Positions 1 through 52,313 are shown, counted from the stretch's first letter. The stretch is DNA of 52,313 nucleotides from a virus (IMGVR_UViG_3300009494_000005:1-52313), one strand, 5' to 3'. Translations and numbers: made by a program. Notes: generated by a model not told the origin, from the sequence alone.

Positions 1-84
1 GCGGGCCCACCAACAGCGGCCGGCTAGAGCGCGGATCGACGTCAATCGCGACCACAGCTAAGGGGCCCCGAGCTCGGAGGGATC

Positions 85-1716
85 ATGCCCTACAGATCAA
101 TGAAGCAAGCCGAGGAGGCAGGAGCTAAGACCGAGCTCGGAGGGGCGAAGCTCAGCCTCGCGCAGATCAACGCGGTCGCGGCCGTGGCCGACCGATTGAA
201 GTCGGAGGATAAGGTCGACTCCCCCTACGCGGTCGCGATCGCGGCCTTCCAGAAGTCGCACAAGATCGAGAACGGAAGATGGATCGAGAAGAAGCCCAAG
301 AAGGTCGAGCTCAGCGCGGCAGAGGAGGATCTCGCCGCTCTGATCTACGCTGACAGGGTCTATGCGGCCAACGAACACGGAGTGATCGAGTTCTCGGAGT
401 TCGAGAACCCGCCCGGGACCCGGACAGTCAAGGACGTGGAGCTCCTCGAGGAAGGCGTTCACGTCGACAAGCATCACAAGGTGCTCGTCGTCGACGAGGC
501 CAAGATTAAGGCGATCCCTGAGATGTTCGATCGCCTCGCGGCTCTCGGATTCCGGCCGCCCGTGCGCCTGACTCACGACCCGGATCACCCGCTCGCCTCG
601 GGCTTCCCGTCCCTCGGATGGCCCACACGCCCGCGGCCGTGGTACGACATCAAGAACGAGAAGTGGAAGCTCACTTCCGACTTCGTCGGTGTCCCGAACG
701 TGTTCGCGGACATCATGGAGGCCGGCGGCTACGATTTTATTAGCTCCGGGCTATATCAGGACGTGAAAGTGGGCGACTACACCGCGCCGTTGGCGATCGA
801 CCACGTCGCCGTGCTCGGTGTTGTTCACCCGGCCATAACGGGCTTGAAGGGGATCACTGGGATCCACAGGCTCTACGAAAACGAGATGGCCGCAAGGGAC
901 GGTGTGACAGTGAGCGCCGCGTATCTGTTCGAGGATGGCGGGCTCAAGCCCGATGGCGAGAAGGAGGGAGGAGCGACAATGCCCGACCAGTTGACGCCGG
1001 AACAGCTTGCATCCTACGGGGTGACGAGCGAGACCGACCTTCGTGCGAAGATCGCGAAGGCCGGGGAGGCAGACAAGATCCAGAGCGATGCCAAGATCGA
1101 GCTCGAGGCCGCGCGGGGTCAGATGCGACTCGCCGCGGCGAACGGATTCATCGCCGCGGCCAAGGAGAAGATCCCACCGGCCCTGCACGACGATTTCCGC
1201 GTGGTGCATATGGGGCTCGCGGAGCACGGGAATGCGATCGAGTTCGCTCGCCCGTCGAAGGACGGCCTCAGTGCTGAGACCGTCAAGAAGGATCCCATGA
1301 CCGCTCTGACGACGATCGTCGGGAAGCTCGGGAAGGCGATCGAGCTACAGGACGAGAACGCGCCGGAGGGCGGGAAGGATCAGGAGCATCTCACGGACGA
1401 GGAGAAGGCCGCGAAGAAGATCGCGGACGATGCCGCGGCCGCGAAGAAGAAGGAGGAGGGCGGCGACGACAAGCCGGAGGAGGGCAAGACTGACGACGTC
1501 GTGGAGCTCGCACGGGGTGGTGTCGCCTCCCGCACGTTGATGGCCGTCGAGCAGAAGAAGCTCAGCCGGATCATCGAGGAGCGCGACGGTGTCGATCGTG
1601 GCACGGCCATGTCGATAGCCGCGGTCGAGCTCGCCCGCGCCGGCTATGGTACGGATGCGTACGTGCCGCCGGAGGGCCTCGAGGAGCCCAAGAAGGAGAA
1701 GGACGACAAGAAGTAG
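85..1716 (+). CDS. Mu gpI-like prohead protease/scaffold with N-terminal ChaB-like domain
   Basis: RBS GGAGG. Protease-like motifs (RLTHD, YDFISSG, DHVAVLGVVHPAITGL) and acidic helical C-terminal half. Lies between portal/gpF and capsid genes. Confidence 0.75.
   Translation: MPYRSMKQAEEAGAKTELGGAKLSLAQINAVAAVADRLKSEDKVDSPYAVAIAAFQKSHKIENGRWIEKKPKKVELSAAEEDLAALIYADRVYAANEHGVIEFSEFENPPGTRTVKDVELLEEGVHVDKHHKVLVVDEAKIKAIPEMFDRLAALGFRPPVRLTHDPDHPLASGFPSLGWPTRPRPWYDIKNEKWKLTSDFVGVPNVFADIMEAGGYDFISSGLYQDVKVGDYTAPLAIDHVAVLGVVHPAITGLKGITGIHRLYENEMAARDGVTVSAAYLFEDGGLKPDGEKEGGATMPDQLTPEQLASYGVTSETDLRAKIAKAGEADKIQSDAKIELEAARGQMRLAAANGFIAAAKEKIPPALHDDFRVVHMGLAEHGNAIEFARPSKDGLSAETVKKDPMTALTTIVGKLGKAIELQDENAPEGGKDQEHLTDEEKAAKKIADDAAAAKKKEEGGDDKPEEGKTDDVVELARGGVASRTLMAVEQKKLSRIIEERDGVDRGTAMSIAAVELARAGYGTDAYVPPEGLEEPKKEKDDKK
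979..1716 (+). CDS. Nested in-frame scaffold protein (Mu gpZ-like)
   Basis: GGAGGAGCGACA-ATG inside the protease ORF, in frame, conserved in copy B (42636). Confidence 0.65.
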   Translation: MPDQLTPEQLASYGVTSETDLRAKIAKAGEADKIQSDAKIELEAARGQMRLAAANGFIAAAKEKIPPALHDDFRVVHMGLAEHGNAIEFARPSKDGLSAETVKKDPMTALTTIVGKLGKAIELQDENAPEGGKDQEHLTDEEKAAKKIADDAAAAKKKEEGGDDKPEEGKTDDVVELARGGVASRTLMAVEQKKLSRIIEERDGVDRGTAMSIAAVELARAGYGTDAYVPPEGLEEPKKEKDDKK

Positions 1717-1782
1717 TGCTGGCCAAGTCACGGGGGGCCCGGGTCCCCCACCCACACTTTCTGTCAGAGGAGGTGAACACCA

Positions 1783-2268
1783 ATGGCAGATACCGCATAC
1801 GACGAAGTGTGTCAGCACGGCCAGTTCCGTGAGGACATTCAGTATGCAGTCACGGAGGACGACGCGGTTGTGCTCTATCAGGGCGTCGCGTACGGCGCGA
1901 CCTCGGGTTACATCACGAGCACTACCGTGGCTACGGATGGCAGACTCGCGGGCTTCGCTCAGCAGTCAGTCACCGCGGCCCAGACCGACTATACCGGAGA
2001 TGGTGCGGCCGGCGTGGCGATGCCGATCTTCCGCATCCCGGTCATGATCCACGGCTCCACGCGATTCATGTGTGGTGCGAACACGAGCGTGACCTACGGC
2101 ATGTGGCAGGTGCTCGAGGGCACAGATGGTCGGCTGGTCGACGCCGGCGCGACCTCGAACACGCTCTACGTCACACACGGGATCGCACAGGACGACCCGG
2201 ACGCGGACGGCGAGTGGGGGCACATCATCATCAACCTCAACGTGCCGTACTACTCGGCCACGACATAG
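1783..2268 (+). CDS. Capsid cement/decoration protein
   Basis: Small Gly/Ala/Thr-rich beta protein between scaffold and MCP, with strong RBS GGAGGTG. Confidence 0.6.
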   Translation: MADTAYDEVCQHGQFREDIQYAVTEDDAVVLYQGVAYGATSGYITSTTVATDGRLAGFAQQSVTAAQTDYTGDGAAGVAMPIFRIPVMIHGSTRFMCGANTSVTYGMWQVLEGTDGRLVDAGATSNTLYVTHGIAQDDPDADGEWGHIIINLNVPYYSATT

Positions 2269-2296
2269 GCCGACTGACCGAACAGATCAGGCAAGA

Positions 2297-2354
2297 GGAC
2301 TCCGGCTCCCCGAGTTCCTCGGGACGGCCTCTGCTTCGCAGAGCGCCGGGATCC
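2297..2354 (+). ncRNA. Conserved structured RNA element in the MCP leader (three-way junction)
   Basis: Two inner hairpins closed by an outer stem, with compensatory changes relative to 43935-43992. Confidence 0.55.
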
Positions 2355-2391
2355 TGCCTCAACTACGGATGCAGACTACGGAGGGAGGACC

Positions 2392-3348
2392 ATGCCTGCC
2401 CCGACAGAAGTCCAGGCGCAGGACGAGGTTCTGAACAACATAGCCTCGTACTACCACCACGAAGGCACGGTGCATCAGACCATCGCGCCGATCGTGGATG
2501 TGAAGCGGATCACGGGCCGCTACTACGTGTTCGGACGTGAGGAACTTCGCGTCATGAACGACACCCTCGGCCGCCGCTCTCACGCGAACGAGCTCGAATG
2601 GCACACGACCACGTCGATGTACAGGACCGTGGCTCGTGGCTTGCGGACATTCATCGGGACCGAGGACCGCGAGAACGCGGATCCTGTGATCCAGCTTGAG
2701 ACCACAGGGACCGAGAAGATCATTCGGGCTCTCGATCTCGCCGCGGAGGTTCGTTGTGTGGCGGCTGTCTCGGCCGCGATTACGGCGACAAGTGCGACCG
2801 CGGCTGGTACTGCTTGGCAGACCGGCGGGACGACAGGGAAGCCCCTGACGGACATCGCCGCGGCCAAGTTCAACTTCAAGCGGGCATGCGGACGCCCGCC
2901 GAACGCGATTGTGATTCCTGACCAGTGCGTAGCCAAGATGGTCTTGTGCGACGAGTGGCGGGAGCAGTTCACGACCACTGAGGGTGCGGCCAAGACGATT
3001 GGCACGTACTCGGCGCTTCCCCCGCTCATCGACGGCATGACGCCGTTGGTGCCGTCGCAGTTGAAGCTCTCCGGCTCGCCCGGAGTGTCCGACGGCCTCG
3101 GTCCAGGCGGGACTCCCAGTCTCACCTCTGTGTGGGGTGACAACGTGTATCTGCTGTGGGTGAACCCTCGCCCGGCGATCATGGATGCCTCGTTCATGTA
3201 CACCTTCGCCACCACTCGTCAGCGTGTCAGGAGATACGACGACGAGTCCGTGGGCATCGGTGGCGGGACGTACATTCAGGTCGAGAAGCAGGACACCATG
3301 AAAACCGTCAACGTCTACATGGCTCGAGAGATCTCGAACGTCATCTAG
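2392..3348 (+). CDS. Major capsid protein
   Basis: 318 aa with strong RBS, position after scaffold and cement, motifs LNNIASYY, IAPIVDV, PLTDIAAA, GRPPNAIVI, VWGDNVYL. Confidence 0.85.
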   Translation: MPAPTEVQAQDEVLNNIASYYHHEGTVHQTIAPIVDVKRITGRYYVFGREELRVMNDTLGRRSHANELEWHTTTSMYRTVARGLRTFIGTEDRENADPVIQLETTGTEKIIRALDLAAEVRCVAAVSAAITATSATAAGTAWQTGGTTGKPLTDIAAAKFNFKRACGRPPNAIVIPDQCVAKMVLCDEWREQFTTTEGAAKTIGTYSALPPLIDGMTPLVPSQLKLSGSPGVSDGLGPGGTPSLTSVWGDNVYLLWVNPRPAIMDASFMYTFATTRQRVRRYDDESVGIGGGTYIQVEKQDTMKTVNVYMAREISNVI

Positions 3349-3428
3349 GCTGCGGCGGGATGCTAGGGGTGCGTCGAATGGGAGGAAGGGCCCGGACGGC
3401 GCGCCCCCGGCGGCGAAGGAGGTCAAGC

Positions 3429-3812
3429 GTGGCGAAGTCGAAGAAAAAGAAGGCAGCCGCACAGAAGCGGTGCAAGGCGAACCGCAACAGGATCTTCGTC
3501 CATCCACAGGGCGACGTGCTCCAGTGCGAGCAAGGCGTATTCGCTCCTGGACAGTACGTCCCCGTCGAGGATCTCCCGGCCGACATGGTCGGGGACTGGT
3601 TTCAGACGGGCCTTCTGATCGAAGAGCAGATGTACCGGATGTATCACGGGGCTGACTGGAACGCACGACACCCGAAGGATCAAATCAAACCCGGGCAGGG
3701 CGGCGTCGACATTCACCACGTCGTGCCCACGACCGGCGATGAGATCACGGATCCCGGCGGGGCGGCTCCGACGATCGGGGGCGGTGACGGAGCCGCCGAT
3801 CTCACCGATTGA
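3429..3812 (+). CDS. Hypothetical head-associated protein
   Basis: GTG after GGAGG, ortholog at 45063-45425, C-terminal GDEITDPxGxAP motif. Confidence 0.7.
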   Translation: MAKSKKKKAAAQKRCKANRNRIFVHPQGDVLQCEQGVFAPGQYVPVEDLPADMVGDWFQTGLLIEEQMYRMYHGADWNARHPKDQIKPGQGGVDIHHVVPTTGDEITDPGGAAPTIGGGDGAADLTD

Positions 3813-3822
3813 GAGGCGAATC

Positions 3823-4536
3823 ATGCCGGCATACTGCACCGATGGTCAACTACGGCGAGCGTGGAAAACGCTTCACGAGGACACGGACTACGACGAGCTC
3901 GCGGAGCTCCGCAAGCGTGCTATGGACACGATCGACGCATGGATCGGGACGGTGTTCAACGTCCCGTTCTGTCCGTGGTTGCACGTCAACGCCGTGGATG
4001 GCAACACCCTGACCATCGACCTACAGGACGTGGGCTACCTCAAGGCTGGTGACACGATCATGTTCTATGACAACTCCGAGGAGAAGATGGGGCAGAGCGC
4101 GGGCACGATCAGCACTGTGAGTACCGCGACTATCACGATCTCGGGATTGACGGGAATCGCGGCCGGCGACGAGATCGCCGTCTACTCGGACATCACGGTG
4201 TCGAGTGGACGCACGATCCGCGTCGTCGGCCCTCCGCCGGAGGTCAACGCGAAGGCCGTCGATGTCAGCCGCTACTATGGGCACACCGACCTGAGCTCAC
4301 TCCAGGACGCGACCGATTCGATCGTCAAATCGTATGAATCGGCCGTCGAGTGGGGCGGCCTCCTCCGTGATGGCACGGCAGATCTCACGGGTGCGGATGC
4401 TCAGACCGTCGGATACATGACCACCTACGAGACCGAGCCCGCGATGAACGTCGACCATCCTGTGACGTGGGGCTTCGACGAGAATCATCCTGCCCGTGAC
4501 CAGGACGCGAACACTGATACCGGACTTGATCCGTAG
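3823..4536 (+). CDS. Head-tail adaptor (Mu gp36-like) with inserted beta domain
   Basis: N-terminal YCT..L motif, A..TID.WIG...VP, C-terminal YE.A..W..L..G..DL pattern. Ortholog at 45436. Confidence 0.65.
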   Translation: MPAYCTDGQLRRAWKTLHEDTDYDELAELRKRAMDTIDAWIGTVFNVPFCPWLHVNAVDGNTLTIDLQDVGYLKAGDTIMFYDNSEEKMGQSAGTISTVSTATITISGLTGIAAGDEIAVYSDITVSSGRTIRVVGPPPEVNAKAVDVSRYYGHTDLSSLQDATDSIVKSYESAVEWGGLLRDGTADLTGADAQTVGYMTTYETEPAMNVDHPVTWGFDENHPARDQDANTDTGLDP

Positions 4537-4544
4537 GAGGCGAC

Positions 4545-5072
4545 GTGCGGAGCTATCAGGCCGGAGCGACCCAACAGGGAGCCGCCTTTGTCATGGACAA
4601 AGGTGATCTCCTCAAGTTCACGGGTCTGCTCAACCAGCTTCGGATCAACGCCATGCATCCCGAGCCGTTCCTCACGCTCGCCGGCGAAGCGGTTCGGATC
4701 GAGACTCTCAAGTCCTTCGAACTCCAGTCTGAGCCCCAACATCGCCGGCCGTGGAAGCGGCTCGCGAAGCCGACCACGGCTCGCCGGCCCAAGGGGAAGC
4801 GCAAGACCACCAAGCGGTACAGCGCGAAGATCCTTCTCGATACCGGCCGCCTCCGTGGCTCTATCACGATCAGGAAAACCATGCTCCCGCCGACGGTCTG
4901 GATCGGGACGAACATCATATACGCACGGACCCATCAGTTCGGGGATCCCGCACGGAACATCGCCGCGCGTGCGTTCCTGCCGACGGGTTGGACGGCGCCT
5001 CTATCTATCCGAACCAAGAGAGCTCTACAGTCGCAGATCAAGAAGGGCGGCGCGGGCCGCCATGTGAGGTGA
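4545..5072 (+). CDS. Virion morphogenesis protein (Mu gpG/P2 gpS-like)
   Basis: Family motifs PWKRL, ILLDTGRLRGSI, IGTNIIYARTHQFG, IAARAFL. Confidence 0.85.
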   Translation: MRSYQAGATQQGAAFVMDKGDLLKFTGLLNQLRINAMHPEPFLTLAGEAVRIETLKSFELQSEPQHRRPWKRLAKPTTARRPKGKRKTTKRYSAKILLDTGRLRGSITIRKTMLPPTVWIGTNIIYARTHQFGDPARNIAARAFLPTGWTAPLSIRTKRALQSQIKKGGAGRHVR

Positions 5073-5074
5073 CA

Positions 5075-5431
5075 ATGCCTAGTCAAGATATTCTGGAGTG
5101 GCTGGCCGACAACGGTATGACTGAGGTGTTCACGAGCGACGAGGTAGACAACCCGACCTCGGGCCCCGGCGCGGTTCTGTTTCAGTACACCGCGACCGCA
5201 CCGCTCCTGACTCTCCGGTACTCCTTCATCAACGACTCAACCAACGTCGTGATCTACGAGATCCGACTCGACGGTGAGGTCGTGCACAAGCCGATCGCGC
5301 ATCCCAACCTAGTTGAGCCGGTCAACGTCGTGATTCCGGTTGCCGTGGGGCAGACGATCCTCGTCGGGACGGTGACGGACGAGAGCGCGAACGGGACGAG
5401 CCGCGTCGTCGTGGAGTATATCAAGGGTTGA
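5075..5431 (+). CDS. Hypothetical virion protein
   Basis: ATG after GAGGTG, ortholog at 46717-47073. Confidence 0.75.
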   Translation: MPSQDILEWLADNGMTEVFTSDEVDNPTSGPGAVLFQYTATAPLLTLRYSFINDSTNVVIYEIRLDGEVVHKPIAHPNLVEPVNVVIPVAVGQTILVGTVTDESANGTSRVVVEYIKG

Positions 5432-5452
5432 TTCCGGCAGGAGGTCGCGGTC

Positions 5453-6136
5453 GTGGCTGAGGACACATTCTATCCGAGTCCGTACGGGTACATAGGCGAC
5501 AGCGGTTCGACCGCCTACGACAACACCGGGACCGCCTCTAAGTGTTACACGCTGGCCAACATCGTAACGGGGAGTGTCGAGCGGGCCTACTTCTCCTTTG
5601 ATACCTCGTCGATTCCGGAAGTTGCGACAATCGTCGATGTGTCGATTCGAGCATACTGCGACTTTCTCTCGTTCTCAGTTGAAATAAACCTGTTAACGAT
5701 CGCGGGCATGGTCTGGTGGGAACACGACGTGATCGGCGCCAGCATCACGACGGGGGACTGGGGTCTTGCGAACTTCGGAGCCTACAAGCTTTGGGGATCT
5801 GGTCAGCCTCCTCCGAGCCTTCCATCCTCAGCGGACATAGATCTGCCGAACGCAAGTGTGAACGTCGATGGTGACAGCGACTACGAGTTCAGAGACGCGA
5901 GTAATTGGACCGACAGCTCTGAGGGTCCTCGACTTGGGTACTACGCGAAGAAACCTATCGGGACTGTGAGGATGTGGCTCACCGTGACGTTTTCGATTCC
6001 CAAAGGACTGTTCAACCGCTGGAACTGGCGGCTTCCCGCTATGCCCGGGTTCTCGAACGTGATCGCGGCCGTCGTCCTCCCCTCGGGCGATCTCAAGGTC
6101 TTGGCCCGGTTCTATCCGCGGCCTCTGGAGGCGTAA
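5453..6136 (+). CDS. Variable virion protein with DNRLRE-like carbohydrate-binding beta domain
   Basis: RAYFSFDTSSIP..ATI..VSI motif. Strongly diverged from 47095-47775 except at the termini. Confidence 0.5.
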   Translation: MAEDTFYPSPYGYIGDSGSTAYDNTGTASKCYTLANIVTGSVERAYFSFDTSSIPEVATIVDVSIRAYCDFLSFSVEINLLTIAGMVWWEHDVIGASITTGDWGLANFGAYKLWGSGQPPPSLPSSADIDLPNASVNVDGDSDYEFRDASNWTDSSEGPRLGYYAKKPIGTVRMWLTVTFSIPKGLFNRWNWRLPAMPGFSNVIAAVVLPSGDLKVLARFYPRPLEA

Positions 6137-6137
6137 C

Positions 6138-6875
6138 ATGCAGATGGTCAAGCAGAGCGTAGAGCGGAAGATCCCTTGCCTCCTAATCGAGTCCTCCGAT
6201 GGTCAGACGCCGGACACCGGCGTTGCCGCTGGCTCCGTGACGATCAGCTACCGCAAGGAAGCCGCGACATCGTTGACCGCCAAGACCGCAACGGGCAACT
6301 GGACGGAGGTGGGCAAGGGCGTCTACCTGATAACGTGGTCGACGACCGACCTCAACACTGTTGGGCGGTTCGACTTCATCGTGGAGGTGTCGGGCGACAT
6401 CAACTACTACGGGTCGCTCGTGGTCAGCGCGAATCTCCTCGACGACCTTGCGACTGACATCGCCGCGCTCAACGACCTCGACGCGGCCGGCGTGCTCGCG
6501 GCCGTGACCAACGACGACACCAAGTGGGCCGGCGCGCATGTCGACGCGGCGATTTCGACGCGGAGTTCACACAGTGCGGCCGACGTCGTCGCGCTACTGA
6601 ACGATCCGACTGTGGCTGCAATTGTGACCGGGATCTGGACCGAGGCGCAGGCAGGCTACACGACTCCAGGCACGTTCGGTTACTTCCTCGATTTGCAGGT
6701 CTCGGCGGCCGGCGGGGGCGCCGCTCCCACGGTCGCGCAGATCGCGGAGGCGGTCCACGACGTCAAGGTGACATTCAACAAGACCACAGGTGGGCTCGTA
6801 ATCACGATGGCCGACGACATGCCTCTGACCTCTGTCACGATCACTGACACGGCTGGGGAGGTGACGCGCGAATGA
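6138..6875 (+). CDS. Hypothetical virion protein with variable central helical repeats
   Basis: Ortholog at 47777-48427, PTVAAIV/PTVAQIA repeats. Confidence 0.65.
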   Translation: MQMVKQSVERKIPCLLIESSDGQTPDTGVAAGSVTISYRKEAATSLTAKTATGNWTEVGKGVYLITWSTTDLNTVGRFDFIVEVSGDINYYGSLVVSANLLDDLATDIAALNDLDAAGVLAAVTNDDTKWAGAHVDAAISTRSSHSAADVVALLNDPTVAAIVTGIWTEAQAGYTTPGTFGYFLDLQVSAAGGGAAPTVAQIAEAVHDVKVTFNKTTGGLVITMADDMPLTSVTITDTAGEVTRE

Positions 6876-7690
6876 GCTTCGATGCCGTAGGGCTCCTGAC
6901 CGACGGGCACGCCTCGGGCTTCAACACGTCGTTTCTCAACTACTGCCCGGTCATGGTCCGTGTGATCGACGAGGCTGGCGCCGCGATCTCCGGCGCGACA
7001 GTCACGATCGGATCCACGGCTCTGACTACGGATGGGAGCGGGCTCATCACTGAGACCGAGTTCGCGGCTGGTGCGTATTCCTTCCTGATTACGGCTCCAG
7101 GGCACCGATCGGTGCTCTCGCAGGTGACGCTCGCCGGCCGACGGGACTGGACAATCCCTCTGAAACCGACGAGCTATCCGGGCACAACGCCCGAGATGAT
7201 GGAGGTGGTCGACGCTCTCAAGGCCGATCTCGACGCGGATCCCACGCTCACCGCTATGGACGGTTGGCAACCGGCCGTGAGGTGCTACGACTCAACGATG
7301 CCGGATCTCGAGGGATCCGGGCTACGCACCGTCTATATCTGCCCCGTCCTCGATGAGCACCGCGGAGGAGCGGATCAAGGTCAGGGACTACGGGCCGACG
7401 GCACCGAAACTCAGATGTTCGGGCTCTACTACCACATCTCTCTCTACCCCTGTGTCACGATGGAGGGTAAGGGCGCTGAGGGCCTCCTGACGGACGACGA
7501 AGGGCTCGAGGCTATGACGACCGCCGTCAAGAATCTCATTCGCTTCAATGACCTCGACGGGCTCGTGGGATGGCTTGAGCGACCGATCGGCGTCCAGAGG
7601 GATGTCGGAGCCGATGAGCATGCAGGGCAATTCTATCACAAGCTCAATCGTGTTATGCTCCGCGCGTTCGTGGGCGAGGACGACACGTAG
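6872..7690 (+). CDS. Putative tail completion/terminator protein with N-terminal carboxypeptidase-regulatory-like domain
   Basis: V.D..G.AISGATV..G....TTD.SG and G.Y...ITAPGH motif, positioned before the tail tube gene. Confidence 0.5.
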   Translation: MSFDAVGLLTDGHASGFNTSFLNYCPVMVRVIDEAGAAISGATVTIGSTALTTDGSGLITETEFAAGAYSFLITAPGHRSVLSQVTLAGRRDWTIPLKPTSYPGTTPEMMEVVDALKADLDADPTLTAMDGWQPAVRCYDSTMPDLEGSGLRTVYICPVLDEHRGGADQGQGLRADGTETQMFGLYYHISLYPCVTMEGKGAEGLLTDDEGLEAMTTAVKNLIRFNDLDGLVGWLERPIGVQRDVGADEHAGQFYHKLNRVMLRAFVGEDDT

Positions 7691-7698
7691 GAGGACCG

Positions 7699-7875
7699 AT
7701 GCCGACACCGATGCAGTCCATGCACGCTAGGTGGAAACGAGAGCGAGAGGCGGCCGAGGCGGGCAAGGCCCCGGCCACGCGCCGAACACGGCGCACCACG
7801 CCGGCGACGCCGGCGACAGCGGACCCCGGGGCGGCTACCGAGCCGGACCCGACACGAGAGGAGGACGATAGCTAG
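7699..7875 (+). CDS. Small hypothetical protein (58 aa, not in ORF track)
   Basis: GGAGG-ATG, MPTPMQSMHARWKREREA...EPDPTREEDDS, ortholog at 49245-49418. Confidence 0.7.
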   Translation: MPTPMQSMHARWKREREAAEAGKAPATRRTRRTTPATPATADPGAATEPDPTREEDDS

Positions 7876-8391
7876 ATGAGCGTCACAAAGGACAACATCT
7901 GCAACGGCCCTAGTACCTGCTCGCTGAACATCGCGGCAGCCGGCCTTGTTGATGTTGGGGCCATCGCACCCGGAGGCGTGACGATCACGCGCGAGCCGGA
8001 GATCCTCTTGATTCACCCGGAGCAGACCATGGGTCCCATCAAGGGGTATCCGACGAGCGAGTCGTATGTGATCGCGTTCACGATCTGGGAAATGACGACG
8101 CGCAACGTCGACCTCATGGTGTTCGGGGGCGACGGGAGCTACGACGCGACGCCGGCGGCGGCTGACGACTTTGGAGGCACCGACGTGTGCACCGAGGCGG
8201 TTCTCACGGTTTACGGAACCTGCCCCGGCCAGCTTCAGCGGGCTATCACCTTCAATCAGGCGATCCCCGTAGAGCCCGGCGACTGGATACAGTCCCGGGA
8301 AGCGGAGCACAACATCGGCGCGAAGTGGCGATCTCTCTGCGATCCGGACGACAACACGATCGGGTCAATGGAGGACACCGCGCCCGCGTAG
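7876..8391 (+). CDS. Major tail tube protein
   Basis: 171 aa starting NICNGP...DVGA...GGVT, typical of siphovirus tubes. Upstream of chaperone and TMP, highly conserved in copy B. Confidence 0.75.
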   Translation: MSVTKDNICNGPSTCSLNIAAAGLVDVGAIAPGGVTITREPEILLIHPEQTMGPIKGYPTSESYVIAFTIWEMTTRNVDLMVFGGDGSYDATPAAADDFGGTDVCTEAVLTVYGTCPGQLQRAITFNQAIPVEPGDWIQSREAEHNIGAKWRSLCDPDDNTIGSMEDTAPA

Positions 8392-8430
8392 CCTCCTCCT
8401 AAAACCACGGCCGAAGAAGAAAGGCCGACA

Positions 8431-9036
8431 ATGGCACTGTGGCGACAAAAACAAGGCTATTGGTGCTGCTCGGATGTGAACCTCGTCGCCGCGATGATGG
8501 TCGAAAACTACGTCATCAAGGACGGCGTGATCGACGACACGGACGCGCTACCCCCGGTAGACCTCGCGTTCGCGTACATCGAACTCGTGCCGAGGAAGAT
8601 CCCGAAGAAAGGGCGACGAGGTTCGTCTGGCAAGGACCGGCTAGTCTACACCGGGCCCAACGATGTCCGACGGCGGGAACTCCGCGAGTGGAAGCCGGTC
8701 ATCATGTTTGCGCTCGCACCGTTCGAGCACTCACACCGACTAGCCAACGCGAAGAAAGATATGTGGTTCAATGGCACACTGTTCAGTCCTCCGGTCTACG
8801 GCGTCCAGCATCACGCACTGATGCGGATAGTCGAGCAGATCAGGGAGGAGTTCGAGCGAAAAACCGGCCGGCCGACGAGTCTCAAGAACAAGGCGTTCGC
8901 GGTGAACCTCATCGACGGCGTCGCGCGGTTGGCCACCGAGAGATCAGAACTCTCGGCAGAAGCGAAGGAGATCCCGAGTGTCGCAGTTAGAGGAGAAGAA
9001 GCCCGAATCGGGGCCCGAGGACTCATCCACAAGTGA
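8431..9036 (+). CDS. Conserved basic hypothetical protein
   Basis: Near-identical ortholog at 49973-50578. Confidence 0.75.
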   Translation: MALWRQKQGYWCCSDVNLVAAMMVENYVIKDGVIDDTDALPPVDLAFAYIELVPRKIPKKGRRGSSGKDRLVYTGPNDVRRRELREWKPVIMFALAPFEHSHRLANAKKDMWFNGTLFSPPVYGVQHHALMRIVEQIREEFERKTGRPTSLKNKAFAVNLIDGVARLATERSELSAEAKEIPSVAVRGEEARIGARGLIHK

Positions 9037-9802
9037 GACGAAAAAGGACGGAGCGAAGGCGCTCCTCCGTCGCGTTGTAGTTGAAGGCGCTCCCGAGAAG
9101 CCGGCCGTGGGGGCCGCGGCTGACGCCCTCACGGTCTCGCTCGACGTCGATACGCCGCCCGAGGTGGCCGATGAGGGCCCGAAGAAGCCCAAGAAGAAAA
9201 CGGCGGCAGAGAAGCGCAAGGAGCGCATCGAGGCTGAGATCGAGAAGATCATCGAGGCAGGGACCTACAAGGCGAAGTATCTCCCCGATCCCCTCCTGAT
9301 CAAGCCGATGGGTCCCTTCGTTGAGGTGGTCTCGACAGCGTTCGCCGCACTCATGGAGAAGGCTGAGACCCCGCCGATCGACCATTTCCAGACTCAGGTC
9401 AGAGATGAGCACCCGGACTGGCACCCCGAACGTGTCGCCGGCGTTGCCGTGCAACGGTACGTCGGGGAGCGCGGGAGGTTGGCGGTGATCGCCGCGGCTA
9501 AGGTGTCGGCCGAGTCGAACCTGATGTATGAGCTCGCCGGACTCGCGGTCGGACAGGATCGCGCATGGGCCGAGGAGCATCTTCTTCCTGGTGAGGCTAT
9601 GCGGATCACCCGTGCGGCTATCATCATCGGTGAGGTACGCGATTTCTTGGGGGAATCCCTCTCGATCCTCGGAACAGAAGTGGTCGAGGAGGACGAGGAG
9701 GAGGACGAGGCTACAGCGTCTACGCCCGCACCGTCGGGCGCAGGATCCGCGGAGCCGTCGTCCGACTCTACGGCCTCGGGCCCCGAGGATTCGACGAGCT
9801 AG
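8978..9802 (+). CDS. Tail assembly chaperone (gpG-like, short form)
   Basis: Directly upstream of TMP and contains slippery G GGG GAA at 9649-9655. Confidence 0.7.
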   Translation: MSQLEEKKPESGPEDSSTSETKKDGAKALLRRVVVEGAPEKPAVGAAADALTVSLDVDTPPEVADEGPKKPKKKTAAEKRKERIEAEIEKIIEAGTYKAKYLPDPLLIKPMGPFVEVVSTAFAALMEKAETPPIDHFQTQVRDEHPDWHPERVAGVAVQRYVGERGRLAVIAAAKVSAESNLMYELAGLAVGQDRAWAEEHLLPGEAMRITRAAIIIGEVRDFLGESLSILGTEVVEEDEEEDEATASTPAPSGAGSAEPSSDSTASGPEDSTS

Positions 9803-10092
9803 AAGCCCGCGACGCGATCGAGGGCTATCGAACCGCTCAGGCTGTCACGAAGGAGGACATATTCCACGTCGGAGTCGCCGCCGCGTGCGGGACTACCGGC
9901 AAGATCGCAGAGCTTGCGGCCTACCTGATGGGGGACGATCCGAGCAGGATCAACGAACCGATCGAGGCCAAGGGCGAGACACCGGAACCCTTCCTCCGGC
10001 GCATACTCGAAACGCCCGGGGAGCACGTCGAGGTGGCACTAACACCCGACGGCGAGTACGACCTCGCGGCCTTCTTCGACGACGAGGAATAG
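9649..10092 (+). CDS. -1 frameshift extension of tail assembly chaperone (gpGT-like C-terminus)
   Basis: The -1 frame is open from the slippery site to TAG 10090-10092 and is conserved at protein level in copy B. Confidence 0.8.
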   Translation, partial: GGIPLDPRNRSGRGGRGGGRGYSVYARTVGRRIRGAVVRLYGLGPRGFDELEARDAIEGYRTAQAVTKEDIFHVGVAAACGTTGKIAELAAYLMGDDPSRINEPIEAKGETPEPFLRRILETPGEHVEVALTPDGEYDLAAFFDDEE

Positions 10093-10096
10093 CCAA

Positions 10097-12529
10097 GTGC
10101 CAGTCGTGGGTTTCGGCGGTGAGATGGCCTTGCGAACGGCCGTCACACTCGGCAACAAGCAGTTTCTAAAGAGCATCGATCAGATGGAGCGGCGGATGGG
10201 CGGTTTTACTTCGTTCATGCGCCGCTCCTCTCGCACGTTCGCTGCTGGGTCTCTCGCCATAGGCGCCGGCCTCGGTCTTGCCGTGAAGGCAGCCGGGGAC
10301 TTCGAGCAGTCGATGGCGAACATGGACTCTGTAGCCAACACGACCGGCGCGGAGTTCGCCCGGTTGAGGCAGCTCGCATTCGACATGAGTACGACGACGA
10401 TGCGATCTGCGACCGAAGCGGCCGGGGCGATGTACGAGCTTGCGTCGGCTGGCCAACGGGCTGAACAGATCTTCTCGACGCTCCCGTCCGTGATCAAGCT
10501 CGCAGACGCGACGCAGTACGACCTCTCCCAAACGACCTCAACTGTCGTCGCCACAATGAACGCCTTTGGTTTGGAAGCGTCCGACACCGAACGTATCATC
10601 AACGTCATGGCGGCCTCGATCGGTGGCTCGATGGCAAAGATGGACAAGCTGTCGGCGTCGTTCGCCTACATCGGCCCCGTGGCGCGTTCCGCTGGACTGA
10701 GCATAGAGGAAACGTCCGCCGCCCTGATGGTCCTCTACAATGCTGGCCTTGATGGGTCTGCGGCCGGCACATCGCTCCGTCGAATCCTTGCATCACTACT
10801 CAAGCCGACCGAGAGCCTCACGAAGCGCATCGAGGATCTCGGGCTCGAAATGTCTGACATCGACCCTCGCGTGAATTCGATGAGCGAGATCATGCAGACG
10901 TTGAAGGACTCCGGGCTCGATGCGACTGCCGCCTTCGAGGACTTCGGACTTCGTGGAGCTCCGGCTCTGCTTGCCCTCCTTGCGGCGGGCGACGGACTCG
11001 ACGAGTTCGAGACCATGATCACCGGCACGGATCGCGCCGCCGAAATGCTCGCGCGGCAGATGGACGCTGTAGGCGCGCAAGCGACCATCCTTAAGAACAC
11101 GCTGATCACGCTCGGCATTAAGATCGGGGAGAAGCTCCTGCCGATGGTTCGGGACGTGACTGGCTGGCTCCAACGGCTACTGGAGAAGTTCGACGGGCTG
11201 AGCGATTCGAGTTTCGAGCTCATAGCAAAGATAGCGCTTCTGGCCGGCGGGCTGTTGGGTGTCCTGTCGATCGTTGGGCGAATGGCGCCACTCCTCGGAG
11301 CGGCGGCCGGGCCGATAGGGATTCTGGCGATCGCGGTCGGTGCGCTCGCGACGGCCTACGTCCTCGCCGACAAGACCATGTCCGATTACTACGACGCACT
11401 TCGGGACGGCAACGCGGCCGAGGCTGAGGCGCTACGCAACAAGACCGAGTGGGCCGCCATGATGAAGGCCCTGTTCTCGCCCGAGTACTGGGAGGCAGTC
11501 GGCTCTGACATTTTCATCTTCTTCCAGCGGCTTGGTGCGGGAATGTCAGCGTTCTTCGCGGCACTCAAGAACGACGCCAGGCTGATAGGCGAGGCATTCG
11601 ATCCCAAGAACTGGATCGACCCTGACTGGAGGCGGCAGTTTGCCGAGAGCTTCCAGCTAGGGGACGTCGGACAGTTGATGTCGGACGCATGGGAGAACGC
11701 GCCTGTTGATCTGCCGGAGGGTGCGACCTCCTGGACGGCTGATTTCTATGACCGTATGTTCACCCCTCCCGCGGATGCCGCCGAGAAGATCGTCGCTGGC
11801 ATCGCCGAGGTCACGGCGGTTGCCGCTGAAGCCTTGACGGGGGGCGGGCTCGCGGTCCCGATGCCGAACCTGCTTGGTGAGATTGCCGATGTCACGGACG
11901 AGACCTTGACGGGAGTAGAGGAGCGGTTCCGTGCGATGCGCTCCCGCATCGAGGAAGAAATGCAGTTCGCGGGCGCCGCACTGACCGCATTCATGGTCGA
12001 CATCGGGCAGAGTCTCGAGGAGAACATCAAGAAGGAGAAGTCGTTCACGCTCGCGATGGTCAAGACCGTCGGGAAGGCGTATGCTGATCTCGTCGAGAAG
12101 TTCGCTATGAAGGCGGTGACCAACACTCTCATGGCGCAAGCCGAGACGGTCGGCATCCTATCGATGCAAGGCTTGTTCGACTGGTCCGCGTGGGCGAAGA
12201 TCGGGCCCGCGATTGCCAAGGGCGCTGCCACGATCGCGCTCATCAAGGCGATCAAGGGCCGACTCGGGTTCCACACAGGTGGGCCGAACTACCAGGAGGG
12301 ATTCAAGTTCCTCAAGTCGAACGAGCTCGTCATGGACCGGAGTACCGTGCAGCGCGGGGGCTATGGAAGAGCAACGCTCGACGCCGCCGGTGAGGTTGGC
12401 ATGGGAACAAACGTCAGCGTCGTCGTCAACATCGCCCACGCGACAATGACGAACCCGGAGGTGGACGCCCGGGCTATGGCGCAGATCATAGGTGATGAGG
12501 TAGAAGCTCTGTTGAACGGAGGAGCGTAA
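10097..12529 (+). CDS. Tape measure protein (TP901-type core)
   Basis: 810 aa Ala-rich, FEQSMAN..S, ATEAA.AMYELASAG, GLSIEETSAAL..L.NAGL.GS.AGTSLR motifs. Confidence 0.92.
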   Translation: MPVVGFGGEMALRTAVTLGNKQFLKSIDQMERRMGGFTSFMRRSSRTFAAGSLAIGAGLGLAVKAAGDFEQSMANMDSVANTTGAEFARLRQLAFDMSTTTMRSATEAAGAMYELASAGQRAEQIFSTLPSVIKLADATQYDLSQTTSTVVATMNAFGLEASDTERIINVMAASIGGSMAKMDKLSASFAYIGPVARSAGLSIEETSAALMVLYNAGLDGSAAGTSLRRILASLLKPTESLTKRIEDLGLEMSDIDPRVNSMSEIMQTLKDSGLDATAAFEDFGLRGAPALLALLAAGDGLDEFETMITGTDRAAEMLARQMDAVGAQATILKNTLITLGIKIGEKLLPMVRDVTGWLQRLLEKFDGLSDSSFELIAKIALLAGGLLGVLSIVGRMAPLLGAAAGPIGILAIAVGALATAYVLADKTMSDYYDALRDGNAAEAEALRNKTEWAAMMKALFSPEYWEAVGSDIFIFFQRLGAGMSAFFAALKNDARLIGEAFDPKNWIDPDWRRQFAESFQLGDVGQLMSDAWENAPVDLPEGATSWTADFYDRMFTPPADAAEKIVAGIAEVTAVAAEALTGGGLAVPMPNLLGEIADVTDETLTGVEERFRAMRSRIEEEMQFAGAALTAFMVDIGQSLEENIKKEKSFTLAMVKTVGKAYADLVEKFAMKAVTNTLMAQAETVGILSMQGLFDWSAWAKIGPAIAKGAATIALIKAIKGRLGFHTGGPNYQEGFKFLKSNELVMDRSTVQRGGYGRATLDAAGEVGMGTNVSVVVNIAHATMTNPEVDARAMAQIIGDEVEALLNGGA

Positions 12530-12531
12530 CC

Positions 12532-12987
12532 GTGGGCGCCATCTTCAAGGTCGTTCTCGCAGACAACGCGGCCGGTACGACGAACGTGTACGTGCTCCCG
12601 CTCGATACGTTCATTCCCTCGCCGGCGAAGCGCAAGAAGACGAGCGTCAAGCAGATACCTGGGAAAAGCGGGGGGATCGACACCGCCGACGGCAAGCTGG
12701 CTCCGAGCGTGCTCGACGTCACGATGCAGATAGACGACGACGACCCCGTCGACGTCAAGACCCTTCGACAATTGCTGTGGACGAAGTTCCACACCTACGC
12801 AGGCAAGTACATCGTCGTGTTCGACACACTTGCCGATCCTGACGTCGTGATGGACTGGTGGCTCTATGACGACGTCGTAGCGTTTGTCGAGTCGCGTGTT
12901 CGCCGGATGCACATGCGCGCGACCAGGCTCAAGGTGCAGTTGTCGCTCAACACTCAGCCCTACGAGGGCGGGGGAGATATACCCTAG
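12532..12987 (+). CDS. Distal tail (Dit)-like protein
   Basis: Small protein directly after TMP with an IPG.SG motif. Confidence 0.5.
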   Translation: MGAIFKVVLADNAAGTTNVYVLPLDTFIPSPAKRKKTSVKQIPGKSGGIDTADGKLAPSVLDVTMQIDDDDPVDVKTLRQLLWTKFHTYAGKYIVVFDTLADPDVVMDWWLYDDVVAFVESRVRRMHMRATRLKVQLSLNTQPYEGGGDIP

Positions 12988-15900
12988 TGGCCGCGCATCT
13001 GGAAGATTGGGAGATCGTTGTTGATCGGCAGGGCGTCGAGAAACTCGCGTTTGGCATGACCGACAATCCGTTTCAGGACACCGAGGCGACTACGTTCGGT
13101 TTCTCGTGGACGAACGCGGCACTGGGCGGGTGCGGTAAGGCAAGCATCAACCTCATGTCGCAGAGTGCCTCCTACCTCGCCGGCCTGGATCTCCTCCCGG
13201 ACGACCGGATGCTGATCAGACTCCAGTGCGGCAACGAAAGCTCGCTCAAGGATCGCTACGTCGGAACGATCCGGCGTGTCGATCTGGGCTATGGAACTGA
13301 GCCGAAGATCCGCGGGCTCGAAGCCAACGGGATCGTCGGACAGTTTCGGAAGATCCCCTTGTTCCTGTTCCTCGATGACTCAACAGTCTCGGCCATAGTG
13401 ATGGCGTTGGTCGCGGATCTTGCCGACAAGTCGGACCTGACAAACTACACCCCATATATCACCTACGGAGCAGACTACACCGTAGCCCACACGGACTTCT
13501 TCCATCATTACGCTGACCGTGCAATCAAGCGGCTCGCGGAGCTCGCGGGTCCCGACTGCGTATGGGGTGTCGTGCCTGGCGATTCTGGTACGCCGACAGA
13601 CGCGCGATTCTACTTCCAGCAATTCGGCGACACAGCCGAGGATCTCGGATTCGAGGTCAACGTAAACGTGGAGGATGCCAAGGGGTCAGTAACCCGTGAT
13701 CGGATCCTCAATGGGATGCTAGTCACCTGCCAACGCAAAATCGGAGGCGGTGATCTGTGGATGTTTATCCCACCGCCGGCGGACTCGATCCCTTACCGCG
13801 TGGGGCTAGAACGAGTGCCGGAGCTCGTCGAGCCGCTTGATGCTTATGCGTGGGCAGAGGCTAAACTCAGCTCCTTCCCGACCGACGACGAGAAGATCTC
13901 TTTCAAGGTTCCGAACTTCGGAGAGCAGATCTGGGCGAACGAGATCATCAATACCCCTCTGGCGATCGCCCTCGTTGGAGGAGGGACCGACTATGAAATC
14001 ATGTGCCGATCGTACACCACGACCGTCGATGGGAGCGGGAGCGTTGATACTGCGTTCGTGCTCGGGACGTTGCCGAGCTTCGGACTAGCCGAGCAGTTCG
14101 GGGATCTGTACCGCGATACGATCGTGGCGAAGGCGCGAGAGTTCTGGAGTGGTGCAGAGCTAGCGGCGCGAGACAGTGACGTGATCCGTGAGTGGAGGCG
14201 AGCAGCGGCAAAGACCCATGGGATCATGAACCTGTGGGGAACGAACCTAGATAACATCGAGTCGATCTTGACTGCTGGCGCGTGGAATGATGGGGGCTTC
14301 GAGGAACCATCCACCTTCCCTAATTACGGGTGGGACTATGATCCCGACAAGCAACGTGCCTTCGGGAAGAACTCTAACGGAACGATTGGCACCATCGCAA
14401 TCCCTACGGGCATCACAGCGGGAGCAGCGATCGTCTATCTCAAGACCGGTGGGGCGAGTTACTACCAGAACGAGACAGAGGAGTTCGTGCTCAACGAGCA
14501 CACAGAACCTAACGAGTACTGGTATTGGACTAGCGACTGGTGGGGTTTGCACCCGAAGCTCGTAGGGGCACCGACGAACACATGGCGGATGGCAGTAACA
14601 CTCAACCACAAGTTCACCACTGGTGTTCCCGAGGCCCCGATGAAGATATGGATGGGCCCAGTTGAGAACCTCGCTCAAAGCTACTTATCAGTGACTACCT
14701 ATGCCCACATGAAAGCGCTCACTCACTACTACGACATCATTTTTGCGGCGACAACAACAGATCCAACGACAGCATCAGGTTACTGCCTGCGGGTGTTTCG
14801 TGGCGCCGACGAGCCATGGGGGAACGTGCTGATGGCTCTCGGATGGGTGAGTGGCGGGACATTCCACTCGAACTGGTGGGATGCAGGAGCAACGCCGGAT
14901 GGGACATGGGCTCACAGTATCGCACTCGGAACTGACGGAACCGGAGGCGACGGGCACACTTTCGAGTTAGACGTATGGCTTCCAACCACCGGGGGCGAAG
15001 GGGAGTTCCGTGTCCGAGTGAGGAAGAACAAAACCACGCAGGTGTTGTGGGATTCGGCCGACGACTTCGGCGACGGAGAGGTGTCATCTAGCGCGCCTAG
15101 TCCTGTTGGTGGCTACTACGTGATGTGCGCCTATCACAAGAGCACCGGTGACACGAACACTGATTACTGCATGGGGTTGAGAAATGTCGACATCCAAAGC
15201 CCGGGTGGGATAGAGATCGCGGTCACTCGTGACGGAGAGTACTGGACTATCGGGAACCCGAATACGCTTCTGACTCTACTGGGGGACACATACCTGGACG
15301 CCGAACGGCAGCTGATGTTCGCGGTTAAGCTTGGGGAGGGGAACAGTCTGAGTTCATGGGCGGTTGGCTTCACCCACGAGACGCCCTCGGCGGAGCTTGC
15401 CTGGGAGGATAACACCGGGGACGAGGGCACTGGGGACGCGTACTTCAAGCAGCCCAAGGACTGCACCGTAGACGCGGATTACATCTACGTCACCGACTAC
15501 AGCAACCATCGCGTGCAAATCCTCACGAACGCGGACCCCCCGGTCTACTCGGCACAATTCGGGACCGAGGGCACAGGGGACGCACAGTTCGATCATCCGT
15601 GGGGGATCGACCACGATGACACCTATCTCTACATAGCGGACCAGACGAATCACCGCGTCAAGGTTCATCTCAAAGCGTCACCGTACACGTTCATCCGGTC
15701 TATCGGCTCCTTTGCTCATGGGGTCAAGGGCGTGACAGTCACGGGACGCACCTACAGTGCTGACGATCTCGTGTATGTGTCATGTGAGGACGACTACATC
15801 TGGATCTACAAGAAGGACGGGACGTACGTCGACAAGTTCCGTCCGTTCAGTGATCTTAGTACAGAGAACCCGGAGGACGTGAAGGTCAGCGGTGATGAAA

Positions 15901-16298
15901 ACCACCTGTACATCACGAACCCGGGCGGCTCCCTCACTGACGATGCTTCCAACATCATTCGCAAGGTGAAGCGCACGAGCCCATACACAGAGGTATGGTC
16001 GTGGGGGCAGCGCGGTTGGGATCCACCAAACGGAAAATGGGAATGGCCGTGGGCGGTCTGTCGACTCGGCGATCTGCTCATCGTGTCGTCAGGAGCAAGC
16101 GCCGTCTATCCGGTAAAGAACTTCCTGACGATTCTCGCCGATCGCGGAACCTACGCTGAGTACATGGATCACCTCGATGGGAGCGGAGGAGAGTCGGGCA
16201 AGGGCTTCCTCCAAGCCTACGCCGGCGACATCAAAGACAACATCCTCTACGTATGCGAGGCGGGGTATTGCCAACTCAAGAGGTTTACGATCAGCTAG
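12987..16298 (+). CDS. Tail hub/tip protein with C-terminal NHL-repeat beta-propeller
   Basis: N-terminal GGCG.ASI hub-like region. NHL repeats G.EGTGDA.F..P..(C/I)..D...IY(V/I).D..NHRV near 15415-15670. Confidence 0.75.
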   Translation: MAAHLEDWEIVVDRQGVEKLAFGMTDNPFQDTEATTFGFSWTNAALGGCGKASINLMSQSASYLAGLDLLPDDRMLIRLQCGNESSLKDRYVGTIRRVDLGYGTEPKIRGLEANGIVGQFRKIPLFLFLDDSTVSAIVMALVADLADKSDLTNYTPYITYGADYTVAHTDFFHHYADRAIKRLAELAGPDCVWGVVPGDSGTPTDARFYFQQFGDTAEDLGFEVNVNVEDAKGSVTRDRILNGMLVTCQRKIGGGDLWMFIPPPADSIPYRVGLERVPELVEPLDAYAWAEAKLSSFPTDDEKISFKVPNFGEQIWANEIINTPLAIALVGGGTDYEIMCRSYTTTVDGSGSVDTAFVLGTLPSFGLAEQFGDLYRDTIVAKAREFWSGAELAARDSDVIREWRRAAAKTHGIMNLWGTNLDNIESILTAGAWNDGGFEEPSTFPNYGWDYDPDKQRAFGKNSNGTIGTIAIPTGITAGAAIVYLKTGGASYYQNETEEFVLNEHTEPNEYWYWTSDWWGLHPKLVGAPTNTWRMAVTLNHKFTTGVPEAPMKIWMGPVENLAQSYLSVTTYAHMKALTHYYDIIFAATTTDPTTASGYCLRVFRGADEPWGNVLMALGWVSGGTFHSNWWDAGATPDGTWAHSIALGTDGTGGDGHTFELDVWLPTTGGEGEFRVRVRKNKTTQVLWDSADDFGDGEVSSSAPSPVGGYYVMCAYHKSTGDTNTDYCMGLRNVDIQSPGGIEIAVTRDGEYWTIGNPNTLLTLLGDTYLDAERQLMFAVKLGEGNSLSSWAVGFTHETPSAELAWEDNTGDEGTGDAYFKQPKDCTVDADYIYVTDYSNHRVQILTNADPPVYSAQFGTEGTGDAQFDHPWGIDHDDTYLYIADQTNHRVKVHLKASPYTFIRSIGSFAHGVKGVTVTGRTYSADDLVYVSCEDDYIWIYKKDGTYVDKFRPFSDLSTENPEDVKVSGDENHLYITNPGGSLTDDASNIIRKVKRTSPYTEVWSWGQRGWDPPNGKWEWPWAVCRLGDLLIVSSGASAVYPVKNFLTILADRGTYAEYMDHLDGSGGESGKGFLQAYAGDIKDNILYVCEAGYCQLKRFTIS

Positions 16299-16307
16299 GA
16301 GCAACCT

Positions 16308-16571
16308 GTGGGCGACGGCGCGACAGCGAACGAGCTCAGACACATAAACGCGAGTCTCGGCGGTCTTCACCGGAAGGCTGACAAGACCAACGGCGCGATC
16401 GGGGAGCACGGCAACCGACTGACCGCGCTCGAGACTAAGGCCGACACCTACGTCACCGGGGAGGTCTGCGCCGAACAGCGCGGGTCAAACTGGAAGCGGG
16501 CCGCGTGGTTGATTATCGGCGCCGTCCTCGCGGTCGCGGTGGGATTCATCAAGACAGGAGGGATACCATGA
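16308..16571 (+). CDS. Putative holin-like membrane protein
   Basis: Coiled-coil N-terminus plus one C-terminal TM helix, overlapping the endolysin start. Confidence 0.5.
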   Translation: MGDGATANELRHINASLGGLHRKADKTNGAIGEHGNRLTALETKADTYVTGEVCAEQRGSNWKRAAWLIIGAVLAVAVGFIKTGGIP

Positions 16572-17248
16572 GCAAGCGCGTCGTCGTCCTGACCGGCCAC
16601 TACGGGCCCGGGTCGGGGGCGTGGTGGCGCGATCCCGCCGGCACGCTAGACGAGTGGGAGCTCAACGCCCGGGTGTCGACCGCCCTCCTCTATCGGCTGT
16701 CGTCCCTCGGGTGGATTGCTATTCCCGGCACTACCGGGCAGAGAAACCCGATGGGCCTCCGCGCGAAACGCGCGTACGTCAACGCGATCGCGCCCGATCT
16801 CTGCGTAGAGGTCCACTTCAACATAGCAAGCAAGCGGGGAGCCCGAGGCGTAGAGTGGCCGGGGTGTTCCGGTTCACCGTTCCTCCGAGGGAACATCCCG
16901 ATTGAGGGGGCACGCGGCGTCAGCGTGCTCTACAACGAACGCAACGCATCTACCCTCGACCTAGCACACTGGATCGTCGCCGGAGTGTGGGCCGCGTCCG
17001 GGCTCCCTGCGGCCTACGGCGACGGACTAGATCCTCGTCCGGTCCAGCGGTGGAAGCCCGGATACATCTACCTCATCGCCAAGACCAACTGCCCGACCGT
17101 GCTCCTCGAGACGGCGTTTCTGTCTGACGCCGAAGATCGGGCCCGCATCCGCGAGGATTGGGCGTTCTTCGAGAAGGTCGGACGCGGCACCGGCGACGCG
17201 ATTCAAGCGTGGTGGGCGGCCGAGGTCAGGAGGAGGGAGGGATCGTGA
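16568..17248 (+). CDS. Endolysin, N-acetylmuramoyl-L-alanine amidase (Amidase_3)
   Basis: Zn ligands GH..G, E..LN, EVHFN, and catalytic PTVLLETAFL. Confidence 0.88.
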   Translation: MSKRVVVLTGHYGPGSGAWWRDPAGTLDEWELNARVSTALLYRLSSLGWIAIPGTTGQRNPMGLRAKRAYVNAIAPDLCVEVHFNIASKRGARGVEWPGCSGSPFLRGNIPIEGARGVSVLYNERNASTLDLAHWIVAGVWAASGLPAAYGDGLDPRPVQRWKPGYIYLIAKTNCPTVLLETAFLSDAEDRARIREDWAFFEKVGRGTGDAIQAWWAAEVRRREGS

Positions 17249-17982
17249 TGCTCTCCGGCATAATGATCGTCATGGAGCGCGCCCCGCTCGGGTTAGGGAT
17301 TCGGTTCGCAACTCAGAGCGGCGACGAGGGCCCGGGGTTCTCGAATCACACGGGCAACTGGTTCCTAGACGACGACGGCGTGGAGTTCCTGATTCACTCG
17401 ACAGGGAAGGGCACGCACGAGCTCCGCGATTGGAGGCGACACTACGACACCGACAAGCACTGGGGCGTCGTCGTCGTTCCGATCGGCTACGGGCAGGAGG
17501 ATCACTGGGCCGTCCTGACGAAGTCGCGCGAGTACGAGGGCATGAAGTACGACCGATGCGCGATCGCCAAGCACTTCCTCGACGGGATCGCCGGCAAGGT
17601 GATCCGGCGTCCGGTCTACTTCTTTCGCCGGTTCCGGCTCAAGTTCTGGAAGCGCGGCGACCGATACAACATCTGCTCATGGCTGTCGTGCTGTACGTGG
17701 CTCGAGATCGGGCACGGTGTGATGGGGCTCGTCCGCGACAAGGTCAAGGTGCGATGGTGGCCGCCCGGCCTCAAGCGCACCTACCGCAAGGAGCGAATCG
17801 GTTGCCGGTTCGTCGCACCTAACGATTGGGAGCGCGCCGTGTTCGTGCACGAGCCCGACCGCTACCGGGTGATCGACGAGATCGGCACCCGCCCCGACGA
17901 TCTCCCGCTCTCGTACGTCCACAAGATCGCGGCCGACCGCGCCGAATGCGCGGACTGGCGCGCCGGACTCCTCGCCTCCTGA
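17248..17982 (+). CDS. Permuted papain-like (YiiX/YebB NlpC/P60-type) peptidase
   Basis: His motif (SNHTG) before Cys motif (ICSWL), with G.KYD between them. Confidence 0.6.
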   Translation: MLSGIMIVMERAPLGLGIRFATQSGDEGPGFSNHTGNWFLDDDGVEFLIHSTGKGTHELRDWRRHYDTDKHWGVVVVPIGYGQEDHWAVLTKSREYEGMKYDRCAIAKHFLDGIAGKVIRRPVYFFRRFRLKFWKRGDRYNICSWLSCCTWLEIGHGVMGLVRDKVKVRWWPPGLKRTYRKERIGCRFVAPNDWERAVFVHEPDRYRVIDEIGTRPDDLPLSYVHKIAADRAECADWRAGLLAS

Positions 17983-17999
17983 CCCCGTGGAGATCGGCA

Positions 18000-18028
18000 C
18001 GGGGGCCCGTTCTGCCGGCGGGCCCCCG
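18000..18028 (+). terminator. Putative terminator hairpin ending the late operon
   Basis: CGGGGGCCCG-9 nt-CGGGCCCCCG followed by ATTTCGT (weak U tract). Confidence 0.5.
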
Positions 18029-18233
18029 ATTTCGTCCCTCACGGCCTCAACCGTCCCGAAGCCACTCCCGCCCGTTTCCGGGCTAAACTCTCCTCCAGCG
18101 CAACGCACGGGGCCCTGTTAGGGCTCTGAGGGCTCCGCTTGACGCCTCCGGGCTCGCCGGCACCCGCCCGGGAGCCCCGGGGGGCGTTGCGCGATGCAAG
18201 GACAGCGTTGCAACCCGCACCGTGGACCCGGCG

Positions 18234-18263
18234 TTGACACCGGGTAGCACCCCGCGGTAGACT
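18234..18263 (+). promoter_or_regulatory. Putative sigma70 promoter
   Basis: TTGACA-18 bp-TAGACT. Confidence 0.5.
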
Positions 18264-18301
18264 TGGGCAAGGTCGAAATGACCACCACGTAACACGGGAG
18301 T

Positions 18302-18317
18302 TGGAATCGGGCTTGCA
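18302..18317 (+). promoter_or_regulatory. Sigma54-type -24/-12 promoter P1
   Basis: TGGAATCGGGCTTGCA (GG-N10-GC), intergenic, upstream of 18370. Confidence 0.7.
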
Positions 18318-18369
18318 CCCTAGAGGAATAGAAGGAAGCAACGAAGGCCCCAACACGGAGGGACGGAAG

Positions 18370-18963
18370 ATGAGGCCAAGAATGGTAACCAGCGAAACCA
18401 GCACAGCCCCGATCACCGAGCACGAAGCACTGATCGACTACGCCGGCACCCGATACGTGATCGTGAGCATTAGCGACATCAAACACGACGAGCGACCCGA
18501 CCAATGGCAGATCTTCGCCATGAGGCCCGGAGGGCGCAAGGTGGTGATGGGGACGCTCTTCGGATTCGACGACGAAGGTTCCCCGAGGGTCTGGATCGGG
18601 CGCGACCTCGGGCTCCCCGTCAGAGCGCAGGACAAGTCCGCCGACGACGACAGCTGGACGAAGCCGAAGCGCGACGCGGCCGCCCGGGTGATGGAGCTCC
18701 GCGACAACGGATGGGTGATCGCGGGCGACGAGCGATTCAAGACCTTTCGGACGAGTCGGCACGGGGAACTGAACGAATACTGGAGCTACAACTACCGGGC
18801 CCCGAACGGGGAGAAGTTCAGCACAATAGCCGACACCTTGGAGGAGTGTCGAGCCCGCCGTGACAGTTGGCTAGCCGAGCACGACGCGGAAGTCTACTAC
18901 GACCTCAAGGCCGCCGAAGATGATGCCGGCGACAACAGCCTCAACGAAGGGAGCGGACGATGA
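18370..18963 (+). CDS. Early protein with C-terminal DUF3873-like region
   Basis: Y.YR..NGE.FST...TLEECR.RRD.WL motif recalled from DUF3873. RBS GGAGG. Confidence 0.55.
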   Translation: MRPRMVTSETSTAPITEHEALIDYAGTRYVIVSISDIKHDERPDQWQIFAMRPGGRKVVMGTLFGFDDEGSPRVWIGRDLGLPVRAQDKSADDDSWTKPKRDAAARVMELRDNGWVIAGDERFKTFRTSRHGELNEYWSYNYRAPNGEKFSTIADTLEECRARRDSWLAEHDAEVYYDLKAAEDDAGDNSLNEGSGR

Positions 18964-19343
18964 ACACGCACGAGATCCAGAAACTCAAGGTGGTCGGGAT
19001 CGGCCTAGGGGCCGCAATCAACGCCACCGGAGGCCCCGGCCTCCCCGCGAACGTGATCGTCAGAATCACACCCCGTCGCGGCGACGTCCTCGAGACGGAC
19101 GACTACGACGAGGCGATGGACCACCTCTGCGGGAACAAGCTCGACAGGATCAGCCTCCGGCCGGCCGAGGTCGTCGGAGCGGAGGACACGCGCGACGGCA
19201 CGGTGATCTGCCGGCCTTGCCTCCTCAACGAACCCGCGCGGATGAGCGACCGATTCCGGCACCTCTCGCCCCGGGAGCTCAAGGCGATGCTCGCCCACCT
19301 CGACAGCGAGAAGTGCTCGCGGTGCGGAAGGGGCCTCAAGTGA
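18960..19343 (+). CDS. Hypothetical protein with two CxxC motifs
   Basis: ATGA overlap with the previous gene, CRPC and CSRC. Confidence 0.65.
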   Translation: MNTHEIQKLKVVGIGLGAAINATGGPGLPANVIVRITPRRGDVLETDDYDEAMDHLCGNKLDRISLRPAEVVGAEDTRDGTVICRPCLLNEPARMSDRFRHLSPRELKAMLAHLDSEKCSRCGRGLK

Positions 19344-19747
19344 GCACCCCACTCCGCAAACGGCACGCGCGGACCCTACTCGTCGAGACAGTGGAGGAGT
19401 TCAGCAAAATGCTCAGCGAGTCGTGCCGCCGGCACGGGATCGTCCGGGGCACCGGCGACACCCGGCGATGGGACAAGGTCACGCAGGAAGTGTTGACGAC
19501 CATCGGCCTCCGGGTGCCCATGACGACCCGGCAACTGTGGGACTACCTCGCCCGGGTAGCGAAGCAGAACGGCGGGACGTTCGAGACTCGATTCGAGAGC
19601 AAGATCGGCCCGAGCTTGTGCGACACGACAGGCTGGAGCCGGTCGCGGCTACGCCTCCAGCTAGTCGAGTGGGAGCGGGCTGGCGCGCTCAAGTTCCGGT
19701 GCCTGACGGCCGGACGCGGCACGCTCATCACAGGCATAAACGAGTAG
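19340..19747 (+). CDS. Winged helix-turn-helix DNA-binding protein
   Basis: LCDTTGWSRSRLRLQLVEWERAGAL...GRGTLIT, GTGA overlap. Confidence 0.6.
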   Translation: MSTPLRKRHARTLLVETVEEFSKMLSESCRRHGIVRGTGDTRRWDKVTQEVLTTIGLRVPMTTRQLWDYLARVAKQNGGTFETRFESKIGPSLCDTTGWSRSRLRLQLVEWERAGALKFRCLTAGRGTLITGINE

Positions 19748-19756
19748 GAGGGCGAC

Positions 19757-20368
19757 GTGAGCTTTCACGACGGCGACATAGCCGCAATCGACGGCACGAT
19801 CGACGCTCAACACGCAGGGATCGTCAGGCGCGTGATAGGCGGCCGCGCGGAGGTCGCACTGACGACCGGGACCTCGACGCTGGCGCCGGCCTCCGACCTA
19901 GTCCTCCTCTGGACGTTCGACGCGGTGCGCGACACGCTAGGGGTCCGATTCATGACCTCCAAAGCCGAGCTCCAGTTCACCCGCGCGGCCGTGCTCGGAG
20001 GCGCGACGCTCACAGAGGCGCAAGCCGAGCAGATCCGGCGCGACGTCGAGGGCGCGATTGCCAAGGTCAAGCGGCAATTCCTCGACCACCGCGTGACCCT
20101 CCGGTGGCTGCACAACCTCGCGGAGCCCCGCCCGGTGATCGTCGTGATCCGGGAGCACCGAGGGAACGAGGACACCGCGACCGCACTGGAGATCCTACGG
20201 TGCCCGGCATCGGCCGCGGATTTCCTCCGGCGCGAGGCCCGAATCCCGGCCGTTGCAGGAAGCCCGCCACCCGTTGCACCTTGCGGCGGCCGGCACGCGG
20301 GCCGGGTAAGCTCCCGCCCGCAGGATCAGCGGACCCGTCAGAAGCCCACGAAACGGACCCGTAAATGA
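19757..20368 (+). CDS. Hypothetical protein
   Basis: GGAGG-GTG start in an operon context. Confidence 0.6.
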   Translation: MSFHDGDIAAIDGTIDAQHAGIVRRVIGGRAEVALTTGTSTLAPASDLVLLWTFDAVRDTLGVRFMTSKAELQFTRAAVLGGATLTEAQAEQIRRDVEGAIAKVKRQFLDHRVTLRWLHNLAEPRPVIVVIREHRGNEDTATALEILRCPASAADFLRREARIPAVAGSPPPVAPCGGRHAGRVSSRPQDQRTRQKPTKRTRK

Positions 20369-20387
20369 CCCTCCGTAACACGACTTC

Positions 20388-20403
20388 TGGAATCGCCCTT
20401 GCA
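20388..20403 (+). promoter_or_regulatory. Sigma54-type promoter P2
   Basis: TGGAATCGCCCTTGCA, intergenic. Confidence 0.7.
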
Positions 20404-20455
20404 CTACTAGGAGCCAGAACGAGGCAAGGGAGCAGGACCAACGGAGGAGGACGCG

Positions 20456-20830
20456 ATGAGCAAGACGAGCGCCCGAGAGCGACCGACCAAGGGCACGGCC
20501 GCCACCAGTTGCAAGCAGTGCAAGCACTACGAGGAGTTCAGCGCGGCCCGCACGAGCGGCACCTGCCACTACTGGATCGAGCAGACCGGCGAGGCCGGGT
20601 TGAGGTGCACGACCGCCGAGGAATGGACCTGCACGAAGTGGAACCCGCCGACCGAGGCCGGGAACCCGTGGCCGACAGTGATCGAGTTCGACGCGGCCGC
20701 CGAATACTACGGCGACGAGGGCGACGCGACGAGCGAAGCGACGGATGACTACTTCGCAGGATACGAGGTGCCGAGGGACGCGCGCACACTGATCACGCCC
20801 GAGGGCACGAGTCAGGCCGGCGACCACTAG
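20456..20830 (+). CDS. Cys-rich hypothetical protein
   Basis: GGAGGAGG RBS, CKQCKH...GTC...C..W pattern. Confidence 0.7.
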   Translation: MSKTSARERPTKGTAATSCKQCKHYEEFSAARTSGTCHYWIEQTGEAGLRCTTAEEWTCTKWNPPTEAGNPWPTVIEFDAAAEYYGDEGDATSEATDDYFAGYEVPRDARTLITPEGTSQAGDH

Positions 20831-20865
20831 CCGCCCGGCACAACCGAGGAAGGGAGGACGGAGAA

Positions 20866-21330
20866 ATGCAGAGGACAATCGGCAGTTGCAAACGCAAGGC
20901 GCGGTTTCTGAGCGAGGCACACGGGGTCGACCTCCAGATCAACGTCGAATACGGTCAGCCTTCCGTGCTCGCACGGAGCCCGGGAGGCAAGAGGTGGCGC
21001 ACCGTCGTGACCCGACGCTCGACCGGGGAGGTGTTCGACGCGCTCTGCCACATGGAGGAGGCGTGGGAGCTCGTCGACAAGAACGCGCCCGCGATCAAGC
21101 CGGCATTCGTGATCGTGGAGGTCAGCGGCGGCACCGCCGAGGTGACACACTTCAGCGCACACGCGGTGGTGACCGTGATCGACCACGACACCCCCATGGA
21201 CGCCGAGGGCTCGCCGCGAACCTGCACCACGGCGGCCGACCTTGTGATGCTCGAACTGCGGCACTCGGGCAACCGGCAGGTCCGAACCGAAACCGCGAGC
21301 CGCGAGGCCCTAGAGAGGACAGAAGAATGA
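20866..21330 (+). CDS. Hypothetical protein
   Basis: RBS and operon packing. Confidence 0.65.
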   Translation: MQRTIGSCKRKARFLSEAHGVDLQINVEYGQPSVLARSPGGKRWRTVVTRRSTGEVFDALCHMEEAWELVDKNAPAIKPAFVIVEVSGGTAEVTHFSAHAVVTVIDHDTPMDAEGSPRTCTTAADLVMLELRHSGNRQVRTETASREALERTEE

Positions 21331-21602
21331 GCACTAGACGCAAGCTCCCGACGGTCTACCGGGCCCGCCTCCCGCTCAAGGCGGGAGGCCCGGCCGCGAT
21401 GGACGCCCGACTACGGCGCGCGGTCGCGGAGTTCGAGCGGATGTTCGGCCGGCCGGTGGTCCGAATCCGCTACCCCGTGACCGGCGGGGTGCACTCGCGG
21501 ATCGCAACGGTCACATCGCAAAACGCAATCAAGCCGACGGAGGACGCCGACCTGCCGGCCGGGATGATCGTTCTGGAGGCTCCCCGGCGCACCCGTAAAT
21601 GA
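21327..21602 (+). CDS. Hypothetical protein
   Basis: ATGA overlap with the previous gene. Confidence 0.6.
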   Translation: MSTRRKLPTVYRARLPLKAGGPAAMDARLRRAVAEFERMFGRPVVRIRYPVTGGVHSRIATVTSQNAIKPTEDADLPAGMIVLEAPRRTRK

Positions 21603-21621
21603 CCCTCTGTAACACCCGTTT

Positions 21622-21637
21622 TGGAATCGGCCTTGCA
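21622..21637 (+). promoter_or_regulatory. Sigma54-type promoter P3
   Basis: TGGAATCGGCCTTGCA, intergenic. Confidence 0.7.
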
Positions 21638-21700
21638 CCCTAGAGGGGCAGAAGGACGGAAGGAACCGGCAAGGGAGCAGGACCGAACAGGGAGGAAGCA

Positions 21701-21961
21701 ATGAGCACACGCAAGACGATCAGCCTGAGCCTGACGCGCGACGAGACCGTGACGCTTGGAGCCCTCGCGCAGAACGCGCTGACGAAGGAAGCCGTGACGG
21801 CGGCCTTCCCGAACCCGGACGCCGACCGCGCCCGGCGAGACTACGCCGAGGTCGGGACGGCACTTCTCGACGCGAGCACGACCGCGCTCCGAGAGTTCAA
21901 CAAGGACGAGGGGGCCGCGCGCGGCCTCAGCATCGACGGCCTCAGACGCGCCGGGAAGTAG
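21701..21961 (+). CDS. Hypothetical protein
   Basis: GGGAGG RBS downstream of P3. Confidence 0.7.
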   Translation: MSTRKTISLSLTRDETVTLGALAQNALTKEAVTAAFPNPDADRARRDYAEVGTALLDASTTALREFNKDEGAARGLSIDGLRRAGK

Positions 21962-21971
21962 ACACACCACC

Positions 21972-22008
21972 GCCGGCGGGAGGAGCACAGGCGACCCCTC
22001 CCGCCGGC
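21972..22008 (+). other. Intergenic 12-bp perfect stem-loop
   Basis: GCCGGCGGGAGG...CCTCCCGCCGGC with no U tract. Confidence 0.6.
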
Positions 22009-22025
22009 ACCGACGAGGAGGACAG

Positions 22026-22289
22026 ATGCCAGCACGCAAGAAACCGCAGAAGCCGACAGTCCCGATCCGGGGCCTCACGAGGGGCCCGGCCTCCTGCATC
22101 AGGCCGCTGATCGTGATGGGCACGAACGAACGGCCGGGCGGCCGGGTCGAGTGGGACGCCCCCGCCGGCACGGTCAGGGGCTCGATTTTGGCAGTCTGGA
22201 GCGACGGCGTGACCCTCAGACGCATGGACACCGGCACCGAGCAGTTCCTCTACCGTGGCGACTACCGGGTGCTCAATCCGAAGGGTTGA
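22026..22289 (+). CDS. Hypothetical protein
   Basis: GAGGAGG RBS. Confidence 0.65.
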   Translation: MPARKKPQKPTVPIRGLTRGPASCIRPLIVMGTNERPGGRVEWDAPAGTVRGSILAVWSDGVTLRRMDTGTEQFLYRGDYRVLNPKG

Positions 22290-22314
22290 CACCCGGGGGC
22301 CCTCGCGGTATAAT
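22286..22314 (+). promoter_or_regulatory. Consensus sigma70 promoter
   Basis: Perfect TTGACA-17 bp-TATAAT in a GC-rich genome. Confidence 0.85.
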
Positions 22315-22342
22315 CGACACATCGCCCCGGAAAGGAGCACAG

Positions 22343-22561
22343 GTGAAGAAGGACAGAGACACAGGCCCGAAGTTCCCGACCTCGATCAGGGTCAAGTGCA
22401 CGGAGGAGTTCAAGGCCGGCCTCGGCCGGGTCGCGGACTCGTGGACCGGGCGCAAGGGGCAAGAGTTCGACGTGAGCAAGCTGATCCGCACGCTCGGGGA
22501 GCGCGCGATCGCACGCGAGGCGCGACTGACTGCGAAGCGGAGGCGACGTGACAAAGCGTAG
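22343..22561 (+). CDS. Ribbon-helix-helix (Arc/CopG-like) regulator
   Basis: AAGGAG-GTG, strand SIRVKC, helix EEFKAGLGRVA, helix VSKLIRTLGERAI. Confidence 0.6.
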   Translation: MKKDRDTGPKFPTSIRVKCTEEFKAGLGRVADSWTGRKGQEFDVSKLIRTLGERAIAREARLTAKRRRRDKA

Positions 22562-22982
22562 ACGCAAGCCGATCATCTGGCCCGACTACCGCACCTACCT
22601 GATCACGCGATTCACTCACACGAGGGACGCGGAGGAGTTCACGCGGAGGACCGGTCAACCGAGCAACATGATCTCGGACGGCCAGCTTCGCGGGTTCCTC
22701 ATCGACCATGCGAGGTGGGGAGTCGCGGCCCGGCCGGAACTGTGGCCGACCCTCCGACCCCACATCTACCTGCCGCGCTCCGAGGAGCCGTGGAACCTTG
22801 AGGTGGTGATCACCGACGGCCGGCTCATCGCGCAGACCATCGGAGATCCGCGCCACACCCGCGCTGGCATTCGGTCCTTCGCTGACCTCTGGGGCCCGCA
22901 CGGACCGCTTGAGATCCCCGACGAGGAGTGGCGACAAGACCCGGACTTTCAGAAGTGGCTTGACGAACGGAGGACGAAATAG
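22548..22982 (+). CDS. Hypothetical protein
   Basis: GGAGG-GTG overlapping the RHH gene. Confidence 0.65.
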   Translation: MTKRRRKPIIWPDYRTYLITRFTHTRDAEEFTRRTGQPSNMISDGQLRGFLIDHARWGVAARPELWPTLRPHIYLPRSEEPWNLEVVITDGRLIAQTIGDPRHTRAGIRSFADLWGPHGPLEIPDEEWRQDPDFQKWLDERRTK

Positions 22983-22988
22983 CATGAT
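22960..22988 (+). promoter_or_regulatory. Possible sigma70 promoter
   Basis: TTGACG-17 bp-CATGAT just upstream of a long hairpin. Confidence 0.35.
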
Positions 22989-23002
22989 CACCCCGATGGT
23001 TT

Positions 23003-23074
23003 CCCCCATCAACGGAGCCGGAGCCGGAGCACGCGGGTTGCCCCGCGCCTGACTCCGGTTCTCGTTGACGGGGG
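23003..23074 (+). ncRNA. Long imperfect intergenic hairpin
   Basis: CCCCCATCAACG/CGTTGACGGGGG, GAGCCGGAG/CTCCGGTTC and CGCGGG/CCCGCG pairings. Confidence 0.45.
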
Positions 23075-23102
23075 CCGTCGGACAACAGAACGGGGGAAGC
23101 CA

Positions 23103-23441
23103 TTGAAGGAGCACGAGAAGTGCCCACCGACCGAGACCCACGACACATCCCGCGCCAGCACCGCCGACACGGGCACAAGAACAGACGCCCCAAGCACCGA
23201 TGCGCCCGCCGTGGTGAGCATCGGCACTCGCGCCGTCGTCGAGATCGGGCCCGAGGAAGCGACCCCGACATGGGAGGAACGGGTCGCGGCCGACCCGACG
23301 CTCCTGACGCCCGATTGCGAGTGGGATCGGACGGACGACTACGCAATGACCGGTCAGCGCGCCCACGACAATGACATGGAGGAGCTCAGACAGGCCAACA
23401 CAGAGGCCCGCATCAAGCGCAACGGCGTGAGGTTCGGCTAG
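23103..23441 (+). CDS. Hypothetical protein (start uncertain)
   Basis: Fills the gap before 23455 on the coding strand. Confidence 0.45.
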   Translation: MKEHEKCPPTETHDTSRASTADTGTRTDAPSTDAPAVVSIGTRAVVEIGPEEATPTWEERVAADPTLLTPDCEWDRTDDYAMTGQRAHDNDMEELRQANTEARIKRNGVRFG

Positions 23442-23454
23442 GAGGCCCGACACC

Positions 23455-24930
23455 ATGAGCGACAAAGCCCCGGAAACGGAGAAGGCACCGGCGGTGCACA
23501 AGGATGGCGACAGCCCGTTCGACGCCTGTGACAACCGCGACATGGACTACCTCGACGCACAGTGTCGAGGGCTCGACCTGATTCAACCGCTCGCCCATTT
23601 TTGGATCGAGGACGAGAGCGGCGAGGCGACCTACGCGCTCACCAAGTCGGGCGTAGAGGAAGCCGGTAGACTCGGAGGAGGCGTCGACTGCCCGCTCGCG
23701 GGGCTCAGAGTCGAAGCCGATGGCACCCTCTGGAACGCGGAGCAGGAAGGTCAGAGCATGACGACCAAGCTCCGGCGGGTCGGGTCGGCCTCCGCGAGCA
23801 TCCTCAACTACCACGGCAAGCCCGACAGGTTCGGTCGGCGCAAGGCGGTCAGCCTCGCACAGCGGAACGCGATCAACGCGCTCCTGACGCCCGAGCAGAA
23901 AGCCAAGATGATCACGCACGCAATCGACATCGGGAGCGTTGAGCAGATCACCGAGCCGTGGAAGAAGGAGGACAAGAAGAAGCGCGGACGTCCGGCCGCC
24001 GGCAAGGCCCCGGGAGCACCGCAGAAGCGCGAGCAACCGAAGGGACGTGCACCGACGAAGGACGAAGCACTCGACTACTTCAACAGCGTGATGGGCGAGG
24101 TGATCGCGGCCGTCGCCATGAGGACCGACCGCGACCCGAAGGAAGTCAAGCGCGACATGATCCGCGCGACGGTCCGACGCGGCACGCGGCAGAGGTTCCA
24201 CAACGCCGAAGAAATGCCGCTCCAAGAACTGGTCGCCCTGATCCGCAAGGTAGAGGGCGCAACCGCCGAGGCCGTGAGGTGGTTGAACACCGACGAGTGG
24301 GAGGACGTGCTCGAGACTGGAGGGAGTGGCGCGGAACTGACAAAGCCGACGCCCGCTCCCGTGGTGGGGGGGGGAAACACTGGGGCTACGCCTCCCCCGC
24401 CCGAACCTCCTGACGGCGAAGATCCGGGGCCGACCGAGGAGCTCCCTGCGGGCGACGCGGAGAAAGATGCACCTGATTCGGGCTCCTCCTCCGGGGGCAG
24501 CGCCTCCGGTGCGGGGGGAGAGCTCCCCGACGGTGCAACTTGCGCGGAGTCTAACGCGGACGCGGACGAGCCGGTCCCGGACGAACCGGAGAACCTCGAC
24601 GCCGCACGCGCGAACGCGGCCGAGATCGTGGGACGGATTCTCAAGGCGGTGCCGGTAGAGGGCATCGGAGAGACTCGGGCGAAGCGACAGAGGGCAATCG
24701 ACGCGGTCCGAGCCAACATGACCAAGGCCGTGGTCAGGACCGGGACCGGAGGGAGGACGGAGGACGCGAGCACGCTGACCGTGGCCGAGCTCCTCAACCT
24801 GACCGCCCTCATCGCCCGGGACGAGCGCGCGATCGTGAAGTGGCTGACGAACGGCCGATACTTGAGCTCGGAGATCGCACCGCCGGACACGCAGTGCGAC
24901 CTTCTCAAAAGCTCTACGAACCCTAATTAA
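23455..24930 (+). CDS. Putative Rad52/Sak-like ssDNA annealing protein with duplicated C-terminal helical domain
   Basis: LTKSG... and KAVSLAQRNAI resemble the Rad52-family kA.t.A.krA helix. An internal repeat flanks a Pro/acidic linker. Confidence 0.45.
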   Translation: MSDKAPETEKAPAVHKDGDSPFDACDNRDMDYLDAQCRGLDLIQPLAHFWIEDESGEATYALTKSGVEEAGRLGGGVDCPLAGLRVEADGTLWNAEQEGQSMTTKLRRVGSASASILNYHGKPDRFGRRKAVSLAQRNAINALLTPEQKAKMITHAIDIGSVEQITEPWKKEDKKKRGRPAAGKAPGAPQKREQPKGRAPTKDEALDYFNSVMGEVIAAVAMRTDRDPKEVKRDMIRATVRRGTRQRFHNAEEMPLQELVALIRKVEGATAEAVRWLNTDEWEDVLETGGSGAELTKPTPAPVVGGGNTGATPPPPEPPDGEDPGPTEELPAGDAEKDAPDSGSSSGGSASGAGGELPDGATCAESNADADEPVPDEPENLDAARANAAEIVGRILKAVPVEGIGETRAKRQRAIDAVRANMTKAVVRTGTGGRTEDASTLTVAELLNLTALIARDERAIVKWLTNGRYLSSEIAPPDTQCDLLKSSTNPN

Positions 24931-25132
24931 GTACAAAACTAGTAGTAGTAGTAGGGACGGTGGAAATGTGGACGGGAGGGTGCAAAGCGTTGAGGCTAAA
25001 AGGGGAGCCGGAGGCGCGGGGCGGTGGAGAACCGGTTGACAACTGGGGACCGGTGTGGACCGAAAAGGGGCGGTCCGCACTTACACACCGCCCTGCACCG
25101 CCCGTTCACAGACTTATCAACAGGATGTGCAC
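24924..25132. other. oriC-like replication origin (AT tract, DnaA-trios, DnaA boxes, IHF-like site)
   Basis: TAATTAAGTACAAAAC-(TAG)5-GGAC-GGTGGAAAT/TGTGGAC, CAAAGCGTTGA, and phased boxes ending in TTATCAACA. Confidence 0.75.
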
Positions 25133-25717
25133 ATGACCGGGTTCGAGTTCATAATCATAGGCGGCCCGCACGGAGGAGAGATCGAGAACCCGACGTGCTA
25201 CGCGCGGACGACGCAACGGAGCAAGCACATCAGGTGGACCCGGTCGCGGATCTCGGAGGCGACCGGCAAGGTGCTCCCGCCACGGCTCACACAGTGGGCC
25301 CGTTATCAAGACTACGTCGAGCACGTCAGGCGGGCCTTCGGGGTTTACGAACGAGACCAGCTGATCGAGGAGATCTGGCCGATCCTCCACGCCAAGGAGG
25401 GCAAGGTTGTGGTGGACGTCGTCGCGCAGTTCCGGGGCCGCCAGCACTCCGACGCCGACCACGTCGCCAGCACGGTTGCCGACGCACTGTTCCCGAGGCC
25501 GCCGACTAAGCGACCGCGTCGGAGGAGCGGGGCAACGTGGGGATACGACACACTCCGACATTCGCCGGGCGACGGCCTCGTGCTTGCCCGGATGCTCGAT
25601 TTCATCGACGGCGCCGATTCGGCTTTCGTCGTGGTCAAGATACACGGGCCCTACCCGCGCGACTGGTGGGGTGCGGGCCCGATTCCGAACCTGACACGAC
25701 TACGGGGGGGCGCGTGA
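25133..25717 (+). CDS. RusA-like Holliday junction resolvase (degenerate motifs)
   Basis: VVVDV..QF...DADHV..TVADAL...GD..V and a terminal VVVKI strand. Confidence 0.55.
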   Translation: MTGFEFIIIGGPHGGEIENPTCYARTTQRSKHIRWTRSRISEATGKVLPPRLTQWARYQDYVEHVRRAFGVYERDQLIEEIWPILHAKEGKVVVDVVAQFRGRQHSDADHVASTVADALFPRPPTKRPRRRSGATWGYDTLRHSPGDGLVLARMLDFIDGADSAFVVVKIHGPYPRDWWGAGPIPNLTRLRGGA

Positions 25718-26640
25718 CACACCTCGTTAGCAGGCTGATCCGCTGGGCGACCGGTCGGGCGCGAATAGAGGGCGCGACCCGGTCAGACCTCGTCGACCTT
25801 ACATCAGCCGAACGCCGCGCGTCCTCCGGGGTAGACCACCTAGCACGGGCAATCAGAGGTGCGATCTACGACGGGCTCTGCGAAGGGCTCACCGTCAAGC
25901 AGATCTCCGACCAGATAGAGGTACTCTGGTCGACGGTGATCGCAACCGACGAGATCCGGCGGCTCCTCCGCGCCGAGCTCAAGCGCATGACGAGGGTTCC
26001 AGTGCGGGTGCTGAGCCCTCGCGACCACGGCAAGATGATCGAGCTCACCATCCTCGACGACGTCGCGCCGATCCCCGCGCACCTCCTCAAGCCCGAGCAT
26101 ACCGAGGCCGGCGACCGCGAAAGCAACCGCATCGAGTGTGGAGTCTACGCGCGGATCGAGGCTCAACGGCGGGCCCTCGCGCGAGACTTCCCGGGCTTCG
26201 CTGAGCGGTTCCTTGCCCATAGTCCAGTGGCGGAGGCGTCGGAGGGGGTAAACTCTCCTCCAGCGTCGCCAACGGAGCCCACGGAGCAGGTTTGGGGGCC
26301 TTCCCCGCTCCGACGGGCCTTGTCATGGTGGAGGCTCCTGACAGGAGGACGAGTGAAGGAGAACTGGAGAGTGGTGGTCGACGTCCCGATTGCGGACGTG
26401 CAGGAGGAGGACAAGGACGCGGCGATGCTCGACATCTGCCGAGCGTGGGCTTCGGACATTGGCGTCGAGGTGCCGGAGGGCACGAGCATCAAGATTCTCT
26501 GCAATGATGAGGCAGGGAACATCGTGGCCTACCCGCTCAGGGCGGCCGTCGAGGAGCCCGCCCCCGCGTCAGGCGACGAGATCACCGACCCGGACGGCAA
26601 GGCTCCGGTGCTGGAGGACGACGACCCCGCGCCTGAGTAG
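25714..26640 (+). CDS. Hypothetical protein with C-terminal GDEITDPxGxAP motif
   Basis: GTGA overlap, motif shared with 3429-3812. Confidence 0.65.
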   Translation: MTHLVSRLIRWATGRARIEGATRSDLVDLTSAERRASSGVDHLARAIRGAIYDGLCEGLTVKQISDQIEVLWSTVIATDEIRRLLRAELKRMTRVPVRVLSPRDHGKMIELTILDDVAPIPAHLLKPEHTEAGDRESNRIECGVYARIEAQRRALARDFPGFAERFLAHSPVAEASEGVNSPPASPTEPTEQVWGPSPLRRALSWWRLLTGGRVKENWRVVVDVPIADVQEEDKDAAMLDICRAWASDIGVEVPEGTSIKILCNDEAGNIVAYPLRAAVEEPAPASGDEITDPDGKAPVLEDDDPAPE

Positions 26641-26732
26641 ACAATGGCCGGCGGCTCCGGCACCTGACAAGCAGGGAACGCGCCCGGCCGAATGGCCGTA
26701 GCACCGGGGCCGCCACCGAGGAGGGGGAAACC

Positions 26733-26930
26733 GTGACAGAGAATCAGGCGATCAAGCACGCCATGGCCGCACACCGAGCAGGGCACGACGCTTGCGCGCA
26801 GACCGTAGGCGGCACGACGTCGGGCCGTTGGGCGGTTCACCTAGACCACGGCCGTCGGATCATGGAGGACCACAGCGAGTGCGTGACTGAGATCCGGCGG
26901 CTCCAAGCGATCAACAGGAGGAAGCGTTGA
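26733..26930 (+). CDS. Small hypothetical protein
   Basis: GAGGAGG RBS. Confidence 0.55.
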   Translation: MTENQAIKHAMAAHRAGHDACAQTVGGTTSGRWAVHLDHGRRIMEDHSECVTEIRRLQAINRRKR

Positions 26931-27526
26931 CCTCGATCTTCGACAAGGTGCTCCGGTACGACCGAGCGAGCTTCCCGTCGGCGGTCCTCGTCACCGGTCC
27001 ACAGCGGGCCGGCACGCGGATCGCAGCCAAGATGGTCGCGGCCGACATCGGGCACACCTACTACGACGAGACCACCATCGGCATCAACAAGCTAGACCTC
27101 GCGCTCACCGTTATGCGACGGGGCGCGGTCGTGCTCCACGCGCCCGGGCTCTGCCACCTGTCACACCTCCTAACGGACGCGCGACTCGCCCGGGTGCCGA
27201 TCAATGTGATCATCGTCCGGCGCGCTCTGCCCGACATCATCAAGTCATGCGAGCGGATCAACTGGAACGACCGCGACGAGCGCGCGGCCTATCGGGGCCG
27301 GCCGGAGTTTGGCCCCTACATGACCGACGGCGCGCACGTCGCGCAGTGGAAATACGAAGTCCTCGACTGCTACCAACGCCCTTACGCCGGCCGGCTCGTT
27401 GGGACGTTCTACTTCCAGATTGCCTATGAGGACTTGCGCGCGCACCCGTTGTGGTTGCCGAAGGAGGACCGCACTGATTGGGAGTGGGACCGCACCGCTC
27501 CCGGCAAAGGAGGCAGGAACGCATGA
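26927..27526 (+). CDS. Sulfotransferase-like P-loop protein
   Basis: 5'-PSB motif TGPQRAGT, 3'-PB motif IVRR..PDII.S, and IAYEDL. Confidence 0.65.
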   Translation: MTSIFDKVLRYDRASFPSAVLVTGPQRAGTRIAAKMVAADIGHTYYDETTIGINKLDLALTVMRRGAVVLHAPGLCHLSHLLTDARLARVPINVIIVRRALPDIIKSCERINWNDRDERAAYRGRPEFGPYMTDGAHVAQWKYEVLDCYQRPYAGRLVGTFYFQIAYEDLRAHPLWLPKEDRTDWEWDRTAPGKGGRNA

Positions 27527-27921
27527 GCAGACACACAATCAGAGCGGCCGTGCAGAGCCTTGAGGGGTTCGACACGGAGGACATGGCGGCCGTGATCTCC
27601 GCACTGGAGGCCGCCAAGGTTGCCGACCTCGCGATAGTCGAGGAGGCAGGGACCATGCTCGCGGTCGACGACCGGACCGTTCACCTAGTGGCATGGCCCG
27701 CCGGGGTTCTGATTCCCGAGATCGGGGAGAACCTCACCCCGACACTGGAGGTGTCGGAGTGCGAGAACTGCCGCCGGCAGAGCATCCTGATCGGGCAACA
27801 GCACGACGCGATTCGGCAACTGACCCACCTCGTCAGGAGCCTGACCCGGATCGTCGAGGTCTACACCAACGCGACGGTCTACACGACCATGAACCCGGAG
27901 GGAGGCGACAGTGGCCAATGA
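27523..27921 (+). CDS. Hypothetical protein
   Basis: GGAGG and ATGA overlap, CENC plus coiled coil. Confidence 0.6.
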   Translation: MSRHTIRAAVQSLEGFDTEDMAAVISALEAAKVADLAIVEEAGTMLAVDDRTVHLVAWPAGVLIPEIGENLTPTLEVSECENCRRQSILIGQQHDAIRQLTHLVRSLTRIVEVYTNATVYTTMNPEGGDSGQ

Positions 27922-28567
27922 TCCGCGGATAGTGCCGGTCGGAATCCCGGTCGACAGTCTCGCGGTCGCGGCATACATGAGCTACGCCGTGACGAAGCTC
28001 AAGAACGACGGCGATCTCGAGGAGGAAGGGCGGCCCGAGGATCAGGTGCCGCCGTTCAAGGATCTCCCGCCGGCCGAGCAAGCCGGTTGGCTCGCGGCGG
28101 TTCAGGGCGTGCTCTCCAACGGAGGCATGACATTCGCCACGCGGCCGCCGGGCCAACTAGCGATCGACCTCGGCGTAATGACCGTGGAGGAGATCGCAGA
28201 GACCTACCCGATCCGGCAAGCGGAGGACGGCAACGTGCGGCTCCCGTCGACACCCGACGCGACGACTTGGCAGATGTTCGGCCGGATCACCGCGCGGTTC
28301 CTCGGGCACGCCGGGCTCATCGTGCCGGCCGCCATGACACAGGGCATCCTCAAGGAGACAATCGGGCCGACCGGCGACGAGACCGAGGGCGCACCGATCA
28401 TCGGCGCGGTCGCGGTTGTCGAGATCCCCTACGAGTGCTTCCGCGCGCTGACCGATGCAGGGTTCGAGGACGGCGAAACCGTGAGCCTCGGAATCCTTAA
28501 CCCGATGAGCGCGAAGGACAAGCCCAACGACGCGATGCTCGAACCTACGGAGGGAGGAGCACATTGA
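27911..28567 (+). CDS. Hypothetical protein
   Basis: GGAGG-GTG in an operon context. Confidence 0.65.
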   Translation: MANDPRIVPVGIPVDSLAVAAYMSYAVTKLKNDGDLEEEGRPEDQVPPFKDLPPAEQAGWLAAVQGVLSNGGMTFATRPPGQLAIDLGVMTVEEIAETYPIRQAEDGNVRLPSTPDATTWQMFGRITARFLGHAGLIVPAAMTQGILKETIGPTGDETEGAPIIGAVAVVEIPYECFRALTDAGFEDGETVSLGILNPMSAKDKPNDAMLEPTEGGAH

Positions 28568-28998
28568 TGGCACACGACGAGGAGGTGGTCACAATCACGG
28601 AGCTCGCGAGCACGCCCGAGCTCATCAAGATCCGTGACGTGTTCGCGGCCGGCCGGCCGGAGGAACTTGGAGCCCTCCGTAACGACATCCTCGCCGCCGT
28701 GCTGACGGAGCTCGTCGGCTACCGGACGATGCAGGACGCCGAGGAGCAAGCCGCCCGGGCTCTCGCGGAAGGGCACGAGGTTGACACGCTCACCCTGACG
28801 GCCGCCCGCTTCAAGCTCGCCCTCTCCAAGCTCCAACAGGAGCTTGATCGGAGGATCGGGGTCAGCACCTCCCAGTACGGGCAGAACATCATCGAGTGCC
28901 TCGACCTTCTCACCGCCCTCCTGTTGCAACACGCAACGGAGCCGGGCGATTTGCCCGGCCGAGGCGACATGGCCGGGCGGGACCGTTCGGGGGGGTAA
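28567..28998 (+). CDS. Hypothetical helical protein
   Basis: GGAGGAG RBS and TGATG overlap. Confidence 0.6.
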   Translation: MAHDEEVVTITELASTPELIKIRDVFAAGRPEELGALRNDILAAVLTELVGYRTMQDAEEQAARALAEGHEVDTLTLTAARFKLALSKLQQELDRRIGVSTSQYGQNIIECLDLLTALLLQHATEPGDLPGRGDMAGRDRSGG

Positions 28999-29048
28999 AT
29001 CCGGTTGCCCCCGCGTTGCCCCCGTGGTAGGGTTGTAATAGACGGAGT

Positions 29049-29064
29049 TGGAATCAGACTTGCA
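29049..29064 (+). promoter_or_regulatory. Sigma54-type promoter P4
   Basis: TGGAATCAGACTTGCA, 27 nt before ATG 29092. Confidence 0.7.
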
Positions 29065-29091
29065 CTACAGAGGGGCAGAAGGGAGGACAAG

Positions 29092-29238
29092 ATGAGAACA
29101 CTGACCCTGACACTAGCAATCGCCGGCCCGATGGCACTGACCCTGAGCACGGCGATGATCCTGATTCTAGCCGCCGTCGCGCTGACCGCCGGCCTGACAG
29201 TGGACGGACTGAGCGATCTGAGGAGGGCGAAATGCTGA
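29092..29238 (+). CDS. Small membrane peptide (48 aa)
   Basis: GGGAGG-ATG, hydrophobic core. Confidence 0.6.
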   Translation: MRTLTLTLAIAGPMALTLSTAMILILAAVALTAGLTVDGLSDLRRAKC

Positions 29239-29354
29239 CGACCCTGACCGACTACCTGAGCGCGACTAGCCCGATGATCTGGACTTGCACCGGCGCGGTG
29301 ATAGTGGTAGTGGTGATTTACCGAGTGCTGATCAAGCCGATAATCGACGCCTAG
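29232..29354 (+). CDS. Small membrane peptide (40 aa, not in ORF track)
   Basis: GGAGG-ATG, MLTTLTDYLSATSPMIWTCTGAVIVVVVIYRVLIKPIIDA. Confidence 0.55.
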   Translation: MLTTLTDYLSATSPMIWTCTGAVIVVVVIYRVLIKPIIDA

Positions 29355-29362
29355 GAGGAGGA

Positions 29363-29953
29363 GTGAGCGCGACCCTGCACGAACTGGCCGTGGAGCACGG
29401 GACCGACAAGGCCCGTCACGGCTACTGCCCGTTCTACGAGGAGGTGTTCGGCCCCTACCGCGACAAGATCGCGCGGGTGCTGGAGATCGGCGTCAAGGAC
29501 GGGGCATCGCTCAGGGTTTGGCTCGACTACTTCCCGAACGCGCACATCTTCGGGCTCGACAACGGCACGACCGCCGACCCCGACCGTTGGCCGCGCGGCC
29601 CGCGCGTCACCATCATCGCCGGCGATCAAGGCACGGTGCCCGACCTGTTCCGGGCCGGCATGATCGCGGGGCTCTGCGACATCATCCTCGACGACGGCGG
29701 GCACACGATGTGGCAACAGCAACTGAGCTTCGCCGCGCTCTGGCCGCACGTTTTCCCGGGCGGCTTCTACGTGATCGAAGATACGCACACGAGCCGCATC
29801 CTTGACGGGTTCGGCCGGAACGATTCCCCTGAGACCACCGAGGCGATGCTTGGCCGGCTCCAGTTCGAGCTCGGGTTCGAGATCGAGAGCATGGCCGGCT
29901 CCGAGCGTGATGCAACGTCGGTGATTCATAAGCCACCAAGGAGGCTGGCATGA
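29363..29953 (+). CDS. Class I SAM-dependent sugar O-methyltransferase (MycE-like)
   Basis: GTDK..HGY..FY, VLEIGV..GASL..W..YFP, GDQ, DIILDDGGH, GGFYVIED. Confidence 0.85.
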   Translation: MSATLHELAVEHGTDKARHGYCPFYEEVFGPYRDKIARVLEIGVKDGASLRVWLDYFPNAHIFGLDNGTTADPDRWPRGPRVTIIAGDQGTVPDLFRAGMIAGLCDIILDDGGHTMWQQQLSFAALWPHVFPGGFYVIEDTHTSRILDGFGRNDSPETTEAMLGRLQFELGFEIESMAGSERDATSVIHKPPRRLA

Positions 29954-30156
29954 TGAGCCGATGGTTGGCCCGAGAGCACATGAGGCAGATCCCCAACGGT
30001 TTCGAGGACACGACATGGCCCGATCTTGGCCGAGCGTTCTACCACTTCGCCGCCGCGATCTTCTGGCTCGGAGTGCTCGTCCTCCACCAAGGAGCATGGC
30101 ACATCTACTACCGGACGCTCGACGGCCTCCGGGGAGAGGGAGCGCGCAAGTGGTGA
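29950..30156 (+). CDS. Small membrane protein
   Basis: ATGA overlap, one hydrophobic helix. Confidence 0.55.
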   Translation: MMSRWLAREHMRQIPNGFEDTTWPDLGRAFYHFAAAIFWLGVLVLHQGAWHIYYRTLDGLRGEGARKW

Positions 30157-30818
30157 GGACGCTGACGATCATGGTCCTGATGGCCGCGTTCCAGTTGAGC
30201 ATCCTCGCGATTGGCGGCGCGTTCGCAGGCCCGCCCTCGCACGTCGATTGGCTGACGACGTTCGAGATCGCGCCCGGTGACACCATCGCCGCTTGGAGCA
30301 TCGTCGACCCGAGCCCGGCCGCGCTCGACGCCGTGGGGCACAAACTCCTCACCGCCGGCCGGCTCGACGCCTACCGTTACATGCACAAGGAAGCGGGCGA
30401 CTACCTTCGGGTAATCGTCTACGTCAAGGACGGCTCGCGGTGGAAGCTCACAGCGAACACGCGCATTGTGTTCTGCTACCCGGAGCGGGAGATCGGGACG
30501 GTAGAGGTACTGTTCCCGACCGCCGACGGTCGCGCCGTCCTAAGTTCGCGGAGCGGAGTCGTCGTCGGATCGGCGGGGGTTGAGTTGGCCCGGTCGACCG
30601 ACGGCGGCTACCGTGGTTATCTGCGATTCGCACCGGGTTCCCTGCCCCGCCCGGAGCGGAGGTGGTTCGGGGGCGGCAACAGGTGGGGGGTTCTGCCCCC
30701 CGAGTTCGCGGAGGTTCAGGAGGTGCACGATGAAGCTGACCCTGATCCTGCTCGTAGTCTGCCTGATAGCACTCGGGCCGATGGTGACCGCGTCGTTGCC
30801 GGTGCAGGTGGCCGGTGA
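30153..30818 (+). CDS. Putative secreted protein
   Basis: Signal-peptide-like N-terminus ending AFA. Confidence 0.55.
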   Translation: MRTLTIMVLMAAFQLSILAIGGAFAGPPSHVDWLTTFEIAPGDTIAAWSIVDPSPAALDAVGHKLLTAGRLDAYRYMHKEAGDYLRVIVYVKDGSRWKLTANTRIVFCYPEREIGTVEVLFPTADGRAVLSSRSGVVVGSAGVELARSTDGGYRGYLRFAPGSLPRPERRWFGGGNRWGVLPPEFAEVQEVHDEADPDPARSLPDSTRADGDRVVAGAGGR

Positions 30819-30918
30819 TGTCGCGATCGCGTCCGGCGTTGGCGACGACGACAACTGGGACCTGTGGGATTGGCTGGTCCTCTACTGGACTACCAACTGG
30901 GACGACTGGCCGATGTAG
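30730..30918 (+). CDS. Small secreted Trp/Asp-rich peptide
   Basis: GGAGG-ATG, signal peptide, tail DDDNWDLWDWLVLYWTTNWDDW. Confidence 0.55.
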   Translation: MKLTLILLVVCLIALGPMVTASLPVQVAGDVAIASGVGDDDNWDLWDWLVLYWTTNWDDWPM

Positions 30919-31207
30919 GGTTCCGATCGCGCGGACGGTCCTCGCGGTGGCAATCATCGCGGGGACGCCCGCTGTCGCCGGTCGAGACGTTCTGATCGGC
31001 GTGACGCCGGACACCTGCTACACCGTGACCGTTGACGGCTCACTGATTCACGAGGCGATCGCGGCTGACAGCCTCGGGATCTTCGAGTTCGCGCTCGAGA
31101 CCCTTCCGGCGGGCCGTCACACGGTCACACTTGAACCGACCGGGTGCGACACGACAGCGTTCGTGATCTGCCCGGGCGAATGCGGCATAAGGCCGCAGGA
31201 GGATTGA
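30815..31207 (+). CDS. Putative secreted protein ending FVICPGECG (true start uncertain, probably near 30920-30950)
   Basis: Signal-like VLAVAIIAGTPAVA and a C-terminal motif shared with the next gene. Confidence 0.5.
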   Translation: MMSRSRPALATTTTGTCGIGWSSTGLPTGTTGRCRVPIARTVLAVAIIAGTPAVAGRDVLIGVTPDTCYTVTVDGSLIHEAIAADSLGIFEFALETLPAGRHTVTLEPTGCDTTAFVICPGECGIRPQED

Positions 31208-31208
31208 C

Positions 31209-31613
31209 ATGCGGACGTTCCAGATCTTCGCTCTGATTCTGCTCCTCGGGGTGCTGTCGCCGTTCGCGGCAACGGCCGCCGTCTACCTGCCGGACGCTTT
31301 CGGCGTCCTCTACTGGTCCGGGTTCGGCGGGCCCGGGTGCGAGGAGTTCCCGACCGAGGCCGTGGTGCACTACACAGTCGAGTGGGCACCGACCGGCTCT
31401 GAGCTCTACGCCGTTCTCATCGACGACCTGCCACACCTCGGAGTCGGAGTCGAACACACAACGACCTTCACCCTCCCCGATTTCGACGGCTACGACTACC
31501 GGATCACATGCACCGCAGAGCTAGACGGTCAGACCTTCACCGCTGATTGCGAGGTGGTCGACGTTAGGATCTTCGTGGTGTGTCCCGGAGAATGCGGAGC
31601 ACGGACCGAATGA
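31209..31613 (+). CDS. Putative secreted protein ending FVVCPGECG
   Basis: GGAGG-ATG and a classical signal peptide. Confidence 0.65.
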   Translation: MRTFQIFALILLLGVLSPFAATAAVYLPDAFGVLYWSGFGGPGCEEFPTEAVVHYTVEWAPTGSELYAVLIDDLPHLGVGVEHTTTFTLPDFDGYDYRITCTAELDGQTFTADCEVVDVRIFVVCPGECGARTE

Positions 31614-32431
31614 GCCGGAACACGAACATCATCGGGGTCGTGATGCTGACGAGCACGCCCGCCCTAGCGGCTCAGGCGATTCGCTCGGTCAAGCTCACGA
31701 CCCCGCCCGGCGTGACCCTAGCGTGGGGCCTTGGACTGTATAAAGTCGCGTTGAGCGAGACTGACGGGCTCCCTGACGTCGATCTGGCGATTCACTTCGA
31801 CGAGCCCGAGTTCTCCTTCTCGAGATTCAACAACATCATGGCGGCCAAGCTCTGCGCCCGCTATGTCTCTGCCGGCGGGCTCGACTTCCTCCTGTTCATC
31901 AACGACGACATCGCGGCCCGGCCGGACTCGAACTGGCTCGGGGCGATGATCCTCGCGCACACATGGGCCGGCGCGTCTGAGGTGGGGATCAAGCTCGTCT
32001 ACCCGGAGGACCGCGTCGCGCCCGGGAAGATTCAACACTGCGGGCACTACCGAGGGCACGGCGGGACCGGCACGCATCGCGGCCTCTACGCCGATCCCGA
32101 CGCCCCACAGTTCTCGAAGCCGGCATGGGTGCCGACGTGGGCCGTCACCGGAGCCGTAGTGCTCGTGACGCCGGCCGACTTCTGGAAGGTGGGCGGGTTC
32201 GACGAGGGATACCGCACGCTCTGGCAGGACGTCGACTTGTCGCTGGCCCTCCGGCGCACGACAGGACGCCCCGTGGTCTGCGTGCAGGACGAGTGGCTCT
32301 ACCACTTCGAGGGCGCGACGCAAGGCGGCAGGTTCGACGAGGAACCGTGGTGGCTCACGCGCCCCGACGTGCAGGAGGACCGCGATCGGTTCATCAAGAA
32401 ATGGCCCCCATCGGAGGATGGAGCACTATGA
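31610..32431 (+). CDS. Glycosyltransferase family 2 (GT-A)
   Basis: FS..NN, LLFINDD, VG.KL.YP, AVTGA.., VGGFDE.Y...QDVDL.L. Confidence 0.9.
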   Translation: MSRNTNIIGVVMLTSTPALAAQAIRSVKLTTPPGVTLAWGLGLYKVALSETDGLPDVDLAIHFDEPEFSFSRFNNIMAAKLCARYVSAGGLDFLLFINDDIAARPDSNWLGAMILAHTWAGASEVGIKLVYPEDRVAPGKIQHCGHYRGHGGTGTHRGLYADPDAPQFSKPAWVPTWAVTGAVVLVTPADFWKVGGFDEGYRTLWQDVDLSLALRRTTGRPVVCVQDEWLYHFEGATQGGRFDEEPWWLTRPDVQEDRDRFIKKWPPSEDGAL

Positions 32432-33531
32432 GAATCGCGCTCGCGACGACGAGCCTTGCGAAGCACGGAGGGGCCGCGTCGTTTCAGGACCACCTCGCCG
32501 CTCAACTACGCGACGCCGGTAATCAGGTAACTCAATACCGGATTGGCCGAACGGACGAGAAGAAGGGCCGAATCATCTGCGTCGACAAGGACTGTATCAA
32601 GCGGCCCGACGAGGAGTTCATCGCGGAGGAACGGCTGACCTGTGGATGGGAGGACCTGTGGGAGCGGAACGATCTCGTCCACATCACGAACCCGGGGAGC
32701 CTACACCTCGGGTTCAACTGGGATCAGCTGTTCGCAACGAAGCACGGGCCCCTTGCCCTCACGATCCACGACCCCCACGAGATCGAGGTGCTCGGGCCGA
32801 CCCTGATCGAACTGTGCAAGACCGCCGACCTCGTGACGTTTCTGAGCCCACGGTATTTGGAACACTTCGTGTCGGCCGGCTACGTGGACGCCGAGATCAT
32901 GCGACTCAAGGCCGTCTACGTCCGACAGCCGTATGTCAGGAGGAACGACCCCGCGCGGATCTTCGAGAAGGCCCGTCGCGTCGTGTGCACGTCGGGATGG
33001 CGGCCGGTGAAACGGATCGACCTCATCGTCAAGGCGGCCGAGTTCCTGCCTGTCGAGAGCGGCAACGTCAAGCCTCTGGAGTTCTGGAGCGGTGACGGGG
33101 TCGCCTACGTCGAGGACATGGTCGAGAATCTGCCGGGTATGGCGAACTGCGAGGATCACGGCGAGTGGGACGACGAGCAGATGGACGACGTCTACGGCAC
33201 CGCCGGCGCGGTTGTGAACATGACGATGTTCGACGAGTCCGACACCGGGCGAACGGAATACCCGATACTGGAGGCGTGGGACTATCAGGTAATGCCGGTG
33301 ATCGGGACGGACTTCGCCGGTGACGCCGAGTTCGGCCAGCTTCAACCGGGATTCAACTGCTTCACGGCCGAGCCGACACCGGAGGCGGTCGCGGCCCGGA
33401 TCATCGACGCCCTCGACAACCCGAAACCGCCGGCCTACTTCGCCAAGTCGCTTGAGCCCCACGAGGACGCCGGCAGGGACTACCTTGCAGCATATGAGGA
33501 GGCGATCGCGCGATGCGTGACCAAGGAGTGA
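32428..33531 (+). CDS. Glycosyltransferase family 4 (GT-B)
   Basis: MRIA......GGA, LTIHD, R.VKRID...KAA, EYPILEAW. Confidence 0.8.
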   Translation: MRIALATTSLAKHGGAASFQDHLAAQLRDAGNQVTQYRIGRTDEKKGRIICVDKDCIKRPDEEFIAEERLTCGWEDLWERNDLVHITNPGSLHLGFNWDQLFATKHGPLALTIHDPHEIEVLGPTLIELCKTADLVTFLSPRYLEHFVSAGYVDAEIMRLKAVYVRQPYVRRNDPARIFEKARRVVCTSGWRPVKRIDLIVKAAEFLPVESGNVKPLEFWSGDGVAYVEDMVENLPGMANCEDHGEWDDEQMDDVYGTAGAVVNMTMFDESDTGRTEYPILEAWDYQVMPVIGTDFAGDAEFGQLQPGFNCFTAEPTPEAVAARIIDALDNPKPPAYFAKSLEPHEDAGRDYLAAYEEAIARCVTKE

Positions 33532-33812
33532 TCTTCGAGTTGCGGGTTCTGTTCTGGCTTGCCGTCAGGATCGCGGGGGGGGTTGTCGAGCACATCGGGG
33601 CCCGCCTCCGCGAGATCCGCGAGAGCCCGCCGTGCTACGGGTCCGGTCTCGAGCCGCCGGGGCCTGACGACGTGTTCACCGCGCCTCTCGAGGACGACAA
33701 GTGGGGCGCGCCTAGTGTCGGAGGGCCCTTGACCGCCGAGGAGTTCGACCGCCTCCGCGATCGCATGAACAGTGGCGAGCCGGTAGACCTCAACCGCGAG
33801 GAGATCAACTGA
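33513..33812 (+). CDS. Hypothetical protein
   Basis: Operon packing, TGATG junction with the next gene. Confidence 0.55.
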   Translation: MRDQGVIFELRVLFWLAVRIAGGVVEHIGARLREIRESPPCYGSGLEPPGPDDVFTAPLEDDKWGAPSVGGPLTAEEFDRLRDRMNSGEPVDLNREEIN

Positions 33813-34360
33813 TGGGCAAGCTGACCATGGAATACCGGAGGCTCGACGACGTCGTGCCGGCCGACGAGAACCCGAAGGGGCACAAGATCGGCGCCATCAT
33901 CGAGTCGATCAAGCGGCGCGGGTTCGCTGACGGACTCGTGGAGGACGGGCGCACAGGGAAGCTTGTCGGGGGGCACGGCCGCCTCCAAGCTCTCCAGCAG
34001 ATGCGGGACGCGCACGAGCCGGAACCGGAGGGGATCATGGTGAGCGACGCCGGGTGGTTCGTGCCTGTGCAGGTGGGATGGCGGTCGAAGAACGACGCCG
34101 ACGCCCGCGCGATGCTCGTCGCGCTCAACAAGATCGTCGAGCTCGGGGGATGGGACGAGGTCATACTCGGGCCGTTCCTGCGGGGGATCAACGACGACGG
34201 CGAGCTCATAGGAACCGGGTTCAACGAGCACGACCTCAAGGGATTCGGTGACGCCGGGCCTGACGGTGGGTTCGGAGGAGAGCCCGGCGGTGGAGGGCCC
34301 CGCGAGGGCGTGCACCGCACCTGTCCGAAATGCGGCTTCCAGTGGACGGAGGACGCTTGA
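33812..34360 (+). CDS. ParB N-terminal-like protein with C-terminal CPKCG zinc ribbon
   Basis: NP..H...I.ESI...GF, LVGGHGRL.A, ALNK, CPKCGF. Confidence 0.8.
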   Translation: MGKLTMEYRRLDDVVPADENPKGHKIGAIIESIKRRGFADGLVEDGRTGKLVGGHGRLQALQQMRDAHEPEPEGIMVSDAGWFVPVQVGWRSKNDADARAMLVALNKIVELGGWDEVILGPFLRGINDDGELIGTGFNEHDLKGFGDAGPDGGFGGEPGGGGPREGVHRTCPKCGFQWTEDA

Positions 34361-35787
34361 TGCAGAAGATCGGATGGTTGATGTATGAGGGCCCATACAA
34401 GAACTCGCGCGGCACGTCGGCCTCCTTCCTCAGGCAAGGGAACATCGGCGCCCTCGTGGTGTTCGACATCCTCCGGCGCGCGGGCTTCGAGTGTGTCCCG
34501 GTCGTTCCTCGAGACGCCCACCAGTTCGACGTCGTCGCGTTCTCCCTGACGAGCTCGTTCGACTACTACAACTTCCTCCGGGCTGTCGGGAAGCTCCCGG
34601 AGTGGCAGCCGGGACGGCGCAAGTTCAAGGTGATCGCCGGCGGGGCCGGCCTCAACAACGCGCTCGCCCTCCGGAATTACGTCGACTACGCCGCCTACGG
34701 CCGGGCCGAGGTGTTCATCGCGAATCTCGTTGCCGACGCGATCGCCGGCCGTCCGAGCAAGAGCCCGCACGTCCTCAACCTCCCCGAGATCCGGCCCGTG
34801 ACCTACGCTCAGGTTGACGAGCTCTACGAGCACGAGGTTGACGTGCCGGCGGTACACAGCGGGAAGTGGTGCGAGCACAACATCGGATGCCACCGGTGTT
34901 GCTACTTCTGCTTCTACCGCTACTCCCGGAAGTTCGTCAGCGAGCGCGAGACCTACAAGTACTCAGGAGCGGACGGACCGGGGGGAGGAATGCAGATCGA
35001 GCTCACCATGCTCGACGTGATCGAGAAGTGGCACGGTGAGTGGCCCCGCCTCCTGCCGGCGGCCGACGGATTCTCAGAGCGGCTCCGGTTCGCGTTCAAC
35101 AAGAAGATCAGCCGCGACATGATCGCGGAGGTCGGCCGGCACCTTGCCGACGTGTGGACCCTCACCCGAGGGCACGAGCCCGAGAAGCGGCTCCGGTGCA
35201 TGGTCTACAACATCGCCAACCTGCCGACCGAGACTGACGAGGACCGGGCCGAACTGCCCGCGGATCTTGTCAACGCCGCACCTGACGGCCGCGTGACCTA
35301 CGTTCTACACTCGACCCCGTTCCGTCCCTCGCCGCTCACGCCCTCCGCGTACCTCCCCGTTGCACTGTTCCCCGCTCACCGCCTCCAGCCGGGCGAGAGC
35401 AAGCTGCTCGGGAAGGAAGGGAACACGCAGGTGTTCGTGTCAGGGACTCAGGAATCCCCGATCTCGCAACTGATGAGCCTCATCATCGAGCGTGCCACCG
35501 ACCCCGATCTGACCGACAAGATCCTCGGGTCGATGCTGTTCGGCAAGGACTACCGCCGGCAGAAAACGTGGCGCGACAAGCTCCGCGCCCTGTCGGGATG
35601 GTTCGACCTCGACGGCTACCTCCGCAGTTATAGCCTTGACGAGCCCCTGCCGACGTGGTATCTCGGCTCGTACACGAAGCCGGCGACGGTTCGCCGGCAA
35701 GCCAAGCGACTCAAGGGTGCGCTCGGCATACTGGAGCCCGGGGAGGGTGACGACGTTGACGACGCTACACCTGCCAATCATCCGTAG
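34360..35787 (+). CDS. Radical SAM enzyme with degenerate B12-binding-like N-terminus
   Basis: CxxxCxxC (GCHRCCYFC), VIAGGAG, GRAE, DGFSERLR...K.I, FRPSPLTP. Confidence 0.8.
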   Translation: MQKIGWLMYEGPYKNSRGTSASFLRQGNIGALVVFDILRRAGFECVPVVPRDAHQFDVVAFSLTSSFDYYNFLRAVGKLPEWQPGRRKFKVIAGGAGLNNALALRNYVDYAAYGRAEVFIANLVADAIAGRPSKSPHVLNLPEIRPVTYAQVDELYEHEVDVPAVHSGKWCEHNIGCHRCCYFCFYRYSRKFVSERETYKYSGADGPGGGMQIELTMLDVIEKWHGEWPRLLPAADGFSERLRFAFNKKISRDMIAEVGRHLADVWTLTRGHEPEKRLRCMVYNIANLPTETDEDRAELPADLVNAAPDGRVTYVLHSTPFRPSPLTPSAYLPVALFPAHRLQPGESKLLGKEGNTQVFVSGTQESPISQLMSLIIERATDPDLTDKILGSMLFGKDYRRQKTWRDKLRALSGWFDLDGYLRSYSLDEPLPTWYLGSYTKPATVRRQAKRLKGALGILEPGEGDDVDDATPANHP

Positions 35788-36169
35788 ATGGTTCGACCTC
35801 ATCGCGGTCAAGGAGAAGCTGGTCGAGTTCCGGGCCTGTTCTCCGTATTGGCAGAGCCGGATCGACGGCAAGGAACCGACGCACGTTAGGCTCGTCAACG
35901 GCTACGGTGCCGGCAGACCTTGGATGCTTGTGGAGATCCGGGGCATCGAGCAGGTCTACCGCTCCCCGGGTGCGAGTGGCGCCGGCCCGACCGGGATGGT
36001 CTACGCGATCACGCTCGGGGCAATCGTCGACCACGGCAACATCGACCTCCACGCCCTCCGGTTGTGGGCGATCGCGCGCGCCTACACTGACGATTCGCTG
36101 GTGTCGTCGGCCCTCGCGCCCCTCGACGGCTCGGACTCCTTCACGTTCGAGAGGGTCGACCATGCCTGA
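35756..36169 (+). CDS. ASCH-domain protein
   Basis: LHLPI...WFDLI...EK..EFR...PYW..RI and NGY motif. Confidence 0.75.
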   Translation: MTTLHLPIIRRWFDLIAVKEKLVEFRACSPYWQSRIDGKEPTHVRLVNGYGAGRPWMLVEIRGIEQVYRSPGASGAGPTGMVYAITLGAIVDHGNIDLHALRLWAIARAYTDDSLVSSALAPLDGSDSFTFERVDHA

Positions 36170-36734
36170 CCCCGCCAAACCCGTGACCTACCTCAATCCC
36201 AAGGACGAATACGTGCGGTCGCCGGAGAAGGTGACGATCTCCGCTCTTGCCAACAAGTGGCATCACGAGGACCGCGATGGATACTCTGAGCCGTGGCTGA
36301 AAAAGCGTTGCTCCAAGGAGGGTTGGAGGAATCTGAGGCTCGCCCACTGGGAGCGCGCACGGTCAGTTACTATAGCTAAGGAACTCGACGACACCGCCGA
36401 GGCACACGCGACGGTGATCAAACGCTACACGACGCTACTCGACGGCATGATGGGAGGTGCCGTACGCTACCTCAAGCAGTTCGAGCCCCCCGAAGGGACC
36501 CCGCCGGAGGAACGAAGCACCTTCATGCCGCCGTTCAAGGGACCGGGCGAGGCGGCCGCCGTCCTCCAGAAGTGCATCGAGCTAGATCGCAAGGTTCGCG
36601 GCATGGACGTACAGAAGATCGCGGACGTGACCGGCGAGGACATCGCTACCGATTACTACTCCGAGGCGGGCGACGAGGAACTGGAGCGGATCATTGCCGA
36701 AGCCGACGCGGTCAGCGGCGAGAGCGCGGGCTGA
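36162..36734 (+). CDS. terS: Terminase small subunit
   Basis: N-terminal HTH (TISALANK...LKKR...EGW) and coiled coil, overlapping terL. Confidence 0.7.
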   Translation: MPDPAKPVTYLNPKDEYVRSPEKVTISALANKWHHEDRDGYSEPWLKKRCSKEGWRNLRLAHWERARSVTIAKELDDTAEAHATVIKRYTTLLDGMMGGAVRYLKQFEPPEGTPPEERSTFMPPFKGPGEAAAVLQKCIELDRKVRGMDVQKIADVTGEDIATDYYSEAGDEELERIIAEADAVSGESAG

Positions 36735-38250
36735 GCTCGCGCGCCGTGAGCGTGCCCGTCGTTCCTTCGTCCACTTCTGCGAGTATGTCTATGGCTGGCC
36801 GGCCTTTACTCCCGAGGGCCGGCCTGTTGTTCCTCTACACCACGAGTGGGCCGACCACACCGACGACTCATGGGCCCACCACCTCCGCGCCGGCGTCATG
36901 GCCCCCCGCGATCACGGCAAGACTCAGCAGATGCGCGCCCGGATCGTGTTCGAGCTCGGGCGGTCGACCATCCCACGCCTCGCGTGGAGGGCGAACCTCC
37001 GCATCAAGCTGTTCAAGAACACCCACGAGAACGCGGCCGAGATCGTCGGGCAGGTGGCCCGCGACATCGAGAGCAACGACGCCCTCCGGCGTCTGTTCCC
37101 GAACCTCCGGCCGGCCCGCAAGGGCAAGTGGACCGAGCACAAGATCTACATTCGCCGCACCGAGAACCTGCCCGACGCCTCGTTCGAGGGGCGCGGCATT
37201 CTGTCGTCCGCTACCGGCGGCCGCGCCGACATCATATTCCTCGACGACGTCTGCGACCTCAAGAACTCCGTCCTAGAGCCCGCCTCCCGGGAGAAGATCC
37301 TCGTTGCGCTCGACTCCGTAATCTTCCACCTCCGGGAGCCGTGGACCCGCTGGTTCGCCATCGGCACGTCATGGCACGAGCTCGACGCGAACGCGCAACT
37401 CCAGAAGCGCACCGAGGACTGGTCGTGGATGATCTACCGTATTCAGCGCGAGCCCGGCGGCCCGATGGAGGTGCTCTGGCCCGGGAAGTGGGACATCCCC
37501 GCTCTCGAGGAGTCCCTGCGGAACAACGAGCGCGAGTTTGAGCGAGGATTCAACAACCGGCCGTTCGGTGACAAGGAGTCGCTGGTCAACTGGGACGACG
37601 TCAAGGCGTGCTTCGATCCGAACCTCGCGATGGGCGAGGAGCCGTTCCGAACGCGGATCAGAGTCAGCGGCTACGACCTCGCGATCGGCAAGTCCGACCA
37701 TTCCAGCTTCTTCTTCGCTACGACCCTCGGGCGCGCCGGCGGGGGCAAGATCGTGATTCTGTCCATGTTCCGGGCGCGCATCCCGTTCCGTCAGCAGGTC
37801 GGAACCGTCGTCAACGACTACAAGCGGTGGCATCCGCTCTGGCACATGGTCGAGAACAACGTGTATCAGGAGGCCCTCGTCGAGCAGCTCCAGTTCGAGC
37901 ATCCCGAGATCCCCGTCGAGGCGCACACGACCGGCAAACAGAAGATGGACCCCTACGTGGGGCTTCCTGGGCTCGCGCCTCTGTTCCAACAGCGGCGAAT
38001 CGTGATCCCCACGAAGGGCGGGCACGACGGCTCAGACCTGACGTGTCAGTGCTCGCTCTGCGTGTTCCTCCGCGAGCTCCGGTGGTTCCCGGCCGGCACG
38101 ACCGACGGCGTCATGTCGTTCTGGATCGCGGTCAACAAGATCCGGCAACTGGAGGGCTCGGCCGGCGAAGTGGTCGACGTGCAATCCGAGTTCGCGGCGT
38201 GGGGGGAGGAGCTAGAGGAATCCGGGCTTGACGGTGACGCCGACATGTGA
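36694..38250 (+). CDS. terL: Terminase large subunit
   Basis: Walker A APRDHGKT, Walker B GGRADIIFLDD, GTSWH..D, nuclease GYDLA, VENN.YQ and DGV.S. Confidence 0.93.
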   Translation: MPKPTRSAARARAELARRERARRSFVHFCEYVYGWPAFTPEGRPVVPLHHEWADHTDDSWAHHLRAGVMAPRDHGKTQQMRARIVFELGRSTIPRLAWRANLRIKLFKNTHENAAEIVGQVARDIESNDALRRLFPNLRPARKGKWTEHKIYIRRTENLPDASFEGRGILSSATGGRADIIFLDDVCDLKNSVLEPASREKILVALDSVIFHLREPWTRWFAIGTSWHELDANAQLQKRTEDWSWMIYRIQREPGGPMEVLWPGKWDIPALEESLRNNEREFERGFNNRPFGDKESLVNWDDVKACFDPNLAMGEEPFRTRIRVSGYDLAIGKSDHSSFFFATTLGRAGGGKIVILSMFRARIPFRQQVGTVVNDYKRWHPLWHMVENNVYQEALVEQLQFEHPEIPVEAHTTGKQKMDPYVGLPGLAPLFQQRRIVIPTKGGHDGSDLTCQCSLCVFLRELRWFPAGTTDGVMSFWIAVNKIRQLEGSAGEVVDVQSEFAAWGEELEESGLDGDADM

Positions 38251-40871
38251 TACCACGACGGCGGTTGTCTCTGCCGTCGGGTTCCTCGTCGGCTCCCCAT
38301 CGAGACTGGAGGCCCGCCTTGCGGCTCCGAATCAAAGACAAAGTTATCGGGTATCACCCGCCGAGCCGGACGTTCTACTATGTCGACGCGCCGCTCGATC
38401 CCGTGCCTGTCGAACTGGCGCGTTCCTCGGGCCCCGACACGGGCGAGGTCGGCGCCATAATGACCAAGTGGGATGCCGAGTTCGAGCAGAACCCTGACGA
38501 CCTCGTTCGCAAGGTTGGACTCCGCACCTACGAGAAGATGATGACCTACCCGACGGTCAAGGCCGGCTCACGGCTGACCGCACTCGGGATCGTCGGGCCC
38601 GGTTGGCAGATGACGCCGGCCAAGTCCGACGACCCCGCCGCACAAGAGATGGCAGAGGCGGTCGATTGGAACTTCCGCGAGCTACCCGGCGCGTTCAAGA
38701 ACGTCGAGCTCGGAATCCTCACGGGGAGAGACTTCGGTTTCTCCCTGTCGACGTTGAAGTGGGGCATCATCGAGGAGGGGCCGTGGGCGGGGAAGTGGGG
38801 CATCATCAGCATCAAGACCAAGCCCCCGTTTTCCTACGGCTTCAAGCGTGACGAGTACGGCAACCTCGAAGCGATCACACACGAGAAGGTCGTCGGTGGT
38901 CAGGAGGAGTTTGCCAAGCTCAAGAAGTGGATCATCTACGCGCACGACGTCGGCTCCGTGTTCGGCTCACCATACGGCCGGTCACAACTCCGGCCGGCCT
39001 ACGACTACTGGAAAGCTCTGATCCTCGTGTTCAGGATGCGCGGCGTGTTCGTCGAGCGGACGGCCTCGGGCATTCCGGTGATCAAGTACAAGCGCGGAAT
39101 CCGCAACGCCGAACGGTCGCTATACGAGCGCATGGTCAAGAAGATCCAGACTGCGGCGGGGATGGCCGTGCCCGACGACGTCGACCTGTCGTGGGCCGAG
39201 AAGAAGGGGCAGAGCCACGACGAGTTCGACAAGTTCACCACCTACTGCGAGACCTCCATCCTCCGGTCGATGCTCGTCCCGTCGCAGGTCGGAATCGGGC
39301 CCGAGACTCAGGTGGGGTCGATGGCCAAGGCCCGCGTGCACCAGATGATCTACGAGTGGGTCATGAACGACGGCGACACGGATCTGACCGCGTGCGTCAA
39401 CGAGCAGGTCGTTCGCCGGTTCTGCGACAACAATTTCCCCAACGCCGCGACGATCGGCTATCCGACGTGGTCCCACCTCGAACGCTCATCCGACGACGCG
39501 ATCAAGCTCGTGGCCGCCTACGGCAAGCTCATCGACGGCAAGGGCCTCGGGCCGCTCCAGCTTGACGACGTGAACACCGAGCGGCGACGCCTCGGACACC
39601 GCGAGCTCACGCAGAAGGAATGGGACGAGCAGGAGGAGGCCGGCGTCGCTCAGCCGGCAGAGCTCCGGCCGGAGGAAGTCGACCCCAACGCTGACCCCGA
39701 CGCCGAGCCGATCAAGCCCGAGGAGGAAAGCAAGACGACCGTGACCGTTCCTGCCGGCGTCCCGGGCGACAAAGAGAAGATCGTCCAACTGGAGAACCCG
39801 GACCCGTTCGTGTTCGCGCGGTATCAGCCGTTTGTGCGTGAGACCATGTACCGCGCGACGACAGCCGGCCAGCATCCGAATCCGCAGTACCTACGAGAGC
39901 TCACCGCGCCCGAGCGGGAGCAGGGCGTCAACCCGAAGGCATATCAGGCACGCATCGACAAGATCGAGGAGGCCGGGGCAAGACAAGTTATCGGCGCATT
40001 CTCGTTGGTCCGCGAGAAGCTCGTCCCGCAGTTGGAGCGTCGCGGCCTCCTCGACGGGACAGCGAAGCAAGCGGAGCTCTGGAAGTTCGGCGGGCTCAAC
40101 GGCACCGCGAAGAAGAACCTCACGAACGCGGTGCACCGCACGCTCCTGACGGGCTACATCAACGGGGCCCTGTCCGCGAAGTCAGAGCTAGAGAAGGGGC
40201 TCGGCCGCTCGTTCGAGTTCGAGATTTTCGGCGGGGTCCCGGTGATGGAGTTCGCAGAGCTCCGGCCCGAGTTCCTGATTGAGCCGAACGAGGCCAAGGC
40301 GTTTTGGGCCGATCTGATCCCCCTGCCGGCCGACGTGGCGCAAGCCTACAAGGCCGAGTCGATATGGGTGACGGGGCTCTATCTCGACGACACCGGCGAG
40401 CTCCTCCGCTCCGTCAAGGAGGCGATACGGCGCGGGTTCGAGACCGGCAACTGGCACGCCGTGGAGGGGTCGATCAACAAGATGTTCGAGGAGTGGGTCG
40501 GCTCCGGCCGCATCGCTCAGACCGGCCAGCTGTTCACGCCGTGGCACACGGAGGTGATCGTTCGGAACGCGGTGATGCGGTCCTACAACGCCGGCCGGTA
40601 TGCGACCTTCCAGCAAGCGCGCCAGTGGATCGAAGCCTACCAGTGGGCGTCGGTGATCGACCAGCGCACGTCGGACTTCTGCGACGCGATGGATGGCGTG
40701 ATCTTCGCGCCCGGGCAGGTCGAGTGGCCCCCGGCGCACCACCAGTGCCGGTCGATTGTCGTTGCCATCCTCAAGGGCATGACGTATACCATGACCTCAC
40801 AGTCACAACTCACCCGGATCGCGGCTACTCGAGATCCGTCATTCACGAGCGGAGTCGTAGGGGCACTATGA
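38247..40871 (+). CDS. Portal protein (Mu gp29/DUF935-like) fused to Mu gpF-like head morphogenesis domain
   Basis: FGFS, PYG.S.LR..Y..W, F.ER...G.P and GS.A..RVH, then C-terminal RN....YNAGR, D.RT..FC..MDG, PP.H.QCRS. Confidence 0.88.
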   Translation: MIPRRRLSLPSGSSSAPHRDWRPALRLRIKDKVIGYHPPSRTFYYVDAPLDPVPVELARSSGPDTGEVGAIMTKWDAEFEQNPDDLVRKVGLRTYEKMMTYPTVKAGSRLTALGIVGPGWQMTPAKSDDPAAQEMAEAVDWNFRELPGAFKNVELGILTGRDFGFSLSTLKWGIIEEGPWAGKWGIISIKTKPPFSYGFKRDEYGNLEAITHEKVVGGQEEFAKLKKWIIYAHDVGSVFGSPYGRSQLRPAYDYWKALILVFRMRGVFVERTASGIPVIKYKRGIRNAERSLYERMVKKIQTAAGMAVPDDVDLSWAEKKGQSHDEFDKFTTYCETSILRSMLVPSQVGIGPETQVGSMAKARVHQMIYEWVMNDGDTDLTACVNEQVVRRFCDNNFPNAATIGYPTWSHLERSSDDAIKLVAAYGKLIDGKGLGPLQLDDVNTERRRLGHRELTQKEWDEQEEAGVAQPAELRPEEVDPNADPDAEPIKPEEESKTTVTVPAGVPGDKEKIVQLENPDPFVFARYQPFVRETMYRATTAGQHPNPQYLRELTAPEREQGVNPKAYQARIDKIEEAGARQVIGAFSLVREKLVPQLERRGLLDGTAKQAELWKFGGLNGTAKKNLTNAVHRTLLTGYINGALSAKSELEKGLGRSFEFEIFGGVPVMEFAELRPEFLIEPNEAKAFWADLIPLPADVAQAYKAESIWVTGLYLDDTGELLRSVKEAIRRGFETGNWHAVEGSINKMFEEWVGSGRIAQTGQLFTPWHTEVIVRNAVMRSYNAGRYATFQQARQWIEAYQWASVIDQRTSDFCDAMDGVIFAPGQVEWPPAHHQCRSIVVAILKGMTYTMTSQSQLTRIAATRDPSFTSGVVGAL

Positions 40872-41086
40872 GAATCGAGTTCTCAACCGAGGTCAGCCGG
40901 TATCACTGCCCGAAGTGCGGAATGCGCGTGTCGGGGGAGGCGGTAGAGTCCGCGCCCTTCAACGCGCTGTTTGTTTGTGACTGCGGGTGGCAGGGCGACT
41001 CGGACGATCTGCTCGTCAAGCAGTTCACTGTTCGCGGGCTCGACGCTCTCCGGGCAGTTACGCCGGCGAGCCCGAGGCCGCACTAG
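40868..41086 (+). CDS. Small zinc-ribbon protein
   Basis: ATGA overlap, CPKCG and CDCGW. Confidence 0.65.
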   Translation: MRIEFSTEVSRYHCPKCGMRVSGEAVESAPFNALFVCDCGWQGDSDDLLVKQFTVRGLDALRAVTPASPRPH

Positions 41087-41094
41087 GGGAAACC

Positions 41095-41682
41095 GTGCCG
41101 AAGCGAAGAAGGAAGGGCAAGCGCAAGAACCGGCGACAGATCGTGCACCCGCGAATGTGGATCATCCTCGCGGCACCGAAGCGGCCGCACGACAACGCGA
41201 TGTGGTGCGACGTCTGCGACCAGTGGAAACGCAAGACCTACCGCGTGGCCCCGACCCGCAACGAGCAAGGGTTGATCGCCACGCCGAGCTACCGGCTCTG
41301 CGTCAAGTGCCTCCGCGCGAACTTCGACGGCTCCGGGATCGACCTGATCCGCGCCACAAACGAGTGGAGCGCGCGAGAGGAGGCCCTGCTAGGACTCATC
41401 ACTGACGAGCAGGTGGAAGCGAAGATGCTCCAGTTGCTAGGGGCACTCCAGCGGTCCGGCCGTGTTGAGGAGCCCGGATTCCGCAAGGGACACGTACCGA
41501 TCCCCGTCCTTCGTCGCCGGTTCCAAGACAAGCTGATCGTCGCCGCGATGGAGGAGCTCCTGATCGAGAACATGAACCGACTCGGGGCCCCGACCGTGGA
41601 CCACACGACCGCGAGCGTGCCCGAGGCACGGCAGGAATCCGCGGCCCATTCTCAGTCCGGCCCGCCAACAGCGGCCGGGTAG
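41095..41682 (+). CDS. Hypothetical protein with CxxC pairs
   Basis: CDVC and CVKC. Its 3' end (GPPTAAG-stop) is also present at window positions 1-27. Confidence 0.65.
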   Translation: MPKRRRKGKRKNRRQIVHPRMWIILAAPKRPHDNAMWCDVCDQWKRKTYRVAPTRNEQGLIATPSYRLCVKCLRANFDGSGIDLIRATNEWSAREEALLGLITDEQVEAKMLQLLGALQRSGRVEEPGFRKGHVPIPVLRRRFQDKLIVAAMEELLIENMNRLGAPTVDHTTASVPEARQESAAHSQSGPPTAAG

Positions 41683-41738
41683 AGCGCGGATCGACGTCAA
41701 TCGCGACCACAGCGAAGGGCCCCGAGCCCGGAGGAGCC

Positions 41739-43358
41739 ATGCCCTACAAGTCACTGGCAGAAGCGAAGGAAGCCGGCGCGAAGACCGAGCTCGACGGGGC
41801 CCGGCTCAGCCTGACACAGATCAACGCGATAGCGGCCGTGGCCGACCGGTTGAAGTCGCAGGACAAGGTCGACTCCCCCTACGCGGTCGCTATCTCCGCG
41901 TTCAAGAAGTCGCACAAGGTCGAGGGCGGGAAGTGGGTCGAGCGGAACCCGGAGAAGGAACTCAGCGCGGAGGAGGAGTCGTTGACCTCGTTCATCTACG
42001 GCGAGGTCAAGAACTGCGAGTGCACGATGCTCCCGACGCGCGCCGGCGAGCCTCTTGAGTTCACCGACCCGCCCGGAACGCGCACCGTCAAGAACGTCGA
42101 GCTACTGGAGGAGGGAGTGCACGTCGACCGGCACCACCGGGTGCTAGTGGTCGACGAGCGGAAGATCAAGGCGATCCCGGAGGCGTATCGGGAGCTCGCC
42201 CGTGTCGGGTTCCGGCCACCGGTGCGCTTGACGCACGACCCGGCCCACCCGCTTGCGGCGGGCTTCCCGTCCCTCGGGTGGCCGATCAACCCGCGCGCGT
42301 GGTATGACGAGGAGGCCAAGAAGTGGAAGCTGTCGAGCGACTTCGCCGGCGTCCCGAATGTGTTTGCCGACATCATGGAGGCGGGCGGCTACGACCGCGT
42401 GAGCTCCGGGCTCCATGAGGACGTGAAAGTGGGTGACTTCACCGCGCCACTGGCGATTGACCACGTCGCCGTGCTAGGGGTCGTGCACCCGGCCATTGCA
42501 GGCTTGAAGGGGATCAGTGGTATCCACAAGCTCTATGAAAACGAGATGGCCGCGAGGGACGGAGTCAGTGTCAGTGCCGCCTATCTGTTCGAGGATGGCG
42601 GCCTCAAGCCCGAAGGAATGAAGGGAGGAGCGACAATGCCGGAGTTGACCCCGGAACAGCTCGCGTCCTACGGTGTTACGTCGGAGGCAGAGCTCAAGGA
42701 GAAGCTGGCGAAGGGCGCGACCGCCGAGACCGAGCGTGCCGCGCAGACGATCGAACTGGAGAAGGCGAGGACGACGATGCGCCTCGCGACGGCCGAGGGG
42801 TTCATCGGGAAGAACGCCGAGAAGATCCCGCCGGCCCTGCACGACGACTTCCGCGTGGTCCACATGGGCCTAGGGGAGCGCACCGGTCCCGTCGAGTTCG
42901 CAAGACCCGGAACCGACGGCACCATCGAGAACATCAGTAAGGACGGCCTCGCGGCTCTGACCCGGATCGTCGGGCACTTCGGCAAGGCGATCGAGCTCAC
43001 GGAGGAGCCCGCGCCGGAGGGCGGCACCGACACCACGCACGAGACCGAGGCCGAGAAGGCGACGCGGCTCAAGGCCGAGGCCGACAAGAAGGCGGCCGAC
43101 GTCAAGGCGGCCGAGGGCGACAAGCCGGAGGAGGGCAAGACCGACGAGGTCGTGGAGCTCCAGCGCGGCGGTGTCGCCACGAGAACCGCGATGGCGGTCG
43201 AGCAGAAGAAGCTCGCGACGTTCCTCATGGGGAACGACGACCAGCTGGACAAGGGCACGGCGATGTCGATAGCGGCCGTCGAGCTCGCGCGCGCCAACTG
43301 GGGCACGGACGCCTACGTGGCGCCGGAGGGTCTCGAGAAGCCGCCCGAGAAGAAGTAG
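41739..43358 (+). CDS. Prohead protease/scaffold, copy B (nested scaffold start at 42636)
   Basis: Ortholog of 85-1716. Confidence 0.75.
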   Translation: MPYKSLAEAKEAGAKTELDGARLSLTQINAIAAVADRLKSQDKVDSPYAVAISAFKKSHKVEGGKWVERNPEKELSAEEESLTSFIYGEVKNCECTMLPTRAGEPLEFTDPPGTRTVKNVELLEEGVHVDRHHRVLVVDERKIKAIPEAYRELARVGFRPPVRLTHDPAHPLAAGFPSLGWPINPRAWYDEEAKKWKLSSDFAGVPNVFADIMEAGGYDRVSSGLHEDVKVGDFTAPLAIDHVAVLGVVHPAIAGLKGISGIHKLYENEMAARDGVSVSAAYLFEDGGLKPEGMKGGATMPELTPEQLASYGVTSEAELKEKLAKGATAETERAAQTIELEKARTTMRLATAEGFIGKNAEKIPPALHDDFRVVHMGLGERTGPVEFARPGTDGTIENISKDGLAALTRIVGHFGKAIELTEEPAPEGGTDTTHETEAEKATRLKAEADKKAADVKAAEGDKPEEGKTDEVVELQRGGVATRTAMAVEQKKLATFLMGNDDQLDKGTAMSIAAVELARANWGTDAYVAPEGLEKPPEKK

Positions 43359-43420
43359 CGGCAACCTAGGGGGCCCGCCGGCCCCCGCACACTCTCTGCT
43401 TGAGAGGAGGTGTCAGGCAA

Positions 43421-43906
43421 ATGGCAGTCACCGCATACGACGAGGTTGTCCAGCACGGGCAGTTCCGACAGGATCTGCAGTACGCCGTGACGGAGGACGA
43501 CGCGGTCACGATCTTTCAGGGTGTCGCGTACGGAGCGACCCCCGGGTACATCACCATGACGACCGTGGCGACGGAGGGCAGACTGGCGGGCTTCGCTCAG
43601 CAGTCATGCACCGCCGCGTCGACGGACTATTCGGGTGACGGCGCGGCCGGCGTAGCAATGCCGATCGTCCGCATCCCGGTGATGTTCCACGGCTCGACAC
43701 GATTCATCTGCGGTGCGAACTCGAGCGTGACCTACGGCATGTGGCAGGTGCTACAGGGAACCGACGGCCGGCTGGTGGACGCCGGCGCGGTGTCGAATAC
43801 CCTGTACGTCACGCACGGAATCGCACAGGACGACCCCGACGCCGACGAGGAGTGGGGGCACATCGTTATCAACCTCAACGTCCCGTACTACTCGGCCGTC
43901 ACGTAG
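43421..43906 (+). CDS. Capsid cement protein, copy B
   Basis: Ortholog of 1783-2268. Confidence 0.6.
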   Translation: MAVTAYDEVVQHGQFRQDLQYAVTEDDAVTIFQGVAYGATPGYITMTTVATEGRLAGFAQQSCTAASTDYSGDGAAGVAMPIVRIPVMFHGSTRFICGANSSVTYGMWQVLQGTDGRLVDAGAVSNTLYVTHGIAQDDPDADEEWGHIVINLNVPYYSAVT

Positions 43907-43934
43907 GCCGAGCCAAGGATCACGAACGGCTAGA

Positions 43935-43992
43935 GAACTCTGGCTCCCCGAGTTCCTCGGGACGGTCCCTGCTTCGCAGGGCGTCAGGTTCC
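43935..43992 (+). ncRNA. Structured RNA element in the MCP leader, copy B
   Basis: Covaries with 2297-2354. Confidence 0.55.
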
Positions 43993-44029
43993 TGCCTCGA
44001 CTACGGAATTACATCACGGAGGGAGGACC

Positions 44030-44986
44030 ATGCCTGCGGGAATCGAAGTTCAAGCGCAGGACGAGGTTCTGAACAACATAGCCTCGTACTACCACCACGA
44101 GGGAACGGTGCACGGACAGATCGCGCCCATCGTGGGCGTCAAACGGATCACCGGCCGGTACTACGTGTTCGGACGCGAGGAGCTTCGCGTCATGAACGAC
44201 ACCCTCGGCCGGCGATCGCACGCGAACGAGCTTGAGTGGCACACGTCGACCTCGATGTACCGGACGGTCCCGCGTGGACTCAGGACGTTCATCGGTCAGG
44301 AGGACCGCGAGAACGCCGACCCCGTGCTCCAGCTGGAGGCCACGGGAACGGAGAAGATCATTCGCGCCCTCGACCTGACGGCAGAGGTCCGGTGCGTGGC
44401 GGCCATCACCGCCGCGATCACCGCGACTAGCGCGACTGCCGCCGGCACCGCGTGGCAGACCGGCGGGACGACAGGCAAGCCGTTGTCCGACATCACGGCT
44501 GCCAAGTTCAACTTCGCCCGTGCCTGTGGGCGCGAGGCGAACGTGATCGTCATTCCCGATCAGTGCAAGGCGGCCATGATCCTGTGCGACGAGTGGCGGG
44601 ACGTGTTCACCTACAACGAGGGCGCGCAGAAGCGCATCGGGAATTACTCGGGTCTGCCCCCGCTCATCGACGGCATGGTTCCGCTGGTGCCGTCGCAGTT
44701 GAAGCTCGCCGGTTCTCCGGGCAACGCCGACGGCCTTGGCCCGGGCGGTACGCCGACGCTGTCAGGCGTGTGGGGCGACAACGTCTACCTGCTCTGGGTG
44801 AACCCGCGCCCGGCGATCAACGACGCCTCGTTCATGTACCGCTTCACCACGACCCGTCAGAGGGTCAGGCGGTACGACGATCCGTCGGTAGGGATCGGCG
44901 GCGGGACGTGGATTCAGGTCGAGAAGCAGGACGTTCTCAAGACCGTCAACGTCTACATGGCACGCGAGATTTCCAACGTCATCTAG
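44030..44986 (+). CDS. Major capsid protein, copy B
   Basis: Ortholog of 2392-3348, same length. Confidence 0.85.
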   Translation: MPAGIEVQAQDEVLNNIASYYHHEGTVHGQIAPIVGVKRITGRYYVFGREELRVMNDTLGRRSHANELEWHTSTSMYRTVPRGLRTFIGQEDRENADPVLQLEATGTEKIIRALDLTAEVRCVAAITAAITATSATAAGTAWQTGGTTGKPLSDITAAKFNFARACGREANVIVIPDQCKAAMILCDEWRDVFTYNEGAQKRIGNYSGLPPLIDGMVPLVPSQLKLAGSPGNADGLGPGGTPTLSGVWGDNVYLLWVNPRPAINDASFMYRFTTTRQRVRRYDDPSVGIGGGTWIQVEKQDVLKTVNVYMAREISNVI

Positions 44987-45062
44987 GCGCGACGGATGCT
45001 GTGGGGCGCGTCCGACGGGAGGAAGGGCCCGGACGACGCGCCCTCGGCGACGAGGAGGAACG

Positions 45063-45425
45063 GTGAGCAAGGCATCGAAAAACTGGCGGACCAAGAAGGA
45101 CCGCAACCGGATATACGTGCACCCGCAGGAGGACTTGCTCCAGTGTGAGGAGGGCGTGTTCGCTCCGGGTCAGCGTGTGCCGGATCACATCGCGGACAGC
45201 GACATGGGCCGCGAGTGGCTACAGATGGGCCTCCTGATCGAGGAGGTGATGTATCGGATGTACCACGGGGCAGACTTCAACGCCCGCTATCCGCAGGACA
45301 AGGTCAAGCCCGGCGAGGGCGGGGTCGACATTCTCACAGTCACGCCCGTCACCGGCGACGAGATCACCGACCCGAGCGGGGCGGCACCGACGATCTCTGG
45401 AGGCGGGCCCGCCGACCTCGACTGA
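45063..45425 (+). CDS. Hypothetical head-associated protein, copy B
   Basis: Ortholog of 3429-3812. Confidence 0.7.
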   Translation: MSKASKNWRTKKDRNRIYVHPQEDLLQCEEGVFAPGQRVPDHIADSDMGREWLQMGLLIEEVMYRMYHGADFNARYPQDKVKPGEGGVDILTVTPVTGDEITDPSGAAPTISGGGPADLD

Positions 45426-45435
45426 GAGGCGAATC

Positions 45436-46158
45436 ATGCCGGCATACTGCACTGATGGCCAGCTACGGCGCGCATGGAAGGTCGTTCACGAGGACACGGA
45501 CTACGACGTGCTCGCGGAGCTCCGCAAGCGCGCCAAGGACGTGATAGACGGCTGGCTCGGGACGGTGTTCGACGTGCCGTTCTGCCCGTGGCTGTCCGTC
45601 ACGACCGTCGTTGACACCACGCTGACCCTCGACTTGCAGGACGTCGGCTACCTCGTCGTAGGTGACACGCTGATGTTCTACGATAACTCCGCGAAGAAGA
45701 TGGGGCAGGTGGTCGGCGCAGTCGTGTCGATCACTGACGCGGAGGTCGTGATCTCAGGGCTGACGGGGATCGCGGCCGGCGACGAGATCGCCGTTTACTC
45801 CGACGTGCCGGTCTCGAGCGGCCGCACCACGAGGGTCGTCGGACCGCCCCCGGAGGTCAACGCGAGGGCAATCGACATCAGCCGCTACTACGGCCACACC
45901 GACGTCAGTACGTTGGAGAACGCGACCGATCCGGTCGTCAAGGCGTTCGAGTCGGCCCTTGAGTGGGGCGGCATGATCCGGGAGGGCACGGCAGACCTGA
46001 CCGGAGCCTCGGCGCAGAGCATCGGCTACCTGACGACGATCAACACCGAGCCGGCGATGAACGTGTCAGACACAACGACGTGGGGCTTCGACCCCGCGCA
46101 CCCGGCACGAGCAGAGGGCGACGACGGGGACAATTCCGATCTCGGCCTCGGGGGGTAA
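45436..46158 (+). CDS. Head-tail adaptor (gp36-like), copy B
   Basis: Ortholog of 3823-4536. Confidence 0.65.
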   Translation: MPAYCTDGQLRRAWKVVHEDTDYDVLAELRKRAKDVIDGWLGTVFDVPFCPWLSVTTVVDTTLTLDLQDVGYLVVGDTLMFYDNSAKKMGQVVGAVVSITDAEVVISGLTGIAAGDEIAVYSDVPVSSGRTTRVVGPPPEVNARAIDISRYYGHTDVSTLENATDPVVKAFESALEWGGMIREGTADLTGASAQSIGYLTTINTEPAMNVSDTTTWGFDPAHPARAEGDDGDNSDLGLGG

Positions 46159-46167
46159 GGATGCGTC

Positions 46168-46713
46168 ATGGCCTACATGACCCACGCGCGGACCTATCAA
46201 ACGGCAGGTTCCCGACAGGGGGTCGCCTTTGTCATGGACAAGGGCGATCTGCTCAAGTTCTCCTCCCTGCTCAACACGCTGAAAATCAACGTGGCGAACC
46301 CCGAGCCGTTCCTGACCCTCGCGGGGGAAGCGGTCAGGATCGAAACGCTCAAGTCGTTCTCGCTCCAAGCGGAACCCCAGCACCGCCGGCCGTGGAAACC
46401 TCTGGCTCCCGCCACGGTCGCCGGCCGGCGCAAGGGCAAGCGGAAGCAGTCGGCACGGTTCAGCGCGAAGATCCTCATGGACACCGGCCGGCTTCGCGGT
46501 TCGATCACCACGAAGAAGTCAATGCTCCCGCCGACCGTCTGGATCGGCACGAACATCATCTACGCGAGGACTCATCAGTTCGGAGATCCGGGGCGCAACA
46601 TCGTCGCGCGGCCGTTCCTGCCGACAGGCTGGACCGCCCCGCTTTCGATGCGGATAACGCGCGCCCTCAAGGCGCAGGTCAAGCAACGCGGCGCGGGCCG
46701 CTATGTGAGGTAG
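46168..46713 (+). CDS. Virion morphogenesis protein (gpG-like), copy B
   Basis: Ortholog of 4545-5072. Confidence 0.85.
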   Translation: MAYMTHARTYQTAGSRQGVAFVMDKGDLLKFSSLLNTLKINVANPEPFLTLAGEAVRIETLKSFSLQAEPQHRRPWKPLAPATVAGRRKGKRKQSARFSAKILMDTGRLRGSITTKKSMLPPTVWIGTNIIYARTHQFGDPGRNIVARPFLPTGWTAPLSMRITRALKAQVKQRGAGRYVR

Positions 46714-46716
46714 ACG

Positions 46717-47073
46717 ATGCCTAGTCAGGACATTCTGGAGTGGTTGTCGGACCACGGCATGACCGAGGTGTTCACCAGCAACGCCATCGACAACCCTACG
46801 AGCGGGGAGGGCGCGGTTCTGTTCCAGCACACCGCGACGGAGGCGATCCTGACCCTCCGGTTCACGTTCGTCAACGACTCGACGAACGCCGTGATCTACG
46901 CGATCCGGCTCGACGGTGTTGACGTTCTCAAGCCCGTCGCGCACCCGAACCTGACCGAACCGGTCAGCCTCGTCGTCCCGGTCGAGGTGGGTCAGACGAT
47001 TCTCGTCGGGGCCCTAGCGGACCCGGACGCGAATGGGACTAGCCGCGTCGTAGTGGAGTACCTCAAGGGGTGA
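46717..47073 (+). CDS. Hypothetical virion protein, copy B
   Basis: Ortholog of 5075-5431. Confidence 0.75.
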   Translation: MPSQDILEWLSDHGMTEVFTSNAIDNPTSGEGAVLFQHTATEAILTLRFTFVNDSTNAVIYAIRLDGVDVLKPVAHPNLTEPVSLVVPVEVGQTILVGALADPDANGTSRVVVEYLKG

Positions 47074-47094
47074 TTCTGGCGGGAGGTCGCGGTC

Positions 47095-47775
47095 GTGGCT
47101 GAGACTCGGTTCGACCCGCATGTGTGGGGTTGGATAAAGAAGAACAACGGCACGACGGTGGTCTACGACCAGACCGGCGGCGACTTCAACCCCAATGTGT
47201 CGCAGGACGACGGCGCAGGCTACAAAAAACGAGCGTACTTTTCATTCGACACGTCAGCGATCCCGGCGGGTGCGACGATCGACTCGGCGGTGCTGGCTTT
47301 CAAGTTCAGCATAGTGGCAGAACCCGTCGGATTCAGCGGGACGTGGCAATTCAGCTTCTACTACGACCACGACCGGATTGGCTCTACGCTGTCGGCGGAC
47401 GATTGGGGTTTCCCTGATCTAGCGGGCACGAAATCGTGGCCGTCGACGCCGTCAACGTGGGTAGAGTACGAGGCGACACTCGTAGTTGCTTCGGTCAACA
47501 AGAACGGAGACACGGACATAGAAGCGCGATGCACGGGGGCATACACCGATCCCGAGGGTCCGGTTCAGTGGAGATTCGTCGCACGGCGATCGCCGCCCAT
47601 CGTGCATCATGTTTATCTGACCGTGACATACACTGTGCCAGCCGGGCTGTTCAACCGATGGAACTGGAAGCTCCCGGCTCTCCCGGGTTTCTCGTCAGTG
47701 ATCGGGACCGTCGTCCTTGCGTCGGGCGACCTCCAAGTGGTCGAGCGGTTCTATCCGCGGACGGTGGAGGCGTGA
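47095..47775 (+). CDS. Variable DNRLRE-like virion protein, copy B
   Basis: RAYFSFDTSAIPAGATIDSAVL, positional ortholog of 5453-6136. Confidence 0.55.
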   Translation: MAETRFDPHVWGWIKKNNGTTVVYDQTGGDFNPNVSQDDGAGYKKRAYFSFDTSAIPAGATIDSAVLAFKFSIVAEPVGFSGTWQFSFYYDHDRIGSTLSADDWGFPDLAGTKSWPSTPSTWVEYEATLVVASVNKNGDTDIEARCTGAYTDPEGPVQWRFVARRSPPIVHHVYLTVTYTVPAGLFNRWNWKLPALPGFSSVIGTVVLASGDLQVVERFYPRTVEA

Positions 47776-47776
47776 C

Positions 47777-48427
47777 ATGCAGATCGTCAAGCAGAGCGTA
47801 GCGCGGGACATCCCTTGCCTCCTCATCGACCTCGACGGCTCGACGCCCGACACGGGCGTTGTCGCGGGTTCGGTGACGATTAGCTCCCGCAAGGAGGGCG
47901 CGTCGGCGTGGACCGCCAAGACCGCAACCGGCAACTGGACCGAGGTGGGCAAGGGCGCATACCTAATCTCGTGGTCGACGACGGACCTCAACACCGTCGG
48001 CCGCTTCGACTTCGTGGTGGAGGTGTCGGGCGACATCAACTACTACGGGTCGCTCGTCGTGAGTGCGAACCTCCTCGACGACCTCGCAACCGACATCGGC
48101 GCGCTCAACGACCTCGCGCTCACGGACATCCTGTCAGACTCGACGGCCTTCGCGGGAGCCAACATCGCGGCGATTGTCAGCGCGATCGCGGCACTGGAGA
48201 ACATCAGCGCGGCCGACGTCGACGCGGAGTTGATCATCGCCCACGGACCGGGTAGTTGGGAGGGCGGCGGTGCCGCACCGACAGTCGCGGCGATTGCGGA
48301 GGCGGTGCACGACGTCAAGGTGACATTCAACAAGACCACCGGCGGCCTCGTAATCACCATGGCCGACGACACCCCGTTGACGTCCGTGACCATCACCGAC
48401 ACGGCCGGGGAGGTGACGCGCGAATGA
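47777..48427 (+). CDS. Hypothetical virion protein, copy B (shorter middle)
   Basis: Ortholog of 6138-6875. Confidence 0.65.
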   Translation: MQIVKQSVARDIPCLLIDLDGSTPDTGVVAGSVTISSRKEGASAWTAKTATGNWTEVGKGAYLISWSTTDLNTVGRFDFVVEVSGDINYYGSLVVSANLLDDLATDIGALNDLALTDILSDSTAFAGANIAAIVSAIAALENISAADVDAELIIAHGPGSWEGGGAAPTVAAIAEAVHDVKVTFNKTTGGLVITMADDTPLTSVTITDTAGEVTRE

Positions 48428-49236
48428 GCCACGACCCCGTAGGGCTGATGACTGACGGCCTCGCCTCGGGCTTCAACACCTCCTTTCTCAACTACTGCCC
48501 CGTGATGGTGCGGGTCATAGGGGAGGACGGGGCGGCGATCTCCGGCGCAACGGTCACGATAGGGTCGACCGCTCTGACGACTGACGGGAGCGGTCTGATC
48601 ACAGAGACTGAGTTTGCGGCCGGCGCGTATTCCTTCCTCGTCGCCGCCCCGGGGCACCGGTCCGTGCTGTCGGAGGTGACGCTCGACGGCCGGCGGGATT
48701 GGACGATCCCGCTCAAACCGACGAGTTACCCGGGCACAATTCCCGAAATGATGGACGTGGTCGACGCGCTCAAGGCCGACCTCGACGCCGACCCGACGCT
48801 CACCGCGATGGACGGATGGCAACCGTGCCCTAGGTGCTACGACTCGACAATGCCCGACCTGTTCGGTGCGGGGCTCCGCACCGTCTACGTCTGCCCTATT
48901 CCCGACGAGCACAGGGAAGGCGCGAGCGAGGGGCTACGCGCCGACGGCACCGAGACTCAATCGTTCGGGGTCTATCGGCACGTCGCGCTGTACCCGTGCG
49001 TCACGATGGCCGGCAAAGGGTCAGCGGGGCTCCTCACGGACGACGAAGGGCTCGAAGCCATGACAGTGGCGGTGACGAACCTACTGCGATACAACGACCT
49101 CGACGGCCTCGTGGCGTGGATCGAGCGACCCATCGGCGTCCAGCGCGACGTCGGCACGCAGGAGCACGGCGGGCTGTTCTATCACAAGCTCAACCGTGTT
49201 ATGCTCCGCGCGTTCGTCGGGCAGGACGAGACGTAG
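48424..49236 (+). CDS. Putative tail completion protein, copy B
   Basis: Ortholog of 6872-7690. Confidence 0.55.
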   Translation: MSHDPVGLMTDGLASGFNTSFLNYCPVMVRVIGEDGAAISGATVTIGSTALTTDGSGLITETEFAAGAYSFLVAAPGHRSVLSEVTLDGRRDWTIPLKPTSYPGTIPEMMDVVDALKADLDADPTLTAMDGWQPCPRCYDSTMPDLFGAGLRTVYVCPIPDEHREGASEGLRADGTETQSFGVYRHVALYPCVTMAGKGSAGLLTDDEGLEAMTVAVTNLLRYNDLDGLVAWIERPIGVQRDVGTQEHGGLFYHKLNRVMLRAFVGQDET

Positions 49237-49244
49237 GAGGGACC

Positions 49245-49418
49245 ATGAAGAACACACCGATGAGTTCCATGCACGCGCGGTGGAAGTGCGAGAGGGAAGC
49301 GAAGGCGGCCAAGCCGGCCGAGCCGGTTGCGCGGGGGACGACGTCCCGTGGGCCGGCAAACGAGGACCCGGGCACGGCGGCCGAGCCGGACCCGACAGGA
49401 GAGGAGGACGATAGCTAG
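49245..49418 (+). CDS. Small hypothetical protein, copy B
   Basis: Ortholog of 7699-7875. Confidence 0.7.
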   Translation: MKNTPMSSMHARWKCEREAKAAKPAEPVARGTTSRGPANEDPGTAAEPDPTGEEDDS

Positions 49419-49934
49419 ATGAGCGTCTCAAAGGACAACATCTGCAACGGCCCTAGCACCTGCTCGCTGAACATCGCGGCGGGCGGCCTTGTTGATGTTG
49501 GGGCCCTCGCACCCGGAGGCGTGACGATCACGCGCGAGCCGGAGATCCTCTTGATTCACCCGGAGCAGACCATGGGTCCGATCAAGGGGTATCCGACGAG
49601 CGAGTCGTATGTGATAGCGTTCACGATCTGGGAAATGACGACGCGAAACGTCGACCTCATGGTGTTCGGGGGCGACGGGAGCTACGACGCGACGCCGGCG
49701 GCGCCCGACGACTTTGGAGGCACCGACGAGTGCACCGAGGCGGTTCTGACGGTTTACGGAACCTGCCCCGGCCAGCTTCAGCGGGCGATCACGTTCAATC
49801 AGGCGATCCCCGTAGAGCCCGGCGACTGGGTTCAGTCCCGGGAAGCGGAGCACAACATCGGCGCGAAATGGCGATCTCTCTGCGACCCGGCCGACAACAC
49901 GATCGGGGCGATGGAGGACAGCCTGCCCGCGTAG
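49419..49934 (+). CDS. Major tail tube protein, copy B
   Basis: Ortholog of 7876-8391. Confidence 0.75.
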   Translation: MSVSKDNICNGPSTCSLNIAAGGLVDVGALAPGGVTITREPEILLIHPEQTMGPIKGYPTSESYVIAFTIWEMTTRNVDLMVFGGDGSYDATPAAPDDFGGTDECTEAVLTVYGTCPGQLQRAITFNQAIPVEPGDWVQSREAEHNIGAKWRSLCDPADNTIGAMEDSLPA

Positions 49935-49972
49935 CCTCCTCCTAAATCACGGCCGAAGAAGAAAGGCCGACA

Positions 49973-50578
49973 ATGGCACTGTGGCAAGAAAAACGAGGCT
50001 ATTGGTGCTGTTCGGATGTAAACCTCGTCGCCGCGATGATGGTCGAGAACTACGTCATCAAGGACGGCGTGATCGACGACACGGACGCACTCCCTCCGGT
50101 TGACCTCGCGTTCGCGTACATCGAACTCGTGCCGAGGAAGATTCCGAAGAAACGGCGACGAGGCACATCCGGCAAGAACCGGCTAGTCTACACCGGGCCC
50201 AACGAGGTCCGGCGTCGAGAACTCCGCGAGTGGAAACCTGTGATCATGTTTGCACTCGCGCCGTACGAGCACTCGCACCGGCTAGCCAACGCGAAGAAAG
50301 ACATGTGGTTCAACGGCACGTTGTTTAGCTCTCCCGTCTACGGCGTCCAGCACCACGCACTGATGCGGATAGTCGAGCAGATCCGGGAGGAGTTCGAGCG
50401 AAAAACCGGCCGACCGACGAGTCTCAAGAACAAGGCGTTCGCCGTGAACCTCATCGACGGCGTCGCGCGGTTGGCCCCCGAGAGGACAGAACTCTCGGCA
50501 GAAGCTAAGGAGATCCCGAGTGTCGCCATCAGAGGAGAAGAAGCCCGAATCGGAGCCCGCGGACTCATCCACAAGTAA
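49973..50578 (+). CDS. Conserved basic hypothetical protein, copy B
   Basis: Ortholog of 8431-9036. Confidence 0.75.
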   Translation: MALWQEKRGYWCCSDVNLVAAMMVENYVIKDGVIDDTDALPPVDLAFAYIELVPRKIPKKRRRGTSGKNRLVYTGPNEVRRRELREWKPVIMFALAPYEHSHRLANAKKDMWFNGTLFSSPVYGVQHHALMRIVEQIREEFERKTGRPTSLKNKAFAVNLIDGVARLAPERTELSAEAKEIPSVAIRGEEARIGARGLIHK

Positions 50579-51329
50579 GCCGCTGCTTCGCCGCGTTGTC
50601 GTGGAGGGAGAGGAGGGCGCAGCGTCGCCCGACACCCCGCCCGACAGGATCGTGAAGATCGAAGTCCCGCCGCCCGACGCACCGCCGGCCGGCGACGATC
50701 CGGTGATAGAGAAGAAGCCGAAGAAGAAGAGCGCATCGACGCTCAGGACCGAGCGGCTCAAGGCCGAGGTGGACGTGATCATCGAGGCCGGGACGTTCAA
50801 GGCGAAGCACGTCGCGGACCCGCTCATCATCAAGCCGATGGGCAAGTTCGTTGAGGTCGTGTCGGTCGCGTTCGCGGAGCTCATGGAGAAGGCCAAGACC
50901 CCGCCGATAGACACCTTCCAGTCTATCGTGCGCGACGAGCATCCCGACTGGCACCCCGACCGCGTCGCCGGCGTTGCGATTCAGCGGTTCGTGGCCGAGC
51001 GCGGGCAGTTGTCCGTGGTCGCGGCCGCGAAGGTGGCGGCCGAGTCGAATCTGATGTACGAGCTCGCCGGCCTCGCCGTGGAACACGACCGCGACTGGGC
51101 CGAGAAGAACCTCATGCCGGGTGAGGCCATGCGGATCACGCGGGCCGCGCTCGAGATCGGTGAGGTTCGGGACTACTTGGGGGAATCCCTCTCGATCCTC
51201 GGAACAGAGGTAGTGGAGGAGGTCGACGAGGAGGAGGATGGAGCCGAAACGCCGTCGCCGTCGGGCGTCGCGTCAGAGGTGCCGTCGTCAGACTCTACGG
51301 CCTCGGGCACGGAGGATTTGAGCAGCTAG
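50520..51329 (+). CDS. Tail assembly chaperone, copy B
   Basis: Ortholog of 8978-9802, slippery GGGGGAA at 51179-51185. Confidence 0.7.
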   Translation: MSPSEEKKPESEPADSSTSKPLLRRVVVEGEEGAASPDTPPDRIVKIEVPPPDAPPAGDDPVIEKKPKKKSASTLRTERLKAEVDVIIEAGTFKAKHVADPLIIKPMGKFVEVVSVAFAELMEKAKTPPIDTFQSIVRDEHPDWHPDRVAGVAIQRFVAERGQLSVVAAAKVAAESNLMYELAGLAVEHDRDWAEKNLMPGEAMRITRAALEIGEVRDYLGESLSILGTEVVEEVDEEEDGAETPSPSGVASEVPSSDSTASGTEDLSS

Positions 51330-51622
51330 AAGCCCGGGACGTGATCGAGGGCTATCTCACCGCCAAGGCTGTCACGAAGGAGGACACATTCCATGCCGGC
51401 GTCGCCGTTGCTTGCGGATCGACCGGCAGGATCGCAGAGCTAGCGGCGTATCTGACGGGCGGCGACCCGAACACGGTTCACGCTCCTGACGAGATCGACG
51501 CGGCCGACAAACCGGAACCCTTCCTCCGGCGCATACTCCAGACGCCCGGGGAGCACGTCGAGGTGGCTATGACACCCGACGGCCAGTACGACCTCGCGGC
51601 ATTCTTCGACGACGAGGAATAG
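51179..51622 (+). CDS. -1 frameshift extension of chaperone, copy B
   Basis: Open -1 frame that includes track ORF 51341-51622. Confidence 0.8.
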   Translation, partial: GGIPLDPRNRGSGGGRRGGGWSRNAVAVGRRVRGAVVRLYGLGHGGFEQLEARDVIEGYLTAKAVTKEDTFHAGVAVACGSTGRIAELAAYLTGGDPNTVHAPDEIDAADKPEPFLRRILQTPGEHVEVAMTPDGQYDLAAFFDDEE

Positions 51623-51626
51623 CAAC

Positions 51627-52313
51627 GTGCCAGCTGTGGGTTTCGGTGGACAGATGGCCCTCCGTACGGCCGTCACTCTTGGCAACAAGCAGTTTCTCAA
51701 GAGCATCGACCAGATGGAGCGGCGCATGGGCGGCTTTACTGCGTTCATGCACCGCTCCTCGCGCACGATGGGTGCCGGGGCACTCGCCATAGGTGCGGGC
51801 CTCGGGCTCGCCACGAAGGCGGCCGCTGACTTCGAGCAGTCGATGGCAAACATGGACTCCGTCGCCAACACCACCGGCGCGGAGTTCGGCCGGTTGAAGC
51901 AGCTTGCGTTCGACATGAGCACGACGACGATGCGATCTGCGACCGAGGCGGCGGGGGCGATGTATGAGCTTGCGTCGGCCGGCCAACGGGCCGGGCAGAT
52001 CTACTCCACGCTCCCGTCCGTGATCAAACTCGCAGACGCTACGCAGTACGGGCTTTCGGAAACGACCTCGACTGTCGTTGCCACGATGAACGCCTTTGGT
52101 CTGGAGGCGTCCGACACCGAGCGGATCGTCAACGTCATGGCGGCCTCCATCGGCGGCTCGATGGCCAAGATGGACAAGCTGTCGAACTCGTTCTCCTACA
52201 TCGGGCCCGTGGCGCGATCCGCAGGACTGAGCATCGAGGAAACGTCGGCCGCGCTGATGGTCCTCTACAACGCCGGCCTTGACGGGTCGGCCGCCGGCAC
52301 GACGCTACGCCGA
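51627..52313 (+). CDS. Tape measure protein, copy B (partial, runs off the window)
   Basis: GTG start, colinear with 10097-10783. Confidence 0.9.
   Translation, partial: MPAVGFGGQMALRTAVTLGNKQFLKSIDQMERRMGGFTAFMHRSSRTMGAGALAIGAGLGLATKAAADFEQSMANMDSVANTTGAEFGRLKQLAFDMSTTTMRSATEAAGAMYELASAGQRAGQIYSTLPSVIKLADATQYGLSETTSTVVATMNAFGLEASDTERIVNVMAASIGGSMAKMDKLSNSFSYIGPVARSAGLSIEETSAALMVLYNAGLDGSAAGTTLRR

What the first reader, a model, noticed from the sequence alone, without database searches (positions are those of the whole stretch)
18186..29064. Four sigma54 (RpoN)-type promoters in the phage early/middle region
Seen: TGGAATC-N4-TTGCA occurs four times (18302, 20388, 21622, 29049). Each is intergenic, on the + strand, 27-63 nt before an RBS-led gene, and has exact GG-N10-GC spacing. 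Established: this matches the sigma54 -24/-12 consensus TGGCAC-N5-TTGC, and sigma54 holoenzyme needs an AAA+ enhancer-binding protein. I see no GAFTGA/AAA+ activator in the phage. Inference: phage gene expression is gated by a host activator and so by a host physiological signal. I do not know of this as a common phage strategy.
Basis: partly seen in the sequence, partly recalled or inferred. Interest (0 to 1): 0.85.

Follow-up and report, generated by a model that had tools for sequence, protein, structure and literature searches.

The report
Sigma-54-type promoters in an uncultured phage
An uncultured phage and its relatives place a promoter sequence of the rare bacterial sigma-54 type in front of several early gene cassettes and the block leading into the packaging genes, yet encode no activator, so they probably depend on a host sigma-54 system that few phages are known to use.

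Summary
TGGAATC-N4-TTGCA occurs exactly four times (18302, 20388, 21622, 29049), all on the + strand and intergenic, 27-63 nt before start codons, with 0 expected by chance.

The sigma-54 reading gains independent support. A related IMG/VR phage (G001, portal 76% identical) carries 7 sites, in matching genomic regions, that read TGGCAC(G/A)-N4-(T/A)TGCA. Three of them are the perfect textbook consensus TGGCACG-N4-TTGCA. A metagenome contig (L135) carries one more site.

Across 11 distinct sites, TGG, A(-22) and TGCAC are invariant, and the differences fall at positions I recall as weakly conserved. Sigma-70 readings fail at 0 of 12 sites. There is no RNA-structure signal.

None of the three phage records encodes a sigma-54, a sigma-70 region 2 or an EBP AAA+ domain.

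Not shown: the host (bacterial, unidentified), the transcript starts, rpoN dependence and the activator. An extra conserved GTAACAC-N6 box is unexplained, and no shared enhancer was found.

Precedent is rare but exists: Pseudomonas phage YuA. This scan has also noted sigma-54-type promoter sets in many other uncultured phages.

Verdict: a new member of a known, rarely documented kind.

The parts
18289..18334 (+). Site 1. GTAACAC (18289-18295), N6, -24/-12 core TGGAATCgggcTTGCAC (18302-18318), and a conserved start region ending in GAAGG. The transcript start is inferred near 18328.
   Evidence: The start position is inferred from the usual 12-nt distance from the GC (C at 18316). It was not measured.
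20375..20420 (+). Site 2. GTAACAC, N6, TGGAATCgcccTTGCAC (20388-20404). The transcript start is inferred near 20414.
21609..21654 (+). Site 3. GTAACAC, N6, TGGAATCggccTTGCAC (21622-21638). The transcript start is inferred near 21648. It shares a cassette of about 100 bp with site 2 and with the L135 site.
   Evidence: In one search, contigs of relatives align to 21592-21638 while their flanks do not.
29035..29081 (+). Site 4. Degenerate GTAATAG, N7, TGGAATCagacTTGCAC (29049-29065). The transcript start is inferred near 29075. It heads the gene block that runs through the modification genes to terminase and portal.
   Evidence: The orthologous G001 site (g1r 11424) precedes the same small membrane-protein gene.
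18234..18263 (+). Sigma-70-type promoter TTGACA-N18-TAGACT, 38 bp upstream of site 1.
   Evidence: 10 of 12 matches. G001 has TTGACA-N18-TGnTATGAT in the matching control region.
22286..22314 (+). Perfect sigma-70 consensus promoter TTGACA-N17-TATAAT, ahead of the conserved middle operon. That operon holds a small regulator-like gene at 22343-22551, a Rad52-like protein and a RusA-like protein.
   Evidence: 12 of 12. The orthologous 12-of-12 promoter is at g1r 3637.
29005..29033 (+). Sigma-70-like extended -10 promoter TTGCCC-N17-(TGg)TAGGGT, which ends 15 bp before site 4.
   Evidence: Read. It is conserved in G001 as TTGCAC-N17-(TGG)TATCCT. It fell below the threshold of the scan, so this is my own reading.
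18370..18963 (+). First gene after site 1: 197 aa with a DUF3873 domain and a weak winged-helix match.
   Evidence: PF12989, E 4.7e-13; PF14090, E 0.0024, below the cut-off. The domain is conserved in G001.
20456..20830 (+). First gene after site 2: 124 aa, no family found.
21701..21961 (+). First gene after site 3: 86 aa, no family above threshold.
29092..29238 (+). First gene after site 4: small hydrophobic protein of 48 aa, followed by a methyltransferase gene (29285-29953).
18000..18028 (+). Perfect 10-bp GC hairpin followed by ATTTCGT, just after the lysis genes. It is a likely end of the long rightward transcription unit, ahead of the control region.
   Evidence: inverted repeat I3, 100% complementary. 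The terminator function is inferred.

Best explanation
The four motifs are sigma-54 (RpoN) class -24/-12 promoters of an uncultured tailed phage with a genome of about 41.6 kb and a bacterial host. The host's sigma-54 RNA polymerase is inferred to bind TGG(-26..-24) and TGC(-14..-12) and to sit as a closed complex. It would start transcription about 12 nt downstream (near 18328, 20414, 21648 and 29075) only when an ATP-hydrolysing enhancer-binding protein remodels it.

The phage encodes no such ATPase, so the activator is inferred to come from the host. Three sites drive small, fast-evolving early cassettes. The fourth heads the block that runs into the modification, packaging and structural genes. 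Strong sigma-70 promoters at 18234 and 22286, and a weaker one at 29005, supply a second, activator-independent route.

Shown here: the motif, its conservation, its canonical form in a relative, and the absence of phage sigma or EBP genes. Inferred: sigma-54 binding, the start sites, dependence on a host activator, and any link to host physiology.
For: (1) There are 4 exact copies against 0 expected. Each lies in an intergenic gap, on the gene strand, 27-63 nt before an RBS-led start codon.

(2) The relative G001 has 7 matches to TGGCAC-N5-WTGCA, all on the gene strand, with shuffle means of 0.00-0.01 (the single L130 match is the same place as the first L131 match). Three read TGGCACG-N4-TTGCA, which is 12 of 12 consensus positions. 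The metagenome contig L135 has one TGGAATC-N4-TTGCAC site.

(3) Site 4 and G001 site 11424 are orthologous. Both precede the same small membrane-protein gene in a syntenic region.

(4) In 11 distinct sites, T, G, G, A(-22) and T, G, C, A, C(-14..-10) are invariant. All variation falls at -23, -21, -20, -15 and in the N4 spacer. From memory of published sigma-54 logos, those are the weakly conserved positions.

(5) Sigma-70 readings fail. In 0 of 12 sites is there a TANNNT hexamer 15-19 nt after TTGCAC. The TGGNAN hexamer has G at position 2 in 12 of 12 sites, and no conserved -35 lies upstream.

(6) There is no Rfam match, and fold z-scores are 0.27, -1.01, -0.71 and 0.03.

(7) 0 of 3 phage records hold PF00158, PF04552 or PF04542, and the control genomes rang in each search. 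The only conserved Walker A motif is in the terminase.

(8) The host is bacterial. The lysin is an Amidase_3, and canonical sigma-70 promoters are conserved in position in G000 and G001.

(9) There is a precedent. The GenBank record of phage YuA annotates three active '-24/-12 consensus' promoters, and PMC5053324 states that YuA development depends on host sigma-54.
Against: The host is unknown, so the presence of rpoN and of a suitable activator cannot be checked. No RNA run holds the stretch, so no start site is known.

No enhancer is shared by the sites. No 7-mer occurs in more of the 10 upstream regions than in random sets: the observed maximum is 5 of 10, and 256 of 300 random sets reach 5 or more. 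The GTTGC-N5-GCAAC boxes are absent from G001.

The window's own sites match only 9 of 12 consensus positions.

All promoters within one genome share one -24 variant: TGGAATC in G000 and L135, TGGCACG in G001. Such concerted change is also what a phage-specific reader would produce.

Two further conserved elements belong to no sigma-54 consensus I know: GTAACAC at about -39..-33, and C-R-GAAG at about +2..+7.

The more distant relative G002 has at most one such site.

The PF00940 (T7-type RNA polymerase) search rang in no control genome, so it is uninformative.
Confidence: 0.72

Rival explanations
1. The block is a promoter class read by an unrecognised phage-encoded specificity factor, such as a novel sigma-like or RNA-polymerase-retargeting protein. 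Its likeness to sigma-54 sites would then be convergent, or would reflect reuse of part of the sigma-54 contact surface.
For: The -24 box has switched in concert between genomes, TGGAATC against TGGCACG, even at the orthologous site 4. This is how T7-like phage promoters co-vary with their own polymerases (recalled). Conservation extends from about -39 to +7, beyond the sigma-54 core. Most early proteins have no family: PHROGs found none for 9 of 10 proteins and for 7 of 10, and Pfam was mostly blank.
Against: Three G001 sites match all 12 specified positions of the sigma-54 consensus with exact spacing. That is very unlikely for an unrelated factor. There is no sigma-70 region 2 or sigma-54 DNA-binding domain in six-frame searches of three records. 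The largest unassigned early protein is Rad52-like and not a polymerase or sigma (weak, best E 0.016). The two largest other ORFs are a tape-measure protein and an NHL-repeat tail protein.
Confidence: 0.12
2. The sites are operators or docking sites and do not fire as promoters. They would bind a phage or host DNA-binding protein, or sigma-54 holoenzyme used as a roadblock or sponge, and so modulate read-through from upstream sigma-70 promoters.
For: Sites 1 and 4 lie just downstream of sigma-70-type promoters. TGGCAC and TTGCAC are direct repeats 11 bp apart. No activator or enhancer was found. Other notes of this scan describe sigma-54 box arrays without genes in other phages (unchecked).
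Against: Sites 2 and 3, and G001 sites 43123, 305, 2286 and 2765, have no sigma-70-like promoter just upstream in the scan. Some follow stop codons or GC hairpins directly. Each gene start has a single site, always in the sense orientation, at a narrow distance from the RBS.
Confidence: 0.08
3. The repeats are mainly cassette boundaries, that is, recombination or module-exchange sequences, or a leader RNA element. Their promoter likeness would be secondary.
For: Sites 2 and 3 and the L135 site share about 100 bp, including the last codons of the upstream gene and a GGCAAGGGAGCAGGACC leader. The genes between the sites are not orthologous between G000 and G001, while the flanking modules are.
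Against: Between genomes only the promoter-like positions stay fixed, and the leaders differ. There is no fold signal or Rfam family. Cassette shuffling is compatible with the repeats also being promoters.
Confidence: 0.05

Closest known systems
Sigma-54 (-24/-12) promoters of Pseudomonas aeruginosa phage YuA (Ceyssens et al. 2008, J Bacteriol 190:1429). The paper is not held. I saw it only through passages in PMC5053324 and PMC10914365 and the GenBank annotation of AM749441.
   Same: It is a tailed phage without its own RNA polymerase that mixes sigma-70 promoters with promoters annotated as '-24/-12 consensus'. Those promoters were active in a promoter trap. Its development is said to depend on host sigma-54, and one sigma-54-like promoter was confirmed by 5'-end sequencing.
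   Different: There is no detectable relationship to YuA. The best cultured-phage portal hits are 24-29% identical and are to other phages, and megablast finds nothing. YuA's three annotated fragments lie in the structural region and match the consensus poorly in my scan: best 8 of 12 in one fragment, nothing at 7 or more in the other two. Here there are 4-7 near-identical sites per genome. They head early cassettes and the pre-packaging block, reach 12 of 12 in G001, and carry an extra GTAACAC box. Supplementary Table S3 of PMC10914365, which lists the YuA promoter sequences, could not be opened.
Bacterial enhancer-dependent sigma-54 promoters. The consensus YTGGCACG-N4-TTGCW is recalled from Barrios et al. 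1999; examples such as glnAp2 and pspA are recalled.
   Same: GG-N10-GC spacing, the TGG and TTGC blocks, the sense orientation upstream of genes, and the absence of a -35/-10 pair.
   Different: These sites are in a phage. There is no recognisable upstream activator site or IHF-type spacer. They carry a proximal GTAACAC box and a conserved start region. In two cases a sigma-70 promoter lies 15-38 bp upstream.
Sigma-54-type promoter sets noted by this scan in other uncultured phages (e1-3506070, e1-6174201, e1-5736303 and others). These are AI notes and I did not check them.
   Same: Several near-consensus sigma-54 boxes in front of phage gene groups, with no activator gene in the phage.
   Different: They come from different phage lineages, some large phages and some of Bacteroidota. 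This is a 41.6-kb, 64% GC phage with Shine-Dalgarno-led genes and its own GTAACAC-bearing cassette.

Membership tests
Sigma-54 (RpoN) -24/-12 promoter class | GG and GC doublets exactly 10 bp apart | tested here: met
   12 of 12 sites: 4 in the window, 7 in G001 and 1 in L135.
Sigma-54 (RpoN) -24/-12 promoter class | Match to the extended consensus TGGCACG-N4-TTGCW (consensus recalled from the literature) | tested here: met
   In G001, 3 sites match 12 of 12, 3 match 11 of 12 and 1 matches 10 of 12. The window's 4 sites and the L135 site match 9 of 12. The invariant positions are TGG, A(-22) and TGCA.
Sigma-54 (RpoN) -24/-12 promoter class | Sense orientation in an intergenic gap upstream of a gene | tested here: met
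   All sites lie on the gene strand, 27-65 nt before an RBS-led start codon.
Sigma-54 (RpoN) -24/-12 promoter class | The cell that reads it encodes sigma-54 | not testable with these tools
   The host was not identified. There are no prophage relatives in 185,579 species genomes. The composite motif gives only 3 single hits there. The only names on homologues are a MAG label, 'Methanophagales archaeon', which conflicts with the bacterial features. The phage itself encodes no sigma-54.
Sigma-54 (RpoN) -24/-12 promoter class | An AAA+ enhancer-binding protein and its upstream binding sites | tested here: inconclusive
   No PF00158 in 3 phage records, and no conserved Walker A outside the terminase. 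GTTGC-N5-GCAAC-like boxes lie 95-128 nt upstream of the four window sites. They are absent from G001, and no 7-mer is shared above background. A host activator cannot be examined.
Sigma-54 (RpoN) -24/-12 promoter class | Transcript start about 12 nt after the GC, and rpoN-dependent activity | not testable with these tools
   No RNA run is listed for the stretch. The laid runs are contigs only.
Sigma-70 -35/-10 promoter (TTGCAC read as -35, or TGGAAT read as -10) | A TANNNT hexamer 16-18 nt after the -35, with A at position 2 of the -10 | tested here: not met
   In 0 of 12 sites is there a TANNNT 15-19 nt after TTGCAC/ATGCAC. Position 2 of TGGNAN is G in 12 of 12. No conserved -35-like hexamer lies upstream.
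Promoters of phage single-subunit (T7-like) RNA polymerases | A phage-encoded RNA polymerase | tested here: inconclusive
   PF00940 was not found in 3 records, but the search rang in no control genome. There is no unassigned ORF of polymerase size: the 810-aa ORF is a tape-measure-type protein and the 1103-aa ORF is an NHL-repeat tail protein.
Structured cis-regulatory RNA | A stable or known fold | tested here: not met
   0 Rfam matches at E up to 1 in 17900-29400. Fold z-scores run from -1.01 to 0.27.

The most novel reading that the evidence does not exclude
The phage does not wait for a host enhancer-binding protein. One of its unassigned early proteins would bind the conserved GTAACAC box 6 bp upstream of the -24 element and switch on sigma-54 polymerase without an AAA+ ATPase, or recruit and redirect it. 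The phage would then own a private sigma-54 regulon. The genome-wide switch of the -24 box (TGGAATC against TGGCACG) would reflect co-evolution with that factor or with different host sigma-54 proteins.
Probability: 0.1. Interest if true: 0.9.

Novelty: new member of a known kind. Interest (0 to 1): 0.6.

Why it matters
Sigma-54 transcription is silent until an ATP-driven activator fires. A phage that puts early cassettes and the entry to its packaging and structural genes behind such promoters ties its development to a host signalling pathway, or to an unknown trick that bypasses it.

Published evidence that phages use sigma-54 rests, in the library I could search, on one phage group (YuA). 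Here the promoter family is clean: up to 12 of 12 consensus positions and 4-7 copies per genome. It is conserved across at least three contigs and has no activator gene. That gives a well-defined system for asking which activator a phage borrows, and why it pairs sigma-70 and sigma-54 promoters at the same genes. It also gives a host-range clue, since the host must carry rpoN.

Tried and rejected
Finding more relatives:
- Megablast of 17000-30000 and tblastn of the 85-1716 protein against 50,697 phage records found nothing.
- Portal and terminase reach only 22-29% identity to cultured phages.
- A scan of IMG/VR with TTGGAATC-N4-TTGCAC gave 118+ single, chance-like hits and was useless.
- The composite pattern found only G001 in IMG/VR and 3 single hits in species genomes, which look like chance.
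- Further IMG/VR and metagenome scans with early-protein alignments returned only G001 and one 4.6-kb contig.

Identifying the host:
- A portal-alignment scan of 185,579 species genomes found no relative.
- The amidase search returned only members of this phage clade.
- The Atlas look-up gave generic amidase clusters.
- The tool does not draw relatives for a virus record.

Enhancers: the CGATGCA, CGCAAC and GTTGCAAC boxes are local to some control regions and are not shared by all sites.

Expression: no RNA holder is listed. Laying contigs of 3 runs from one study showed only that relatives share the promoter block.

Phage activator candidates: the 491-aa early protein folds at moderate confidence (mean pLDDT 68.9). 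Its N-terminal domain resembles Rad52, Mgm101 and Sak annealing proteins only weakly (best E 0.016). The 144-aa protein upstream of site 4 has only a sub-threshold HTH_67 hit.

Literature: eight searches found no phage other than YuA reported to use sigma-54 promoters. A 2026 preprint proposes a phage protein with an EBP-like fold but no GAFTGA (passages). My recollection that phiC31 early promoters were once likened to sigma-54 promoters found no support, and I dropped it.

Full report
WHAT IS THERE

The window is a single IMG/VR virus record. It has 64% G+C and no tRNA genes. By codon-position G+C, essentially all its genes lie on the + strand.

TGGAATC-N4-TTGCA occurs four times, at 18302, 20388, 21622 and 29049. 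All copies are on the + strand, and none is expected in shuffles. Each copy sits in a gap between + strand genes. Each is followed by a purine-rich leader, a GGAGG-type ribosome-binding site and a start codon 52, 52, 63 and 27 nt after the motif.

Alignment shows that the motif is the core of a longer block: GTAACAC-N6-TGGAATC-N4-TTGCAC-N12-GAAG. Site 4 has the degenerate GTAATAG-N7.

GENOME CONTEXT

A Mu-type portal fused to a Mu F domain lies at 38247-40871. A tape-measure-type protein lies at 10097-12529 and an NHL-repeat tail protein at 12987-16298. An Amidase_3 lysin lies at 16505-17248.

Positions 4-10783 repeat 41659-52313 at 76-83% identity. The contig is therefore one genome of about 41.65 kb plus a wrapped-around piece of a diverged strain. 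This agrees with the 40.8-43.3 kb contigs of its relatives.

On the circular map the order is as follows:
- lysis genes, then a perfect GC hairpin (18000-18028);
- a control region with a sigma-70 promoter (18234-18263), then site 1;
- small unassigned genes, with sites 2 and 3;
- a perfect sigma-70 consensus promoter (22286-22314);
- a conserved operon with a Rad52-like protein (weak match) and a RusA-like protein;
- site 4, then a small membrane protein, a methyltransferase, glycosyltransferase-like and radical-SAM-like genes;
- terminase, portal and the structural genes.

THE TEST ON RELATIVES

Portal homologues (9 proteins including the window's own, 43-100% identical) led to two IMG/VR relatives: G001 (portal 76% identical) and G002 (43%).

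In G001 the pattern TGGCAC-N5-WTGCA has 7 distinct matches, all on the gene strand, against shuffle means of 0.00-0.01. The one at the contig start may repeat the contig end, so there are 6 or 7 distinct sites.

Three of them read TGGCACG-N4-TTGCA, which is the textbook sigma-54 consensus at 12 of 12 specified positions. Three match 11 of 12 and one matches 10 of 12. Each has GTAACA(C/G)-N6 upstream and an RBS-led gene downstream.

G001 is syntenic with the window from the middle operon through the structural and lysis genes. Its site at 11424 precedes the same small membrane-protein gene as window site 4.

A 4.6-kb metagenome contig (L135) has one TGGAATC-N4-TTGCAC site with the same cassette as window site 3. 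Contigs from three runs of one study align to 21592-21638 while their flanks do not.

G002 has at most one candidate, TGGCACG-N4-TTGCC, in its long control gap.

Over 11 distinct sites (the G001 contig-start copy was dropped), TGG, A at -22 and TGCAC are invariant. The differences fall at -23, -21, -20, -15 and in the N4 spacer. From my memory of published sigma-54 logos, this is how conservation is distributed in real sigma-54 promoters.

ALTERNATIVES TESTED

- Reading TTGCAC as a sigma-70 -35, or TGGAAT as a -10, fails at 12 of 12 sites.
- No Rfam family matches, and the leaders fold no better than shuffles.
- Six-frame searches of G000, G001 and G002 find no enhancer-binding AAA+ domain, no sigma-54 DNA-binding domain and no sigma-70 region 2, while control genomes rang.
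- The T7-type polymerase search was uninformative because no control rang. No unassigned ORF is of polymerase size.
- The only conserved Walker A motif is in the terminase. A second regex hit in G001 lies in the Rad52-like protein and is not conserved in the window.

WHAT REMAINS OPEN

- The host. The lysin and the canonical sigma-70 promoters, conserved in position in G000 and G001, point to a bacterium. The one organism name on homologues, a 'Methanophagales archaeon' MAG, is therefore probably a binning error. No prophage relative exists in 185,579 species genomes.
- The enhancer. GTTGC-N5-GCAAC-like boxes lie 95-128 nt upstream of the four window sites (32 matches against 21.3 expected overall). 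G001 lacks them, and no 7-mer is shared by the upstream regions above background.
- The GTAACAC box. All 6 forward copies in G001, and 3 of 4 in the window, lie at these promoters. The conserved C-R-GAAG at the inferred start is also not part of any sigma-54 consensus I know.
- The concerted -24 variant. All promoters of one genome share one variant. This could reflect different host sigma-54 preferences, copy-and-paste spread of cassettes, or a phage-specific reader.
- The sigma-70 promoters next to sites 1 and 4. They lie 38 and 15 bp upstream, so these genes have two routes of expression. At site 4 the two polymerases would compete for overlapping DNA.

MECHANISM PROPOSED

Host sigma-54 holoenzyme binds the -24/-12 core as a closed complex. 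An AAA+ activator, which the phage does not encode, remodels it, and transcription starts about 12 nt past the GC. The sigma-70 promoters give activator-independent early expression. The sigma-54 promoters add a conditional layer on the accessory cassettes and on entry to the late block.

Only the sequence features are shown. Binding, start sites and activator dependence are inferred from established sigma-54 biology.

COMPARISON WITH WHAT IS KNOWN

PMC5053324 (passage) says that phage use of sigma-54 is 'rare' but 'not unprecedented', and cites YuA. PMC10914365 (passages) confirms one sigma-54-like YuA promoter by 5'-end sequencing. The YuA GenBank record annotates three active '-24/-12 consensus' promoters, which match the consensus poorly in my scan. 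The primary paper is not held, and supplements were closed.

Eight literature searches found no other phage case. Within this scan, sigma-54-type promoter sets have been noted in many other uncultured phages (166 notes in at least 152 genomes, unchecked).

I therefore file this as a new member of a known but rarely documented kind. The unexplained extras are the GTAACAC box, the concerted -24 variants and the paired sigma-70 promoters.

SCORES

Confidence that these are sigma-54-class promoters is 0.72. Interest is 0.6.

Noticed in passing
window 4-10783 and 41659-52313: The two ends of the contig are diverged copies of the same structural-gene region, 76-83% identical. The record looks like one genome of about 41.65 kb with a wrapped-around piece from a second strain. 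Relatives sit on contigs of 40.8-43.3 kb. CheckV's '50% complete' is probably misleading.
   Followed up: partly
window 22286-22314; G001 reverse strand 3637: A perfect sigma-70 consensus promoter (TTGACA-N17-TATAAT, 12 of 12) in a 64% GC genome. It is conserved at the orthologous place in G001, ahead of a small regulator-like gene (22343-22551).
   Followed up: partly
proteins P0006 and P0023 (relatives of the portal and the lysin): NCBI names the 40.8-kb contig of a relative as a 'Methanophagales archaeon' MAG. The clade has a peptidoglycan amidase and sigma-70 and sigma-54 promoters, so this is probably a phage contig binned into an archaeal MAG.
   Followed up: no
G002 reverse strand about 18480-18640: The long non-coding control gap of the distant relative holds two TTATCCAC repeats and one TTATCAAC, which look like DnaA boxes (recalled consensus), next to a single TGGCACG-N4-TTGCC box. 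It may be an origin.
   Followed up: no
G001 reverse strand 41931-41952 and 43013-43027; window 18186-18221: Short repeated boxes (CGATGCA two or three times; GTTGCGCGATGCAAG and GTTGCAACCCGCACC) lie upstream of the leftmost promoters. They may be operators of the control region. They are not shared by all sigma-54-type sites.
   Followed up: partly
window 23455-24930: [quoted passage not shown] A RusA-like gene follows.
   Followed up: partly
whole window: No replication helicase, primase or polymerase family, and no Walker A motif outside the terminase, was seen in any real ORF. The phage seems to rely on host replication.
   Followed up: partly
window 20362-20368 and 21596-21602: The repeated cassette of sites 2 and 3 begins inside the upstream genes, so both genes end with the same four codons (R-T-R-K-stop).
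   Followed up: no
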